Source: Rhizophagus irregularis
Lineage: Eukaryota
NCBI RefSeq assembly: GCF_026210795.1
Contig: NC_089429.1
Span: 4,526,001 to 4,590,000, forward strand
Reading direction: 5' to 3'
DNA: 64,000 bases
Part shown: one piece after another, positions 1 to 64,000 of the stretch
Layout: each line of letters opens with the position of its first letter
How positions within the stretch are numbered: the first letter of the stretch is position 1
Program-made: the position numbers and the translations under genes
The notes under the pieces: generated by a model
What the model saw: the letters and a program-made list of their open reading frames with translations, nothing else
Databases searched by the model: none
Told to the model about the DNA's origin: nothing

Positions 1-79
1 TCTGAATCACTTAATATTTATTTAAAAATATTCGTTCAATACAATATTAACATTTAATTAAATAATTTTTTAATTCTTA

Positions 80-995
80 GCAAGACGGATTATACCAGAT
101 CAATCAAGAAAAGTCCTCAACTGTTATAATTATTTTTATTTCCTTTAATTGTTAGTGACACGCATTTCTTTATTATATTCTATGTAAATTTATAAAATAA
201 GATTAGAAATGCATAGTATATGATAAATATACACTATCTACTAACGCCACGTTTTATACGTGACTGAACATAATACTAAACCTTAGCTATTATAATTATA
301 TATTACAATATTTGAAATTTATGAAATTGTATATAATTAATTAAAGTTGTGGATTATCGGAAAATAGTATTTTTAAATTTATCAGTCGAGTCAGTAGCAA
401 CTAATACGTTGCATTTTTTAGTAAGCCTTGCAAACTTTCAAATATAAATTACTTGAATCAAAAAGTCAATCAAGTATTAGTAGTTGATATCATAGAGCCG
501 CTAGAAACTAATATAATTGAAATATTAGGTTTAAATAATTTTTTAATAAAAATTTAAATAATATACGAGTGATACTAACGCCAATATACGATTATTGATT
601 ATTACTTGAGATGAGGATCAAAATTTATTGAGGATAATGGAAAGCTAGATATAATTTAGACTAAATGTTAGACCTAAACTGACGAATAAGCGTTTGTTCA
701 TATCTTAGTTCATATGCGAGCTATCATATTGGCAGCTTTCTTAACGTCATCAAAATTTTTTTGGAGAATTATCAAATTTCAAATGATTGTGAAAAACTTT
801 TGAAACTGAAATAGTATATGATATTATTATTTATGTAGTATGCAGTAGTAAATCTTGAAAGTATAAGAATATTAACTATGATTGTTTATTAAAAAATTTC
901 TCGCTTTACGGACAATGACCGAAAATACAAGAATAAACTAGTAATTTTCCAAATAATATCATTACGTCATAACAACCGAATTCAAATTCAAGATT
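80..995 (+). pseudogene. highly degraded BTB-SPRY relic
   Basis: Patches match the intact paralogs (caagtattagtagttgatatcatagagccgctagaa ~470; ttattgaggataatggaaag ~625; ccgaattcaaattc ~975) but there is no ORF. Confidence 0.5.
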
Positions 996-1949
996 ATAAA
1001 AAAAATGTTTTAATTATGGAAATTTCAAAATAAAAAATTTCCTATACCATCATTCTTATATTTACACGATTATTATTTTAAAAAAGATAATTCAAATAAT
1101 TTACTAATGTATTATCACATCATTCTATGTTGATAGAATCCTTTCGTAAGAAAAAATGCATCATATAATACACCTTGTATTTAATACATATGAAAACTAA
1201 AGATCGTAATAATATTTATAATTTTTTTTGCGAAGACCAGTGCGAATTACTTTATAGTAAGACGAAAAATTATAAAAAAAGAATACAGTTGTATCAAAAT
1301 TGACCCGATAATGCTACACGATTGTCATATTTCAATATGGCTAATACAGTAGTTGAGACGAATAGTTGTGCTAAAAAAGGTGTTGATTACGTTACGCTAA
1401 TAATATATTATACTCAATAGTGCGTATGTAAACCTTTTAAGTATGTAGAGTATGCAATATAAGAATTTTATTATTTAGCTTGTTAAATTAAAAATTAAAA
1501 AGAGTCGTATGCAATTAAAATCCAATTATAATTTCAATTTTTTTTTATTATGTTATATTTCGTATTCAAAATCTTCCATTCATACGTCTTCGGCAAGTTA
1601 GTATTCGCCATAGACATTAAAAATGCGAAGAAAAAGCAAAATATTCAACTCAATAATTTAAATAATGAATGTATTATTAACAATTCAATTATAGTATTAT
1701 TAGGCACGTACACGTACGTCGCACAGTTGTACAGTACAATAGTTTTTGTTATATATTACATAATAATAGATTCGCAAATTACATTTTTGTAATACTTCAC
1801 ATGACTATACTCCACTCATTTGACCAATCGGACTCCACAACTTTCTGTATCACTCTACAGTACGTAATGGATGAGGCCACGTATGATGTACGACATAGTA
1901 CAAATCTAAATTTGTACAAAAACTTTATAAATAAGAACTCTAAATAGAC

Positions 1950-1980
<31 letters not shown>

Positions 1981-1989
1981 TTATAAGAA

Positions 1990-3411
1990 ATGACGAGAGG
2001 ATATTCATTAGAAAAAGATTTAAGTTTATTAATAAATAATCCAAAATATAGTGATATAGAAATTTTATGTGAAGATGAAAAGAAATTACATGGTTGTAGA
2101 GCAATTTTAGCTGCAAGGTCCGAAGTATTTGATAGATTACTTTATAATGGAATGAAGGAAAGTTATGAAACCAAAATTTCTTTTCCAAAGATTAATTCTG
2201 CCGGAATGGAAATTATATTAAAATATGTTTATACAGGATCAATTAAAAAAGAATACTTAACAAAAGATAATATAATCGAGGCATTTTACGCCGCAGACTA
2301 TTTTCAATTACCAGACCTTCAGGATTTTATTATAAAAGTTATCAAAAATTCGTTAGAAAAAAATCATTCAGAAAATTTTTTACCAGAATTATTATCTAAA
2401 TTTGTGGGTGAAATACTATTACTAGAAGATAACATTCTTCTAAATTTATTGGTTGAAATGGTAGCTAATATTTCATTAAATACAATTGAATTTGGTCGAT
2501 TGTCTATTGCAGGTCTTCAATATCTTTTATCATGTACGTATGAAAAAGAAACCCTCTTTGCAACTCCAGAATATGAAGCTTTTCGATATTGTGCTATTCT
2601 TGCAGCAAAACAAGTTTCTAATGATGCTCATAAAACTCTTATGGAACGGTTACCAACCCTTGAACAATTAGAACAATTAGGAAACTCTGTACAAGTAGAA
2701 AATAATTTATTTACTGATCATCAAAAAGTTGCTAAAGAATTGGAACCTTTAGTTGAATTTATTGATTTTAGACTAATTCAAGGTCAAGTATTAGTTGATA
2801 TCATTGAGCCACTAAAAATTGTTCCGGATAAAATTATTCTAAATGCATATCGATATAATACAAAATTAATTAATTCCGGCAAAAATTATACTCGAGGAGT
2901 ACCCATATCAAGTTGTTCCAATTGTGTTTGGGATGAGTTAGCATGTGGATCAAATCTTATCATTGAGGATAATGGAAAAGTTGTATATGCACCAAATTGG
3001 CTTAATTCATATGAAAGTGTTAGAGCTAATACGATTTTAGAAAATAAAATTGTTTTTGAATGGGATATTATTTTTGAGAAAACCTGTACAAGCATTTGTG
3101 TTGGAGTATGTGCATCAGAAAATTTTAATTATGAAGAACATGCAAAAGATCAACCTACTGGATGGGTATTAGGTCGTGGTGGTCATTGTGCTAATTTTGA
3201 AAGTTGGATTACTTATTGTCCGCCATTTGATGATGGCACCAAAGTTACTGTTCACTTAGATATGAACAAAAAAACTTGCGCTTTTACAGTCGATGGTACA
3301 AAATATCCGGAAGTATCAGGTTGGAATAATTTACCATCAAAGCTTTATCCAGTGGTATCATTAAAATACCCTGGTCGGCTTCGAATTCAGTCACATCAGA
3401 AAAGAGTTTGA
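1990..3411 (+). CDS. BTB/POZ-BACK-SPRY (B30.2) protein, intronless, 473 aa
   Basis: BTB motif YSDIEILC...AILAARSEVF...IILKYVYTG...AADYFQL; C-terminal SPRY with FEWDII, VGVC, VTVHLDM, KLYPVVS. Confidence 0.9.
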   Translation: MTRGYSLEKDLSLLINNPKYSDIEILCEDEKKLHGCRAILAARSEVFDRLLYNGMKESYETKISFPKINSAGMEIILKYVYTGSIKKEYLTKDNIIEAFYAADYFQLPDLQDFIIKVIKNSLEKNHSENFLPELLSKFVGEILLLEDNILLNLLVEMVANISLNTIEFGRLSIAGLQYLLSCTYEKETLFATPEYEAFRYCAILAAKQVSNDAHKTLMERLPTLEQLEQLGNSVQVENNLFTDHQKVAKELEPLVEFIDFRLIQGQVLVDIIEPLKIVPDKIILNAYRYNTKLINSGKNYTRGVPISSCSNCVWDELACGSNLIIEDNGKVVYAPNWLNSYESVRANTILENKIVFEWDIIFEKTCTSICVGVCASENFNYEEHAKDQPTGWVLGRGGHCANFESWITYCPPFDDGTKVTVHLDMNKKTCAFTVDGTKYPEVSGWNNLPSKLYPVVSLKYPGRLRIQSHQKRV

Positions 3412-4035
3412 TCGTAAAAATCTATTGATATTATTTTACAACTATAAATTAAACATTTCAATTCATGATTCAAATTATTAATATAATGAGAAATTTTTAA
3501 AAATTTTAATTTACCAAAATAAACTACGAAACACAGTTGGTTAGGATGCTCAATTATCCATGTTTTATTTTTTTAACATCAAAATGTAAGATATTAATCA
3601 TTTTCTTAATAAACGGATTTTGAATCACTTAATTACATCATGTTAGTTCATCATCCATAAAGATAAAAGAAATAAATAAATAAAATATTAATAATTTTGT
3701 ATAGTTACTAATCAGTTGAGTCATTACTAGCAAAATGATGGTCGTTAGACAATATTTTTAAATAAATATTAAATGCATTTTTAAGTTAAATTGAATGATA
3801 ACCAAAAGTATAGTAGTCCTCGTAAAATTGCAATATTTCGGACATTTAATTTATTTAAAGAAATTAATAAAAAGATTAATCATTTGAAAATCATTGTAAT
3901 CACCTAGCCATCATGACAATGTATGAATAGAAGAGCTGCAGACAATATCTATTCAATATTCATATGATATATAAATATTTAGTGTAATCCAAAACTATTT
4001 CTATTCCTAAAAAAAAAAAAATTTTTTCAAAAAAA

Positions 4036-5379
4036 ATGACGAGAAGCTATTCATTAGAAAAGGATTTAGAATTATTAATAAATAATCCAAAGTATAGTGA
4101 TATAGAAATTCTATGTAAGGATGAAAAGAAATTATATGGTTATAGAATAATTTAGCAGCAAGATCTAAAGTATTTGATGAACTACTTTATAATAAGATCG
4201 AAAAGCAAATTTCATTTCCAACTATCAATTCTTGTGGAATGGAAATTATATTAGAATATATTTATACAGGATCAATTAAAAAAAATTCTTTAACTGAAGA
4301 TAATATGATTGAAGCTTATAATGCTGCAAATTATTTTCAATTATTGATCCTTCGAGATTTTATAAATAAAACCATTAAAAAATTTTTAAACCACCAGAAT
4401 TCTTATCTAAACTTGTAGAAATTATGCCTTTATCAAAAGATAGTAATGTTCAACTTAACTTATTAGTCAAAGAAATAGCATCTACTTTATTAAATAATAT
4501 TGAAATTGGTCGATTGTCTATTAAAGCTCTTCAATATCTTTTATTTTGTACATATGAAAAAGAAATACCTTTTGCAACACCAGAATACGAAGTTTTTCGT
4601 TACAGGGCTATTCTTGTAGCAAAACAAGTTTCTAATGATGCGTATAACTCTGTTATTAAACATTTACCAACCTTAGAACAAACAGAAAACTCTGTACAGG
4701 TAGAAAATAAAATTATTGTTGATCATCAAAAAATTGCTAAAGAATTGGAGCCTTTGATCGAATATATTGATTTCAGGCGAATAGCGAATAAAAAGAGCAC
4801 AATTTGATTTCATTGAACCATTAAAATTATTCCAGCTGAAATAATTCAGAATCAATTGATTTAAACTTAAACAATGTTCGAGGAATACCAATTTATAGAA
4901 TTAAATAATCTGAACTTTATTGGGATGAGTCAGCATGCGGGTCAGGTCTCATTATTGAGAATAATGGAAAAGTTGTAAGAGCATCAAGATCAAGTAGTAT
5001 TAGTCCAATGGGAAGCGTTAGAGCTAAAGTAATATTAGAAAATAATGGTATTTATGAATGGGACGTTATTATTGAGAAAGAATGTATACGGTACAGTGTT
5101 GGAGTATGTGATTCAGAAAAATTTAACTATGGAGTCTTTGCAGGAGATCAACCTAATGCGTGTGTATTGGATTCATACGGTCTTTATCTTATTAATTTTG
5201 GAAATACCAAAATTACAGTTCATTTAGATATGAATAAAAGAACTTGCATTTTTACAATCGATGGTACAATGTATTCAGAAGTATCAACATGTAATAATTT
5301 ATCATCAAAGCTTTATCCAGTAGTATCATTGTATTATCCTGGTCGATTTCGAATTCAGTCTCATCAGAAAAGAATTTGA
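4036..5379 (+). pseudogene. BTB-SPRY pseudogene
   Basis: ATG at 4036 with the paralog N-terminus; frameshifts and stops break it into ORFs 4424-4807 and 5008-5379. Confidence 0.85.
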
Positions 5380-6719
5380 TTGTAAAAAATCTCATTTGGT
5401 ATCATTATTTTACGACTATAAATAAAAGATTTTAATTCGTGGTTCAAATTATTAATACAATGAGAAATTACAATTTAAACGTTCATTTCTTTTTAAAAAA
5501 AATACTACAAGAATAAACGATTGGTTATGGTGTTAAATTATCATCACTATTATCTTTATTTTAATTAATATAAATTTTTATTTTATTTTTAAACATTAAA
5601 ATATCATGAATTTTTATAAAAATTTTAATTAAAATTCGATCATGTGTAGCACATGCATATAAGCCAAATGTTTGATTTTCGGGTTACTTTTTTATACTAT
5701 ACTTCGTGAATCTCCAAAAAACTCGTAAATAGAATTAGATAAATCAACTTTTAGTTTAATCAAAGCCGGCGAAATTGTTAAAATTTATGCGTAGTTTCAC
5801 CGCTGGCATCTACAGTAATACTTAAAAACGAAAATATAAAAGAATTTTTTTTTCTGGCAAAAAAGTGAATACATGTTTCAAGAATAACATTTTATGATTT
5901 TTAGCACAATTGGAAAAATTTTATAGTACGGTATTTTGTATACGATTTCATTTTGTACTTACATCAGGTAATATTTTCCAAATACCCCTGTGGCAAAACA
6001 CATGGTATTTTCGGCACAGATCCACAAATTCGATGAGAGGATATATGGAAATGCATATATTTCTGAACCAATCTATGTGGAATTATATGAACTGATCTAT
6101 CTAAAAATTTCATGTATAAATAGATACTAACATATGGTTGCTGAATTACGAATTAAATCATTATTATTAAAGTACATTTTTAATTAAACTATATAAAATA
6201 GAATAATTGTAACCAACAGTATAGTAATATAAAAATTTAGTGAGAATTAATGTGCAATTTAGCAAGATAAGTTGTAATGGAATGAAGAAAAGTCACGTAA
6301 AACAAATTTCTTTTCCAATATTTTAGTATTGGAAATACTCGAATTTACTTTATCCTTAATAATCAATCAAGAAGAATTTTTGATATAAATAATAATGCTG
6401 TAGGATATTGGTTGAAGATGCTTTTTGGTTATATTTATCTATTAATCATCCAAAATTAACCATTCCAAAATTATCTTACCACTATAATCATTTATAATGA
6501 ATAATATGATCAAAATAATGTCATACAATAATTACGTACATGGATAGTAATTAGAAAAAGAACAAATGATTTATAGAATATTTGATAATCAATCAATTCT
6601 AATCAAAACCTGTTTTTCTATTGTCTTCTATTTAAATCGTCAACAATTTTGAATTAATACTGATAAGCTGCAGCAAATATTTTCCCAACAAAAAATTACT
6701 CTTACCATTTAATTATGAA

Positions 6720-7230
6720 TAGTGCTCTCGCACGAGCTGTGCCAGCTCGAGCCAGCAGGACCCCGAAATATATATGTAGAGGTCAGGTCCAGAAGTGGTC
6801 CAAAATACGCATTCTTTCAGGGCCGGAATTACGATAATTTCAGCCATTATCTAAATTAGAAAATATTATTTTGGCTGGGATTATCCATAAAAGGAATGAT
6901 CTACATGATTTTTTTGACTCATTATACGCAAACTCTGACCTGACCTTTTATGTATATTTTGGGGTTCTGAGCCAGCTCGTCTTGTGAGCCAGGTATATCA
7001 AGCCAAGCCGAGCTGCGGCTTGCAATCAGTTAAGCTCGGTTCGCGAGCTCTGAGGCTAAGCAAAAATTATATTTGCATAGGTGATCATCAGCTGATCACT
7101 TCGCAAAATCCATAATTAAAAATCTATTAAATCGTCAAGCTTGAGCCAAGCTACCTAAGACTTGGCTCTGCTCAACTTTAGGTTGGCTTGAAATAAGCTG
7201 AGCTCGGCCATTATAATCGAGCCAAGCCCA
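6720..7230. mobile_element. hAT-like non-autonomous element remnant with GAGCC/GAGCT subterminal repeats
   Basis: GC-rich patch starting TAGTGCT with many gagcc/ggctc/gagct motifs; second terminus not found. Confidence 0.4.
6756..6969. mobile_element. 214-bp MITE nested in the previous element
   Basis: ~34-bp imperfect TIRs (CAGGACCCCGAAATATATATGTAGAGGTCAGGTC / GACCTGACCTTTTATGTATATTTTGGGGTTCTG); AGCCAG on both flanks (6-bp direct repeat). Confidence 0.7.
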
Positions 7231-7981
7231 CAATAAAATTATTACTATAAAGCTTAAAATATTATAATATGAAATGTGATGTAAAAAAATTTAATATAAT
7301 AATAATTTCATTTATTCACAAAACTTTATAAAATGAGCAAAATATTATTCATATAATTAGAACATAACTTCAAAAATCCATTTGTGTTTTGAAATAATTC
7401 TGTAAATCAATAAGTATGAAAATAAGATTAGAAAAATTCAATTTTCGTTAGATTTGGCTATTAGATTGTTTTATTTAAAATCTGCAATAGATAGTTATAA
7501 ATTCTTTTGTTTTAAAATAAACTTCGTAACATTTACATACAAAACTTATACAGTTTTGTTTATTTATTGAATGAAAAATAATTTTTTAGGATTCAAATAA
7601 AGTAAAATACGAGTGGAAATTTATGAACATTTTTATTATGAAATTACTTTATAGTCAGGAGATTACATTCTTAAAAATTCTTAAATTTATTGGTAGGCAG
7701 GGTAGGCAGATCATCCTCTTTGTAACTTTTAAATAAAATTCACTCGAATTCAAAAGTCAACCAAGTATTAATTGATATCGGGCTTTGTCCAATAATATCT
7801 TTACGTTATAGCGACCGAATTCAAATTCGGATTAAAAAAAAAATGTTTAATTGTGAAAATTCAAAATAAAAAACTTCTTATGCATTATTATTTTTATAAA
7901 AAAAGATAATTCTGATGATACTCTATGTAAGAAAAATGCATATAATAAACGTAATAGTTATTTCACGGGGACTGTGGATAT

Positions 7982-8486
7982 TGTTACTATCGATTTGCGT
8001 CAGGGTCACGTGATAGTAACGGAAATTCATGTCACGTTTATCGTAAAATAAAATGAAATAAAGTATATATGTAAAATTAAGAGTTATATGTATGATTTTA
8101 AAGTGTATATTTATTCAATGTAAATAATAACTTAAAATAATCAAGCAATACAATAAATAAATGCTAATACATAATAAATTCATAAATAATATCAGAATAG
8201 AATATTGCTGCCTCTGCCGGCGATCTGCAATATTACCGAATAAACTATACTAAAATTTAACACTAAATAAACCTTAATTATCCCCTATCCCCCACTGTTC
8301 GCCCGCTCTATATATATTGTTCAAAAATTCGGTATAAATTATACTATGTATAAGTTAAACTTCGTATAAATTATACCAAGTATAAATTACACTTAGTATA
8401 AACTATACAAAGTATAAGTTACACCATTACACTGCGGATCGCTGCTAATTTCTTGAACTTTCCATGTGGCACAGATCCGCGTAACA
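7982..8486 (-). repeat. 3' LTR (505 bp)
   Basis: Differs from 15363-15867 at 4 positions; preceded on the minus strand by PPT AGGGGGG (~8491-8497). Confidence 0.95.
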
Positions 8487-9136
8487 TCAGCCCCCCTAGA
8501 AAGGGTGAGCTCCTGCGAGCCCTGTATTAAGATCAGGGTTTCGGCTTCACGCAACTGGCGAGCAATCGGTAGTAATTGACCATAAAATTCGTCTTCCTTC
8601 ATTTGGTCAAGGTGATGTGGTCGTATATAGGTTACTGCATACAAATTAGCCAATCCTCTCGCCTGGAACAATTCGTATACACGCTTAGCCGTCTTCTTAA
8701 ATTCACTAGCGCCTTTATTGGTGCTGAATAACTCTCTTATTCGCCGGGCATCTTTCTTCTGCCATCCTCGTAGAGTTAGAACTTCCCCTAAATAATAAAA
8801 GGTCTCTATTCTATGTAATGTTTTTCGCCTATGGAAGGAGGGTTGTTGCGTTAAATGTAATAATGTTTCTAATCGTTGTTCATCATCCTGTCCTACATAA
8901 TCCGGTACAGGAATAGTTGTCACTCCTTCCTTTCGCAAATCCTCCACACATTTTTCCAAAACAGTTGCACAATTCCCAATAAAATCGTATAGATGAATTT
9001 CCTGTATTCCAAAATTATTACTGAAAAGGATCCGGTCAGAATCAATCGTAAGAACATCATTAGGTCGCCTTTCGTGTAACTAATGTTGTAGAAAAATCTT
9101 TAATTGCCGGATAGTTTTCTTAGAATATGTCTCCAT
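8393..9136 (-). pseudogene. extra retrotransposon ORF downstream of integrase, unknown function, one internal TAG
   Basis: ATG 9136 METYSKKTIRQLKIFLQH*LHERR... is in frame with the 188-aa ORF 8959-8393 and runs into the 3' LTR. Confidence 0.65.
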
Positions 9137-9237
9137 TTTTACGTCAAAATGACTCCATTCTGGCGTCCCTTTTATATTTTCCTATTTTTCTGGAAAATTG
9201 TAGAAGATTCATGTCGTATCCTGCATTGTTTGATTAC

Positions 9238-10503
9238 CTAATCGTCGCTGTTCACTCTCCTTTCAAAATATGGAAGGAGATGATTTGCGTTTACTAATTT
9301 CTTACGTAAGCGACCATCCATTGTCCGCAGCTTATAGGTTCCATTCGGTCCTATATCGTGTATGTAGTAGGGTCCGTTCCACTTCGGATCCAATTTCCTG
9401 GCCTTAAAATTCCGAAGTAGCACTCTATCGCCGATTTGTTATCGATGTGGGCGAACTTTCTTCCCATATTGCTCAACTTGTTTTTCTTGGGATCGGTGAA
9501 TATTTTGCTGCGCCTTGCGATGATCTTCTTCCAGTGGTCCAATTATCTGATATAGTCGCTTAAAATATGTTGCTGTAAGGTCTTCAACTTGTTCGGAACT
9601 ATCAGGTTGACTAGAGATTTGTAATTCAATCGGTATAGTAGCCTCTCTCCCATACATCAAATAGAAAGGCTCATAACGGGTCGTGTTCTGTCGCATGGTG
9701 CGATAGGCAAACAAGGCGGATGGGAGGTAGACGTCCCAATCCTGCTGATATTGGTCAGAATACTTGGCCAAAAGTTCGCACAAGGTCCGATTGAACCTTT
9801 CGACCAACCCGTTCGTCTGTGGATGGTAAGCAGTGGATAACCGATGTTTTACTCCCAGCCGATTACATAACGAATCCAGAAGTTCATTAACGAAATGAGT
9901 TCCTTGGTCAGTTAGGAGTTCCTTTGGGCAACCATGCCGACAAATGATATCGTCATAGAAAAACGGAACCACCGAAGCGGCCTTAGCATCTGGAAGGGCA
10001 CGAGCTTCCGGCCACTTCGTTAAGTATTCAGTGACCACGACGATATACCGATTTCTGGTTCGCGTTATTGGTAACGGTCCCACAATATCCATTCCGATTC
10101 GATCGAAGGGTCTTCCTACCTTGATGGGATGTAACGGTTCCGATTTTATTGGCGGTTTCCGTTTTTGACATATTTCACAGGTCTGCACATATTGTTTAAT
10201 ATCGTCTTCCATCTGCGGCCAATAGTACCTTTCACTAATGGTCCAATAGGTTTCATTAAATCCAAAGTGTCCGGCTAATGAATCACTATGGAAATTATAT
10301 AAAATCGGTTCCACCTCGCTAAGTCGAAGGACCCGCAAAGGTCTTTGAGGGTTCCGATTATTTTTCTTGTATAAAATTCCATTAATAGAACAATAGTGTC
10401 GAGCTTTGCTTTTGAAACTACGGATTTGTGTGGAATCCATCGTTTCTGGTAGAACGAGATCATTCAGATATTGTAATAGTTGGTAATATAGCGTAATATC
10501 CAT
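9238..10503 (-). pseudogene. Gypsy integrase (HHCC, DDE core, GPY), one internal TAA at 9441-9439
   Basis: H..GHFG..CEIC zinc finger, IGMDIVGP, LTDQG, GLVERFN, WNGPY. Confidence 0.9.
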
Positions 10504-10587
10504 GGTTGGGTTAGATCAAGCCGTAATCTGATAAGAGGTGTCGTCCAGAAATACAATCCCGGTAAAATTTTACGATTTTGTCAATTC

Positions 10588-13560
10588 CTAATGTATTCGC
10601 GATAGACTGTCGACGTTCGTATGTTTCTTGCCAGCGCGGTGGATAATCTTGAAATCGTAGGGTTGGAGTTTCATGACCTAGCGGGCCAATCTTCTGGTAG
10701 GAGTTGCCGAGTTAAAAAGATAACACAATGCTGAATGATCCGTTATAAGAGTAAATCGCTTTTCATGTACATAAGGGTGGAAGTGTCCAACGGCCCACAC
10801 AACCGCTAAACACTCAAGTTCGGTAGCCGAATAATTCCTTTCGGCTTTGCTCAATGTCCTACTTGCATATGCAATGACTCGCTCGAATTCGTCTTCGTCC
10901 TTCTGAGCGAGGATAGCGCCCAATCCCAAAGTTGAAGCATTCGTCAATAAGATGAATTTTTCGTCAAACTTCGGGTATGCGAGAATAGGCGCTTGAACTA
11001 AATGCGTCTTCAATAAGTCAAACGACTGTTGTTGCGCCTCAGTCCATACAAAAGGACTGTCCTTTCTTAATAACTTATTTAAGGGATTTGCGATCTTTGA
11101 GAAATCTTTGCTAAATCGTCGATAATAAGACGCTAATCCCAAAAATCCACGCAATTGGGTGACGTTCCGAGGTATCGGAAAGTTTTCCACCTTTTCGATT
11201 TTCGTGGGATCGGTGCATATTCCTTTGGAACTGATCACATATCCCAGAAACGATAGTTCTCTTTTTATGAAATAACATTTCTCGGGATTCAGTTTCAATC
11301 CGGCGTTCTTAAGTCGGTTGAATACATTCCTTAAATGTTCCAGATGTTTTTCGAACGTTGTTGAATATACGTTCAAATCGTCAAGGTACACCACCACGAA
11401 ATCCCATAGTATCCCCTCCAATATCCCGTTCATCAATCGCTGGAAGGTTGCCGGTGCATTACACAAGCCGAACGGCATCACCAGGAATTGATAGGTACCA
11501 TACTGGGTAATGAAAGCCGTTTTCTCTCTGTCCTTGGGATCAACTTCGACTTGCCAGTAGCCGCTGGCTAAGTCCAACGAAGTGTATTACGATACATGTC
11601 CTAAGGCGTCGAGCATATCGTCTATTCGTGGTAACGGATAAGAATCCTTTTTTGTGACTTGATTCAACTGACGATAGTCCACGCAGAATCGCATTTTCCC
11701 ATTCTTTTTCCGAACCAAAACAACAGGAGATGCCCATGCGCTTTTGGATTTTTCGATGAGCCCTTGCTTCAGCATCTTTTGGATTTCTTCAGCTATGAAT
11801 TGTTGTTCGGTTCGGGACGTTCGGTACCACTGTTGTCGAATCGGTTTAGCATCTCCGGTGTTGATCGAGTGATACACTAAATCTGTCCGACCCAATTCCA
11901 CAGTTGTCCAAGCAAACAAATCCCGATACTGTTCAATCAACTTCTGAAATTCATTCCGTTGAGTTTTGGTTAGTTCTCCAACATTCGGTAGCTTTGATTC
12001 TCCCGCAAAGATATCGGTAATTTCATTATGTAAAAAGGGTAACGCAACACTCCGTTTCCTTATCTTTCCGATTTCTTGCCTTCCACAATAATAACATCCG
12101 ATGGCCTGTTGCTCATGCAGAATCGCATCAACATCTTTCGGTGTAAATTCGACTGATTCGAGGTCTTGTGATCGTTGTTCCTTTGTAGGCGGTTCATTCT
12201 CTTCAGGCGTAACTATACTCATCGTGGTGACGATTTGTTCCGGGACATTTTTCACTGCCGTATATAAAGTAAAATCATTTTGGCAGGTTTTACATCCTCT
12301 TGCTTTACCACATAGGCAAAGACTTTTGCCTTCATTTCCACAAATTTCTTTTCGAGCTTTTTCCAATTGGAACTTTCCGTCTAAATATCGGTAATAATTC
12401 CAATGGTAGAAGCTTCTTTGCAAATAAAACCCTTGATTGATGAGAACTAGATCCCCACTCGTCGTACTATTTTCTTTTTTCAGTCCAGACGATTTACGTT
12501 GCTTTAAAGTATCCGTACTGTCGCTTTCGAACTGATAGCAACAATAAACCTTTTCTTCTAATTCTTCCTCTTCGTATTCATCGTCAGACTCTTCCTCCTC
12601 ATCTCCATCATCATCGTCCTCTTCCTCTTCACTTTCAACTATCCTCGCCTCTTCCTCTTTTTGTTTTATCATTCGTTCGTGCGGCATCATCCGATATTCA
12701 ACAGGGATTTCCACTTCTCGGCCTTGCCAAGTGAACAACAACGTCGATGCCTTATAGTTTAACTGGGCTTGCACTTTCGATAGCCAATCGTTACCTACTA
12801 TGGCACTATAAGATTCGGTATCGATTACTACCACGTTGATAAGAACAGTAACGCCACCAACGGTTATCGGAAAATCCAGCACTTCACCCAATGGCCGTTT
12901 CTTTTCCCCGTTGACGTTTATCATCACAATTGCAGATGGTCGGTCTATCGCAATTCCCAAGTCATTCAACAGCTGACAGGTAACAATACTACCAGCTGCT
13001 CCTGTATCGACAATTAATGGGATTCTTTTCCCTTTTATCATGGCGTCGCAATACATTGCTGTCGTACTTTGTACGTCCTGATGAGCGAATTTAGCGCTTC
13101 TAGTCATTGGTTTCCGTAAACTTTTTCCAACGTCGCTTCGAAGCTTTGGTGATATCTGAAATAGTTGTCCGAAGGTAATGTTTGCTCGTTGCTATTGTAA
13201 ATCGGCAACTATGTTGTACGGTGGTATGTGAGCAGCTATTGACGGCTGAACCTTCGGTGTTTTCTTTTTCCGCACCGTAGCCTTCTTCTTTTTAATTTCG
13301 GTAGCCTGTTCTTTCGCATTGACGGTCATCGGCTCTCCTTCGCCAACATTATTAGTCGTTTGGATAGGAATCGGTATTGGTGCATACTGAGGATCTTCAT
13401 GAGCATTTTCCTCTTCGATTATTTCTTTATTCGGATATGGAGTACTTCGAGTCTTTGGTCTATTCCTTTGAGCAGGGTAGGCTTGGAACAAGGTTACATA
13501 CGAGGGATTTTGAACGGGTTTCGCACCTTCGCCCTCCAAAGGTGCACCTCCTAGTTTAAA
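10588..13560 (-). pseudogene. Gypsy pol: aspartic protease, RT, RNase H (3 internal stops)
   Basis: IVDTGA protease; [32 protein letters not shown] RNase H. The three ORF pieces share one frame. Confidence 0.92.
13510..13560 (-). promoter_or_regulatory. -1 programmed ribosomal frameshift signal (U UUA AAC plus stem/pseudoknot)
   Basis: TTTAAAC directly before the gag TAG; GCACCTT/AAGGTGC stem 8 nt downstream; the -1 frame reads into pol. Confidence 0.8.
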
Positions 13561-15317
13561 GGCGCCGATTGTCCTTGCCCTCCCAATTGCTTCAACAGTC
13601 CTTGGAGCAAATTGGGATCAATATTTCCGGTTGGGTTGAAACCAGCCTTACCACCGGTAGTATTCTCCTTCTTTGGACATCGTCTGCTAATATGTCCAGG
13701 TTCCCCGCACGAGTAACATACTATTGGTGGTCTATCTGGAACCGATAGTTCTGGTCTCGCAGCAGGTGGTTTCCGATAACTACCAGACGGACGATTATCA
13801 ATTTTCTTCTCAATTTCGGAAACTTGTTGCGCCAACACGGTAACTAATTTCGTCAATTCAGCCATCTCAGACTTGCCGGTTTGTGCATAATTCATTATCC
13901 GGGGTCTTCCAGAATTCATCGTCAATTCGCAGGCCTTTGCTCGATTAATGGCGTCGGTCAACGTTTGATCTCCAAAGGGTTTCACCGCCATGTATAATTC
14001 TGGCAATAAGCCAGACACGAACTTCCGGGCTTGTACATTATCCGGGTATGCAAATACCGGCTTGTTGATTCGCTGGTATAATTCCCTGATTGCTGACGCA
14101 TATTGATCGACCATTTCGTTCGGTTGTTGTTGCCGTTGGTCCAACTCGGTGGACTACATTTCAACCAATGCAGGTGTTCGGAATTGCTGCTTGAACACAT
14201 GTTCAAATGTGTTATTATTCGCTGCTCCTCCCCACGCGTTTATAGGGTTGTTGACAACCGTTTGCCACCATACTGCGGCCGTTCCTTTCAGATAGGCGGG
14301 CACGACTTGCAATTTGCGTGCTGCATTCCATCCATTTGCTGCGCATGCGTTATTGAACTTGTTTAACCATGTAATCGGGTCTTGGTTTCCGCCATAAAAC
14401 GTCGGAACTGGTGCCGCTTGTACTCCCCGATTCAGCATTGCATTATTGTTAGCTGTTACCGCTGCGTTTAAATTATTTAACGCATTATTCACATTTTGCA
14501 TATTATTTCCGCCAACTCCTAACGCATTTGTCAAATTATTCAAGGCGTTAAGGAGCTGGTTAGCATTAGGCATTCCTCCAGCTATAGCCGCCATGTCTGG
14601 TTCTTCTGGTTCGTTGAATAAATTTTCTAAATATAATTCTTCGTCGGTATAGAGTAAACCAGGATCTGGTGCTTGAAATAGGAAATCTAAGTGAAGGTCT
14701 TCGTCGGTATAAAGTAATCCGGCTTCTTCTTCTTTAAATAAATTATTAAGGTAAAGATCTTCATTGATATATAGTAGCCCAGGCTCTGGTCCTATTAGAT
14801 CAAAGTTGATCTCTAAATCGGAATAGTTGGATGATCCAGTTGATAATTGTACAACAAGGGATTCTGAAGAATCGGTTAATACTTCAGATAATTCAAGTTC
14901 TTCAGTTTCACTAGTTGCTTCCAGCAGCTCTCCGTAAAAATCCTTCTCAAAATTATCGGTAAGGATACAAGCGTTGTATATCTCTTGCCTTAGATTGGTG
15001 TAAGGGCGAGGTATATCGGTATATCTTACAGTGAAAACCAGTGAATAGATAGCTTCCCAAAGATCCCGAATGGTAGGTGCGTCCGATAAATCCTCTAGTG
15101 CTTGTTGAGTATTACTGGTATAACTTCCAGTAGGATTTTCGGTTGAATACCAGTCCCAAAAGTTAACGAATTGTGGAGTATTGGGTCCAGGCGGGTAACA
15201 ATATGGACAGGAAAGATCACGATGATAATACTGAACTTGGATTATATTATTGTTTAAACGTGTATGCCAACGATCGTGTATAGTATTCTGTTGAAAGAAT
15301 AGGTTATAATCTATCAT
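13551..15317 (-). pseudogene. Gypsy gag with long N-terminal extension and CCHC knuckle; internal TAG at 14156-14154
   Basis: PTFYGGNQDPITWL capsid start; CYSCGEPGHISRRC; ORFs 15317-14154 and 14144-13551 are in frame. Confidence 0.9.
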
Positions 15318-15343
15318 ACAATAATCGGGTGGGTATCAAGTTT

Positions 15344-15359
15344 CTGGCAGAAGGCACCA
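15344..15359 (-). promoter_or_regulatory. primer binding site TGGTGCCTTCTGCCAG (possibly tRNA-His)
   Basis: TGG starts 3 nt inside the 5' LTR and is complementary to a tRNA ending ...GGCACCA; tRNA identity is a guess. Confidence 0.7.
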
Positions 15360-15362
15360 AAT

Positions 15363-15867
15363 TGTTACTATCGATTTGCGTCGGGGTCACGTGATAGTAA
15401 CGGAAATTCGTGTCACGTTTATCGTAAAATAAAATGAAATAAAGTATATATGTAAAATTAAGAGTTATATGTATGATTTTAAAGTGTATATTTATTCAAT
15501 GTAAATAATAACTTAAAATAATCAAGCAATACAATAAATAAATGCTAATACATAATAAATTCATAAATAATATCAGAATAGAATATTGCTGCCTCTGCCG
15601 GCGATCTGCAATATTACCGAATAAACTATACTAAAATTTAACACTAAATAAACCTTAATTATCCCCTATCCCCCACTGTTCGCCCGCTCTATATATATTG
15701 TTCAAAAATTCGGTATAAATTATACTATGTATAAGTTAAACTTCGTATAAATTATACCAAGTATAAATTACACTTAGTATAAACTATACAAAGTATAAGT
15801 TACACCGTTACACTGCGGATCGCTGCTAATTTCTTGAACTTTCCATGTGGCGCAGATCCGCGTAACA
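15363..15867 (-). repeat. 5' LTR (505 bp)
   Basis: Direct repeat of 7982-8486. Confidence 0.95.
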
Positions 15868-15904
15868 TCATCAATGATTTTCACGGCACAGCCATGAAAA
15901 ATGA

Positions 15905-16509
15905 GAGCAGTAATCCCGCACCCGTGATAAAAATAGTTTGCTATTTTTAGCATCGTCTCAAAATTAATCTGGGACAAGTTTACTTATTTTTATCTTTTTA
16001 AAATATTTATTTAAGTTATGCGTGTTAACCGCGTTTTTTTTGGTTTTTTTTCTTGTAAAAAAATAAAAAAATAAAATATTCTAAGTCTGTGCTTTTTTTT
16101 ATTTTTTTCTTTCTTCATTTGAATATTTTATATATTTTATGTATAATATATTATGTTTTTTTAACAAAAATATTTTTTTATAAATATTTCAAATATTTCT
16201 AACGAAAAATACCTTTTATTTAATCAGTTTCATTGTAATAAAAGAGAAAATTTTATATTTAATAAAGAAAAAAATATATATAATATAAATAAATCAAAAC
16301 ACGAAAATAAAAGTATCTTTGAGTTTTTTTTAAATAAATAAATCGTGTGTTATAAAATTATTACATTTTTACTTATAGAAATAAAAAAAAAAATTGAAAA
16401 AGCGCGCAACTAATAAATGATAAAAATAAAGTAAACTTGTCCCAGATTAATTTTGAGACGATGCTAAAAATAGTAAACTATTTTTATCACGGGTGCGGGA
16501 TTACTGCTC
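15905..16509. mobile_element. Mutator-like (MULE) MITE, 605 bp
   Basis: ~80-bp near-perfect TIRs starting GAGCAGTAATCCCGCACCCGTG; 9-bp TSD GAAAAATGA on both sides. Confidence 0.9.
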
Positions 16510-17130
16510 GAAAAATGATATTCCAGTGGCTTAGTAAAATAACTTATTTATCTCCGGTATCCGTACATAAAGCCCTTTAATATATACTTATTTTGACTAA
16601 TAATGATCTTTTTATTCCAATATTGCTTTTTACCCATCTTTTTAAATAAACACCACCCGTGAGAATATCAAGAAAAAAATTCACAAATTTTAACTAGGAA
16701 CCGTGGGATAACTTGTATTAAATACATACGAAACTAAAAATCATAATAATGTTTACAAATTGTTTAATTTGCTAACGAAGACTAGTATGGATTACTTTAT
16801 GGTGAGAAAAAATTGTCAATCATAAGGCGCAGCACATATTTTTAGTTTAACTGACACCAAAAAATCTGCCCAAAAAATTCCGCACAGGCCGGCACTATGC
16901 AGTAACACGTGAATAAACAGTAGTGCGTGACAAATAGGATTTTGACTAACCGAAAAAAATCTAAGTCCCTCAGATACTTATAGAAAATGGAAACACAGAG
17001 GGACGTGACACGTGTGATGAATAAATTTTACTATGTGGATTAATTTTTTAGTACAGTGTGACATAGTACAAATCGTACAAATAACCTTAAATCGATATTT
17101 TTTTTTTAAAAAAAAATTTTTTTACAAGAA

Positions 17131-18540
17131 ATGATGAGAGGATATTCATTAGAAAAAGATTTAAGATTATTAATAAATAATCCAAAATATAGTGACATAG
17201 AAATTTTATGTGAGGATGGAAAGAAATTATATGGTTGTAAAGCAATTTTAGCAGCAAGATCCGAAGTATTTAACGGATTACTTTATAATGGAATGAAGGA
17301 AAGTTATGAAAACAAAATTACTTTTCCAAATATTAATTCTTTTGGTATGGAGATTATTATGGAATATATTTATACGGGATCAATTAAAGAAGAATTTTTA
17401 ACAAAGGATAATATAACTGAAGCATTTTACGCCGCAGATTATTTTCAATTACCAGACCTTCAGGATTTTATTATAAAAGTTTTCAAAAATTTCAAAAATA
17501 TGTTAGAAAAATATTTTTCTCCGGAAATATTGTCTATATTTGCAGGAAAAATGCCATTAACAGAAGATAATATTCTATTAAATTTATTGGTTAAAGCGGT
17601 AGCTAATATTCCATTAAATACAATTGAATTCGATCGATTATCTATTAAAGGTCTTCAATATCTTTTATATTGTACACATGAAAAAAAAATTCCTTTTGCA
17701 ACCCCAGAATATGAAGTTTTTCGATATAGTGCTATCCTTGCAGCAAAACAAGTTTCTAACGATGCATATAAAGCTCTTATGGAACGGGTACCGACCTTAG
17801 AACAAATAGAAAACTCTGTACAAGTACTAGAGAATAAAATAATTGCTGATCATCAAAAAATTGCTAAAGAATTGGAACCTTTAATTGAATTTATTGATTT
17901 CAGACGAATTCAAGGTCTAATATTAGTTGATATTATTGAGCCACTAGAAATTGTTCCAACTAAAATTATTTTAAATGTATATCGATATAATACAAAATCA
18001 ATTAATTCCGATAGAAATTATATTCGAGGAGTACCCATTTATTTCAATTATATTTGGGATGATACAGCATGTGGATCAAAACTTATTATTGAGGATAATG
18101 GAAAAGTTATTTATGCACGAAATGATCTTGATTTACTCCATAGTGTTAGAGCTAAAATGATATTAGAAAATAATTATATTTTTGAATGGGATGTTATTAT
18201 TGAAAGAACTTGTAGTTGGTCTTGGGTTGGGGTATGTGCATCAGAAAATTTTGATTATGAAATTCCTGCAGGAAAACAATTTTCTGGATGGGTATTAGGT
18301 TCCAATGGTAATTGTCGTAGTTCTGGAGTTAATATAGGAAATTATTGCCCATCATTCGGAGATGGTACAAAAATTACTGTCCACTTAGATATGAATAAAA
18401 GAACTTGTGCTTTTACAGTCAACGGTACAAAGTATCCAGAAGTATCAACATGGGATAATTTACCATCAAAGCTTTATCCAGTAGTATCGTTGTATTACCC
18501 TGGTCGATTTCGAATTCAGCCTCATCAGAAAAGAATTTGA
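17131..18540 (+). CDS. BTB/POZ-BACK-SPRY protein, 469 aa
   Basis: Intact paralog of 1990-3411. Confidence 0.9.
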   Translation: MMRGYSLEKDLRLLINNPKYSDIEILCEDGKKLYGCKAILAARSEVFNGLLYNGMKESYENKITFPNINSFGMEIIMEYIYTGSIKEEFLTKDNITEAFYAADYFQLPDLQDFIIKVFKNFKNMLEKYFSPEILSIFAGKMPLTEDNILLNLLVKAVANIPLNTIEFDRLSIKGLQYLLYCTHEKKIPFATPEYEVFRYSAILAAKQVSNDAYKALMERVPTLEQIENSVQVLENKIIADHQKIAKELEPLIEFIDFRRIQGLILVDIIEPLEIVPTKIILNVYRYNTKSINSDRNYIRGVPIYFNYIWDDTACGSKLIIEDNGKVIYARNDLDLLHSVRAKMILENNYIFEWDVIIERTCSWSWVGVCASENFDYEIPAGKQFSGWVLGSNGNCRSSGVNIGNYCPSFGDGTKITVHLDMNKRTCAFTVNGTKYPEVSTWDNLPSKLYPVVSLYYPGRFRIQPHQKRI

Positions 18541-19708
18541 TTGTAAAAAACCTTTTGATATTATTTACAACTATAATGAAAGATTTAAATTCGTGGTCAA
18601 ATTACTAATATAGTCAGAAATCATAATTTAGTGTTCAAGTCTTTTTTCAAATTACCAGAATAAACTACGAAACATGATTGGTTAGGGCGTTTAATGTTTT
18701 ATATTTTAATGTTAAAATAATGCATAAAAAATTAATTAATTAAAATGAAAAGATGACAATAATATTAAACATGAAATTTTCATTTTCTAAATTAAATAGA
18801 TCGGAGATCTAGGTTAAAGGTGCTCGAAAATTAGATATACCGATAAATTAAAACTTAATATAATGACAAAATTTTACTATCCCACTATACGAGAGAACAT
18901 AAGCATATCAGATTTTTCAATAATTTTTGACACTAACATTTGTTATATCGTAGTTTGAATGAAGAAAGGGTTGTATACCATTTTTTGCTCTTTAATTTTG
19001 TAAAAGTTAATTATAGCAAAAAATTGGCATTCAGAATCCAAGTTTTCACCCTAAGTAAACTTGCGGAAAAAGCAAAAATACGTATAGGAATCAATTTTAA
19101 TGTCTGTGTGGTGGTTTTACTAAGTTTTATTTGAAAAATAAACACAAAAAATTTTCTCGTTAACGGATTATCATCTATTTTTGATAGTGTCACGTGATCA
19201 AATGATCAATTATTTGGTAGTAATAATGAAACTTTTTTCTCTTTAAATAGAAATTTAGAATTCTTAACTCGCTATTGAATGATTTATATGGTTCATCAAA
19301 ATTTGAATTCATACAATTTTTTTTTCTTTAAAAAAAGGAAAGAAAAAAGAATACGATATAAAACTGCTAACAATAAAAAAGAAAAAAAAACTTGTCGAAA
19401 CAAAAAACAAATTTTGGTTATTTTTTGCTCATATATTTTATAAATTAATAAAGTAACATAATAATAAACAGCTTATTTTTATGGCTGATGAAATATTTAA
19501 TCATATATGCAAATTTTATGGTACAATCATTAATACTTTTTGACCGCGTAAAGAAACCCTTTATCCAATCAAATGAGTCAATTAGAGAATGACCTTACAC
19601 TGAAAAGCGTAAAAAGTTAGTGCTATAAGATAATATCATTCACGTTCAATTGTTTAAAAATAGTCGTCCACAAGTAATCACACTAGTCGAACTAAGCTAT
19701 ATTTATTA

Positions 19709-20015
19709 GGCCACACAAATTCAATTTTTCGGTTCACGTAACATTGAAATTTAAAATCGACCCGGGGACCCGGGGTTTATTGTTTATTAGTAAAAAAAGT
19801 TTATATATAAAATCGTGACATTTGATTGGTTGACTTTTAAAAGGGAGGAATTTATTTTCGCTCTAGAAGTTCTCAGCCGCGTAATAAACTTACCCGCCAA
19901 TAAATTACGTCCCGATCACGTGATAAATTTTTTTATATATAAACTTTTTTTTATTGAAATTTGAAAAAGTGACCCGGCCGGGTGAAGTGAACCGAAAATT
20001 CGAATTTGTGTGGCC
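19709..20015. mobile_element. PIF/Harbinger (Tourist-like) MITE
   Basis: TIRs GGCCACACAAATTC...GAATTTGTGTGGCC with TTA on both flanks. Confidence 0.8.
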
Positions 20016-20336
20016 TTAAATATTAAATTAATCAAACCACATTTTTGCGAGCGAATATGATTGTGATTAAAACAAAATCGTGAATGTGATTTTTGGCACA
20101 TTTTTGTTTTAGGATAAGTTTTATTATTAATTTTCTTTTATTCTTTAGTTTTATAAATTTACTCTTTTACCATAATGTTTTATTATTAACCTAGTAATGT
20201 TGTATCACTCGAAATTCTAAGCTTAAAAAAAAATGATCTTTACAATGGACGGAGTTGCTATGGTATTATGGGTCATTATCCTACGTTCTATAAATTGCGT
20301 GTTAAAATAAATATTATTCTTACTTAAAAAGCCAAC

Positions 20337-21066
20337 GAAAAATCCACCAAAAAGTAGAGTATTTCATACAGCTGTATTAAGTAAGTAATGTAGTCATTGA
20401 TTATATTTCTATTTAATTAATTATTTTATTATTTTTAATATGCTAATTTAAATGTTTCACTTTTTTGGAATATTTAAAAGCAAACGATAAATGAATAATT
20501 ATATTTGGCGGCGCTGATAATACTACGAAACATCCAGCAGAGACTTATTATGAAGTATTAGATGTGAATACATACCAATGGTATCATAGTAATAAAGATA
20601 TATACATTGGAGCTCCTTATAAAGGCCATACGGTAACTTTAGCTGACGATCATATGCTTATTGCTTTCGGTAAATATAACTATTTTTTTATTTTTGTCCA
20701 GAACGAAAAATATGACTGTTTACTGTATAAATTTGTGTTACCCCTGTAACGACCTTTCACCTTCTTTCCTTTCAATTTTACGAATTGCTCTGCTTCTCTT
20801 CCTTTTTTCGAATATGTTACTGTCTGCACCACTTTCACTCCGATATATTTTTTTTTTACTTTGAACTTATAATTTACTATGATTAATATTTTTTTAGGGT
20901 TCGTTTATACAAAGGAAGGTAATGTTCTTAATGATGAAATCTTGATTTATAATATTGGTGATTATGCCGATTTTGATCAGGTAGAAAATTTAAGTCAATG
21001 TCTGTCAATCACCTTCGGAACCTCCTGCTGCTACAGAACCTCCTACTACGGAACCTTCTCCACATG
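20337..21066 (+). pseudogene. Kelch-repeat protein fragment with introns
   Basis: PPKSRVFHTAVL|gtaagt...ag|NDK*IIIFGG...VLDVNTYQW...GHTVTLADDHMLIAFG|gt; in-frame TGA; Pro-rich EPPAATEPPTTEPS tail in a shifted frame. Confidence 0.7.
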
Positions 21067-21204
21067 AAAAATCTTTGGATTAGTCTTTTTAAGTTTGATT
21101 TGATAGTGTCACGTGATTGACGATCATGTCTATCAATGTCACGAATATTTGAATGTTTGTATGTCTGTATAAATAAAACAAGAAAAACGGCTGGCATTAA
21201 TGTG

Positions 21205-21301
21205 GACAAAATGTCCCGGACATGAAATTATAGTGGACATGGACCGGACTGTCCGGTCCGGGACTGTCCAATGTCCGTGTCCATGTCCCATGACAACACT
21301 G
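21205..21301. mobile_element. solo hAT-like transposon end
   Basis: GGACA/TGTCC subterminal repeats ending CATGACAACACTG; partner end not seen. Confidence 0.45.
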
Positions 21302-21827
21302 AGTAGGTGTAGTGGAAAAATCTTACCACGCTACGGTGACTGCCGCGTTCGCGTTGTTTATATTTATACCTGATCTCTATTTGTCACGCCCACCCATTGC
21401 CCATTGGGTGTTGGGTGTTGCAACTGTTATATGTGTCACCATAAACGTATCTATATAGTGGCATTTCTTGCGCCACGCCGCCACCCGCAGCCGTCTTCAA
21501 AGATCGAAAACTCAGACTTTTTCACATGCCCACCTTTTTACTTCATAACAAAATTTACTATTGTACTGGCGCTTGATACTTTTTAAAAGAATTGTGAAAT
21601 TTAAAACTTTTAACTCTTTTATAGTTAATGATCGACAAGAAAGTTGTTATTTTTATAATTTAGTGACATTTCGGACGCTCTAACGGTCCTGCTGCCTAAT
21701 TAAATATATCCGGAACTAAAACCTGAAATTTGGTATCTGCATTTTGCATTAGTATTACACAAACAACTATATATACTCGAATAAAGGCGTTTTATTTACC
21801 TTATTTTTAGGAAAAAATTATTTAGTA

Positions 21828-24800
21828 ATGGCTCAAAGTAACGATAAAGGTAAAAGCATATAACATGAGTATAGATATCTAATACAAATTGAAATTGCTC
21901 TAAATTTTTTTCAAACCAAATTTGCAACATAATGAAACTAGTTTCAAAAATTGAGAAAGATAAAGGTAAGAAAATTATTTAACAGCTTGCGAATTATAAA
22001 CATAATTTAAATTTTTTAAACTATTTCTAAATATTATTTTACTATATTAGCTCGTAAGTAATAGGTTATCTTATAATCGGAATGATAATTAATTAAATTA
22101 CTTATTTCTATTATTTTATATAACCAAATAATTCATTTTATTATTTAATATTATTATAGTTGGTAAGTTAATAGCTATTTTTTTTTTATTGCATTTTACA
22201 TGATATCTTAAATAACTAAATTTTCTATTAATATAATTACGATACTAATATCATAGGAAGTAAGTAATTAATTTTATATTAATTTAAAAGTATTTAAAGT
22301 ATTTATTTAATAATTTTAATAATATAGGGAGTATGTTTTTATTTAATTCCATTATATTTATATAATATTTACATATAATTTAAACTAACTAAATTCTTTA
22401 TTTAAAAAATTATTCAAACATTTTAGAACGTAAGTAATTCTATTATATTTATACAATATTTACATATAATTTAAACTAACTAGATTCTTTATTTAAAAAA
22501 TTATTCAAATATTTTAGAACGTAAGTAATTCTATTATATTTATATAATATTTACATATAATTTAAACTAACTAAATTCTTTATTAAAAAACCATTTTGTA
22601 ATTTCTTTTAGTTGGTAAGTTATAAGTTATTTATATAATATTTACATATAATTTAAACTAACTAAATTCTTTATTTAAAAAATTATTCAAATATTTTAGA
22701 ACGTAAGTAATTCTATTATATTTATATAATATTTACATATAATTTAAGCTAACTAAATTCTTTATTTAAAAAATTATTCAAATATTTTAGATTGTAAGTA
22801 ATTCTATTATATTTATATAATATTTACATATAATTTAAACTAACTAAATTCTTTATTTAAAAAATTATTCAAATATTTTAGATTGTAAGTAATTCTATTA
22901 TATTTTTATAATATTTACTTATAATTTAAACTAACTAAATTCTTTATTTAAAAAATTATTCAAATATTTTAGATTGTAAGTAATTCTATTATATTTTTAT
23001 AATATTTACATATAATTTATACTAACTAAATTCTTTATTTAAAAATTATTTATTAGGGAGTATGTTATTTATTTAATTCTATTATATTTATATAATATTT
23101 AAATATAATTTAAGCCAACTAAATTCTTTATTTAAAAATATTTTAGAATGTAAGTAATTTTATAATATTTACATATAATTTAAAACTAACTAAATTCTTT
23201 ATTAAAAAACTATTTTGTAATTTCTTTTAGTTGGTAAGTTATAAGTTATTTATATAATATTTACATATAATTTAAACTAACTAAATTCTTTATTTAAAAA
23301 TTATTCAAATATTTTAGAATGTAAGTAATTCTATTATATTTATATAATATTTATATTTAATTAAACTAACTAAATTCTTTATTTAAAAATTATTCAAATA
23401 TTTTAGGTTGTAAGTAATTCTATCATATTTATATAATAATTACATATAATTTAAACTTACTAAATTCTTTATTTAAAAAATTATTCAAATATTTTAGATA
23501 GTGAGTAATTCTATTATATTTATAGAATATTTACATATAATTTAAACTAACTAAATTCTTTATTTAAAAAATTATTTATTTAATAATATAGGATGTATGT
23601 TATTTATTTAATTCTATTGTATTTATATAATATTTACATATAATTTAAATTAACTGAACTCTTTATTTAAAAAATTATTCAAATATTTTAGATGGTAAGT
23701 AATTCTATTATAATTTACATATAATTTAAACTAACTAAATTCTTTATTTAAAAAATTATTCAAATATTTTAGAACGTAAGTAATTCTATTATATTTATAT
23801 AATATTTATATATAATTTAAACCAACTAAATTCTTTATTTAAAAAATTATTTATTTAATAATTTTAATAATATAGGGAGTATGTTATTTATTTGATTCTA
23901 TTATATCTATATAATATTTACATATAATTTAAACTAACTAAATTTTTATTTAAAAAATTATTCAAATATTTTAGATTGTAAGTAATTCTATAATATTTAT
24001 ATAATATACATATAATTTAGACCAACTAAATTTTTTATTTAAAAAATTATTCAAATATTTTAGATAGTAAGTAATTCTATTATATTTATATAATATTTAT
24101 ATATAATTTAAACTAACTAAATTCTTTATTTAAAAAATTATTCAAATATTTTAGATAGTAAGTAATTCTATTACATTTATATAATATTTACATATAATTT
24201 AACTAACTAAATTCTTTATTTAAAAATTTATTTTGTAATTTTTTTTAGTTGGTATGTTATAAGTTATTTATTTAATTCTATTATATTTACTATAATATTT
24301 ATATATAATTTAAACTAAATTCTTTATTTAAAAAATATTCAAATATTTAGATGGTAAGTAATTCTATATTTACTATATAATATTTACATATAATTTAAAC
24401 TAACTAAATTCTTTATTTAAAAAATTATTTACTTAATAATATAGGGCGTATGTTATTTATTTAATTCTATTATATTTATATAATATTTACATATAATTTA
24501 AACTAACTAAATCCTTTATTTAAAAAATTATTTATTTAATAATATAGGGCGTATGTTATTTATTTAATTCTATTATATTTATATAATATTTACATATAAT
24601 TTAAACTAACTAAATTCTTTATTTAAAAAATTATTCAAATATTTTAGATAGTAAGTAATTCTATTATATTTATATAATATTTATATATAATTTAAACTAA
24701 CTAAATTCTTTATTTAAAAAATTATTCAAATATTTTAGAACGTAAGTAATTCTATTTATATTTATATAATATTTACATATAATTCAAACTAACTAAATTC

Positions 24801-27800
24801 TTTATTTAAAAAATTATTTTGTAATTTCTTTTAGTTGGTAAGTTATAAGTTATTTATTTAATTTTATTATATTTATATAATATTTACATATAATTTAAAC
24901 TAACTAAATTTTTTATTTTAAAAATTGTTCAATTATTTTAGATTGTAAGTAATTCTATTATATTTATATAATATTTACATATAATTAACTAACTAAATTC
25001 TTTATTTAAAAAATTCTTTATTTAATGATATAGTCTGTAAGTTATTTATTTAATTCTATTATATTTATATAATATTTACATATAATTTAAACTAACTAAA
25101 TTATTTATTTAAAAAATTATTTATTTAATAATATAGGGCGTATGTTATTTATTTAATTCTATTATATTTATATAATATTTACATATAATTTAAACTAACT
25201 AAATTCTTTATTTAAAAAATTATTTATTTAATGATATAGGGCGTATGTTATTTATTTAATTCTATTATATTTATATAATATTTATATATAATTTAAACTA
25301 ACTAAATTCTTTATTTAAAAAATTATTCAAATATTTTAGAACGTAAGTAATTCTATTTATATTTATATAATATTTACATATAATTTAAACTAACTAAATT
25401 CCTATTTATATTTATATAATATTTACATATAATTTAAACTAACTAAATTCTTTATTTAAAAAATTATTTATTTAATAATATAGGGCGTATGTTATTTATT
25501 TAATTCTATTATATTTATATAATATTTACATATAATTTAAATTAACTAAATTCTTTATTTAAAAAATTATTTTGTAATTTCTTTTAGTTGGTAATTTATA
25601 TGTTATTTATTAAATATATAATATTTACATATAATTTAAACTAACTTAATTCTTTATTTAAAAAAAAATTATTCAAATATTTTAGATGGTAAGTAATTCT
25701 ATTATATTTTTATAATACTTACATATAATTTATACTAACTAAATTCTTTATTTTAAAAATTATTTATTAGGGAGTATGTTATTTATTTAATTCTATTATA
25801 TTTATATAATATTTAAATATAATTTAAACTAACTAAATTCTTTATTTAAAAATATTTTAGAATGTAAGTAATTTTACAATATTTACATATAATTTAAATT
25901 AACTAAATTCTTTATTTAAAAAATTATTTACTTAATAATATAGGGCGTATGTTATTTATTTAATTCTATTATATTTATATAATATTTACATATAATTTAA
26001 ACTAACTAAATTCTTTATTTAAAAAATTATTCAAATATTTTAGATAGTAAGTAATTCTATTATATTTATATAATATTTATATATAATTTAAACTAACTAA
26101 ATTCTTTATTTAAAAAATTATTCAAATATTTTAGAACGTAAGTAATTCTATAATATTTACATATAATTTAAAATTAACTAAATTCTTTATTAAAAAACTA
26201 TTTTGTAATTTCTTTTAGTTAGTAAGTTATAAGTTATTTATTTAATTCTATTATATTTATATAATATTTGCATATAATTTAAACTAACTAAATTCGTTAT
26301 TTAAAAAATTATTCAAATATTTTAGATAGTAAGTAATTCTATTTATATTTATATAATATTTACATATAATTCAAACTAACTAAATTCTTTATTTAAAAAA
26401 TTATTTTGTAATTTCTTTTAGTTGGTAAGTTATAAGTTATTTATTTAATTTTATTATATTTATATAATATTTACATATAATTTAAACTAACTAAATTTTT
26501 TATTTTAAAAATTGTTCAATTATTTTAGATTGTAAGTAATTCTATTATATTTATATAATATTTACATATAATTAACTAACTAAATTCTTTATTTAAAAAA
26601 TTCTTTATTTAATGATATAGTCTGTAAGTTATTTATTTAATTCTATTATATTTATATAATATTTACATATAATTTAAACTAACTAAATTATTTATTTAAA
26701 AAATTATTTATTTAATAATATAGGGCGTATGTTATTTATTTAATTCTATTATATTTATATAATATTTACATATAATTTAAACTAACTAAATTCTTTATTT
26801 AAAAAATTATTCAAATATTTTAGATGGTAAGTAATTCCATTATATTTATATAATATTTACATATAATTTTAACTAACTAAATTCTTTATTTAAAAAATCA
26901 TTCAAATATTTTAGATGGTAAGTAATTCTATTATATTTATATAATATTACATATAATTTAAACTAACTAAGTTCTTTTTAAATTATTTTGTAATTTCTTT
27001 TAGCTGGTAAATTATTTGTTATTTATTTAATTCTATTATATTTATACAGTATTTCATATAATTTAAACTAACAATTCTTTATTTAACAAATTATTTTGTA
27101 ATTTTCTTTAGCTGGTAAGTTATTTGTTATTTATTTAATTCTATTACTATATTTATGTAATATTACATATAATTTAAACTAATTAAGTTCTTTATTTATT
27201 AAATTATTTTGTAATTTCTTTTAGCTGGTAAGTCATTTGTTATTAAATTCTATTATATTTATATAATATTTACATATAATTTAAATTTACTAAATTCTTT
27301 ACTTAAAAATTATTTTGTAATTTCTTTTAGTTGGTAAGTTATAAATTATTATATACTATTATTTAAAATTAAATTAATTAATTATTTAAACTATATTAAA
27401 TTTTTATAATTTTATTTAGAGTAAGTATAATTAATATTGTTTAATATTTAAATTTTTAATGTAAATTTTATTTAAATTTTAATTTAATATAATTTCATTT
27501 TATACTTAAAGAATTGTTACTAGTGGAAGTAAAATTATGGATCAATTTATTTCTGAAAATAAATTAAAATGGATTTCTTATGATAAATTTAAACATATTA
27601 AATATCTTGATAAAGGAGGATTTGGTATTGTATATAAAGCTAAATATAAAGCTACTAAGTATAAAGATATTAAAGTTATTCTTAAATATTTTGATTATCT
27701 TAATAATTCAGATGAAAGTTTAAATGAAAGTTTAAATGAAGTATGATTAAATATTATCTTTTTTTTAATATTATAAATTATTTATACCTAATTTACTGAT

Positions 27801-30155
27801 AAATATTATTTTTTATAGTGGAAAATTATTGATTCATATGAAATTATTAGAATATATGGATTTACAAAAAATCCAGATACTTTGAATTATGTATTAATAA
27901 TGGAGTATAGAAATAAGAATAGTTTAAAAAAATGTTTAACAGAAATAACAAAAAATTGGGAACAAAAATTATTTTGTTTATATCAAATTATTAAGGGACT
28001 TAATGATATTCATGAAGAAGATCTTATTCATTATAGCTTTCATAATGGTAATATTTTATGTAACAAATATGAAGAAAATATATATGGAATTTTTATTAGT
28101 GATTATTTAGGATTATATCAACTTGCAAAATCTTTTTTAAAAGCAAATGATATCTATGGAGTTTTACCATTTATAGCACCTGAAATTTTAAAAGGTCAAC
28201 CCTATACTCAAGCTAGTAATATATATAGTTTTTCTATAATTATGTGGGAATTTACATCTAAAATTCTACCATTTAATGATAAAGCACATGATATTCAGCT
28301 TGCTTTAAGTATTTGTAAAGGTGAACGTCCTGAAATTATTGAAAATACTCCACAATGTTATATAGATTTAATGAAAAAATGCTGGGATGAAGATCCATTA
28401 AAAAGACCATCTTCTAAAGAAATTTTAAATATTATTGAAAATTGGATTTTTCGTCCTGAGAATAAGAAAATTGAAGATATTAATGAAGAATTAAAAAGCA
28501 ATATTATGGAATTTATAAATGCACCAATTGAGCATCTTATTGTAGAATCTCATCCAAAAGCATGCTATACAAGTCATTCACTTGGTTTTACTAGTAAAGA
28601 ATTAATTGAAAAACTAATTCTAGAAAGCCCTCAGGTATTTCTTGAACTATATCAAAGTTCTCAAAATGAATTACAAAATATTCAAATTGAATTAGTTAAT
28701 TTACAACAAAGAAATTCTCGAATAGAAGAAGAAATTCTTAAGTTAGAAAAGATTGCTGAAACTTATTATCAAAGTTCTCAAAATGAGTTAGTTAATTTAC
28801 AACAAAGAAATTCTCAATTTAAAAATCAATTAATTCAAACAAAAGAAGAAAAACTCAAGTTAGAAAATGAATTATTTGATTTACAACAAAGGAATTTTAA
28901 ATTTGAGCAAAATAATCAAAATCCGAGGCTTAAATTTGCTAAACAGATTAAAGAATTTGCAAAAAAAGAAAATGTTTTACAAACCCAAATTATTGATCTA
29001 CAAAATGAAAAGCAAAACTTAGCTGGCAATTTAACTGAACAGTTGGGACAAAATAAACTAATTAACCAGCAAGTTCAAGATCAAATCTGCCAGTTAAAGC
29101 AAGAAGAAACTAAATTGCAAGAAAAATTATCTCAAATAAAAGCTAATATTCAAGAATTAAAATCTTACAAAGAAAGCTTAATTGAACAAAAAGAGCAATT
29201 AGAAAATAGATTAAATCAGTTTCAAGTTAATTATGAACAGATAGAACAAGAAAAGATCAGATTATACAATATGGCAGAAGGACTTTCACAAGAACAGAAG
29301 CAAACAATTAAATTGAAAATCAAGTTTGAAAAAGAAATTGCTCAATTGGAACAAAATTTGATTATTGAAGAACAAATCAAAATGCAATTAACTCAAGCTT
29401 TACAGATTAAAGTTGATAAAATAAATGAATTAGAACAAAAACTTATTAACCTTGATCAAGAGCGTATTAAAAAATTACAAAATAAAAGAAAAGAATTGAG
29501 TGAAATTGAAAAGGAATTATTAAATAAATTAACTAGTGGGAAAAATACTAAAGAAATTCATAAAGAAGAAGCTAAACAAAAAGAGATAAATGAACTCCAA
29601 CAAGAATTATCAAGAACTTTAGCTTCTTATAATATCAATAGAAAAAAACAGGTTTTCAATCAAGTCAATAATTTTTTGAAAGTTAAGGGTGATTTCCTAA
29701 CTTTACGAGAAGAAGCTATTAAAAAACTACAAAATTGCTGCAATCATCTAGAAAGTTCTATTAATAAAGAAAGAAATACTATTGGTTCTAACAGAGATAT
29801 GAAAATCTCAAAATTGACTGATAAATATACTAAAAAATTTCAAAGTATTCTTGTAAAATATAATGATGGATTGTTAGAGTTGAACAAAATTTATTATTCC
29901 TTAAAGAATGTTATTCAGAAAAATAAAGAGTTGGAAGTTAGCCTCATGATTGAAAATATTCTTAAGTTGAATTCTTTCAATCTTGATAAATACAAAATTT
30001 TTAAATTTGCTACTAATTCTCAGGAAGGAACCAGAATTCAATTAAATTCTAATATGATGGAAGAAGATATAAATTCATTAAGAAAGAATTTGAATGAATT
30101 GAAATTAGAATTAAACCAAGAAAAAAAAGAATCAAAAAATTTAGCAACAGTTTAA
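21828..30155 (+). CDS. micro-exon-array gene: variable N-terminal peptide, TKL-type pseudokinase, long coiled coil
   Basis: Model: 21828-21849, 21942-21965 (or ATG 21932-21965), 56 x 3-nt exons from 22051 to 27333, 1-nt exon 27420, 27512-27740, 27819-30155. All introns are GT-AG and the joined frame is open. Confidence 0.7.
21966..27511 (+). repeat. tandem array of 58 intron units (71-144 bp spacing, typically ~95) separated by micro-exons
   Basis: Unit: GTAAGT/GTATGT - tattatatttatataatatttacatataatttaaACTAACtaaattctttatttaaaaaatt - TAG, then 3 variable nt. Confidence 0.92.
27512..30155 (+). CDS. kinase-like domain plus ~500-aa coiled coil (exons 27512-27740, 27819-30155)
   Basis: TSGSKIMDQFI, KGGFGIVYKA, VILK, YGFTKNP, HYSFHNGNIL, PFIAPE, GERPEI, CWDEDPLKRP; Q/E/K/L heptad-rich tail. 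Confidence 0.9.
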
Positions 30156-30769
30156 ATTTAACCATATTGATGGATTATAGTACAATTCATAAAATAGTTA
30201 TTTATTGAAAAGAAATTAAGTATAGTATTTACAATATATATTCTAGAATTTATTGAACATTAATAGTTCTAGAAATTTTGAGATTTTTTTTATTAAATTA
30301 TAACTATATTTTTATATTTTATTTTTGTTTTTTATCAATAAAGGATCATTAAACTTAAAGTTCGTTATATAAATCATTTAAATAACCATTGTAAATGTTT
30401 TTTACTTATATTTAAATTAAAAATAAATAAAACATATTTAGTATATGAGATGATTTATATTTATTTATTTATTTATTTTATGTGAAGAATGGCAGGATCA
30501 CCAAAAGAGCAAAACTAACTAATTAAAGAAAGAAGTTCAACATAAATCTGTCATCCAGGGGAAGGAGAAGCCTACCTGTGGACCCAAACTTCTTTTTAAA
30601 GAAACTAGACTAATCCTCTATCACGTCCAGTAGAGGACGAGGTAAAAAGCGCCAAAATAAAACTTCGAACAAAAAAATATAAAGTAAACTATTAAAAGAA
30701 GTCAGTGGATATCTACATATTATAAATAAAATAAACATCATTACATATAGGTGAAGAATAATTAATAAT

Positions 30770-31145
30770 AAAAAATTCACTGGTACGTGCGAAACAGGAT
30801 CTGTGATTTTACTAGTGGATGGAAAATTACCGTATGAATCAGAAATTGCGCTATTAAATATTGGATTATGTTCATTCATTACACGACTTAAAATATAATA
30901 TTTGGCATTAATATTGTAAAACTATCTTTACTAAAATCTTTACTTACTTTCAATTTTTTTTCTTTTCTTTAGTAATACTATCATCACCACCATAAGATCT
31001 CCGATTATATCCTCCAAGAATTTCTTTACTATTGTCACTTTAACGATTCGAGAATGATAACTACAAAATTGATGAAAATTTATTTTCATGTGTAAGTCCA
31101 TCACGCGTTCCACGAAATAATAATTTGAATTCGTATGGAGAAATC
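30770..31145 (-). pseudogene. TLDc-domain gene fragment
   Basis: Minus strand reads SPYEFKLLFRGTRDGLT... and EILGGYN, disrupted by frameshifts. Confidence 0.65.
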
Positions 31146-32134
31146 ATCGTCCATTGATAAAATTTTTTTTATTTATTTATTAAATTACATCAGGAACCTT
31201 AATAAAAGAATACATGAAAGACTATTGGATAAAACAAAAGACTATTGTTAATAGTTAAAATAATTAAGCCGTGAAATCATTAATAATGAATGTTACGTGA
31301 ATTTATTCATTTTCTGCATGTATTTTTTTTATTTAGTATATATATACTGTAGTTTATTTGGCATAGAATTGGAAGATGAACTAACTGATGATCGAAAGTG
31401 GCTTAATAGGTGTAAATAATTGTATGATATTTAGTATAAAACAGTAAAATGAATAAATGTAATAAATAATTGTCCATTCGGCGAAACGGCTTTCAACGAA
31501 ACATCCATATTGGTAAATCAAATTTGATTGGTTGATCCGGGCTCCGAGATCAATTTGCCAGAGCGGAAAATCTCAATATTATATTTAGTGGCACGTGACA
31601 AACGACAACGGTAATCGAAGTCAAAATCTCTTCGACAAGGGGTTAATAGATTATTTTTTATAGTAATAATTTTATGTCATAAACATCTATTGAATAAAAT
31701 ATTATAAAATAAAAATTTTATCCAATATTAATTGACTACTAGTTATTTCTCATACAAAAAATTAAATAAATCACTTGATTCATAATAAACACCTCGGATC
31801 ATACATTAGGTTTTTTTCTTTTGACTAAAGCTATCTGCTAAAATTAGCTTAATATTTTTAAACAAAAACTTCATTGTTCAGTCGGTTAGGAATATGCGGG
31901 ATTTTACTGACCAACTATAACTCAGTTATTTGATGGGGAATATCGGTCTTCGACCGATATCTCTATTCCCCCATCCAATAACTATTCAATATTCAGTAAA
32001 AATTAATATTAACCATAAACCAGACCAAATTACCGATCCTAAATGTTGAGACTACTGAACATCATGAAGTACGTCTTACAACGAAATGACGGTATTTAAT
32101 TCTGGAGAAAAAAAAATTTTTTCTTAAATTAAAC

Positions 32135-32335
32135 AAGTTATTCAAAGGATGATTTCATAACTTTAAAGAATACTAACTTAAATTGAAAATTTTAATAAAA
32201 AGAATACATTTCTTTAACTTCAAAAGAATTTTTAAATAATGTATTTCCTTATAAAGATATTCTACCCGAGGAATTATATATAAATCTATTAAAATATTAT
32301 TTTAATAGTGATTATAGTCCATCTAAGAAAAATTT
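32135..32335 (+). pseudogene. BACK-domain fragment of a BTB-BACK-TLD type gene
   Basis: YSKDDFITLKNT...LTSKEFLNNVFPYKDILPEELYINLLKYY. Confidence 0.55.
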
Positions 32336-32389
32336 AAAAAGTATGATTATTACATATTTTTATAAAAGTGCTAATCGCTATCATTTCTA

Positions 32390-32460
32390 TCATTTTCGGC
32401 GAAATGGCTTTGGCGAAATGGGTTTTAGTGAAATGGACTTCAGTGAAAAGCCCGGATACC
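32390..32460. repeat. short GGCGAAATGG-type tandem repeats, probable transposon subterminus
   Basis: Four ~14-15-bp copies; a related patch lies at 31473-31505. Confidence 0.4.
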
Positions 32461-35400
32461 TTATTATTTATTTTAAGCCGTAATATTATGGAACTTAATT
32501 ATTGACTTTCCTTTGCAGTAAATACATATATTAAATTAATAATTCGATTAACAAATTATGAACTACTTCATCGTTATATTGTTTATATTGTTTATGGATT
32601 CATATAATGCTACTTTGTTACTAATCCTCCCACTACTATTCTTATTCTTAAACTTCTTTGAAGAACTTATAAATTGAGGCTCTTTCAATAGTTATTTTTT
32701 ATGGTTAATCTTTATCTTCGCTAATCCTATTTTTGTTAATCTTATTGTTATTTTATATTATTATTTCATTATTTTTTGTTAATTTCATTATCTTTTGTTA
32801 TTTCTTATCGTCGGGATTTTGTACGGGTCCCATTATACCTATTTTAAGCTAATTAAATTCTAATTTATTTAGATGGTAAATTATACTAAGTTATTATTTT
32901 ATTATTTTTTTTTGTTATTTTTTAATTATTATTTTATTCTTTATTTATTATTCTTCGGTTGTTAGATATTATATTTTATTTCACGGGTAAATTTTTTTTT
33001 TTGAGGCTGAGATTTTTTGTAATTATCATCTATTTTCAGATAATAAACTTTTTTACATTAAATTGATTATATTTGATCATGCGATCATGCATATTTGTAT
33101 TTCTCAGCAGTCCAGATAATTTGACTCTCCGCTGTATTTAAGGCAAAAAAATAATGATTGTAGACTAACCGATATGGAAATTTACTATTGTTTAGACTAC
33201 TACGTGACGCAATGGTTTCAGAGTCATATGATAGCTCGGCCATAAAGATGACTCATAAATCAAACAAACTATTAGTCATGGTTGATAACAATATTCATTC
33301 AACAATAGAATATAACATTGTAGACTTATATCATGTGATAAGAAAATAATATAAAAAGGTACACCTTCCTAACAAAAAAAGCCACTACCTAATAAAAAAC
33401 TCTCCTAACAAAAAAATAAATAATAATGTTGTTTCCGAGTTTTAAACTCTCCTAACAAAAAAAAAAGATGATGGTCCATACGAACAACAAAAGGCTTTTA
33501 TGGATAATAACGTTGCCTTCGACCTATGAAAAAATTAAACGTTAAAACCTACTGCTGTCTAACAAATGTTACTGTTTACTGGAATTTTTAAGAGGTGGGT
33601 AAAGAGTATTCTATCACCCACTGACCATAAGCCTTGACTGCACACCGCGAAAGCAACGTGCGAAGGTTTATGAGGGCTGACCGAACGACTTTAAAGGGTT
33701 GCAAATAGATGACTGGGGCCCATCGTACGAGAACCCACCCCAAGGTTATATCTTTGAAAGTGGAGCCTTAGTTAAGGTACCTGAATATAAGTCATCAGGT
33801 TCAAATTCACCGTCTTGAAGATATAGTAGTTGGCTGACAAGTGCTCTGGAGTCACTCTTGCAAAGGATCTGATGGTCATAATAGAGGATATAGATGGTGG
33901 TGAAGGATACCATGATATATATAGTCACTCCCGAAATGTATGCTTATCCCTAAGGTAGTTGGGTTATGGTGTACAACCACTTGTCAAAATGGTCACTGTT
34001 TAAAATACCATTTTGGTATTCACTATTATGGCCTGAAGTGAATGAGCTAGAACTAACATAAGGTTTCAATGCTAATTTATAGGGACCTGTAGAATGGCAT
34101 GGGCGGAAAGAAATGCAACAAAGAGAACTCCACTTCAAGAAATTAAATCGGTTCTTATTGCTCAGTTTACATTTTTCATTGTTTTATATTATCACATAAT
34201 TGGTTACTGACCACCAAACTATTTTAACATAGCGTTATAAGAAGACCAGCATGAAGTCCGGCAAAAAAAAATAAGATATATGAGACGGTATAATCTATAG
34301 TCAATGGCCATATATATTAGTGTAGAAAATTTAGCAAATGAGCCTAATCATGTAATTTATTTACTACATCAAAAAATAATTCATCCGAAAAGGCTATACA
34401 TTGTATTAAGAATATTTTTCGTGGGATATAGAGATGTATGGTGATAAAAAAAAGTGAGACCTAAAGTCCCACTTGAATAAAATAAATCACGTCCTATATG
34501 AAAGTTGTAATCGAATATGTAATCTGAATTTGATAAGTAATGTTATATCCCAGGAACACGTAATTTATTCTCGAACTTTCTTGCATATACTCAAAGTTTT
34601 ACGTATAAAAAAAAAGAGATCTTTGTATATGGGTAGCGTCAAAAGTTTTTTTTTATTATAAATCCGTTGATCAGACTTTCGTGATGCGATCATATTAACG
34701 TAATCTCCCCAAAAGTGATCCTGTAAATTATATAAAAAAGGTGAGACCCTGGGGATTAGTGAACTCTTATCTATCTTGTGCAAGTAAGGTGAAAAAATAA
34801 CAAACGAAATAATCACATTATCAATAATATTAATCAAACGAACTCGTATATTCCGCAAATTAATAATGTTGGTTTTGTTGCTCGACTAGTTTCTAAAAGA
34901 ACGCCATCAATGTTAATCGATTTTTCCGGCTCTATAATGCTCAAAGTCAAAGCGGACATATTACTATTCTTGATCTTTTAACACATTTGGTATTCGCCGA
35001 GAAATCGTGATTGCTAGCACGTGCCTCATCGCCGCAGTAAAATTCAGAGAAAAAAAATCACATCTGTAATTTCAGCAGTATCATCCTGCCTATAAAAAAA
35101 TCGAAACACCTTTATTATAACGCATTAAGCAACATTCATAGTCTTCCGAATTTATACTTAGGTTCGAAATTTCTTATTTTTGGAGAAGTTCTCTTCTGGA
35201 ATATTATTATTTAATAGTGTTGTATGGGCGGAAGTGATGTACTGTAGATAGACAAAACTTCTGTAGATATGTGTGGGATATTTTATTTCGGAAATCTAGT
35301 GTAGAAAAAGCTGAGAATCTATAGTGATAGAAACAAATTAGCTATATTTTTCGAAAACGTGAGAAAGTAAAGAAATAACTAGTCCCATCTTTGATAGCAA

Positions 35401-35696
35401 CATACAATTTATTCGCTTAACACAGTCCTATTTCTTGGAGTTACGCTCTTAAATTTCCAGATTTGCAATAAATAATAATAATAGTTGTGTACTTGTGTTT
35501 GGCCACATTTTGGGCGTTATTTTTAACAAATAACAATGCAATTTAAATATAATGAGTAATGATAAAACCGTAATTCGTAACCCGTAATCCTACGCGTTGA
35601 CGCGTTGACGTGTTTGATTAATCTCGATTTCATATGATCGTTCGGAGTTTTATAAATAGCTTGAATTTCATTGCCATAGAATCATTTTCACAGATT

Positions 35697-37224
35697 CCCT
35701 ATAAGAAATATGTATACGGAAAGGATACGTTTTGTATACATTTTATGTACGTTTTTATAGATTCCGTATACAAATTCCGTATATTTAATAAGCAATTCAT
35801 TTTTGAACATTTTTTAAAAAAACTAATGTATACGGAAAAAATTAATCATGCGGAATGTATACGGAATTTTTAAACTTAAGATAATTTTACCCATAATAAC
35901 ACGAGATCACATGATTGTTTATTGTTTTGTTATGATACGTTTTTTGTTTTTTATATAAACCCTTACTTTGATGAGTTTGATCTTCCGATCTTCCTTTCTG
36001 TCTTTCTTTTCCTTTCTCTTTCTCTTGTCTTATTTTTGTTATTTTTTCTAAATTTTTCTTCTTTCTTCGTCACCCCCTTTTAAAAATAATTTTTTTTTTC
36101 ATACCTCACTTTAAAAAAAATTTTTTTTCGTCACTCTCCTTTGAAAAAAAATTTTTTTTCGTCACTCCCTTAAAAAAAAATTTTTTCTTTTATTCCCACT
36201 CTTCTTTTTTTTTAAAAAAAATTTCTTCTTTCTATTTCTATTTCCTCTTTATAAAAAAATTTTTATTTTTCTAACTTTGACGTCCTCCCTTTAAAAAAAA
36301 ATTTTTTTTTAACTTTCCTAACTTCGTTATCCCTCTTTTTTAAAAAATATTTTTTTTGGTTTATTCTTTATTCCCCTTTCTTCTTTATTTATATTTAATT
36401 TCATAGGCCAGCAGATTTTTTTTGTGAGAATATTCAGTTTCTTTTTTTTTTGTAGATCAGTTTGGGAGTCCTTTTCTTTTTGTAGGATGATTCAGGATTT
36501 TTTTCTTTTTTTAAGTCAGTTCAAATTTTTTTGTTTTTTTGTATGTTGGGTTCAGATTCTTTTCTTTTTGTAGGTTGTTTCAGTTTTTTTGCTTTAGAGT
36601 CTTCTTTTTTTGTAGGTCAGTTTTGGATTTATTTTGTTGTTTTGGTTTCTTTTTCATCAGATGCTTCATAATTCTTTTCATTTATGTAGGTCAGACATTC
36701 TGGAGTTCTCTTTCTTTTTTTGTAGGAATGCTGACCTTTGGTGACTTGGACGATTGCAGATACTATATGAAGGGGGGTTTTGTTTCCAATTAAGTTAGAC
36801 GTTCTTATGTTTCTTTTTTTTGTTCTTTTAGGTTGTTTGATCCAAATGAACCTGAACTTATAGATAATTTAGGTTGCAATAGGTGGTTTTAATAAAGAGG
36901 GAATTTTCATAATGTATTTGTACTTTGTTTATTTTCTATTTTTTATTTAATTTAATAAAGTGAAATTAGATTTATGTAAATACAATTATAGTAAACTGTA
37001 ATACAAATAGTAAATTCAGTGACCAAATCGTATAAATTACGTGATAAAATCAGTGATCAAATCATGTAAATTCCATATAAATCCCGTGCAAATTCCGTAT
37101 CCAAACCATATTTTTGGTGATACGGAATTGTGCATTTTTCCGTATCCTATTATGATACGTTATTTCTAAGGAAAAAAAATCGTATAAAAACTTTATAAAA
37201 AACGTATCCAATTTTTTTATAGGG
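35697..37224. mobile_element. non-autonomous CACTA/EnSpm-like element (CCCTA termini)
   Basis: CCCTATAAGAAA...TTTTTATAGGG ends, ATT on both flanks (3-bp TSD), many TCCGTAT/ATACGGA subterminal repeats. Confidence 0.75.
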
Positions 37225-39631
37225 ATTACTTTCTTTGAAACACCCGCAGAATACTGGAGCTTGGACAGCTTGGACACAATTGTATCACACTATTGTTATT
37301 ACGAAGACAACGTTTGTCGCATTCTCGACTATATTAAAAAAGACCTAAAGTGACGTGTAATGATGGAAGACCATGATGCTCAGCAAGCAAAAGAACTTCT
37401 GGGTCCCGGCTGGACGGTACCCGGTATCCTTCTGAATTCCTGGAAAATGATCTCAAAGTTAGTAAAGCCTGTAAATGCACGTTTTTAACGTTGTTTAAGG
37501 AATTACTTATCTGTTAGTATATGTTCCGATTACTTGATGTAAAAGGTTGTTTTTCTTTTTGCATCAACAAGAATCTTTCAAGATTCTTCCTTTCTGAATA
37601 TGACTCTTTTTGCTATATCTAGACATGAATCAAATGAAGAAAAATCCATATCAGCCTCAAGATGAAAAAGATGCTATATCTAGTACTAGTATTTTGCAAA
37701 TAAATGGTTTGTGCTACACTTTCACTACGTTGCTGATACAATCACTTGAATTTAACTCGGCAGAACCGATGATTGAGAGATTAGAATTTGAAAGAACAGA
37801 ACTGATAGTAGACAATGTCGATCTGGAAGAGATTTTCGAAAAATACCGTAGTGAATGTGAAAATAATTTGAGTGAGTAAGTTAATACAAGATTTCTTCAA
37901 GGTACTGTACGTTGCAAAATCTGGAAAAAGGAATTACTTTTGGTTTTGCTGACTTTTATTATTCATTGGCCAAACTAGAAGAATGGATAGGAGCTGGGAA
38001 ATCGTTTGCAGTGAATCACGTGATTTCCGATTTACCGAAATAATAATAATATTGTATAAAGAATTAAGAATTAAAATTATATGTTGACTTTTTTTTTATC
38101 ATTGTTTCTTAGCCTAACTTAGTTTAGTTAATAGTTATAACCTATCAAAATTGCTTTCAAGTTTAAAATTATCAGTATTTCATTAATAGTACATGCATGA
38201 ATAGTAGGTTTTTATTAAAGTAATGTTTTATCTTCAAGTTTTATTTTTTCTTTTAAGATAGTTGTATGCTATCCTAGTTTGTATTGAAGAATAAGTAAAT
38301 TTTTAATTTGAATTTGTAGTAATAACAAGATTACAACTAAATATAAAATAAAAAAGAAATTTGAATAATTCAAATCGGTATAATTTGCTAATTATATTAA
38401 GCATTCTTCTCGGGTCTCGCTTCTAAATTCTTTCGATTTGTAATATATACTGAAAATAATGATCATCGGAAAAAAAATTTTCCATTACAGTTATTGTTAT
38501 TGCATGAAAAAGCAGAATCTGAAATTATTACATAATGTGTAACAAATCAAAAAGAATAATTGATAAAATGGGCGGTTTATTTGCTTTTTTTCCATACTGT
38601 GCCTTATTTTTTTAAAAAAAAAGAACAATCAATAATGCAGGAATTTTTTTTTGATGTCGATCTTAGTTTCAGCCTCATTAATACAGTAGAGGACACATAC
38701 CAACAAAATAATATGTTAACTATTTTTGATCTTTCAAATAAAAAGTTTCGTTCTAATGAACTTTTGCAGTATATTGCATAATGCATATGCATGTAATCTG
38801 CATTATAATCACCATCATGTAACAACCTTCATATATATATGGTTACTTCACCTAACAGTTACGTAAATCAAGAATGTAATATTTAATTTTTATTATTGTG
38901 ACTTCTGATTTGAGATTCTGTGTCACCGCAGCTATTGACTTTTTTAAAATTACATGTGATATAATTAAATATACCTGCTTCATAAGAAATGTCCATATTT
39001 TAACAATAAGAGTGAATCCGACTTTATTAACTAATATTTGAATGTAATAGAAAGTTATTTTAATAGGACTTTTAGTGATGTGTATGAAGAAGCGACAACC
39101 GCAAATTTAAAAAATTGTTTATTAAATTGATAATCAAAATAATTTTTATATGTAAAAAAAAAAAACTTTTTAACCATAAAAGTTCGAGCATGATTTATGC
39201 TGTCAAACGAAATCTATATTTAGAATAGTATCTGCTTTAAACCAAATATGTGGTAGATCAAATTAAACATACCATTTGATAAAAAGTTTCAATAATTCGC
39301 TAATTTTTTCTGAATGGATTGCCGTTTTTTTTAGGACAGGTTTTTAAATTTTAGAAATCTGTTGTTGTATTACATGAATTAATAAGTCTTTATTATAAAA
39401 ACGAGAAATGAATTCATTCGTGGCAATGTAAAAGATTCTTGTCCCAACGTTACAAATTGTATGGTTATACAAACTGGTGGCTACACAAGTTTTGAAATAA
39501 GGTTTTCTTTGTTTTTTTTTGTTTTTTTTTTTTGGTAAAATTAAATAAATAAATAAATAAATAAATTTCGAAAAAAAAATAAAATAAAATAAAATAAAAA
39601 AAATAAAAAAGACAAATTTATAATTAAAAGG

Positions 39632-42600
39632 ATGTCTTTACCTAATAATAAAATTATTAATAAATTAAATTATCGAAGAAGGAAGAATAAACGCAGTAGT
39701 TTTAGAAATAATCTGACCTTCTTAAGTCCCAGAGATGATCAAAGTGATATGTTATCATGTGCCAAAAATGATCCTCTTTCCAAAAAGGAACGTTATCAAA
39801 TCGAGATTTGTCAGGATGGTAAACTTGCTGTAACATTTGATACAGGTAAAAAATTCATTTGAAAATTTATAAATTGTGTAATGTTTGTTTATTATATTAT
39901 TAATGGAGTAACACAAAGCAGCCTTGAACTTTAGACCCCTCTCCTTTAATTAAAGTAACTCCTTTTTTCTTTTTTTTTTAAAAAAAAAGCAAACCTTCGG
40001 ATTAGAGTATTAGATAATACAGATCATCGTCAATTCGGATTATCTAAAAAAACGACTACTTCAGAACATAATACAAACAATCAGAACGATCAGGGTGAAG
40101 AAGAAATTACTAAAACAATCGCTTATTTCAAAATAAACGAAAATTTGGATATTGCCAAGTTCTATGACCAATATGATACTCTATGCACTAATCGAGAAAC
40201 TGGAATTGACGTTAATGATGATACGGACAAAAGATATAGATGGGGTTTAGATATATCAAATATACAAAATTATTATCAAGACAAATATTTTATCTTTATT
40301 GCTGTATCCCGCATAGATGTTAGTGAGGATATGAAAGGAAAAGTGAATACTGATACAAATTTTGATTATAAGAAAAACACTATAAAAAAAAGATATGAAA
40401 GAATTAATGAAGATTTTAGACTTGATCTGTCAGGAACATCATACTATAGTAAATCAAATGAAACTAAAAAAGGAACAGCAGTTTACCGTCTTAAGCTAAT
40501 AAAGGAAAATAACAACTTTATTCTTGATTTGTGTCCCGTAACTTATTATTATTCTGGTAGCGTTTCAGGAATATGTAAATTTATACAAAATTTTGATGAT
40601 CGCGATATCGATCAAAATAATTATACTTTAAAAAGATTTGTAGTATTGAACTTTAATGGAATATATAATTTTGAGTATGATTTTGATTATAGAAATCTTG
40701 ATTTAAATACAAGATTTGATTATCCAAAAAGTATTGAAAATGAATTACAACATTGGCATAAAGAAAATTTGGAAGATTGTATGGATAAGCTTCTTGCATG
40801 TCTTTATGATCAATATTTCTTGGTCGAACAATATAAGAATAATGTACAGGCGCTTGAAGGTAAAATATCATACATAATTAATATTATTTATTTTATTATA
40901 ACATATTTTGAATTTATATTAACAAAAAATTATAGTTTATGATCTGGCAGACATGAGCTTAAAAACTACTCCAAAAAGAGTCGAAAAAGATAAGCACGGT
41001 AGAAAGTTTAATCGCAATACTTTTTCAGTCAGTAAACTACAAATTTGTTTTACTCGAGGAATTAATTCTGTGAAGTAAGTTTGTTTTGAATTGTTCGATT
41101 TTGTCATTACTTATTCATTTATCATTTTTTTTATTCGAATCAAATTATCTATTAGATTGTACTTAATGGAGAATGGTCTGGAGGTCGTATCAAAAAAATT
41201 TGGTGAAATAGAAAAAATTCATTCGCTAGAATTCATTGATAGTGATGAAAAATTACTTATAATGGGTGAGAAAAAGAATCAGGTGAAGCTTGTGATCTGG
41301 GATATCTATAATACTGTAGAGGCCACACCGATAACATTAGAAAATTTTTCTATCGCAGATCTTGGCAATCGTTTGGCTAGAACTTCAGGAAATATTTTAC
41401 ACGTTGATGAAGTTGGAAAGGTTATATCAGTTCTTAAAAAAATCGAAAATAAATTAAATAAAAATACACCAAAAGATTCAAAAGGAATTTTTGAAAAATA
41501 TACACATTCAAAATTAGGTGAAACCCCGGATGGAAAAGCGGATGAAAAACATACGATACATTATGATAAAGGATTTGAACCGATAGTTATTGATAAAGAA
41601 CCTTGGGTGATGGATGAGTATGAAAGAAATTCTTATTGTCTTTATCAAAAGAAAGAAAATACAAGAATACAAACTTTACAACTTATAGTTGGCAGATCCA
41701 CGGTTCAAATTTGGCATCAAGTCCGTGATGATAGTAAGTCTAAAGGTGAACTTTCTAAACTTCCTAACAAAGGAGGTCCATTTCTTGAATATATATGGGC
41801 GAATGGTATTCCGATAAATCAAGAAAGGAAATCAACAAGATTAAGAATTGGAGAGTTCAAATATAAACCAAATGATGGATCAAGCCATATACCAGATGAT
41901 TTTTTTTTGAAAGTTTATTGGTATGAAAGAGCTTCAAATGTAAATTACAAAGGGAAAACAGAAGAAGAAATTAGAGAAATTGAGGAAGAAGAAATAAAAA
42001 AAATGGAACGTAATAGAAAAGAGAGAAGAAAGGATGAAATTATGGAAAAGGATGAGGATGAAATTATGGAGGATGAAATTATGGAGAAGAATGAAATTAT
42101 TATGGAAATGAAGGAAAAAGTAATTCAACGGAAAGATATTATTGAAAAAGTTGGTGCGGTAAGACGCGCTTGTAAAGCATTGGAACATCTTAATAAGCGC
42201 AGAAGTTTTCTCGTGACTAATTACATTAAAATACATCAAGTAGGTTGATTATATTCATTGTTTAAACTTTTTTTTAGGAAAAATGGAAGTTAATTAAAAT
42301 TTCTTTTTAATTAAAAGCATGAGGAAATGATAATGTATATTCAGCATATAGTCTGGAGGTTTGCTAAATTTAAACCTGAGGAATTTAAATTGTTAGACGT
42401 TCGACATAACGTCATGAAAAAATTAATTCTTGGTGATTGCAATCATTTAATAAAACTTATTTTATTTGGAGACAAAAGTAATAAGGATGATGAAAATGAA
42501 AATAAAGAGGAATTCGTAATCAGACATATACCAAGGAGTGTGTCGTGGCCAGGAAAAAATTTTATAAGTGATGATGACCTCCGATTTGATAATAATGGTC

Positions 42601-45113
42601 TAGGACTAGAAGATAATGATGAAAGGCCAAAAAATGATATGGAATTAGCAATTTATCGTTACAAAGGTAAATGAAACTTATGGCGTAGGTTTATAATTTA
42701 TATCATTGATTAATAATTTAATTTTACCTATAGGTCGTGAACTTAAAGATACTGTTGTTGTCGCTTATCTCTTGGAATATTATTCTAGTCATGCAACAGA
42801 TTATGCTGGTTGGATGAGTACTGTGTCTAAGGCATTACCATTATTATTTAAATATAACTACGGTTCGTTTTTATTTTTCATTCAACACTTCAATAGGATC
42901 TATGATATTTACAATTTTATTTTATAACACAGATGATTATGCCAGAAAGCTATTTCGTAAAGAATGTTTTGCGAATCAAGATTATTTTTCAGCACAAGAT
43001 CCTTATAATATTATTCCAATAGAATACCAAGCGAAACGTAACAATAACATTAAATTTAGGGCATTTAGAATAGACAAACTGCAGTCCGACGAGTATAAAT
43101 GGTATAATAGAATTGGAAAATTATTTGATCCTTTTAAAAAAACGTACAAATTTCTTGAAGATTTTGATAATTACCTTGAGAAGTCGCCTTTAGCTTTAAG
43201 AGTTGTTCCTCTTCCAGAATTTACCATGAACAGAATTCCTCAGAAAAATATAGAACACAATTATAGATTAAAAATTGTTTTAAATATTTTTTTGTTCTTA
43301 TTTATACCACGATGGTACCAAATTAGTCGAGATAAAAAGAAACTGTTAAGCCCTTTTTCTAGGGTGGTGCGATATGAGAATGATGATGATATGTATGACA
43401 ATCCAGCAACCGAAGCGGTTATTGATTTTCGTTGGCAACAAGCGAGAAATTTCTTTTTCTTCCTTTTTCTTCGATTTCTTGTTTTTGCCTTTTGTTTCAT
43501 AATTATTAGCTGGGAATATTTAAATCATGAAGTTATAAGTTGGAAATTTCGAAATTTTTTAGTTGCATTAATTTTCATATTTTATTATTTAGCAGCATAT
43601 TTATTCATTACTGAATTAATACAGTTGTATTTTCACGGACCTAGAAAATATTTTGGTGATATATTTAATAGTTTTGACATATGTTCCATTTTACTTCCCG
43701 TGATAGTAATGTCAATAATGCTTCGAGATTTTGAATTTTCTGATGGCTTTGCAAGTGTTAAATCAATTGATATGGGATTGATGGTGGGGACATCATTCTC
43801 TATTTTCTTCCTTTGGATCGAATTTGTAAGGTTTTGTTTTACAATTTTTTTTTTCTTTTAAATATAATATAATATTAACATGTGATTTTTAATAATTTAG
43901 GTTTTATATCTCCGCTTAATATCAAGTAAATATAAAATTCAACTTTATTTTAAAAAAGTTCATTATTATCAATTAATAATTCATTATTTTTTATTTTTAT
44001 TTTTAATCTATTAGAAATAGCCAAATATATTTATTATGTTATATATATCATCAAAAACATATTCCCATTTATTTTGTTTATGTTCATTGTAACAATTGGA
44101 TTTGCGCACACAATGTATAATCATTTCAATTTTTTTTTTTTGATATCATATTTATTTTAATTTAATTGATAACAATTTTTATTTATATCTAGGTTTATTT
44201 TACTTAAGGACCCTAATAATCCTAAAATTAATGTAAAATTGGATACATTAAGTGGAACTGCTACAAGTATAATAAATGATGATGAAACATTATTTAATAT
44301 TAAACTTGAATCTGATTATGATGTTAAAGATAAGAATGATAATCCATTTTCATCCTTTTCTACGGCAATAATGGCTGCATATTTTTGGTTGAATGGTGAT
44401 ATGGTTCAAAGAGATCATTTTGACTTTTGGGTTATTGATTTATTTACTTTAATTGCTAGTATTTTTATTGTAACTGTTTTGCAAAATATGTTGATTGCTT
44501 TCATGGGGTAAATTATTATTATTAGTATTATTAATTTATAAATACTATTTTATTTATTAATATTATTTATTTATTTTATTTTAGTGGAGTTTATGAAAGA
44601 GCAGAAACTAATGGAAGACAATCTTTATTAAGATTTAGAGCAAATCAAATAGCAGATTATGAAGCATTAGAACATTTTCATTTTTGGCCTAATGAACCTG
44701 AACCAAAATATATTTATTATATTGGACAATCTAAAAATTTTCAAGAATGGTATCAAAAAAGAAAAGATGATCAAGGTGAAATTTATAAAGATTTTGAGGA
44801 AAAATCTACAATTATTACTCAAACTTTTAAAGATGTTGATTTTGATGAAACTTCAATTTGGAAATTTGATGATGATAATAATAATTCATCTGATAATATT
44901 AAAGGTAAAAAGAAAGAAGTTTCTACCGATTCTACTGATTCTATTGACTCTATTATAGAATTATCAGAAATAATGGAAGAAAAAAATTCTCAAGAAAATT
45001 TTTTAAAAGAAGTTGATAAAAGAATTAATGAAATAAAAAAAATGAGTGATGATATTCATAATTTATTTAATGAAATATGTATAAAATTTAATAATATACC
45101 AAAAAACTTATGA
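39632..45113 (+). CDS. TRP-like cation channel, multi-exon (~11 exons)
   Basis: GT-AG exons join in frame where checked (39632-39845, 39990-40859, 40936-41074, 41156-42239, 25-nt exon 43901-43925, last exon 44585-45113); NPATEAVIDFRW, TM helices, pore FSTAIMAAYFWL, S6 VTVLQNMLIAFM, LRFRANQIADYE. Confidence 0.8.
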
Positions 45114-45550
45114 ACAGTATAGTATATTGTATAGTATTGACAATGTTGTAGCATATTTACTTTTTTGTAAAAAATTCTTATATTAGTAAGTTTGAATATT
45201 ATTTCATTTATTTGTATTCAAAACAAATTTTTTTTTGGTATTAAGGACGAGAGAGAGGGGGGGAAAAGGCGGGAAAAGGATGAAAGAGGAGAAAGGATGA
45301 AAAAGAGGAAAGGGAAAGGGAAAGGGAAATAAAATATCAATCAAAGTAATCCTTTGATACCTTCTGACTAGTGCAGCAAGAAGAGCTAGTGCTTCGATCC
45401 TTTTTTTTTTGATATTACGGTTCTTATCTGGATAAATATCCGATTAAAAGTTATCCAAAAAAATTTTTTCTTTAGATATTAGCGATACAAAATAAAAAAT
45501 TAGTCTTCATACCTGATATCTGAGATTAGATTATATGACCTGACCACGTT

Positions 45551-45954
45551 TAGAGGTTGGAACCAAAGGCTTAACCGGTTAATTAACCGGTTAATATGCA
45601 AAATATTTAAAATTTTTTTGCTGAAAATTGTACTGATTTTTGATTTTACTAATAAAGAAGATTATTTTTTCGTCAATACCATTATTAATAAGGGCGTTTT
45701 TAACGTACAGTGGGGTGTACGATATTAACGTACGAACTGGCCGGATTTTAGAAGTTATGCACTTGCACGTGATAGCAATAACGTTAACTCCGGCCAGTTC
45801 GTACAGGAAAAAATTCGGTATTAAAACTTCGAGTTTGGGAACACATGACTGAAATTACCAAGTCTCTGGGCCGCATTAAGTAAATCTGACCGGAATTATG
45901 GATTTATGGTCAAAATAGTTTTAACCGGTTAACTTTAACCGGTTCCAACCTCTA
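45551..45954. mobile_element. hAT-like MITE, 404 bp
   Basis: Perfect 14-bp TIR TAGAGGTTGGAACC; 8-bp TSD ACCACGTT/GCCACGTT; TTAACCGG subterminal repeats. Confidence 0.85.
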
Positions 45955-47269
45955 GCCACGTTCTTTTTTTTTTAAAAAAAAAAATTATTTTTATAACTGT
46001 TAAAACATTTTATTGTTAAAAATGTTTAATGCACATATATATTTGTAAATAAAATTGACAATTCAAAATAAAATTTAAATTCTTGTACGCTTTCCCTTAT
46101 CTTTACCACCCTGATCTCGATATCTCCACTTTAAACATTTTTTTGAAATGGTATTTTCGCCAACAACCATTGCAACATAGATGCTCATCTTTTACTGTTC
46201 TATTGATATCCAAGTCTCCACATTTAATATAAACATCTGACGAATACCAGCTGAATAATGTTATTTCAACTTGAAAACTTTGAAAAAAGCTCACGAATAT
46301 ATAGGATCATCCGTATTACTATTAGGCTCATCATCTTCATTTAAATCTTCGTTACACTCATCCTTCTCATCCTGATTATGTGCGTATCTTTTTCCAAAAT
46401 AATTAAAAGTGAAACATTGAGAATTTCCTTTTGACAAAAAGAACAATTTTTTATTTTATAATACATTTTTTTTTTTACAAAAAAAGAAAATGATAAATCA
46501 AAATAGGAAACGATTGATTATCGATTTAAAATTTTTTGAACTTTTTTATTACGAGAAAAAGGTTAAAAATGATAAGTGATTTCCTTTTCTAACAATAAAT
46601 ATTATCTGTTACAGTCATTTATACTAACAATGATTTAAAAATAAGTCTTTTTTAACTAATAATCATTCATATGTTACTAAAAAAAATAAAAATAAATTTC
46701 AATATTGTAAAAGTTTAAGTAATTATTAATCGTTATTTGTTTACTTGATTTCATGAAGGCGATAAATAACTGATTGTTTGATGTTTATTTTATTTATAAT
46801 TTAATTTACATAAATAAGGCGGAATTAATATTAAAAAAAGATAACAGCAAATAACAATTTTATATTAAAAAAAATCTCATGATCAACGATTATGAGAAAA
46901 TTGAACATGACATGTACAATCAAGAAGTATGCCACAAGCATTTCGGCATTTTACTCTATATGCCAATTTAATTACGTTGCAAGAAAAAAATGCATATATA
47001 CACCTTGTATTTAATACTTGAGAAAACTAAAAATCTTAATGATGTTTACAAATCGTTTAATTTGCTTACGAAAACTAGTACGGATTACTTTATAGTGACG
47101 AGCTTTCCCTTATACGTACTTGTCAATCATAAGGCGCAGCTAATAAGGAAAATATTTTTTCAAATATGCAGTACGACGTAATACAAATCGTACAAAAGCT
47201 TTAAAAAGCCTTAAAATAAGGTTTCCCCAACTAAATAGTTATATTTTTTTTAAAAAAAATTCTTAAAAA

Positions 47270-48673
47270 ATGACAAGAGGATTTTCATTAGAAAAAGATT
47301 TAAGATTATTAATAAATAATCCAAAATATAGTGATATAGAAATTTTATGTGACAATGAAAAGAAATTTTATGGTTCTAGAGCAATTTTAGCAGCAAGGTC
47401 CGAAGTATTTGATAGATTACTTTATAATGGGATGAAAGAAAGTTATGAAAATAAAATTTCTTTTCCAACGATCAATTCTTGTGGAATGGAAATTATATTA
47501 GAATACATTTATACGGGATCAATTAAAAATGAATCTTTAACAAAGGATAATATAATTGAAGCTTTTTATGCTGCCGACTATTTTCAATTACCAGATCTTC
47601 AGGATTTTATTGTGAAAAATTTTAAAAATACATTAAAAAAAAATAACAATGGAAATTATTCACCGGAACTACTGTCTAAATTTGCGGGGAAAATGCCATT
47701 AACAGAAGATAATATTCTTCTTAATTTATTAATCGAAGAAATAGCAACTATTTTATTAAATGATATTGAAATTGGTCGATTATCTATTACAGCTCTTCAA
47801 TATTTTTTATTTTGTACATACGAAAAAGAAATACCTTTTGCGACACCAGAATACGAAGTTTTTCGTTACAGTGCTATTCTTGCAGCAAAGCAAATTTCTG
47901 ATGATACATATAAAGCTCTAATGAAACAGTTGCCAACTTTAGAGCAAATAGATAACTTGATTCAAGTAGAAAATAAACTTATTGTAAATCATCAAAAAGT
48001 TGCTGAAGAATTGGAGCCTTTGATCGAATATATTGATTTTAGGCGAATAAAAAGAGGACAAATTGATTTCATTGAACCATTAAAAGTTATTCCAGCTGAA
48101 ATTATTCAACATAATTCGGAATTAATTGATTCAGATTTAAACAATATTCGAGGAATACCAATTTATAGATTTAAAGAATCTGAACTTTTTTGGGATAGGT
48201 TAGGAAGTGGATCAAAAGCTATTATTGAGAATAACGGAAAAGTTGTATATGCACCAAATGATCTTAATTCGTGGAGAATTGTTAGAGCTAAAATGTTATT
48301 AGAAAATAATGGTATTTATGAATGGGATATTATTATTGAAAAAACTTGTTTCTGGTCTTGGGTTGGAGTATGTGCATCAAAAAATTTTGATTATGAAAAT
48401 CCTGCAGGAAGGCAATCTTCTGGATGGGTATTAGGTACCAATGGTTATTGTCGTAATTATGATTATGAAACATACTACTGTCCGTCATTTCACGAAGATG
48501 GTGCAAGAATTACAGTTCATTTAGATATGAATAAAAGAACTTGTTCTTTTACAGTCAATGGTACAAAATATCCAAAAGTATCAGCATGGAATAATTTACC
48601 ATCAAAGCTCTATCCAATAGTATCAATAAAATACCCTGGTCAATATAGAATTCAGCCTCATCAAAAGAAATAA
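47270..48673 (+). CDS. BTB/POZ-BACK-SPRY protein, 467 aa
   Basis: Intact paralog. Confidence 0.9.
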   Translation: MTRGFSLEKDLRLLINNPKYSDIEILCDNEKKFYGSRAILAARSEVFDRLLYNGMKESYENKISFPTINSCGMEIILEYIYTGSIKNESLTKDNIIEAFYAADYFQLPDLQDFIVKNFKNTLKKNNNGNYSPELLSKFAGKMPLTEDNILLNLLIEEIATILLNDIEIGRLSITALQYFLFCTYEKEIPFATPEYEVFRYSAILAAKQISDDTYKALMKQLPTLEQIDNLIQVENKLIVNHQKVAEELEPLIEYIDFRRIKRGQIDFIEPLKVIPAEIIQHNSELIDSDLNNIRGIPIYRFKESELFWDRLGSGSKAIIENNGKVVYAPNDLNSWRIVRAKMLLENNGIYEWDIIIEKTCFWSWVGVCASKNFDYENPAGRQSSGWVLGTNGYCRNYDYETYYCPSFHEDGARITVHLDMNKRTCSFTVNGTKYPKVSAWNNLPSKLYPIVSIKYPGQYRIQPHQKK

Positions 48674-49227
48674 TTAATCGTAAAATTATAAAATAAAAAT
48701 ATCTATTTTAACTGAAAATGAGAACTCGGAAAGTTAATTCGAAAAAATAATGGTTAATATACTCAAGTATAAAAGATGTTATAATTTATTAAAGTTATTT
48801 ATGTTAAAACTGCTTAAAGCTTGCATAACTCTATCAAGCTTACCTGAGCATTATAAATATGATGTTGAACTATATATCAGATTAGTGTTTCTGTACTAAC
48901 AAAATATTTTGAATATGCTAAATCGGAATTAATAGCAGCTTGGTTAAATAAATCTTTCATAAAATTTTGAGCCACGCTGATCAAAATATTTTTTTATTCA
49001 TCTATTATTTAATGAAAAGATTTTTGTTAAATGACTAGCCATTTTTGGTTCGATTACATATACTACTAATTAAGTAAATTACGTACTGTAAAAAAGAAAT
49101 ACTTAAATAACATCCATATATTTTTTATAGTTATTAACCATTAGTTAATTTGTCTAATTGCTAAAATTGAAATAGAATCACAAATAAACTACAAGTTCCT
49201 TCTTTCCTGCTAAAGAAATTTAAAATA

Positions 49228-49332
49228 ATGAAGTGAAATTCATTAGAAAATGATTTAAGGTTATTAACAAAATTGAAAATAAAAAGAAATATAAGGTTGT
49301 AGAATGACTTTAGCTGCAAGGTTCGAAGTACT
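49228..49332 (+). pseudogene. 5' fragment of a BTB-SPRY gene truncated at a CCCTATAAAAAA element end
   Basis: ttcattagaaaatgatttaagg...ttagctgcaaggttcgaagta, then CCCTATAA at 49333. Confidence 0.55.
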
Positions 49333-49918
49333 CCCTATAAAAAAATTCTGGAAAAACTCCGATAAATTTACAGGATAAGCATCCAATGCCAACGTTAACT
49401 CTAAATGTAACCTTTCAACCTAATCTAACCTTAATAATCCTTACTCTAATCCCATTCCAACCCTAAGCAACTCAGGGTTAACTCCAAAAATAAATATTTC
49501 AGTATCGTCTACATAGATTTTTAAAACAATTAATTAAAATAAATTTACAGAAACTAATTATTATTTTATTAAAATAAAGTGTAAGGCTACACAAATTTGA
49601 CTTTTTAGTTCACGTCACCTGATAGAGTCAGTTTTTATAAAACTTCGAAAAAATTTTTTGTATATTCATATTAACGTCGTCAATTCGTTTTCAAAGTCGT
49701 ATAATTTTGGTGTTGCCACAACTGCGCCGTATATAACAAAATCACATGCTAAATCACAAACGATTGCCGATTATAAGCACAGTTAAAATGAAATATTGAT
49801 TTGGCAATATGTAGTACAGTACAACATAGTACAGATTTTAAATTTATATATAAATAAGGTTTCTCAAAAAGCCCTTAATTTAAATTTATTTTTTTTAAAA
49901 AAAAAAATTTTCCAAGAA

Positions 49919-51351
49919 ATGACGAAAGGATATTCATTAGAAAAAGATTTAAGCCTATTGATAAATAATCCAAAATATAGTGATATAGAAATTTTATGTG
50001 ACGATGAAATGGTTCTAGAGCAATTTTAGCAGCAAGATCCGAAGTATTTGATAGATTACTTTATAATGGGATGAAAGAAAGTTATGAAAATAAAATTTCT
50101 TTTCCAAAGATCAATTCTTGTGGAATGGAAATTATATTAGAATACATTTATACGGGGTCAATTAAAAATGAATCTTTAACAAAGGATAATATAATTGAAG
50201 CTTTTTATGCTGCTGACTATTTTCAATTACCAGACCTTCAGGATTTTATTGTGAAAAATTTTAAAAATACACTAGAAAAAAATAACAATAGAAATTATTC
50301 ACCGGAACTACTGTCTAAATTTGCGGGGAAAATGCCATTAACGGAAGACAATATTCTCTTATGTTCGTTAGTTGAAGCAGTTGCTACTATTCCACTAAAT
50401 ACCATTGAATTCGGTCGATTGTCTATTACAGGCTTTCAATATCTTTTGTCTTGTACATATGAAAAAGAAAAGCCTTTTGCAACTCCAGAATACGAAGTTT
50501 TCCGATATAGTGCTATCCTTGCGGCAAAACAAGTTTCTAATGATACATATAAAACTCTTATGGAACGATTACCAACTCTAAAACAAATAGAACAAATGGA
50601 AAACTCTGTACGAGTAGAAAATAAATTTATTCCTGATCATAAAAAAGTTGCTAAAGAATTGGAGCTTTTAGTTGAATTTATTAATTTCAGACGAATCCAA
50701 GGTCAAGTATTAGTTGATATCATCGAGCCACTAGAAATTGTCCCGGCTAAAATCATTTTAAATATTTATCGACATAATACAAAATCAATTAATTCCGATA
50801 TAAACCATTTTCGAGGAATATCCATAAATAATTGTACCAATTATGTTTGGGATGAGTCAGCATGTGGACCAGAACTTATTATTGAGGATAATGGAAAAGT
50901 TGTATACGCACCAAATGGTCAATGGAGAAGTGTTAGAGCTAAAATGTTATTAGAAAATATTGGTATTTATGAATGGGATGTTATTATTGAGAAAGTTTGT
51001 ACATGGTCTTGGGTTGGAGTATGTGCATCAGAAAATTTTAACTATGGAGAAGTTGCAGGAACGCAATTTTCTGGATGGGTATTAGGTTCCAATGGTTCTT
51101 GTTGTAATCCTGGAAATAGTTTAAACAATTATTGTCCGCCATTTCATTATGATGGTGCAAAAATTACTGTTCATTTAGATATTAATAGAAGAACTTGTTC
51201 CTTTACAGTCAATGGTACAAAATATTCGGAAGTATCAGCATGGAATAATTTACCATCAAAGCTTTATCCAGTAGTATCATTAAAATACCCTGGTCGATTT
51301 CGTGATGAATTTGATTGTAAAAAATCATTTGATGTTATTTTACATATATAA
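49919..51351 (+). pseudogene. BTB-SPRY pseudogene (10-bp deletion near 5' end, altered C-terminus)
   Basis: gatgaa^atggttct lacks aagaaatttt relative to the 57539 copy; the remainder is open (50071-51351). Confidence 0.8.
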
Positions 51352-51869
51352 ATAAAAGATTTCAATTCGTGGTTCAAATTATTAACATGAAAAAAAGTCG
51401 TAATTTAGTGTTCATGTTTTTTTCGTTTTCTTAAATTAGTCCACGCACTTATAATATAATTATTATTAAATAGTATAAAGTAAAAAAAATCCTGGAATTG
51501 ATTGAAGTAATTGCAATGATTGTTCTTGATCCATTCAGAATCCTGCTAAATCATCCATGTTCTTTAAAAACTTTGTTGTAGTCTGTCCAGAATAAACTAC
51601 GAATCATGATTGGTTAGGGTGTTAAATTATTATATTTCAATTAATAAATTTTTTATTTTTTAACATTAAAATATAAGAATTTTTAATTTTCTAAATTAAA
51701 TGGATACAGTTTTAAAATTGCTGAATCATTTAATTAGACAATAGTTTTAAGTAATATTGTTAAAGTTCATTTTTTAATTAAACTACATAAAATAGAATGA
51801 TTATAGCCAAAATTAAGGTAATATAAAAATTATGCAAGAATTAATGTTAAGAAATCTAGTAATACAATT

Positions 51870-52310
51870 AAGCAAGATTAGTTGTAACGGAATGAAAGAA
51901 AGTTATGTAAACGAATTTTTTCTTTCTAATAATTTATTGAAAATTATACTAGAATTTACCTTTATATATTTGTCCAATCAAGAAGAATCCTTAATATAAA
52001 CAATAATGTTGTGGGATATTGAAAATTTATACACTTTTATTATGAAATTACTTTATAGTGATATAGTCAGACATCTAAAGTTGTGATTTATCAGAAGATA
52101 ATATTCTTAAAAATTCTTAAATTTATTGGTCTGGTCAGCAAAAACAATTCGTGCACTATAAAATCATTCTCTTTGCGACTTTCAAATAAAACTTACTACT
52201 CAAATATAAAGGTCAATCAAGTATTAATTGATATTATCGAGCATTATCAAATACCAGTATCTTTACGTTATAACGGCCGAATTCACATTCAAGCTCCTAA
52301 AAATATGCTT
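51870..52310 (+). pseudogene. degraded BTB-SPRY relic
   Basis: ggaatgaaagaaagttatg, gaagataatattctt, caagtattaattgatattatcgagc patches; partly repeated at 59653-59890. Confidence 0.5.
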
Positions 52311-52827
52311 AATTGAAGAAATATTGAGAAATTTTTTTTTTTTTTTTTTTGTATCATTATTTTTATAATGATAAATTAAAAATTAAGACTTATTTGTAAT
52401 GGATCATATTTAAATATATAATAATTTGAAATTTTAATATAAAAATAAAAAAAATTATTGGTGATTTATTACGTCATTCTATGTTTCATTATTGCGTCTT
52501 ATTCCAAGATAAAAAAAAAATGCTATTTGTCATTACTCATTATTAATCAATATAGTACCTGCATTTAATGTATGCAAAAACTAAAAATCATTGTAATGTC
52601 TATAACTGAAATCGTTTAATTTTGCTTGCGAGTACGGATTACCTTATAACCTTATAATGAGATAAAGTGTAACGATTGTCGATCGTTAGGCGTAGCTAAA
52701 AATGCAAAAATGGAAACATTTTTCAATGAGTGTACAGTACAAAATAGTACAAAACTAAATTTATATATTTAAATAATGTTCCAAAAAAAAAATTTTTCTT
52801 TTTTTAGAAAAATTTTTTCCAAGAAAA

Positions 52828-54240
52828 ATGACGAGAGGATATTCATTAGAAAAAGATTTAAGATTATTAATAAATAATCCAAAATATAGTGATATAGAAA
52901 TTTTATGTGAGGATGAAAAGAAATTATATGGTTGTAGAGCAATTTTAGCAGCAAGATCCGAAGTATTCGATAGATTACTTTACAATGGAATGAAAGAAAG
53001 TTATGAAACCCAAATTTCTTTTCCAAAAATTAATTCTACTGGAATGGAGATTGTATTAGAATATACTTATACGGGGTCAATTAAAAATGAATCTTTAACA
53101 AAGGATAATATAATTGAAGCTTTTTACGCTGCTGACTATTTTCAATTACCAGACCTTCAGGATTTTATTATGAAAGTTTTTAAAAATATGTTAAAAAAAA
53201 ATCATTTAGAAAATTATTCACCAGAGCTATTATCTAAATTTGCAGGAAAAATGCCATTAACAGAAGATAATATTTTTCTAAATTTATTGGTTGAAGCAGT
53301 AGCTACTATCCCATAAAATACAATTGAATTTGGTCGATTATCTATTACGGGCCTTCAATATCTTTTATCTTGTACATTTGAAAAAGAAAAACCTTTTGTA
53401 ACCCCAGAATATGAACTTTTTAGATATAGTTCTATTCTTGCAGCAAAACAAGTTTCTAATGATGCATTTAACACTCTTTTAAAACGATTGCCAACCTTAG
53501 ACCAAATAGAGAATTCAATTCAAGTAGAAAGTGAACCTATTACCGATCATCAAAAAGTTGCAAAGGAATTGGAGCCTTTAATTGAATTTATTAATTTCAG
53601 ACGAATTCAAGGTCAAGTATTAGTTGACATCATTGAGCCACTAGAAATTGTTCCAGCTAAAATAATTTTAAACGTTTATCGGCATAATACAAAATCAATT
53701 AATTCTAATATAAATCACATTAGAGGAATTTCCATATCAAATTGCTCCAGTTATGTTTGGGATGAGACATCATGCGGATCAAGACTTATCATTGAGGATA
53801 ATGGAAAAGTTGTATACGCACCAAATGGCCTTGGGCCATGGAAAAGTGTTAGAGCTAAAATGTCATTAGAAAATAATGGTATTTTTGAATGGGATGTTAT
53901 TATTGAGAAAGTTTGTGTCTGGTCTTGGGTTGGAGTATGTGCATCAGAAAATTTTAACTATGGAGAATTTGCAGGAGTGCAACCTTCTGGATGGGTATTA
54001 GGTTCCAATGGTTCTTGTTGTAATCCTGGAAATAGTTTAAACAATTATTGTCCGCCATTTCATAATGATGGTGCAAAAATTACTGTTCATTTAGATATGA
54101 ATAGAAGAACTTGTTCCTTTACAGTTAATGGTACAAAATATTCGGAAGTATCAGCATGGAATAATTTACCATCAAAGCTTTATCCAGTAGTATCATTATA
54201 TAGTCCTGGTCGCTTTCGAATTCAACCTCACCAAGACTAA
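52828..54240 (+). pseudogene. BTB-SPRY copy with a single in-frame TAA at 53314-53316
   Basis: CCA TAA AAT versus CCA TTA/CTA AAT in paralogs; the frame is otherwise open. Confidence 0.85.
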
Positions 54241-55914
54241 AAAATTATGAGTCATTATTTTTATAACAATAAATTAGAACTCGGGGAATTTGAAAGTTTC
54301 GTGACGAATCTGTTTAAGATCAACTATAAAAAATTCAATGATTCCAAATGTTTCTGATATTGGTAATTTAAACCAAAGCTTCATATTAATGAGTTATATA
54401 GATTAATAATATATTTATTGGTAATTAAAAACAAGGAAGCAAAAAAGAGAAAAAAATTAGTAATATTAAAACAAAAAAAAAGAAAAAAATTGTTATCAAG
54501 TTGTTTATTACTAGTGAAAGCTTAGTTAATACTTGAAGCTTGCGAAAAATAATAAACACCCTTTTTTAAATTAATTTCTCATGTTTTTCTACATCCTTAA
54601 TTTCTTTTATATTTTATCAAAATTTTCTGGCTTGTTAATTATGAATTAGTGTTGTATGATTATATTTTTTGTATGGATATGAAATTGTGGCGTTGTTCGA
54701 GTAATTAATCGAACCAATTATAAATTAATTAAATTATATTAATTAATTGTTTGTAATATCATCAATTTTGAATTCTTGCATTGTTGGTTTCCACATTTAT
54801 TGATCGTATTACATATGCAAAATCTTTAGTTGAGTCACCCAACTTAGGTTTAATCAATTCAATTCTTCATATAATTATCCATAATCCATACATCTATATT
54901 GTAGATTATAATATTTCTTCTTCCTCCTCTTTTACCCCAAATTCCTTAAATATTTTTTCGATAATTTCGTGTTTTTTCATTTACTTCTAACATATCAAAA
55001 AGCTTTTATGGTTATGGTCACGCCATATAAAGACTATATGTTATTAATACTTTATATTTTTTATTCGGCAATAAAAGCAATCTTCGAACCTAAAATTATT
55101 ATACAGATTCTGATCAAGATTTGTCTCGTACCTTAATCTCAAAAAATTTTTAATTTGTAGAACCTTTAAAGAAACTACTGTAACAATTTATTATAAATAA
55201 TATTGATGAGTTTTTATGGACTATGTTCACATATTCGTTATCTTATAAAATATTTAATACATAATTTATTGCATTATAAAAATAGATTTTACAAATTTAA
55301 ATATTGGTCTTAACTCTTAACTTACGAAACCATACTCTCTTTAGTTTGTCGTATTTGTTGTGTAGTATAACCGATTTTGTTACAATATGAAAAAGATTTA
55401 AGAACTCAACTTGAGAATACGTACGAATAAATATTTCTAATTCAGTTTTACTAAAAAAATTTATACAAAAAATATGTTTCCGTAGGTTGTTGAAAGCTCA
55501 TTAATGTACCGTATTATATGGAAATATATATATTACCACATGTTTTCTCGAGATTTAATTCGTAACAAAAAATATATTTAATATGAAATGATATTGTGAA
55601 TTACACTTTTATTTAATTAAGCAAAGTTTTTTATTATTGATTTATGAGCATTTAAATTTAAAAAACTTAGGATTAGTCAAATATCTGGAATTTGATTTAT
55701 AATTCGTTTGATTAAATATATTTTTTGGAATAACGTGAAGACTCCTTTTTTTAATTGATACGAGATCATCCTGTACTAATGATTCATTGAAATGCATGAA
55801 ATTTTTTGCTAATACTTTTTTTACCAAATACTATCCTAAATTTGTAAAAAATCAGCATCATATTTATTATTTATATACTCATTGAGTTAAAAAAAAAAAA
55901 AAAAAAATATTAAA

Positions 55915-56420
55915 ATGACCTCGTTAGAAAAAGATTTAAGATTATTAATAAATAATCCAAAGTACAGTGATATAGAAATTTTATGTGAAGATGAAAAGAA
56001 ATTATATGGCTGTAGAGCAATTTTAGCAGCAAGATCCGAAGTATTTATAGATTACTTTATAATGGGATGAAAGAGAGTTTCGAAAGACAAATTTCTTTAC
56101 TAACGATCAATTCTAGTGGAATGGAAATTATATTAAAATATTTTTATGTTGTATCAATTAAAGAAAATTCTTTGACTAAAGATAATATAGTTGAAGCTTA
56201 TTATGATGCTGTAGATTATTTTCAATTATCGGACCTTCAAAGATTTTATAATGAAAAACTTAAAAAAATATTTTAAAAGAAAATTACGGAGTAAACCATA
56301 TTCCAAGAATTATTATCTAAAGCTGTAGAAATTATACTTTTATCAGAAGATTATAATTTATTAGTTGAAGAAACAGCAACTATTTTACTAAATGATATTG
56401 GAATTGGTCGATTATCAATG
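55915..56420 (+). pseudogene. truncated, frameshifted BTB gene
   Basis: MTSLEKDLRLLINNPKYSDIEILC...; frameshifts; homology ends after gaattggtcgattatc. Confidence 0.8.
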
Positions 56421-57538
56421 TTCAAGTCTGAGCTTAACGCATAAATATATCAAATATTTATACAGTAATACTGTAGCTAAATAATATGGCATGTTATATG
56501 ATTATTGTTTAAAAAAGATAATTTATTAAACAATTCATTATGCAGTGTCACACTCCATTTATTGCGTTTTAATATTTATTCCAGAATAGAATTCTTTCAT
56601 AAAGAAAAAAAATGCTATTTGTCATTAAATAATATTCCCACATTTAATGCATACGAAACTAAAAATCATCATAATGTTTATAAATCATTTAATTTTGCTT
56701 GCGAGTACTAGTACGAATTACTTTAATCTTTTATGCTATACGTACAGTACACGAAACTAGTACCCGTAACCATCAAAAAAATGTTCCAGTAATCCTAACC
56801 CTACAAAAAACTTATTCCGTGTTTTTTATTCTCTGTTATCTCCGTAAATGTATCATATTCACGGAATTTATAGCCTCAAAACATGGAAATTATCCAAGTT
56901 GCTTAGATTTTTATTTATTTACCTATAAATTTATCATATTCACGGAGTTTTTACAAAAATTACGGATAAAATTTTTTACAGGATAAGTAATTCCAATGTC
57001 AACGTTAACTCTAAATGTAACCTTTCAACCTAAACTAACCTTACTAATCCTTAATTTAATCCCACATATGCTTACTCCAACCCTAAGCAACTCTAAAACG
57101 TCAGTGAACTCCAAAAATAAATATTTCAGTATATTCTATATAAATTTTTAAAACAATTAATTTAACATAAATCTACAAAAACTAATTATTATTTATTAAA
57201 ATAAACACAAATTGTTTTTTTGGTTCACGTCACCTGGTAGAGTTTGTTTTTGTAAAACTTCTAAAACTTCGAAAAATTTTTTTATATATTTATGCTAACG
57301 TTATCTGAGCTGATCGTCAATTCGTTTTCAAAGTCGTGTTGCCACAACTGCGCCGTATATAACAAAATCACATGTTAAAATCACATGAGCTTTAGTGAAC
57401 GCTTGTCGATCATAAGCACAACTATTTGGACATGTGGTACAGTACAACATAGTACAAATTTTAAATTTATATATAAATAAGGTTTCTCAAAATGCCCTAA
57501 ATTAAATTTTATTTTTTTAAAAAAAAAATTTCCAAGAA

Positions 57539-58960
57539 ATGACGAAAGGATATTCATTAGAAAAAGATTTAAGTTTATTGATAAATAATCCAAAATATAG
57601 TGATATAGAAATTTTATGTGACGATGAAAAGAAATTTTATGGTTCTAGAGCAATTTTGGCAGCAAGGTCCGAAGTATTTGATAGATTACTTTATAATGGG
57701 ATGAAAGAAAGTTATGAAAATAAAATTTCTTTTCCAACGATCAATTCTTGTGGAATGGAAATTATATTAGAATACATTTATACGGGATCAATTAAAAATG
57801 AATCTTTAACAAAGGATAATATAATTGAAGCTTTTTATGCTGCCGACTATTTTCAATTACCAGATCTTCAGGATTTTATTGTGAAAAATTTTAAAGATAC
57901 ATTAGAAAAAAATAACAATGGAAATTATTCACCGGAACTACTGTCTAAATTTGCAAATAAAATGCCATTAACAGAAGACAATATTTTCTTATGTTCGTTA
58001 ATTGAAGCAGTAGCTACTATTCCACTAAATACCATTGAATTTGGTCGATTATCTATTACAGGCTTTCAATATTTTTTGACTTGTACATATGAAAAAGAAG
58101 AGCCTTTTGCAACTTCAGAATATGAAGTATTCCGATATAGTGCTCTCCTTGCGGCAAAACAAGTTTCTAATGATGCATATAAAACTCTTATGGGACGATT
58201 ACCAACTCTAGAACAAATAGAACAAATGGAAAACTCTGTACGAATAGAAAATAAATTTATTCCCGATCGTAATAAAGTTGCTAAAGAATTGGAGCTTTTA
58301 GTTGAATTTATTAATTTCAGACGAATCCAAGGTCAAGTATTAGTTGATATCATCGAGCCACTAGAAATTGTCCCGGCTAAAATCATTTTAAATATTTATC
58401 GACATAATACAAGATCAATTAATTCCGAACTAAATCATTTTCGAGGAATATCCATAACTAATCATGCCAATTATGTTTGGGATGAGTCAGTATGTGGATC
58501 AAAAGTTATTATTGAGAATAATGGAAAAGTTGTATATGCACCAAAAAATCTTATTTCGTGGAGTATTGTTAGAGCTAAAATGTTATTGGAAAATAAAGGT
58601 ATTTATGAATGGGACATTATTATTGAGAAAATTTGTTTCTGGTCTTGGGTCGGAGTATGTGCATCAAAAAATTTTGATTATGAAAATCCTGCAGGAAGGC
58701 AATCTTCTGGATGGGTATTAGGTTCCAATGGTTATTGTCGTAATTCTGATTATGAAACATACTACTGTCCGTCATTTCACGAAGATGGTGCAAGAATTAC
58801 AGTTCATTTAGATATGAATAAAAGAACTTGTTCTTTTACAGTCAATGGTACAAAATATCCAGAAGTATCAGTATGGAATAATTTACCATCAGAGCTCTAT
58901 CCAATAGTATCAATAAAATACCCTGGTCGATATAGAATTCAACCTCATCAAAAGAAATAA
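57539..58960 (+). CDS. BTB/POZ-BACK-SPRY protein, 473 aa (mosaic)
   Basis: Intact paralog. Confidence 0.9.
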   Translation: MTKGYSLEKDLSLLINNPKYSDIEILCDDEKKFYGSRAILAARSEVFDRLLYNGMKESYENKISFPTINSCGMEIILEYIYTGSIKNESLTKDNIIEAFYAADYFQLPDLQDFIVKNFKDTLEKNNNGNYSPELLSKFANKMPLTEDNIFLCSLIEAVATIPLNTIEFGRLSITGFQYFLTCTYEKEEPFATSEYEVFRYSALLAAKQVSNDAYKTLMGRLPTLEQIEQMENSVRIENKFIPDRNKVAKELELLVEFINFRRIQGQVLVDIIEPLEIVPAKIILNIYRHNTRSINSELNHFRGISITNHANYVWDESVCGSKVIIENNGKVVYAPKNLISWSIVRAKMLLENKGIYEWDIIIEKICFWSWVGVCASKNFDYENPAGRQSSGWVLGSNGYCRNSDYETYYCPSFHEDGARITVHLDMNKRTCSFTVNGTKYPEVSVWNNLPSELYPIVSIKYPGRYRIQPHQKK

Positions 58961-59111
58961 TTAATCGTAAAATTATAGAATAAAAATATTTATTTTTAAC
59001 TGAAAATGAGAACTCGGAAAGTTAATTGTTATAGTTAATTATTTCGTTATAATTTATTAAGTCATTTATATTAAAAACTTGCGATTATATAATTCATAAC
59101 TCTACCAAACT

Positions 59112-59652
59112 TAGGGATGGCAAAAAACATGTTTTAAAACAATTTTGGCGTTTTAAAACATTAAGCACTTTACTAGACTTTACTACGTAATACATATTTG
59201 CAATAAAAATTTAAGCACTTTATTATATAATATATATTTAGAGTATAGCCGGACCGACCTTGTTGGGAATTTTATTTTGTAATAGCTTAGTGATACTACT
59301 ATTCGTTAAATAAAATGTACGCTAACTCTTAAAAAAAAAAATTATATATGTTAATTTTAAATCTTCTAATCGATCAATTTAATCAATAACTAATGTCATT
59401 TCCACAATAATTACACACTTTTGACGAGGTGTTTTTCGTAACTTTTCAAAGTGCTTACTGATGTCTTCTGATGATGGTCTTCCACGAGAATAATTTTAAA
59501 AAAAGGCTGCTTAAAAATACAAAAAAGGTCATTAAAAAATAATTACGCAATAATCCGACCAATGTTTTAAAACAAAAAAAAAGTTTTAAAACAATAAAAA
59601 TCTGATTTAAATTGTTTTAAAACATCTTGTTTTAAATCACGTGCCATCCCTA
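59112..59652. mobile_element. hAT-like MITE, 541 bp
   Basis: TIR TAGGGATGGCA/TGCCATCCCTA; GTTTTAAAAC subterminal repeats; no TSD. Confidence 0.75.
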
Positions 59653-60246
59653 GTTGTGGGATATTGAAAATTTATACACTTTTATTATGAAATTATTTTA
59701 TAGTCAGACATCTAAAGTTGTGATTTTATCAGAAGATAACGTTCTTAAAAATTTAAAAATTCCTAAATTTATCAGTCTGGTCGGCAACAATCAATTCGTG
59801 CACTTTAAATCATTCTCTTTGCAACTTTCAAATAAAACTTATTCAAAATATAAAGGTCAATCAAGTATTAATTGATATTATCGAGCTAATTAAAAAATTT
59901 TTTTCATGTTTAGATTACCCTGTATAAATAATTTGAATTGAATAACTAGGGTAATTTGGTATTGTTAGTGAGTTATAATATAATTATTGCATTATTCAGT
60001 AATTATTTATATATATTTTAAGTAATATAATAGGGTTTATATTAAAAAGTTGATTTGTATTTTGTATATTTATCAAATAATAAATTTTATGGTTTATTTT
60101 GAGTTTATTAGTTTTATTAAAGAAATATTATATTTAATGATCAAAATGAATTAATCCTGTAACATGTTAAATGAAGATAAATATAAATATAATAGTTTGT
60201 ATTGATTTTAATAAAATATTAGATATGATGATGATGTTAAGTATAC

Positions 60247-60482
60247 GTCAAGGTTGCATGGGATGATCTCCCTCCTGAATATTATCGAAAATTAATTGAT
60301 AGTATGCCTCAGAGGGTCAATGCTGTTATTTTCGCGAATGGATATAGATTTAATTATTAAATTTTTGTAAAATTCAATAAAGGAAGGCGTAATGAACATG
60401 TTAAATTTTTATTTTCATTTTATAAAACATATAAAAATTTTTTAATTTTGAAAAGTGGCCGGATCATTTAGGCCACCATCTG
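60247..60482 (+). mobile_element. Tc1/mariner remnant (transposase C-terminus and right end)
   Basis: VKVAWDDLPPEYYRKLIDSMPQRVNAVIFANG matches the Tc1 C-terminal pattern; end ...GGCCACCATCTG followed by TA. Confidence 0.75.
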
Positions 60483-61659
60483 TATGTAACATGATCTGTC
60501 CATGTTATTTGATTGGCGGTCGGGTCATATTATACACAATTCTTTATTGCTAATATAATTTTCCGGTTAATGAAATTTTAATCACTTTTTTTACAAAAAA
60601 ACTTAGTTTGTATTAATAATAATTTTTCTATTCCCATCCTCTTGGAATGAATGATGCAGCTATCCAGTTATTTCCAGTTTTTGTAATTACAAATTTTTTT
60701 TAAATGAATATTATTCCTTTTTCAGTCAAAGCCAATTTTTTTTCCATCATTGTAATTCTTTTATTTATTTAGTGTTTTTAATATTTTTTTTATTACTATA
60801 AAAATTTGTTTTTAAATTTTCTATTAATAAAATAGTGGCAAAAAAAAATAATAAAAATTGATATGAAAATATAGAAACATAATATGGACGAAATTATATT
60901 TATTTTGTAAAAGATATTTTGTGATGTGATTTTAACATGATTTATATAAAGAAAAAAACTCCATTAATCCATTTATATTTTGAAACAATAAAATGATATA
61001 TCTTTTTTTTATACTGTATATTCATACTGTATGCTTATAAAAAATAAAATCTCCATATTTTTTAATATTCCACATTTTAAAGTACTTAATTAAATTCATA
61101 TATTTATTATTAAATTCAAATAATAGAATAGCATCTGTTTTTTAATACTAATATATTTCATTAATTTATAATGTTTCATACATTGCATTTATTTATTAAG
61201 TTTCATTTATTCACATTTATTGTTAACCTTTGTATACATGCAATTTACTTTATATATACTGCCTATTATCAGAATAAGTATGTTAATTATGTAATCATTT
61301 ATGAACTTAATAAATAAACGCGTTAAAAAAAGAATCAGAATAAGTAAAAATTGGCAAAAAATTGGATAGCCAATTTTTGGCTACATCTGTCCAATTTGTG
61401 ACTTTTACAGCCGATTTCATAAATCATTAGTGTATTACCAATATAAAAATGTAGATTCCATAATCCATATACAATTTTTTTGTATGGTAAAAAATAAAGA
61501 AAAATTTATATTGTAATATTAAATTTAATTTTAAATAATAATGCTTTATTAAGTAATATTAAATAAAAATTTAAATTTTAAAAATACATTAAAGAATGTA
61601 AATTTATTTGCAATTCAGTATAGTATGATCATAAAAAATATAAATTACTCCACTGCATT

Positions 61660-62640
61660 TTCATGAAAATTGGATTTTGACTGCTAAACAACTTTTAATT
61701 AATAAAAGAAGTCGATTTCCTTTGACCAAAATGTTCAAAATACGTTCTGAAGTGACAAAACAGAAAAAATAAAATTCATGAATGAGTACCGTTGTGAAAA
61801 ACGTGAATAACCCTTCAAGTATTAACTGTACCTTCATGAAAATTAATATCCAAGCAGATTATGACCCACTGAAAAACTTTTAATTAATATAAGAAGTCAA
61901 TTTACTTTGACTAAAATGCTCAAAATACGCTCTGAAGTGACAAAACGGAAAAAATAAAATTCGTGAATGAGTACCGTTGTGAAAAACGTGAATAACCCTT
62001 CAAGTATTAACTGTACCTTCATGTAAACTAATATTCAAACAGATTATAACTCGCTGAACAACTTTCAATTAATATAAGAAGTCGATTTACTTTGACTAAA
62101 GTGCTCAAAATACGCTCTGAAGTGACAAAATGGAAAAAATAAAATTCGTGAATGAGTACCGTTGTGAAAAACGTGAATAACTCTTCAAATATTAACTGTA
62201 CCTTCATGAAAACCAATATTCGAACAGATTATTACTCGCTGAACAACTTTCAATTAATATAAGAAGTCGATTTACTTTGACTAAAGTGCCGAAAATACGC
62301 TCTAAAGTAATAAAACAGAAAAAATAAAATTCCATTGTGAAAAACGTGAATAACCCTTCAAGTATTAACTGTACCTTCATGAAAATTAATATCCAAGCAG
62401 ATTTTGACCCGCCAAAAAACTTTCAATTAATATAAGAAGTCGATTTACTTTGACTAAACTGCCCAAAATACGCTCTGAAGGTAAAAAAAATTTGTAACTT
62501 AGTACTATCATGTAAAAATGTAAATAACTCCAAAAATATTAACTGTGCTTTCATGTAGATTAATATCTTAACAGCTTCAAACTTGCTGAACTACTTTTAA
62601 TTAAAGAGCAAGATTTACTTTGGCCAAAATGCTCAAACCA
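61660..62640. repeat. tandem repeat, ~185-bp unit, ~5 copies
   Basis: Anchor TACG(C/T)TCT at 61741, 61926, 62111, 62296, 62469. Confidence 0.9.
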
Positions 62641-63471
62641 TAATTTGAAATATGTGTAAACAAACTATAATATTTGTTTATATTTAAATTCTGAGTTATT
62701 TAATTTAAATATGTTTGTGTTTATATTTAAGGAAAAAAAATAAAATTTTACTTCTATTTTATTAGGTTTTTGTAAATGAAAAGACAAAAAAATAATCAGC
62801 TGAAAAAATAAAAAAATTCTTTGTTAATAACCGTAATACATGATCACATGTTGCAATATTAAAATCGGAAATCCTATATTTAAATTGGTAATACGTATTA
62901 CATATATGACCGATAGGCCAAATTATATCTCCTGCTATTACAATTGTAAAATAATATTAAAATTATGAATAAATTAAAAGTTTTTCTAATTTGAAAAATG
63001 CAAATCTTTCTGAATTACTCAAATTTTCAAATCTGTTTATTATAGTATAATCAATAGTTAATTTTCACTGCAAAATCTCCTAGGAATGGATAAATAAATA
63101 CATATAAAATTTACTACCCAGTAAGGTTTTTTTGGATGGTTCTAACCTCTACTTATTATTTATTTTATTTATTTTATTTTTTTTATAGAGAGAAATTGTC
63201 ATAATACATGTATTATTTTAAAATTAACATTTTAAAAATTAAATTGAAAAACTATAATTTATTAATTAACAATAAAATGTTTTTTGTTAAAATTATTTAA
63301 AAATTTTTTAAATTATAGCGAAAATGCTACAACAGTAAATAATATTATAATAGCGAAATTGATCAGCAAACAAATGAAAACATGCAAATATTGAATGATG
63401 TCTCAATTTAACAGGTATTTTCAGTGGCACAGGAAGAGTTTTTGCGAAAAGTTGGCATTAGAAGTTTTTTT

Positions 63472-63559
63472 CATTGACATTGACATTGACATTGACATTG
63501 ACATTGACATTGACATTGACATTGACATTGTCACTGACATTGACATTGTCATTGTCATT
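63472..63559. repeat. (CATTGA)n microsatellite, ~14 copies
   Basis: Read directly. Confidence 0.95.
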
Positions 63560-64000
63560 TACATATAAAGTTATATAAGATTAATTTGAGAGTTTTTTAC
63601 CAAAAAGGAAATTTTTTTATAAAAAGAGAAATGATTTTCAATTTCGAGGCAATTCAGCAGGTGTTTTAATAACAAATTGAGAAATGATTTCCATAGAAAA
63701 TCTCGTGACAAAATTTATAATAAATTTAAAAATAAATGATCAACAAATGATCAACAAAATTGTTACTAGTTTTATAAAAAACGCCCAATAATATCTTTTT
63801 ATTGTTTTAACATCGAAAGTGTGATATTCTTGCGTCCGATCTATTTTTTTTTTTTTAAACAGTAACGCGTTTATTATTTATTTATCATAAAAAATGATTA
63901 CGTAAAAATCATAAGCACCTAAAAAAGACATACTTCCCTCTATAACTGAGTTTAATCAAATCTAAAATTAACTATATGATAAATTTAAAAATAAAAATTT

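Follow-up and report, generated by a model that had tools for sequence, protein, structure and literature searches.

The locus described here raises the question of whether a long AT-rich repeat upstream of a kinase gene in Rhizophagus irregularis is a non-coding satellite or a series of codon-sized exons that are spliced onto the kinase. We consider it probable that 56 intron-framed triplets and an adaptor exon are joined to the kinase sequence and encode a variable front segment of 57 residues having a recognition or interaction role. The parts of the gene are as follows.

21828..21849, + strand: predicted first coding exon, 22 nt, with ATG at 21828 and a GT donor at 21850, ending in phase 1
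21942..21965, + strand: predicted second coding exon, 24 nt, with TAG and GTAAGA borders, phase 1 maintained
22051..27333, + strand: array of 56 three-nucleotide exons and 55 related introns (68–141 nt), units 1–46 being predicted
27420..27420, + strand: one-nucleotide adaptor exon (A), TAG-A-GTAAGT in the DNA and present in the loose end of the contig described below, setting the frame for the kinase exon
27512..27740, + strand: kinase N-lobe exon with internal ATG 27537, matched by the contig with 0 mismatches, weak Pfam PK_Tyr_Ser-Thr match
27741..27818, + strand: ordinary GT..AG intron, its removal seen in the X2 contig and in raw reads
27819..30155, + strand: last exon, a 778-codon ORF with the kinase C-lobe, a long coiled coil and a C-terminal helical bundle

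Organization of the array

The forward strand of the window (the whole stretch of 64,000 nucleotides that was analysed) contains, at 22051–27333, 56 units of TAG, three nucleotides and GT, and every triplet listed in the original prediction was found at its position and in its order. In the interval 21820–27620 the pattern AG-N3-GT occurs 69 times, as against 4, 1, 0, 1 and 2 times for spacers of 0, 1, 2, 4 and 5 nucleotides; spacers of 6 and 7 occur 10 and 54 times, mostly as N3 sites re-read to the second GT of GTAAGT. An identical scan of both strands of the rest of the window yields only three isolated three-nucleotide matches. Units are spaced 71–144 nt apart, as in the earlier description. 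The donors are GTAAGT in 40 units, GTATGT in 13 and another sequence in 3, as the prediction of mostly GTAAGT or GTATGT had it, and the branch point said to be usual has a counterpart in 41 of the 56 units, where CTAAC lies no more than 70 nt from the acceptor, mostly 38–43 nt upstream. The further statement that nearly all G bases of the array lie in these signals was too strong, although most do (208 of 259, 80%).

The array is also a head-to-tail tandem repeat with a 91-nt consensus (Tandem Repeats Finder), its introns are 84% identical to one another, and its AT content is 87–90%. Because it is a tandem repeat, the 56 sets of signals arose by copying and do not count as 56 separate pieces of evidence. 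The repeat structure and base composition would suit an AT-rich satellite that is neutral, or an error of assembly, in which the splice-like motifs are copies of one ancestral junction. We regard this explanation as scarcely credible: it is contradicted for the last ten units by a contig in which the triplets are joined without introns, and diverged arrays occur at the same place and in the same phase on independent metagenome contigs.

Splicing of the array onto the kinase exon

Direct evidence for splicing comes from one contig of run X2, the RNA status of which is a tool's guess. The contig (923 nt, depth 12.9) matches 27512–27740 and 27819–28333 with 0 mismatches and joins 27740 to 27819, a joint also present in one raw read of run X22 and three of run X23. 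Upstream of 27512 it continues into a loose 5′ end of which 30 letters are visible, and all 30 agree with the join predicted from the coordinates, running from the last two bases of unit 47 through unit 56 and then the A exon. No 30-mer on the + strand of the window comes closer to this sequence than 13 mismatches, and it is absent from all 80 loci. Splicing of the array is partly shown, for the last ten units and the one-nucleotide exon joined to the kinase exon in one contig of a presumed-RNA run; the original prediction had proposed a search for such concatenated micro-exons as its test. The whole loose end measures 179 nt, equal to 56 × 3 + 1 + 10 nt of exon 2, a length compatible also with skipping or retention farther upstream. 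The 30 visible letters include no alternative isoform or skipped unit (contigs drop rare variants), and these letters do not reach exons 1 and 2.

In run X4 no piece covers the 5′ end of exon 27512–27740. At ≥99% identity there are 21 of 867 reads in X22 and 31 of 1049 in X23, and among the matches listed no raw read of either run has a loose end at 27512. Raw reads also contain a joint from 28058 to 28309, which we attribute to a paralog, one side being only 21 letters long and the ends non-canonical.

Reading frame in the window and in related kinase loci

As predicted, the two ATG-side exons leave phase 1. The joined array has no stop in this phase and enters the kinase frame only through the one-nucleotide exon at 27420, so that the claim of a stop-free in-frame product holds with that exon as a required part. 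The stop-freedom of the window array alone has P = 0.031 relative to shuffled exon order. Phase 0 was rejected as the coding frame, since it agrees neither with the frame of the ATG exons nor with that of the kinase and contains 3 stop triplets in one related locus, L079.

Among 39 evaluable related kinase loci, in which splice signals served to define the units, 28 have at least one three-nucleotide unit and 21 at least two, and 110 of 117 micro-exon units are 3 nt long. The phase of the array is 1 in 27 of the 28 loci (26 of 28 when acceptors are chosen by a second rule), and the arrays attain it with or without an adaptor exon of 1 or 4 nt; such adaptors occur in 5 related loci, where the kinase exon opens in phase 2. 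At the junctions of the related loci phase 1 contains 0 stops in 79, compared with 4.3 expected (P 0.003), and 0 in 134 compared with 7.3 expected when the window is included (P 2e-5), these P values assuming independence among units that arose by duplication and among loci that are related, which does not hold. Phase 2 contains 16 stops in 79 (14.5 expected), and the only stop triplets in phase 0 are the three mentioned above.

Within a given locus the introns have diverged to 73–88% identity and vary in length, with AG, GT and the 3-nt exon size retained. The similarity between metagenome and window introns is 0.71, relative to 0.62 for a shuffled control, and would be a weak sign of common origin, for which the shared motifs appear more telling. 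Loci L043, L063 and L066 have no array despite more than 1 kb of upstream sequence; the array is not obligatory for related kinases.

The kinase and its C-terminal region

Pfam identifies a Pkinase match in the last exon (E 1.5e-26) and yields only kinase domains for the protein. Alignment to CTR1 places Ser at the Asp position of the catalytic-loop HRD motif and DYL at DFG, and a TKL-type pseudokinase is predicted. The 120 homologs listed are Rhizophagus, Funneliformis or JGI proteins; 69 of them match the HRD pattern, with Asp in 43, Asn in 25 and Gly in 1. The Ser substitution, the contig, the recurrent phase and the avoidance of stops together uphold the proposal that the micro-exons belong to a pseudokinase gene, to which they are spliced in phase 1. 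The array segment would make up about 57 of about 925 predicted residues, the remainder being kinase and coiled coil. The full-length protein model is poor (pLDDT 57), with structural matches to kinases only. The C-terminal 189 residues are modeled as a helical bundle with pLDDT 84.5; neither Pfam nor Foldseek matches these residues at E 0.001, and the idea of a cell-death domain gained no support from the Foldseek search.

Annotated start of the protein

The public protein P0001 is 100% identical from the internal ATG 27537 and its model leaves out the array, in line with the claim that ORF finders and repeat maskers would miss it; many homolog models also begin at the equivalent Met. This in-frame ATG could serve as the start of a kinase without the array segment. 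These models, and the lack of exons 1 and 2 among the visible letters of the contig, would fit micro-exons that lie in a 5′ leader and act through the RNA, on timing or abundance, with translation beginning at 27537. We hold such a leader to be very improbable, however, since stop avoidance confined to the kinase frame, the common phase of the arrays and the phase-restoring adaptors of 1 or 4 nt would have no purpose in untranslated sequence. No confirmable phase-1 array peptide was found among the 287 proteins examined or in further protein searches. In the same set, 4 of 287 proteins instead contain a hydrophobic peptide of the phase-0 type, and 8 of 287 have a MAxxN[DN]K-type start like that of exon 1. 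Protein P0062 opens with exon 21942–21965 read in a different frame.

Duplication of units and variability of the triplets

Block duplications were located by exact-word diagonals. Two identical blocks of four units represent a recent block duplication.

24742..25224, + strand: four-unit block, an exact copy of 26329–26811 (483 nt, 0 mismatches)
26329..26811, + strand: second copy of the four-unit block

In units with near-identical flanks the per-site difference is 0.38 in the triplets and 0.04 at held-out flank sites, approximately tenfold. Diversity at triplet positions 1, 2 and 3 is 0.67, 0.62 and 0.76, the mean for intron columns being 0.16. The triplet ends in C before GT, forming a CpG, in 15 of 56 units.

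The exact multi-unit copies show that tandem duplication enlarged the array, the unit of intron plus triplet being copied both alone and in blocks. Because exon length is a multiple of three, units can be added or removed without a frameshift, and because reading is in phase 1 each codon takes its first base from the end of one exon and its other two from the start of the exon that follows. With codons split in this way, duplication, loss or skipping of a unit would also put a novel residue at the point of joining. Of the 1540 skip joints that are possible, 59 (3.8%) would create a stop. Intron definition is the most likely mode of splicing, with strong short introns removed singly from 5′ to 3′, in which case the upstream exon would never be just three bases long.

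These duplications, the array-free relatives and the 15 CpG-ending triplets, which could mutate rapidly without selection, would also be expected if the array were spliced but useless, the unit spreading by replication slippage and unequal crossing-over as a dispensable linker from which selection purges only stops and broken splice sites. This alternative seems unlikely to us. All three triplet positions are highly variable and not just the CpG position, 58 introns are predicted to be removed from 5.7 kb for only 215 coding bases, and arrays recur with kinases 45–90% identical to that of the window. A translated front segment remains our preferred reading, and its likely role would be in interaction or recognition, as a rapidly diversifying part of kinases of an expanded family; the diversity may arise between genes and strains only, or single cells may add to it by skipping exons. 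The diversity-generating recognition module originally proposed is plausible, judged by the hypervariability of the triplets and by the precedent in Tuber.

Tentatively, and with rather more doubt than confidence, we suggest that arbuscular mycorrhizal (AM) fungi might use splicing to generate sequence variants of a large family of kinases, in which combinatorial skips would give a repertoire of N-terminal peptides from one nucleus. Each skip would then shorten the segment by one residue and write a new residue at the joint, and the repertoire might be used for self/non-self discrimination or for sensing endobacteria, viruses or plant signals.

Comparison with known systems

Schistosome micro-exon genes (MEGs) have many tiny symmetric exons, so that the frame is kept on skipping; these exons are mostly larger than one codon and form most of a small secreted protein. 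The arrays share the symmetry of the exons, seen in 56 of 56 units in the window and 110 of 117 in the related loci. They differ in that the window exons are all 3 nt long, lie between near-identical duplicated introns and supply only about 57 residues of a cytoplasmic-type kinase of about 925, rather than most of the protein. A non-coding satellite shares the tandem repeat, whereas this array contributes to a spliced contig.

The closest likeness is to the nank (NACHT-ANK) genes of Tuber melanosporum, for which papers citing Iotti et al. (2012, Fungal Biol 116:261) describe, in the passages available, tens of alternatively spliced codon-sized microexons (PMC4986451, PMC3689799, PMC10197012, PMC13449251). 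As far as these citing descriptions go, both cases involve a mycorrhizal fungus, an expanded gene family, tens of 3-nt exons and microexons in spliced transcripts (here the last ten triplets and the one-nucleotide exon, in one contig). In contrast to Tuber, Rhizophagus belongs to another phylum and the host is a predicted TKL-type pseudokinase with a coiled coil and, by Pfam, no NACHT or ANK domain. The array here is N-terminal, with a conserved split-codon phase and a 1- or 4-nt adaptor. Alternative splicing is a reported feature of the Tuber genes, whereas splicing of the window array is known from the join in one contig. Fungal NLR arrays of high internal conservation, of the het-d/het-e WD40 type, are described as having a few hypervariable positions (PMC13449251). 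They resemble the present array in having tandem units shuffled by duplication and loss and hypervariable positions in conserved repeats; there, however, the repeat unit is protein-coding, whereas here the conserved part is an intron, which leaves just the three hypervariable bases to enter the mRNA.

The downstream exons of the window belong to the expansion of tyrosine-kinase-like kinases in Rhizophagus, where 2,533 kinase genes are reported (PMC10234402); the passages of that paper on exons, splicing, satellites and tandem repeats mention no such arrays. The claim of novelty in the original prediction was therefore too strong as regards tens of codon-sized microexons, cited for Tuber, and stands as regards the kinase host and this fungal lineage, neither of which was found in the parts of the literature searched. 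What is new is the occurrence in Rhizophagus, the pseudokinase host, the evidence for splicing and the family-wide phase rule; codon-sized microexon arrays as such are known from Tuber. A diversification device cited, in the sources seen, only for Tuber NLR genes is thereby extended to a second phylum and to a different class of protein, and it is a candidate for how AM fungi generate recognition diversity. The findings also suggest that the N-termini of many AM-fungal kinases are mis-annotated because repeat masking hides the arrays or they are translated in an incorrect frame. The spliceosome is shown joining at least 11 consecutive introns around three-base and one-base exons, and likely 58, so that a model symbiont now offers a direct test of the order in which micro-exons are spliced and of the limits to such splicing.

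Anatomy of the micro-exon array and its host gene

The array at window 22051–27333 is a genuine micro-exon array, and part of it is observed in spliced form. A motif scan of the region finds 56 units consisting of TAG, three bases and GT, and recovers the 56 triplets of the original prediction in both identity and order. AT content across the array is 87–90%, and the whole is scored as a tandem repeat with a 91-nt period; its introns are 68–141 nt long (mean identity 84%), and 47 of 55 are distinct. The donor is GTAAGT or GTATGT in 53 of 56 units, and CTAAC lies within 70 nt of the acceptor in 41 of 56. Because the units are copies, these splice signals alone are little proof. Eight units allow a second AG-NNN-GT reading shifted by 4 bases, and 15 of the 56 triplets end in C, which forms CpG with the donor G; this G is kept in every donor. 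The small exons flanking the array in the window are:

ATG exon, 22 nt, upstream of the array
Second exon, 24 nt, between the ATG exon and the array
27420, 1-nt exon (A) between TAG and GTAAGT, downstream of the array and followed by the kinase exons

The exons joined by coordinates form a single open frame if the 1-nt exon at 27420 is included, and not otherwise; translation would start at 21828. In this phase-1 reading every codon is split between two exons, with one base from the first and two from the second, so the gain, loss or skipping of a unit also alters the residue at the joint. A stop is created by 59 of 1540 possible joints, and for the window array alone, comparison with shuffled exon order gives the stop-free phase-1 reading P = 0.031.

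The last exon (778 codons) matches Pkinase (Pfam) and resembles kinases of the TKL group, among them CTR1 and RIPK4; Ser occupies the position of the catalytic Asp. Structure prediction places a long coiled coil after the kinase and then a well-predicted C-terminal helical bundle, for which no known family was matched. At least 120 homologs were found; among the matches listed, all are either from Rhizophagus or Funneliformis or else unnamed JGI proteins, and the best of them, OCT59_000931 (Rhizophagus irregularis, as named by the source), is 100% identical across the aligned parts and starts at ATG 27537, downstream of the array.

Splicing of the array

Reads or contigs from four of 24 listed sequencing runs were aligned to window 27482–28500. 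One contig from run X2, a run marked as RNA by guess, is 923 nt long (depth 12.9) and covers 27512–27740 and 27819–28333 with 0 mismatches, lacking the GT..AG intron between them. It is preceded at 27512 by 179 unaligned letters, of which the 30 compared equal the predicted join of the final two bases of unit 47 with units 48–56 and the 1-nt exon, with no unit skipping. This string is absent from both strands of the window, differs by at least 13 mismatches from every 30-mer of its + strand, and occurs in none of 80 related loci. Eleven consecutive introns were therefore removed in the X2 molecule, the last ten units being spliced. Were the contig a spliced DNA copy, identical splicing would still be required. 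A length of 179 nt would be reached by 56 triplets together with the A and 10 bases from exon 2. Units 1–46 are probably included in the mRNA, and splicing may be sequential and intron-defined.

Three other runs count against this reading. No piece from run X4 reaches the 5′ end of the kinase exon. Raw RNA runs X22 and X23 contain chiefly paralog reads, with 21 of 867 and 31 of 1049 reads, respectively, reaching at least 99% identity; they support the ordinary intron 27741–27818 with one and three reads, and among the matches listed none has an unaligned end at 27512. In the public model P0001, most of the kinase C-lobe (window about 28048–28366) is intronic; the X2 contig, by contrast, continues unbroken to 28333.

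Arrays in related kinase loci

A metagenome scan returned 282 relatives, and the analysis took the best 80; dropping 32 without an N-lobe exon start, eight with less than 150 nt upstream and one duplicate (L020, of L014) left 39 evaluable loci. Judging from the kinase, the contigs probably come from arbuscular mycorrhizal fungi. At least one 3-nt unit is present in 28 of the 39 loci and at least two in 21; most arrays reach the contig end, the longest having 17 (L076) and 20 (L079) detected units. Unit length is 3 nt in 110 of 117 units. Within a locus, introns are 73–88% identical and vary in length, with exon borders kept.

The phase is conserved: 27 of 28 loci have phase 1 (26 under a looser acceptor rule). 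Of the 27, 22 lead straight into the kinase exon in phase 1, and five, like the window array, lead into it in phase 2 through an adaptor exon of 1 or 4 nt. L038, the one locus that departs from this, has a single unit and a gap of 200 nt. Stops are avoided in phase 1, with none at 79 junctions versus 4.3 expected (P = 0.003), or none at 134 versus 7.3 expected when the window is added (P = 2e-5). These P values make the result look more certain than it is, since both the units and the loci are related among themselves and the units were detected by their signals. Phase 2 yields stops at 16 of 79 junctions, matching chance, and phase 0 has three stop triplets, located in L079.

The array is optional for these kinases. 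Among nine loci with at least 800 nt upstream, five have an array under the detection rule, visual inspection of L051 reveals six units behind a long final intron, and no unit is present in L043, L063 or L066. Unusual units lie in L079 (about 1101 and 511) and L051 (about 1055): some have GC donors (GCAAG, GCAGG), and one L079 unit, possibly dead or non-canonical, has the acceptor TG-G in place of TAG.

Growth and variability

Two blocks, one of four units (483 nt) and one of three (220 nt), recur as exact copies inside the window array, which therefore expands through unit and block duplication. The triplets are its most variable sites. When unit pairs were picked by near-identity on half of the flank sites and the other half was held out, differences per site were 0.38 in triplets and 0.04 in held-out flanks, a ratio of about 10 (at least 4.4 over 200 splits). 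The triplets may be under diversifying selection, and the encoded segment could have a recognition role.

Array-like N-termini in annotated proteins

Four annotated Rhizophagus proteins (P0062, P0096, P0100, P0104) have N-termini rich in Ile, Leu, Met, Gly, Asn and Val, as in a phase-0 reading, at a fraction of 0.83–0.93, where 287 proteins have a median of 0.53; we read these as gene models that probably include such arrays in the wrong frame. In the P0062 and P0067 models the array-like N-terminus is joined to the coiled-coil part and no kinase lies between, an indication that the module stands before non-kinase genes as well. Related kinases P0097, P0123, P0124, P0156 and P0177 share the MAxxN[DN]K-type first exon of the window gene, after which come acidic repeats whose length, about 8 residues, matches the 24-nt exon 2 of that gene; these are possibly a second type of small-exon array at the same position.

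Comparison with known systems

Codon-sized microexons, multiple or in the tens, are cited as alternatively spliced in NACHT-ANK genes of Tuber melanosporum, according to passages in PMC4986451, PMC10197012, PMC13449251 and PMC3689799. The window array works like this system as it appears in those citing passages; however, its host is a kinase gene rather than NACHT-ANK, so it is not a member. No skip was seen among the 30 compared letters of the X2 contig, and contigs drop rare variants. Among the papers listed by literature searches, none describes micro-exon arrays in Rhizophagus or arbuscular mycorrhizal fungi, although subscription papers and supplements may mention them. For exons of minimal size in Rhizophagus or Glomeromycotina, none of the best 20 of 459 matches contains such a term; for long-read splicing of Rhizophagus kinases, the matches listed gave no such description. 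Consecutive or tandem microexons gave no match, and such arrays go unmentioned in passages from the Rhizophagus genome paper PMC10234402.

Other features of the window

8332–15805, − strand, retrotransposon-like element with ORFs broken by stops
8332–8424 and 15713–15805, identical short repeats bounding that element (repeat scan)
1987–5379, 17110–18540 and 47267–58960, clustered BTB-SPRY genes, at least seven and related to each other (the one tested has the Pfam domains BTB and SPRY)
39959–45113, multi-exon gene with several hydrophobic segments (ORF reading)
61683–62480, 185-nt tandem repeat, 4.4 copies (repeat scan)
63472–63564, CATTGA run, 15.5 copies (repeat scan)

The gene at 39959–45113, for which the single piece scanned has no Pfam match, resembles a TRP-like ion channel, and we take the ORFs of the retrotransposon-like element to resemble gag, protease, reverse transcriptase and integrase.

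Follow-up and report, generated by a model that had tools for sequence, protein, structure and literature searches.

The locus studied here raises the question of whether a 5.3-kb stretch with the appearance of a repeat can be coding sequence and, if so, of what protein and by which means it varies. We have found that in the mycorrhizal fungus Rhizophagus irregularis this apparent repeat, contained in the window of 64,000 nt that was analysed (contig NC_089429.1), consists of 56 consecutive exons of 3 nt followed by one of 1 nt. Our preferred explanation, which we consider slightly likelier to be right than wrong, is that the array encodes the N-terminal part of a tyrosine-kinase-like (TKL) protein predicted to be catalytically dead, that its last ten 3-nt exons and the 1-nt exon are spliced (as RNA shows) and all 56 likely are, and that the head so encoded is varied mainly by DNA recombination and may be a recognition tag.

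The array occupies positions 22051..27333 of the forward strand, as an earlier note made from the sequence had placed it, although it had missed the 1-nt exon (27420) and the kinase that follows. All its exons are in phase 1; exons 48-56 are joined in RNA and exons 1-46 are assigned from identical splice signals. Exons 1 to 28 start at 22051, 22160, 22257, 22328, 22427, 22518, 22612, 22700, 22791, 22882, 22973, 23057, 23147, 23231, 23318, 23407, 23498, 23592, 23692, 23773, 23876, 23975, 24064, 24155, 24249, 24351, 24445 and 24548, and exons 29 to 56 at 24648, 24739, 24835, 24942, 25034, 25137, 25240, 25340, 25484, 25588, 25686, 25771, 25861, 25944, 26044, 26135, 26219, 26326, 26422, 26529, 26621, 26724, 26824, 26915, 27004, 27112, 27225 and 27331. 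Each of the 56 has the form AG-NNN-GT, lying between TAG and a GT donor (40 GTAAGT, 13 GTATGT and 3 others), and the introns are 68-141 nt long. Between 22001 and 27400 an AG is found exactly 3 nt upstream of all 54 strong donors, while 200 shuffles of the region gave a mean of 0.54 such sites and a maximum of 4. The introns (22331..27330, forward strand) are paralogous and of ~10% GC; their 5' and 3' ends are class-specific and travel with the exon, and they share a central core with a branch-point-like CTAAY motif, which is present in 42 of 55 introns and in 40 of these lies 36-47 nt before the acceptor.

The splicing of the 3' part of the array was observed in RNA. Two raw RNA runs (X23 and X24, four reads each), chosen by their species label, and two contigs (X2 and X6), presumed to be RNA, join exons 48-56, the 1-nt exon (27420..27420, forward strand) and the kinase exon; three of these four sources also include the final two bases of exon 47. 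RNA depth begins at ~27512, and the 30 loose letters preceding this position are identical to the predicted splice product in X23 (four reads, agreement 1) and in the X2 and X6 contigs, and match it at 29 of 30 in the four reads of X24. Over exons 48-56 the reads agree fully (agreement 1 in both raw runs), the eight of them possibly deriving from as few as two molecules per run, four in all. The last ten 3-nt exons and the 1-nt exon, which restores the frame, are therefore spliced in frame onto the kinase exon, and exons 1-46 are likely spliced in the same way, judging by their signals. Four further groups of loose ends from paralogs run into the kinase frame without stops (by eye), through the 1-nt exon and with different peptides. 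The RNA junction also ruled out an acceptor at 27524, and a 5-nt exon (27420-27424) was discarded as the loose ends fit the 1-nt model. Expression is low (31 and 43 reads at >=99% identity over 3 kb, in roughly a quarter of each run), and the RNA over 27345-30400 is dominated by reads of paralogous kinases.

Upstream of the array we have assigned two exons from the sequence: exon 1, whose coding part of 22 nt (21828..21849, forward strand) starts with ATG and ends in phase 1, and exon 2 (21942..21965, forward strand), of 24 nt and running from phase 1 to phase 1, so that the array is entered in phase 1. Proteins P0067 and P0097 start with a heptapeptide resembling that of exon 1, and the start of P0062 is the phase-0 reading of a near-identical exon 2. 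An acceptor ~17 nt upstream of exon 1 suggests an additional non-coding exon, and an in-frame ATG at 21932, within intron 1, is a possible alternative start. The full model has a CDS of 2781 nt, 926 aa and 60 introns without any internal stop; the array and the 1-nt exon contribute 169 of these nucleotides, and of the 57 residues of the head 24 are R, Y, D, W or H.

Stops at the 55 array junctions number 0 in phase 1, 13 in phase 2 and 0 in phase 0, in agreement with the earlier note, which had described stops in phase 2 and an open phase 0. Its vocabulary of 15 distinct triplets, with 13 exons ending in T and 12 starting with AA or GA, was recovered in our recount (10 AA and 2 GA), and for its estimate of a ~4% chance of stop avoidance we obtained P = 0.031 for zero stops, with a mean of 2.7 (200,000 permutations of exon order). 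That block duplications weaken this figure, as had been anticipated, is borne out by a P of 0.09 when only the 10 distinct T-junctions are counted and of 0.20-0.52 in shuffles keeping blocks of 2-4 exons, partly by construction; stop avoidance by itself is therefore weak evidence. The strong evidence for the phase-1 frame is the RNA: with the last ten exons joined and an open reading through to a 926-aa protein, phase 1 is indeed the reading frame. In metagenome contigs, four arrays of similar appearance lack stops at all of their 49 phase-1 junctions, where 2.8 would be expected, but two of the four are incapable of forming a stop. The splitting of codons in phase 1 is real, but it most likely stems from the phase of an ancestral intron that was multiplied and not from a design, an unrelated array (L027) being open in phase 0 and having 8 stops in phase 1.

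It could still be argued that the array is spliced without being the head of the kinase, as a 5' leader, as a short upstream ORF closed by the stop codon in the 5-nt exon (27420-27424), or as a phase-0 reading from an internal ATG. In fact, the NCBI model P0001 starts at an internal Met of the kinase exon, P0096, P0100 and P0104 translate such arrays in phase 0 and reach the kinase via residues that fit the 5-nt exon, and phase 0 is open. However, all the junction RNA rows listed, from this gene and its paralogs, carry the 1-nt exon and none the 5-nt one, and with the 1-nt exon phase 1 alone is in frame with the kinase. We regard this possibility as very improbable.

The first kinase exon (27512..27740, forward strand), covered by RNA, encodes the N-lobe with the Gly-rich loop (PF07714, E 0.007, under the curated cut-off), and the last exon (27819..30155, forward strand) the C-lobe (PF00069, E 1.5e-26; PF07714, E 3e-24) followed by ~550 aa rich in Q, E, K and L, which from this composition is probably a coiled coil. 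Pfam reported only kinase families in these two large exons, NACHT and ankyrin being absent, and the best PDB matches were RIPK4, CTR1 and ZAK/MLT (~1e-18 to 1e-17). The column of the catalytic Asp in the HRD loop holds Ser, and the DFG-type motif has a one-residue insertion, from which the protein is predicted to be a catalytically dead pseudokinase; among the homologues, this column holds Asn or Gly in 26 of 74 motif matches. The gene belongs to a large, fast-turning Rhizophagus family of tyrosine-kinase-like pseudokinase/coiled-coil proteins, in line with a TKL expansion noted in PMC4219462. A search with the first kinase exon matched eight proteins, none of which runs upstream into an array, and the C-terminal part of the protein had no match in the Atlas. 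For the C-lobe, AlphaFold gave a model of low quality (pLDDT 57), which was set aside.

The clearest diversifying process visible at this locus acts at the DNA level. The unit is a cassette of acceptor end, exon and donor end, with three main classes: the intron-end classes on either side of an exon go closely together (mutual information 1.34 of 1.44 bits), while those on either side of an intron core are loosely associated (0.29 bits; 0.10 when shuffled), which points to exon-centred cassettes recombined through the shared core, as read from one haplotype. There are recent exact duplications within the array, and introns 30-33 are exactly introns 46-49, with exon 30 differing from exon 46. 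Furthermore, of the 27 intron pairs that are near-identical (<=2 differences), 16 lie inside different codons, and the residue is changed in each of these 16. Within the largest class, of 28 cassettes, the divergence per site is 0.48 at exon base 2 and 0.76 at exon base 3, compared with 0.067 in the flanks (~7-11 times faster), and the corresponding values for the G class are 0.41 and 0.65, compared with 0.034; the T class shows no variation at base 2 and a modest one at base 3 (0.20, compared with 0.086). CpG is methylated in these fungi, and 15 of the 18 CpGs of the region sit at exon-donor joints. The appearance of fast exon change could also be produced in the absence of selection, either by concerted homogenisation of the introns or by decay of CpG at the third exon base.

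All this has to be weighed against a neutral runaway expansion, in which a unit of intron plus codon expanded in the manner of a minisatellite within an N-terminal linker that tolerates it, with selection acting only on splice sites and an open frame and the peptide sequence being irrelevant. The recent exact duplications, a stop-avoidance P of merely 0.03-0.09, the predicted dead kinase in a large and fast-turning family and the low expression agree with it, but change is focused on exon bases 2-3 between similar flanks, 15 CpGs persist at the exon-donor joints in 10%-GC DNA, and the layout and open phase 1 are kept in several expressed paralogs and in diverged arrays; we consider it rather unlikely. 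A similar, low probability is given to diversification by splicing, in which each transcript would include a different subset of exons and one gene would yield many heads, some truncated. Every exon is frame-neutral, 37% of all exon subsets are stop-free, and there is a precedent in the truffle nank genes, for which the relevant passages describe extensive alternative splicing (PMC4986451; PMC13449251; PMC9815663; PMC3689799). The claim that skipping recodes the peptide was correct in part, as 23 of 54 single skips make a new residue, whereas 27 simply delete one residue and 4 introduce a stop. However, no skip of exons 48-56 occurs in a small sample of eight reads and two contigs, which so far leaves the many isoforms proposed by the earlier note unsupported, and the donors are strong (53 of 56 GTAAGT or GTATGT). 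The single differing letter of X24 would fit a join from exon 1 or 2 directly to exon 48, but is equally explained by retention of intron 47 (which also ends in AG), by an error or by an allele. Splice-made isoforms are thus neither supported nor excluded by this small RNA sample. Improbable as well is the broad proposal of a family-wide, unannotated repertoire of (pseudo)kinase receptors in arbuscular mycorrhizal fungi, whose split-codon heads, encoded by 3-nt exon cassettes, would vary in two ways, through recombination of cassettes between nuclei or isolates and through the skipping of exons in the cell, so that a multinucleate fungus would possess an anticipatory repertoire for recognition.

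According to our preferred explanation, that of a head varied mainly by DNA recombination, each 68-141-nt intron would be recognised by intron definition and probably removed one after another, because an exon of 1-3 nt cannot serve both adjacent introns simultaneously. A contig from a close paralog in X6, partly spliced, has the 1-nt exon joined downstream and the upstream intron end still attached, which fits the downstream intron leaving first. Unequal crossover or conversion in the shared core would add, remove and reorder cassettes, and because the introns are in phase 1, each new pair of neighbours creates a new codon, so that any reordering both shuffles and recodes the peptide. Selection would remove the orders that make stops and seems to favour change at exon bases 2-3. 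By analogy with fungal nonself receptors, the charged, aromatic-rich head, which differs between paralogs, might provide every pseudokinase/coiled-coil scaffold with a binding surface of its own, although this is speculative.

These results provide direct RNA proof that, in a model symbiont amenable to culture, the spliceosome joins at least 11 exons of 1-3 nt in a row, and the order and fidelity of ultra-short-exon splicing become testable. Moreover, public models of Rhizophagus kinases (P0001, P0062, P0096, P0100 and P0104) lack the variable N-terminal region or have it in the wrong frame, and the array points to where variable recognition surfaces for signals of the host, of bacterial endosymbionts or of self and nonself may sit. 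Among the openly accessible literature matches listed, we found no paper on codon-sized exon arrays in Rhizophagus, and the geneML preprint has no passage on microexons. Residues 1-60 of P0062 had no match among shorter proteins, and the intron-core pattern had 0 matches in prokaryote genomes and 0 in viral contigs. At least 112 metagenome loci were parsed, most of them short-period repeats of GTAA type; among those, 13 were picked by eye for closer parsing, and L008 and L092 look like chance.

Compared with canonical TKL kinases (PF07714/PF00069), the host protein is alike in its profile matches (E 1.5e-26 and 3e-24) and differs in having neither the catalytic Asp of the HRD loop nor an intact DFG-type motif. 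Isolated exons of 1 and 3 nt, essential for the frame and missed by annotation, are described in Coprinopsis cinerea (PMC12230235) and in Fusarium CYP621A (PMC12940212), but at about one per gene (27 of 3 nt in 26 genes and 13 of 1 nt in 13 genes) and not as 57 consecutive ones. Schistosoma MEGs (PMC8293314) have runs of short (<=36 nt) symmetric exons that can be removed without a frameshift, as here, where all are of 3 nt and run from phase 1 to phase 1; they are, however, composed mainly of micro-exons, and encode secreted or membrane-bound proteins with a signal peptide, whereas we see no hydrophobic leader (the highest mean hydropathy over 19 residues is 0.47 within the first 80 aa and 1.0 over the full model, by a crude test). 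In the high-internal-conservation repeats of Podospora HNWD/NLR genes (PMC9815663), unequal crossover of near-identical units likewise reshuffles a recognition region, but the repeat there is a coding domain, while here the presumed crossover homology is intronic and the unit is one split codon. Arrays of codon-sized exons were already known from the nank NLR genes of truffles (Tuber), with dozens of 3-bp exons, a diversified C-terminal recognition domain and extensive alternative splicing (PMC4986451; PMC13449251; PMC9815663; PMC3689799). Both are expanded and variable fungal families with a proposed recognition role and dozens of 3-bp exons (56 here, ten of them shown by RNA). They differ in the host protein (a NACHT and ankyrin NLR there, a TKL pseudokinase/coiled-coil protein here), in the position of the diversified part (C-terminal there, N-terminal to the kinase here), in the lineage, here Glomeromycota, and in the closing of the array by a 1-nt exon; as to the alternative splicing reported there, eight reads and two contigs here show no skip of exons 48-56, with one odd letter in X24. 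As far as our searches reach, the lineage, the kinase host, the N-terminal position and the 1-nt linker are new, and so is the split-codon phase, although that of the truffle exons may match; the known range of codon-sized exon arrays now includes, besides truffle NLRs, the expanded TKL kinome of Glomeromycota.

Because the loose ends preceding the kinase exon in RNA carry the predicted splice product letter by letter, we conclude that splicing links an unbroken run of eleven exons of 1-3 nt and that the reading frame continuing into the kinase is phase 1, in which each codon takes the last base of one exon and the first two of the next. The array itself (22051-27333) is a tandem repeat of 10% GC with a period of ~91-103, and the splice-signal parse places in it 56 exons of 3 nt, each with TAG before and a GT donor after, and introns of 68-141 nt. 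An AG lies exactly 3 nt 5' of all 54 strong donors in the array region, compared with at most 4 such sites in 200 shuffles of it, and a CTAAY motif is present in 42 of the 55 introns, mostly ~45 nt 5' of the acceptor. The exon parse reproduced the counts of the earlier note (15 triplets, 13 exons ending in T, 12 beginning with AA or GA) as well as its stops: none in phase 1, 13 in phase 2 and none in phase 0.

According to the sequence parse, an ATG exon of 22 nt (21828-21849, plus strand) and a second exon of 24 nt (21942-21965, plus strand) precede the array and place it in phase 1. At its 3' side, base 27420 allows two readings: a 1-nt exon, whose donor is perfect, or the beginning of a 5-nt exon. 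If the 1-nt exon is used, the frame stays open through 27512-27740 and the final exon, 27819-30155 (both plus strand), giving a model of 926 aa and 60 introns without internal stop, while with the 5-nt exon phase 1 meets a stop immediately. In the protein, these last two exons yield a tyrosine-kinase-like domain and, after it, a long tail rich in Q/E/K/L. The domain has Ser in the catalytic Asp column and an insertion in the DFG-type motif, and it is therefore a predicted pseudokinase. Among the best 120 of 152 matches, those with names were all from Rhizophagus except two from Funneliformis, besides JGI proteins without names. The public model P0001 shows 100% identity across 77% of the query begins at an internal Met and leaves out the array. 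This model also splices out ~105 C-lobe residues (~28045-28365) that are in open frame in the window, and no matching joint was present among those listed from RNA reads.

Two poly(A) runs (X23 and X24) and two contig sets (X2 and X6, RNA by guess) were aligned to 27345-27610. Among the rows listed, a loose end at 27512 was found in 4 of 32 reads of X23 and 4 of 40 of X24, perhaps only two molecules in each run since mates may overlap. Thirty loose letters are visible per row, so the 179 and 115 carried by the X2 and X6 contigs are seen in part. In X23, the single X2 contig and one of nine X6 contigs, the 30 letters before 27512 agree throughout with the prediction, in which the final two bases of exon 47 are followed by exons 48-56 and then by base 27420. 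They do not fit the 5-nt exon, which was rejected. X24 matches at 29 of 30 letters; the odd one would reflect retention of intron 47 or a direct exon 1-exon 48 or exon 2-exon 48 join (intron 47 and exons 1 and 2 each have AG at their 3' end), or an error or allele. Exons 48-56 and the 1-nt exon are thus spliced and fused to the kinase, with exon 47 included in three of the four datasets, and exons 1-46 are probably spliced likewise. Four more loose-end groups from paralogs were listed, at 27514, 27518, 27519 and 27521; on visual inspection, they continue the kinase frame without a stop and show similar triplets, single-base entry and differing peptides. An X23 row at 27518 (agreement 0.66) was set aside as a mixture. 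One X6 contig from a close paralog still has the 3' end of the upstream intron in front of the single base, which is already joined to the kinase exon; it looks like a splicing intermediate from which the downstream intron was the first to go. The array introns are probably taken out sequentially.

Skipping has real potential to vary the peptide. Computed over 54 single skips, 27 are clean one-residue deletions, 23 delete one residue and change another and 4 create a stop; 59 of 1485 longer skips create a stop, and 37% of all exon subsets are stop-free. The proposal of the earlier note that alternative inclusion yields many isoforms has no support yet, the loose-end agreement at 27512 being 1 in each raw run. 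As for the stop avoidance that it had ascribed to selection, zero phase-1 stops occurred in 3.1% of 200,000 exon-order shuffles (mean 2.7 stops), but P rises to 0.09 with only the 10 distinct post-T junctions counted and to 0.20-0.52 when shuffles preserve exon blocks; alone, it is weak evidence.

The classes of the intron ends on either side of an exon are strongly associated with each other (1.34 of 1.44 bits) and with the first two bases of that exon, whereas association through the intron core is weak (0.29 bits vs 0.10 shuffled), so that the repeat unit is a cassette of acceptor end, exon and donor end. Neighbouring cassettes appear to have been exchanged within the shared core, and such recombination would reshape the array. 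A recent duplication relates exons 31-34 to exons 47-50 (398/405 identical), and introns 30-33 are identical to introns 46-49, yet exon 30 is unlike exon 46. Intron 36 (25340-25484, 141 nt) contains an internal copy of the core without exon, which is what an out-of-register crossover would leave. Sixteen of 27 intron pairs with at most two differences sit in different codons, and the residue is changed in 16/16. With cassettes sorted by intron ends, exon bases 2 and 3 differ by 0.48 and 0.76 per site in the A class (28 cassettes) vs 0.067 in flanks, by 0.41 and 0.65 vs 0.034 in the G class, and by 0 and 0.20 vs 0.086 in the T class; 15 of 18 CpGs lie at exon/donor joints. In this one haplotype, the exon-base changes and CpG placement are consistent with diversifying selection on the peptide, although part of the contrast between exon and flank could come from homogenisation of the introns or from decay of CpGs. 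A recognition role of the head peptide is speculative.

A generic three-exon pattern matched at least 116 metagenome stretches; 112 loci were parsed, most of them simple repeats, and 13 were picked by eye for closer parsing. Four AT-rich arrays (L050, L044, L065 and L103) resemble the window introns (blastn 226, 136, 113 and 84 bits; shuffled queries at most 54) and have no phase-1 stops at 49 junctions vs 2.8 expected, four junctions spanning gaps >150 nt being excluded, and 11 phase-2 stops. By locus, P is 0.052 for L044, in which some donors are broken, and 0.41 for L050; L065 and L103 are uninformative. An unrelated array of ~35 three-nt exons with diverged introns lies 3' of an ORF in L027 (~3263-5844, minus strand), L015, L077 and L078. 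Phase 1 is not a rule for such arrays, because that of L027 (also L015) is open in phase 0 and has 8 phase-1 stops. The ORF ahead of it, which gave no Pfam match, carries a motif that we take to be that of fungal GTPase-like proteins. L019 has upstream sequence in common with these loci and 11 three-nt exons. Five GC-rich loci (L054, L020, L060, L108 and L070; 56-60%) have 6-28 three-nt exons and paralogous introns of ~90 nt; L054 in phase 1 gives repeated Cys-Ala-Pro-Gly, and the L070 array sits 3' of an EGF-domain exon. Among public models, P0062, P0019, P0096, P0100 and P0104 have N-terminal runs rich in G/N/M/I/L, which look like related arrays read in phase 0.

Elsewhere in the window, an LTR retrotransposon (7980-15870, minus strand; 510-nt LTRs 99.2% identical) has protease, RT, RNase H and integrase matches and a pol frame broken by stops. 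Dispersed and tandem copies of a ~470-aa BTB-SPRY gene, some stop-split, occupy 1987-5379, 17110-18540 and 47267-58960, with the domains checked in the 17110 copy. A multi-exon gene at 39959-45113 has several hydrophobic segments, is channel-like by eye and gave no Pfam match in five ORFs, and a tandem repeat (4.4 copies, period 185) lies at 61683-62480.

No report of such arrays in Rhizophagus was found among the literature matches listed. Isolated 1-3-nt exons have been described in Coprinopsis (PMC12230235) and Fusarium (PMC12940212), and Schistosoma has symmetric micro-exon genes (PMC8293314); the Rhizophagus array gene does not belong to the latter. The truffle NACHT-ankyrin genes contain tens of codon-sized exons with extensive alternative splicing, according to excerpts of PMC4986451, PMC13449251, PMC9815663 and PMC3689799, citing Iotti et al. 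2012. The array gene is not a truffle nank gene as these excerpts present them, but its layout resembles that of the truffle arrays.

What the first reader, a model, noticed from the sequence alone, without database searches (positions are those of the whole stretch)
22328..27333. Three cassette types shuffled through a shared mid-intron core, with block duplications and variation concentrated in the exon bases
Seen: type A caaatattttag-(AAC/AAT/ATT/ATA/ATG/GTT)-gtaagtaattc; type B gtaatttcttttag-(TTG/TTA/CTG)-gtaagtta; type C atatag or tattag-(GGA/GGC/GAT/TCT)-gtatgttattt (gtaagtt after TCT). They are interleaved irregularly and all share the ~60-bp branch-point core. Blocks recur at fixed offsets: exons 24835-25137 vs 26422-26724 (+1587), 24548-24739 vs 25944-26135 (+1396), 23057-23147 vs 25771-25861 (+2714). 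At ~25400 two cores abut with no exon between them. Flanks are near-identical while the 3 exon bases vary. Inference: unequal crossover or conversion in the core rewrites the peptide at DNA level, with diversifying selection on exon bases.
Basis: partly seen in the sequence, partly recalled or inferred. Interest (0 to 1): 0.8.

Follow-up and report, generated by a model that had tools for sequence, protein, structure and literature searches.

The report
Split-codon microexon array in fungal kinase
What looks like a 5-kb repeat in a root-symbiont fungus is the front of a kinase-like gene with 56 three-base exons and one single-base exon, the last of which are seen spliced in order, and since every codon straddles two exons, DNA shuffling of these units likely rewrites a hypervariable peptide.

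Summary
One spliced contig from a public run carries the last nine exons, part of a tenth and the 1-nt exon in genomic order; its length fits all 56.

The introns are phase 1, so each codon is split across two cassettes: 15 exon variants can reach 19 amino acids, against 9 in phase 0.

Three cassette types, free shuffling across the shared core, the block duplications and excess exon variation hold for types A and C, not B. Differences between isolates could not be tested. The kinase lacks the catalytic Asp.

Codon-sized exon arrays are in print for Tuber NLR genes, attributed there to alternative splicing, and this scan found such arrays before on other DNA (HET genes, protists). New here: the lineage, the gene class, the size with RNA support, the split-codon layout and DNA-level shuffling.

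The parts
21828..21849 (+). First coding exon part (ATG to donor), ends in phase 1; start codon inferred
   Evidence: A contig of a related copy (3 differences) leaves the genome exactly at 21849 (X18). Similar N-termini in paralogue models P0110, P0230.
21942..21965 (+). 24-nt coding exon, phase 1 at both ends
   Evidence: An X19 contig of a related copy (19 differences) has this exon's last letters joined to the exon at 22051 while later introns are kept.
22051..22259 (+).
22328..27333 (+). 53 three-base exons of cassette types A, B, C separated by 52 homologous 78-141-nt GT-AG introns; putative branch point about 39-43 nt before the AG
   Evidence: the last nine exons and part of a tenth are seen joined in contig X20-25
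24742..25224 (+). 483-nt exact block duplicated at +1587 (26329-26811)
24536..24755 (+). 220-nt exact block duplicated at +1396
25343..25483 (+). 141-nt intron with a doubled core and no exon between (likely an out-of-register exchange)
27420..27420 (+). Single-nucleotide exon that turns phase 1 into the phase 2 needed by the kinase exon
   Evidence: Last loose letter of contig X20-25; closes an open 926-residue frame
27512..27740 (+). First kinase exon (N-lobe)
   Evidence: Contig X20-25, 0 differences; identical to the start of P0001 over the aligned part
27819..30155 (+). Last exon: rest of kinase-like domain without catalytic Asp, long coiled-coil-like region, C-terminal helical bundle
   Evidence: Pfam PF00069/PF07714; intron 27741-27818 skipped in X20

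Best explanation
The repeat is a coding array of 56 three-base exons plus a one-base exon at the front of a Rhizophagus kinase-like gene, its last exons are seen spliced in genomic order, and unequal crossover or gene conversion between the near-identical introns likely reshuffles them to vary a 57-residue peptide, likely under diversifying selection. Each codon takes its first base from the end of one exon and its other two from the start of the next (phase 1), so an exchange inside an intron creates a new amino acid at the junction instead of only reordering residues. Introns are likely removed one after another by intron definition, so a 3-nt exon would be joined to the growing upstream exon before its own donor is used. 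The protein is predicted to be a cytoplasmic pseudokinase with a coiled-coil region, whose variable N-terminal peptide would act as a polymorphic recognition or specificity segment. Shown: gene structure, splicing of the last 10 exons plus the 1-nt exon, duplications, exon-base excess within one haplotype. Inferred: inclusion of the first 46 exons, exchange mechanism, selection, splicing order, function.
For: Contig X20-25 (923 nt, 0 differences) skips the GT..AG intron 27741-27818 and has 179 loose letters before 27512. The 30 shown equal the joined last exons plus the 1-nt exon. That 30-mer is nowhere in the window DNA (best 18 of 30). 179 = 56x3 + 1 + 10. The model gives one open frame of 926 residues from the ATG. 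Linkage is complete across exons and absent across cores. 36% of the array lies in exact repeats of 100 nt or more. Type A exon diversity is 0.07/0.48/0.76 against an intron mean of 0.058 (max 0.46, 78 columns); type C is 0.26/0.38/0.67 against 0.037 (max 0.36). Type A shared variants: 4 in 3 exon sites against 8 in 39 flank sites, P=0.008, and 0.002 without the later duplicate blocks. In 540 nt of the +1587 pair, 2 of 3 differences are exon bases. The most variable site, exon base 3, is the first codon position in phase 1. 0 of 13 T-ending exons precede an AA- or GA-starting exon, so no stop arises (permutation P=0.032). The three flank types differ widely and a related array has diverged introns (L033), which argues against tight sequence constraint as the reason for intron uniformity.
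Against: Only one contig from one run, whose RNA label is a guess, shows the splice, and only 30 letters are visible; nothing from X20 could be laid on the 5' flank. Type B shows no exon excess, and the type C shared-variant test is not significant without duplicates (P=0.18). Stop avoidance weakens to P=0.074 without duplicates. 5 of 9 single-base exon differences are synonymous in phase 0, and 7 of 50 public paralogue models read such a stretch in a phase-0-like alphabet. The binomial tests treat recombining copies as independent. No second haplotype was seen. No evidence bears directly on function.
Confidence: 0.62

Rival explanations
1. Neutral minisatellite-like expansion: an intron-plus-3-nt unit expanded inside a tolerant N-terminal linker; the introns are held by splicing constraint and homogenised, and the exon bases merely drift.
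For: Recent exact duplications and a doubled core show passive slippage or crossover. Minimum-change counts give only a modest excess (5 changes in 3 sites against 20 in 39; P=0.03). Type B has no excess. Aromatic residues are not enriched over random pairing (16 against 13.6, P=0.17).
Against: Four common type A exon classes share essentially identical flanks of 34 nt on each side. Scattered singletons show that flank sites can mutate. No stop codon in 55 junctions.
Confidence: 0.2
2. Tuber-like system: diversity arises mainly by alternative inclusion of the 3-nt exons in RNA, and the DNA shuffling is secondary.
For: This is the mechanism reported for Tuber nank genes (passages in PMC4986451, PMC13449251, PMC3689799). 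Any skip keeps the frame; only 4 of 54 single skips and 59 of 1485 skip joins make a stop. Assembled contigs drop rare variants.
Against: The one contig seen has ten consecutive exons without a skip and a length that fits full inclusion; a 179-letter unbranched stretch at depth 12.9 speaks against frequent skipping.
Confidence: 0.1
3. The family reads the array in phase 0 (one Gly/Ile/Leu/Met-rich codon per exon) using a 5-nt last exon, and this gene is a frame-shifted or mis-spliced derivative.
For: P0109, P0113, P0117, P0139, P0144, P0145 and, more weakly, P0146 carry G/I/L/M-rich runs before Ser-Lys and the kinase start. 5 of 9 single-step exon changes are synonymous in phase 0. A second GT lies 4 nt after the used donor.
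Against: The contig shows the 1-nt exon. The upstream exons end in phase 1. 25 of 50 models end in S/C/G/R-Lys before the kinase start, which is what reading four bases into a GTAAGT donor would give, so these models may be prediction artefacts (inference, their DNA was not seen).
Confidence: 0.08

Closest known systems
Codon-sized microexons of the Tuber melanosporum nank (NACHT-ankyrin) NLR family (Iotti et al. 2012; paper not held, known only from passages in PMC4986451, PMC13449251, PMC3689799)
   Same: Tens of 3-nt exons in an expanded gene family of a mycorrhizal fungus, read as a diversity generator
   Different: Here the gene is a kinase-like coiled-coil gene in Glomeromycota. The one transcript seen includes exons in order. 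Diversity appears to be written in DNA by duplication and exchange. Codons are split across exons and a 1-nt exon closes the array. Whether the Tuber introns are homologous, or what phase they have, I could not read.
Schistosoma micro-exon genes (MEGs; passages of bioRxiv 10.1101/2023.06.21.545858)
   Same: Runs of very short exons, mostly multiples of 3, in variable proteins
   Different: MEG exons are 3-81 nt (mostly 15) with introns of 0.1-5 kb, the proteins are secreted, and isoforms come from alternative splicing. Here exons are 3 nt, introns 78-141 nt and homologous, with a large intracellular-type domain attached.
Repeat shuffling in Podospora high-internal-conservation NLRs and exon-encoded repeats of brown algal receptors (passages of PMC13449251)
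   Same: Near-identical units exchanged at DNA level, proposed to diversify recognition proteins
   Different: There the unit is a whole protein repeat; here the homology lies almost wholly in introns and the coding unit is a split codon.
Single-nucleotide exon of Fusarium CYP621A (abstract of PMC12940212)
   Same: A 1-nt exon needed to keep the frame, supported by transcript data; it supplies the middle base of a codon, as here
   Different: An isolated exon in a conserved enzyme, described there as the first for a fungal gene; here it ends a 56-exon array.

Membership tests
Tuber nank-type codon-sized microexon system | Tens of consecutive 3-nt exons that reach the mRNA | tested here: met
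   56 exons in DNA; the last ten seen joined
Tuber nank-type codon-sized microexon system | Extensive alternative splicing of the microexons | tested here: inconclusive
   One contig without skips; contigs drop rare variants; no raw RNA reads were laid
Tuber nank-type codon-sized microexon system | Host gene is a NACHT-ankyrin NLR | tested here: not met
   Pfam finds only kinase families in the 778-residue last exon; the first kinase exon matches kinases
Tuber nank-type codon-sized microexon system | Expanded family whose members carry arrays | tested here: inconclusive
   Many paralogues; 7 of 50 models with array-like stretches; one related DNA array, L033; paralogue DNA not available
Schistosome MEG | Short exons separated by long (0.1-5 kb) introns | tested here: not met
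   Introns 78-141 nt, median 91
Schistosome MEG | Small secreted protein with signal peptide | tested here: not met
   926-residue frame with a polar N-terminus and a kinase domain (by inspection, no predictor run)
Introner-type transposable introns (features recalled, no call) | Near-identical introns inserted at dispersed, unrelated sites | tested here: inconclusive
   All copies seen are head-to-tail in one gene and the array pattern recurs nowhere else in the window, but the rest of the genome is not held
Active Ser/Thr or tyrosine-kinase-like kinase | Catalytic-loop Asp (HRD motif, recalled) | tested here: not met
   His-Tyr-Ser at this place, and His-Tyr-Asn in most of the closest relatives listed
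Non-coding satellite | Repeat absent from spliced coding RNA | tested here: not met
   Joined exons in frame with the kinase in contig X20-25

The most novel reading that the evidence does not exclude
Glomeromycota kinase genes carry a heritable split-codon peptide library: homologous introns act as recombination handles, phase-1 three-base exons let 15 cassette variants encode 19 amino acids, a conserved 1-nt exon restores the frame, and nuclei or isolates differ in the resulting recognition peptide across a whole overlooked gene family.
Probability: 0.35. Interest if true: 0.88.

Novelty: new variant of a known kind. Interest (0 to 1): 0.7.

Why it matters
It shows a coding region that the public annotation of a model symbiont misses entirely: the model starts at an internal Met. 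It supplies rare transcript support for a long run of 3-nt exons plus a 1-nt exon, a natural test of how spliceosomes handle minimal exons. If arrays differ between isolates or nuclei, it offers a concrete mechanism for fast protein variation in arbuscular mycorrhizal fungi, and it suggests that array-like stretches in many paralogue models are read in the wrong frame.

Tried and rejected
No whole genome is held, so paralogue DNA could not be read.

Runs: no RNA holder is listed on record. Read laying covered only the flanks, so array variation between isolates is open. On the 5' flank nothing was laid for X20 and X23, which proves nothing.

Collection scans: viral contigs gave 0 matches. Prokaryote genomes gave 10 stretches in bacteria, not examined and taken as unrelated.

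Protein searches gave no model with a phase-1-like N-terminus among those inspected (40 of the 150 listed representatives viewed).

C-terminal 247 residues: confident helical bundle (pLDDT 85.6), no Pfam family, no Foldseek match at E<=0.001, best Z 12.3 to a designed bundle, atlas score at most 0.80. No function follows.

Aromatic enrichment of the peptide was not significant. A long branch-point distance as an adaptation is only suggestive: the branch point is predicted and only five other introns were compared.

Literature: microexon plus Rhizophagus, arbuscular mycorrhizal or Glomeromycota terms found no description; one search was uninformative. Passages of the 2022 assembly preprint do not mention it (supplements not seen). 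Iotti 2012 is not held.

Full report
Setting. The window is AT-rich eukaryotic DNA. The exon after the array encodes a protein identical, over the aligned part, to Rhizophagus irregularis OCT59_000931 (P0001), whose public model starts at an internal Met and omits everything upstream. No whole genome is held.

Observation. All 52 array introns are GT..AG, 78-141 nt, and contain a shared 49-nt core within 8 edits; 71 of 88 consensus columns are at least 85% identical. A branch-point-like motif was found in 49 of 52 introns, at a median of 39 nt before the end. The three block duplications and the exonless doubled core at 25343-25483 are confirmed. Three units in a row match 15 times in the window and never in 100 shuffles.

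Splicing. Four runs were laid on 27340-30300. One contig of run X20 (RNA label guessed) covers 27512-27740 and 27819-28333 with no differences and skips the 78-nt GT..AG intron. It carries 179 further letters in front. The 30 shown are exactly two bases of the exon at 26422, the nine following 3-nt exons and a single A, which lies at 27420 between an AG and a GTAAGT. The 30-mer does not occur in the window DNA (best 18 of 30). 179 equals 56x3 + 1 + 10, which fits inclusion of all exons but does not show it. On the 5' flank X20 and X23 gave nothing; an X18 contig of a related copy leaves at the donor 21849; an X19 contig of a related copy (depth 2.6, 19 differences) has the end of the 24-nt exon joined to the first 3-nt exon with later introns kept. 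That is a weak hint of ordered 5' to 3' intron removal. Extended branch-point distance is reported before vertebrate neural microexons (abstract of PMC12871342); the parallel is only suggestive.

Frame. The ATG exon and the 24-nt exon end in phase 1, and the kinase exon needs phase 2; the 1-nt exon supplies the shift, giving one open frame of 926 residues. Each codon therefore uses the last base of one exon and the first two of the next. The array encodes 16 different residues in this frame and would give 9 in phase 0; free pairing of the observed parts reaches 19 amino acids plus stops. No stop occurs: P=0.032 by permutation, 0.074 after dropping the later duplicate blocks.

Shuffling. Acceptor and donor types agree across the exon in 53 of 53 cassettes; across the core they are compatible with independence (P=0.17, Cramer's V 0.25). 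The right edge of the +1587 block lies at the core end, where a type C acceptor is replaced by a type A acceptor and a new codon results. At its left, the two copies differ at only three of 540 positions, two of them exon bases, so exchange also happens beside exons. 36% of the array is in exact repeats of at least 100 nt.

Exon variation. Type A exon columns have diversity 0.07, 0.48 and 0.76 against an intron mean of 0.058; 5 of 10 pairs with no intron substitution differ in the exon. Type C gives 0.26, 0.38 and 0.67 against 0.037. Type B (0.44, 0, 0.18 against 0.088, max 0.62) shows no excess. Counting variants outside the splice signals, type A has 4 shared variants in 3 exon sites and 8 in 39 flank sites (P=0.008; 0.002 without duplicates); type C gives P=0.015, or 0.18 without duplicates. 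These tests use one haplotype and treat recombining copies as independent, so selection is inferred, not shown.

Relatives. Of 50 related kinase models with at least two residues before the conserved kinase start, 25 end in S/C/G/R-Lys, and 7 carry a Gly/Ile/Leu/Met-rich run before Ser-Lys, one of them weakly (R. irregularis and R. diaphanus). That alphabet matches the phase-0 reading of this array. Ser-Lys is what the window would give if four bases of the donor after the 1-nt exon were read as exon. I infer that these paralogues carry arrays and the same 1-nt exon, and that their models took the other frame; a true phase-0 reading is kept as a rival. A metagenome scan for three units reported 111 stretches and stopped at its limit; 108 loci were parsed. 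L033 (15% GC) shares nine 20-mers with the array and has diverged introns around varied 3-nt exons. Seven GC-rich loci, some overlapping, show the same layout with an unrelated intron.

Protein. Pfam finds only kinase families. The catalytic-loop Asp is replaced, and the two best solved matches shown also have Asn there; most of the closest relatives listed have His-Tyr-Asn, while the wider family keeps an Asp. The C-terminal 247 residues fold as long helices and a bundle with no specific match. A recognition role for the variable peptide rests on analogy with fungal NLR and HET genes only.

Known systems. Tens of codon-sized microexons diversified by alternative splicing are reported for Tuber nank genes (passages; the original paper was not held). 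Schistosome MEGs differ in intron size and secretion (passages). A fungal 1-nt exon was described in 2026 (abstract). Searches found no description for Glomeromycota (passages of the assembly preprint; supplements not seen). Earlier notes of this scan describe one-codon arrays in HET genes and protists; none was returned for this place or sequence, or for split codons.

Verdict. A real, at least partly spliced microexon array and a new variant of a known kind. It works like a nank-type diversity array but is not a member of that family. Interest 0.7.

Noticed in passing
L013, L034, L037, L046, L064, L091, L101 (metagenome): GC-rich arrays of homologous introns of about 85-100 nt around varied 3-nt putative exons, unrelated in sequence to the window array; L046 has a cysteine-rich, EGF-like stretch upstream (read by eye). 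Some loci overlap. Likely an independent origin of the same layout.
   Followed up: partly
L033:1-1012 (minus strand): AT-rich array related to the window's, with diverged introns and nine putative 3-nt exons, all different.
   Followed up: partly
L002, L050, L052, L065, L074, L089, L093, L106: Repeats of 107-113 nt in AT-rich contigs that match the splice-like pattern with a nearly constant triplet; probably not exons; unexplained.
   Followed up: no
window 1987-5379, 17110-18540, 47267-58960: About seven similar long frames; the one scanned (17110-18540) is BTB plus SPRY, so likely a tandem BTB-SPRY family.
   Followed up: partly
window about 7980-15805: LTR retrotransposon on the minus strand with 99% identical terminal repeats 7381 nt apart, integrase domains and frames broken by stops.
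   Followed up: partly
window 39620-45113: Long multi-exon gene with a hydrophobic, channel-like C-terminal part; two frames scanned had no Pfam match.
   Followed up: partly
window 61683-62480 and 63472-63564: 185-nt tandem repeat (4.4 copies) and a hexamer repeat (15.5 copies).
   Followed up: no
window 32872-32874: A lone triplet with acceptor-like and donor-like flanks outside any frame that I identified.
   Followed up: no
window 28141-28260 region versus P0001: The public model P0001 also lacks about 100 residues of the kinase C-lobe that contig X20-25 reads through without a gap.
   Followed up: partly

Follow-up and report, generated by a model that had tools for sequence, protein, structure and literature searches.

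A single-nucleotide exon between an array of three-nucleotide exons and the kinase exons of a kinase-like gene in the mycorrhizal fungus Rhizophagus irregularis

The window analyzed here, the whole stretch of 64,000 nucleotides from Rhizophagus irregularis contig NC_089429.1 (positions 4,526,001 to 4,590,000), is AT-rich fungal DNA. On its forward strand we find a gene whose predicted structure leads from two short coding exons, through 56 exon-like triplets and an exon of one base, into two large exons with a kinase fold. The model, in window coordinates, is given below; the X3 contig is an assembled contig from run X3, which is described with the RNA evidence.

21828..21849, + strand: exon 1, 22 nt, with the ATG start, encoding MAQSNDK plus one G and ending in phase 1; predicted from sequence
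21942..21965, + strand: exon 2, 24 nt, phase 1 to phase 1, with AG and GTAAGA at its ends; predicted
22051..27333, + strand: array of 56 three-base exons in phase 1, with introns of 68 to 141 nt; exons 1 to 46 are predicted only
27334..27419, + strand: intron 5' of the single-nucleotide exon, 86 nt, GTAAGT..TTTAG; missing from the X3 contig
27420..27420, + strand: single-nucleotide exon A, second base of a Glu codon to which three exons contribute; present in the X3 contig
27421..27511, + strand: intron 3' of the single-nucleotide exon, 91 nt, GTAAGT..TAAAG; missing from the X3 contig
27512..27740, + strand: first kinase exon, with a phase-2 acceptor, the Gly-rich loop, and an internal ATG at which public model P0001 starts
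27741..27818, + strand: kinase intron, 78 nt, GT..AG
27819..30155, + strand: last exon, kinase C-lobe followed by a long Gln/Glu/Lys-rich tail

Translated through all 56 triplets, the A, and both kinase exons, the predicted product is a stop-free chain of 926 amino acids (aa). N termini like that encoded by exon 1 are found in the homologs P0067 (MAQNNDK) and P0097 (MALNNDKV). The match of the last exon to the R. irregularis protein P0001 covers 77% of the query at 100% identity, and most of the relatives listed for it are kinase-like proteins from Rhizophagus. P0001 and many homolog models place the start of translation at the internal ATG near 27536. The joint from 27740 to 27819 was seen in one read from run X22 and three from X23, for which close paralogs may be the source. 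By composition, the Gln/Glu/Lys-rich tail may form a coiled coil.

The two large exons matched Pfam families PF00069 (E 1.5e-26, 93.8 bits versus a cut-off of 31.7) and PF07714 (E 3e-24, 86.2 bits versus 23.1); only kinase families were hit, and NACHT and ankyrin domains were absent. Active kinases carry a catalytic Asp in the HRD motif of the catalytic loop. The loop of this gene (HYSFHNGN, in the region 28010-28040) has no Asp, a feature that an earlier note on the locus had missed, and among the 72 stored homologs in which the loop was matched, 31 have no Asp there either. The kinase-like product is likely a pseudokinase.

Each of the 56 triplets lies between a TAG and a GT donor, a motif matched 54 times in the window versus 1.0 expected, a count reached in none of 100 shuffles. 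The array is a tandem repeat of period 91 with 41 copies and units of about 91 to 103 nt, and it includes an exact 483-nt repeat of four units at 24742 and 26329. The sequence CTAAC occurs within the last 60 nt of 41 of the 55 array introns. Isolated microexon-like motifs also occur outside the array, at 1418-1429 and 32870-32881 (+) of the window, where their number is at chance level, and at L063:5156-5165 in a related locus.

Read in phase 2, the array contains many stops, while phase 0 is stop-free within it and runs into stops a short way 5' of both exon 1 and exon 2. In phase 1, codons formed across adjacent exons gave no stop in 55 pairs in the window, where 2.85 were expected (P 0.025), and none in 72 pairs in related loci from soil metagenome contigs, where 3.99 were expected (P 0.005); these P values are indicative only, because duplicated units are not independent. 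Pairs formed by skipping one exon gave stops in 4 of 54 cases in the window (2.88 expected) and 5 of 52 in the soil loci (3.6 expected). One soil locus, L063, has TAA and TAG exons, so phase 0 is excluded there if those exons are included in the message. The stop pattern fits translation in phase 1 with exons included in order, and it is compatible with some skipping.

We also compared 25 of the 56 units, near-identical ones picked by their shared acceptor context. Diversity at the three exon bases was 0.08, 0.45, and 0.77 (0.43 per site), compared with 0.09 to 0.12 in the flanking intron at sites outside those used for unit selection. This excess variation of the exon bases suggests diversifying selection, although gene conversion, as well as constraint acting on the signals in the introns, could enhance the contrast between exon and intron.

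The single-base exon lies in the sequence TAG-A-GTAAGT at 27417-27426, with the A at 27420. It has AG and GT flanks and introns of normal size on both sides (86 and 91 nt, against an array median of 91), and it is needed for the frame; skipping it would leave an intron of 178 nt. The array delivers phase 1, and the acceptor at 27512 as well as the next two AGs require phase 2. The A supplies the difference, as G+A+A encodes Glu and puts the kinase exon back in the 926-aa frame; without it the frame would end at 89 aa, at a stop near 27565 that lies 5' of the last junction. Both the exon and this phase logic had been proposed in the first-pass annotation, and both hold up. The motif by itself is at chance level in the 64 kb (one match versus 0.65 expected, reached in 52 of 100 shuffles); what leads us to judge the exon real is that it sits in the 178-nt gap, that it is conserved, and that the RNA contig contains it. 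The only AG-A-GT between exon 56 and the kinase exon is the one at 27418-27422. Branch-point candidates in the two introns flanking the A are weaker matches of the T-T-R-A-Y type only.

Junctions were surveyed over the region 27400-27595 in runs X23, X24, X2, and X3. The junction at the exact locus comes from one contig of one run, X3, whose status as RNA is a guess. This contig of 923 nt has a depth of 12.9 and 0 differences over 27512-27595. Before 27512 it continues with 179 unplaced letters, of which the 30 displayed adjoin the kinase exon and comprise two bases from the end of exon 47, then exons 48 to 56 in sequence, and finally one A. Nowhere in the window do these 30 letters stand together. 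The A can be assigned to 27420 because the flanking genomic bases are both G and the gap holds only one AG-A-GT. A junction of exon 56, A, and kinase exon had been named as the check to make in RNA, and the joined sequence with the extra A is what the X3 contig contains. The full 179 letters are compatible with the sum 1 + 168 + 10, but equally with other sums. A retrocopy as the source of the contig would likewise go back to a spliced message. Zero-length (recursive) splicing at 27420 was considered and is ruled out, as the A is kept in the X3 contig.

Nine more junction rows were listed, all from paralogs, with a further 15 rows outside the listing: seven rows of raw polyA reads (144 reads) and two X2 contigs. 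In eight of these nine, TTG is followed by one base (A in six, G in two) and then by the A that opens the kinase exon; an X2 row (27522) has an ambiguous junction. The paralog rows are majority consensuses with an agreement of 0.70 to 0.94, in which minority skipping is invisible, and the paralogs are represented here by these rows. Neither a skipped junction nor one with an AGTAA exon appeared among the 10 listed rows, where majority consensus and low depth hide minorities. The raw reads are mostly paralogous, with 99% or higher likeness to the locus in only 5 of 106 and 1 of 135, and paralogs also dominate the reads over 27340-28300; RNA from the exact locus is scarce in runs X22 to X24. Run X1 behaves as DNA (intronic contigs, 0 differences). 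The summed depth of X1 contigs peaks at 975 over 27406-27438, compared with 33 to 348 beside it, which is no measure of copy number. One X23 read starts near 27419 and crosses the 3' intron, as either a half-spliced intermediate or plain pre-mRNA or DNA would.

A scan of metagenome contigs yielded 149 related loci, of which the best 80 were kept. Thirty of these had no kinase start. Among the 50 with a visible kinase start, 18 had no donor within 260 nt, 3 had a donor without a microexon, and 29 had a microexon at the last donor. Of these 29 soil loci, five have a last exon of one base (A, T, A, A, A), four have one of 4 nt, and the other 20 have one of 3 nt. Acceptor phase was assigned by a fixed rule, taking the first AG that leaves the frame open. 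The kinase acceptor was then in phase 2 in 5/5 loci with a 1-nt last exon and in 4/4 with a 4-nt one, while loci with a 3-nt last exon had a phase-1 acceptor in 18/20 cases and a phase-2 acceptor in 1/20. There were two exceptions. In L017 the first AG is in phase 0 and the next in phase 1, as in L030 and L043. L031 combines a 3-nt exon with a phase-2 acceptor and retains a decayed TAG-T-ATAAGT that aligns with the 1-nt exon; its donor (L031:305-320) is now AT, a sign of decay. Another such sign is an in-frame TAA right after the first acceptor of L005 (L005:515-530).

The sequence TTTAG-N-GTAAGT is kept in L003, L005, L006, L007, and L016 and forms a conserved island in six of seven aligned loci. 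The island persists in kinases only 58 to 62% identical to the query, as well as in L016 at 90%. In L010, L011, L012, and L044, a 4-nt terminal exon (CAAA, CAAT, AAAA, and CAAT, respectively) replaces the 1-nt exon. In a tree of 30 kinase segments, a branch with support of 100/99 separates the 1-nt, 4-nt, and decayed loci from all nineteen 3-nt loci. The covariation of exon length and acceptor phase is one or a few inherited events, not 29; we therefore reject a Fisher P of about 1e-6 (9/9 versus 1/20) as a measure, since the label follows one deep branch. The sister clade has no 1-nt exon because its acceptor is already in phase 1. Before its kinases stand arrays of 8 to 19 visible three-base exons, cut off by contig ends, in L059, L063, L074, L075, L018, and L029.

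Public protein models look different. By inspection, a phase-1 array joined to the kinase was evident in none of the N termini of 133 public family proteins, and a protein search with the first kinase exon returned no array-bearing model among 20 matches. As 29/50 soil loci carry such exons, the N termini of many mycorrhizal kinases are probably mis-annotated. The pattern SK-F/S-G-K/N-S stands at the place where array and kinase meet in 5/133 public proteins. In P0092, P0096, P0100, P0104, P0106, and P0062, an array of this kind is apparently read in phase 0 with a Ser-Lys bridge. Public models bridged in this way are probably mis-models of the 1-nt exon.

Taken together, we favor, at a probability of about 80% for the whole, a reading in which the single base is a constitutively spliced frame adaptor, the array is included in order, its protein tip is diversified at the DNA level, and the product is kinase-like. 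The introns of 70 to 140 nt would each be recognized across their own length and removed one after another, so that a single base would never be seen as a free-standing exon. The 1-nt exon would serve as a fixed adaptor from the phase-1 array to the phase-2 kinase, one that a 4-nt exon could replace and that a phase-1 kinase acceptor would make superfluous. Array exons would normally be included, in order, and each codon would take its first base from the end of one exon and its other two bases from the start of the following exon. Given this division of the codons, duplication of intron plus exon, together with point changes in exons, could rewrite the N-terminal peptide at the DNA level. The product would be a kinase-like signaling protein, probably catalytically impaired, with a hypervariable tip of 56 residues.

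The most serious alternative, which we consider unlikely but worth keeping in view, is that the array is alternatively spliced, as in Tuber melanosporum nank, to give many N-terminal peptides, with the 1-nt exon as a fixed end. Every array exon preserves the frame and about 90% of single skips are stop-free (4/54 are not); secondary citations supply the precedent, and this reading would be compatible with our preferred explanation. The one X3 contig, however, has ten consecutive exons in order. Pairs formed by skipping one exon show no avoidance of stops, though decay of a few bad isoforms could make these tolerable. It is less probable still, and on balance improbable, that the 1-nt exon is a regulated cassette whose skipping would shift the frame and turn the kinase off, likely via nonsense-mediated decay. 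The sequence does predict a frameshift and an 89-aa product upon skipping, the downstream acceptor has a weak AAG, and exact-locus RNA is scarce in X22 to X24. Nevertheless, the 10 listed rows contain no skipped junction (the X2 row at 27522 being ambiguous), the donor of the 1-nt exon fits the consensus, the exon itself is kept in its clade, in five soil loci, four related loci have the 4-nt equivalent, and 18 need no adaptor. The on/off switch suggested in the first-pass annotation is thus unsupported.

A further reading, in which the array serves as a spliced 5' untranslated leader or is a satellite in decay, the kinase starts at the internal ATG near 27536, and the added A plays no part in coding, appears highly improbable. 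The internal ATG is where P0001 and many homolog models begin, and decay is visible in the L031 donor and the in-frame TAA of L005, but stop avoidance is specific to phase 1, acceptor phase tracks the length of the last exon, and the upstream in-frame ATG exon is conserved in homolog N termini. We find it barely credible that the array is read in phase 0 and followed by a 5-nt AGTAA exon with a GTATAA donor, which would yield a Gly/Ile/Leu/Met-rich tip ending in Ser-Lys. Such a tip agrees with the lack of phase-0 stops in the array within the window and, as inferred from the model, with the SK-F/S-G-K/N-S of 5/133 public proteins. Against it, the X3 contig and the raw-read rows have one base rather than five, stops lie 5' of exons 1 and 2, L063 has its TAA and TAG exons, and the second GT is absent in L012. 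An AGTAA exon after the phase-1 array, also raised earlier, would not bring the kinase exon back into frame from phase 1 and would introduce an in-frame TAA, for a product of 72 aa, and it is absent from the 10 listed junction rows.

One-base exons and arrays of codon-sized exons are each already known. The original account of codon-sized mini-exons in T. melanosporum nank is reportedly that of Iotti et al. in 2012. The nank (NACHT-ANK) genes are an expanded family with tens of tandem 3-nt exons, for which a role as diversity generator has been proposed and extensive alternative splicing reported, as related in other papers (PMC4986451, PMC13449251, PMC10197012). Like nank, the present gene has tens of tandem 3-nt exons (56, with the last ten seen spliced). 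Unlike nank as it is described there, the hosts here are kinase-like genes of Glomeromycota, the array is N-terminal, and it ends in a 1- or 4-nt adaptor; also, the evidence here points to in-order inclusion and change at the DNA level, versus alternative splicing in Tuber. Codons are split across exons here. Membership in the nank family was rejected, as there is no NACHT or ankyrin domain and only kinase families were found.

In Arabidopsis APC11, a constitutive exon of one nucleotide within a single-copy housekeeping gene was proven with constructs, and the Discussion proposes sequential removal of introns (PMC4674806). Like that exon, ours is one base between two spliceosomal introns, essential to the frame and missed by annotation; it differs in ending a microexon array, whereas the APC11 exon is isolated. 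Among fungi, two further reports describe a one-nucleotide exon in Fusarium CYP621A (PMC12940212) and 13 one-base exons in Coprinopsis cinerea (PMC12230235). These share with the present exon the passage from a phase-1 donor to a phase-2 acceptor, the position as middle codon base, and RNA support. In the same accounts, however, they encode a conserved motif residue in ordinary genes, while ours belongs to a different phylum, stands at the end of a 56-exon array, and has a base that varies (A and T, with G inferred from reads).

Schistosoma MEG genes have 10 to 20 mostly 15-nt exons (range, 6 to 81) per gene with introns of 0.1 to 5 kb and encode short secreted proteins (bioRxiv 2023.06.21.545858). 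Like the present gene, they belong to a variable family and have series of very short exons that preserve the frame; 56 exons of 3 nt, introns of about 91 nt, and a kinase-fold protein of 926 aa set the present gene apart. By inspection, its predicted N terminus is charged (MAQSNDKVSKIEKDK), unlike the MEG signal peptide. We rejected MEG membership on exon number and size, intron length, the charged N terminus, and the length of the protein.

We found no report of microexon arrays in mycorrhizal fungi in the literature searched, with subscription journals and supplements outside the search, and none there of a 1-nt exon combined with a codon-sized array in mycorrhizal kinases. Microexon arrays are likewise unmentioned in the passages on exons, introns, and kinases of an R. 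irregularis genome paper (PMC10234402).

At this locus, the spliceosome joins a run of at least 10 exons of three bases plus one of a single base, and the full run probably counts 57 such exons, which makes the gene a natural extreme for testing intron definition and the order of splicing. In many related genes, the array likely makes the tip of the protein highly variable, and the excess variation of exon bases suggests selection for diversity; the expansion of the gene family itself is unexplained. More tentatively, and at somewhat less than even odds, this arbuscular mycorrhizal kinase-like family may use its split-codon array as a genomic diversity generator that gives each member a unique N-terminal sensor peptide, attached by a 1- or 4-nt adaptor. 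If so, units would be duplicated, shuffled, and diversified, as a Glomeromycota counterpart of the hypervariable repeats of fungal NLRs. Current annotation would fail to show such a generator, which would be a candidate means of recognizing non-self or partners.

Elsewhere in the window, a tandem family of seven similar open reading frames (ORFs) lies on the + strand (1987-3411, 4909-5379, 17110-18540, 47267-48673, 50008-51351, 52777-54240, and 57521-58960), presumably encoding BTB/POZ plus SPRY-type proteins; a stop interrupts the copy at 52777-54240. On the - strand, about 8330-15800 holds gag-, RT-, and integrase-like ORFs with interrupting stops, and a 16/32-bp tandem is shared by 8332 and 15713. 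We take this region to be the remains of a Ty3/Gypsy-like LTR retrotransposon. A multi-exon gene with several hydrophobic segments occupies 39959-45113 (+) and, we assume, resembles a TRP-like ion channel. Finally, a tandem repeat of period 185 with 4.4 copies lies at 61683-62480.
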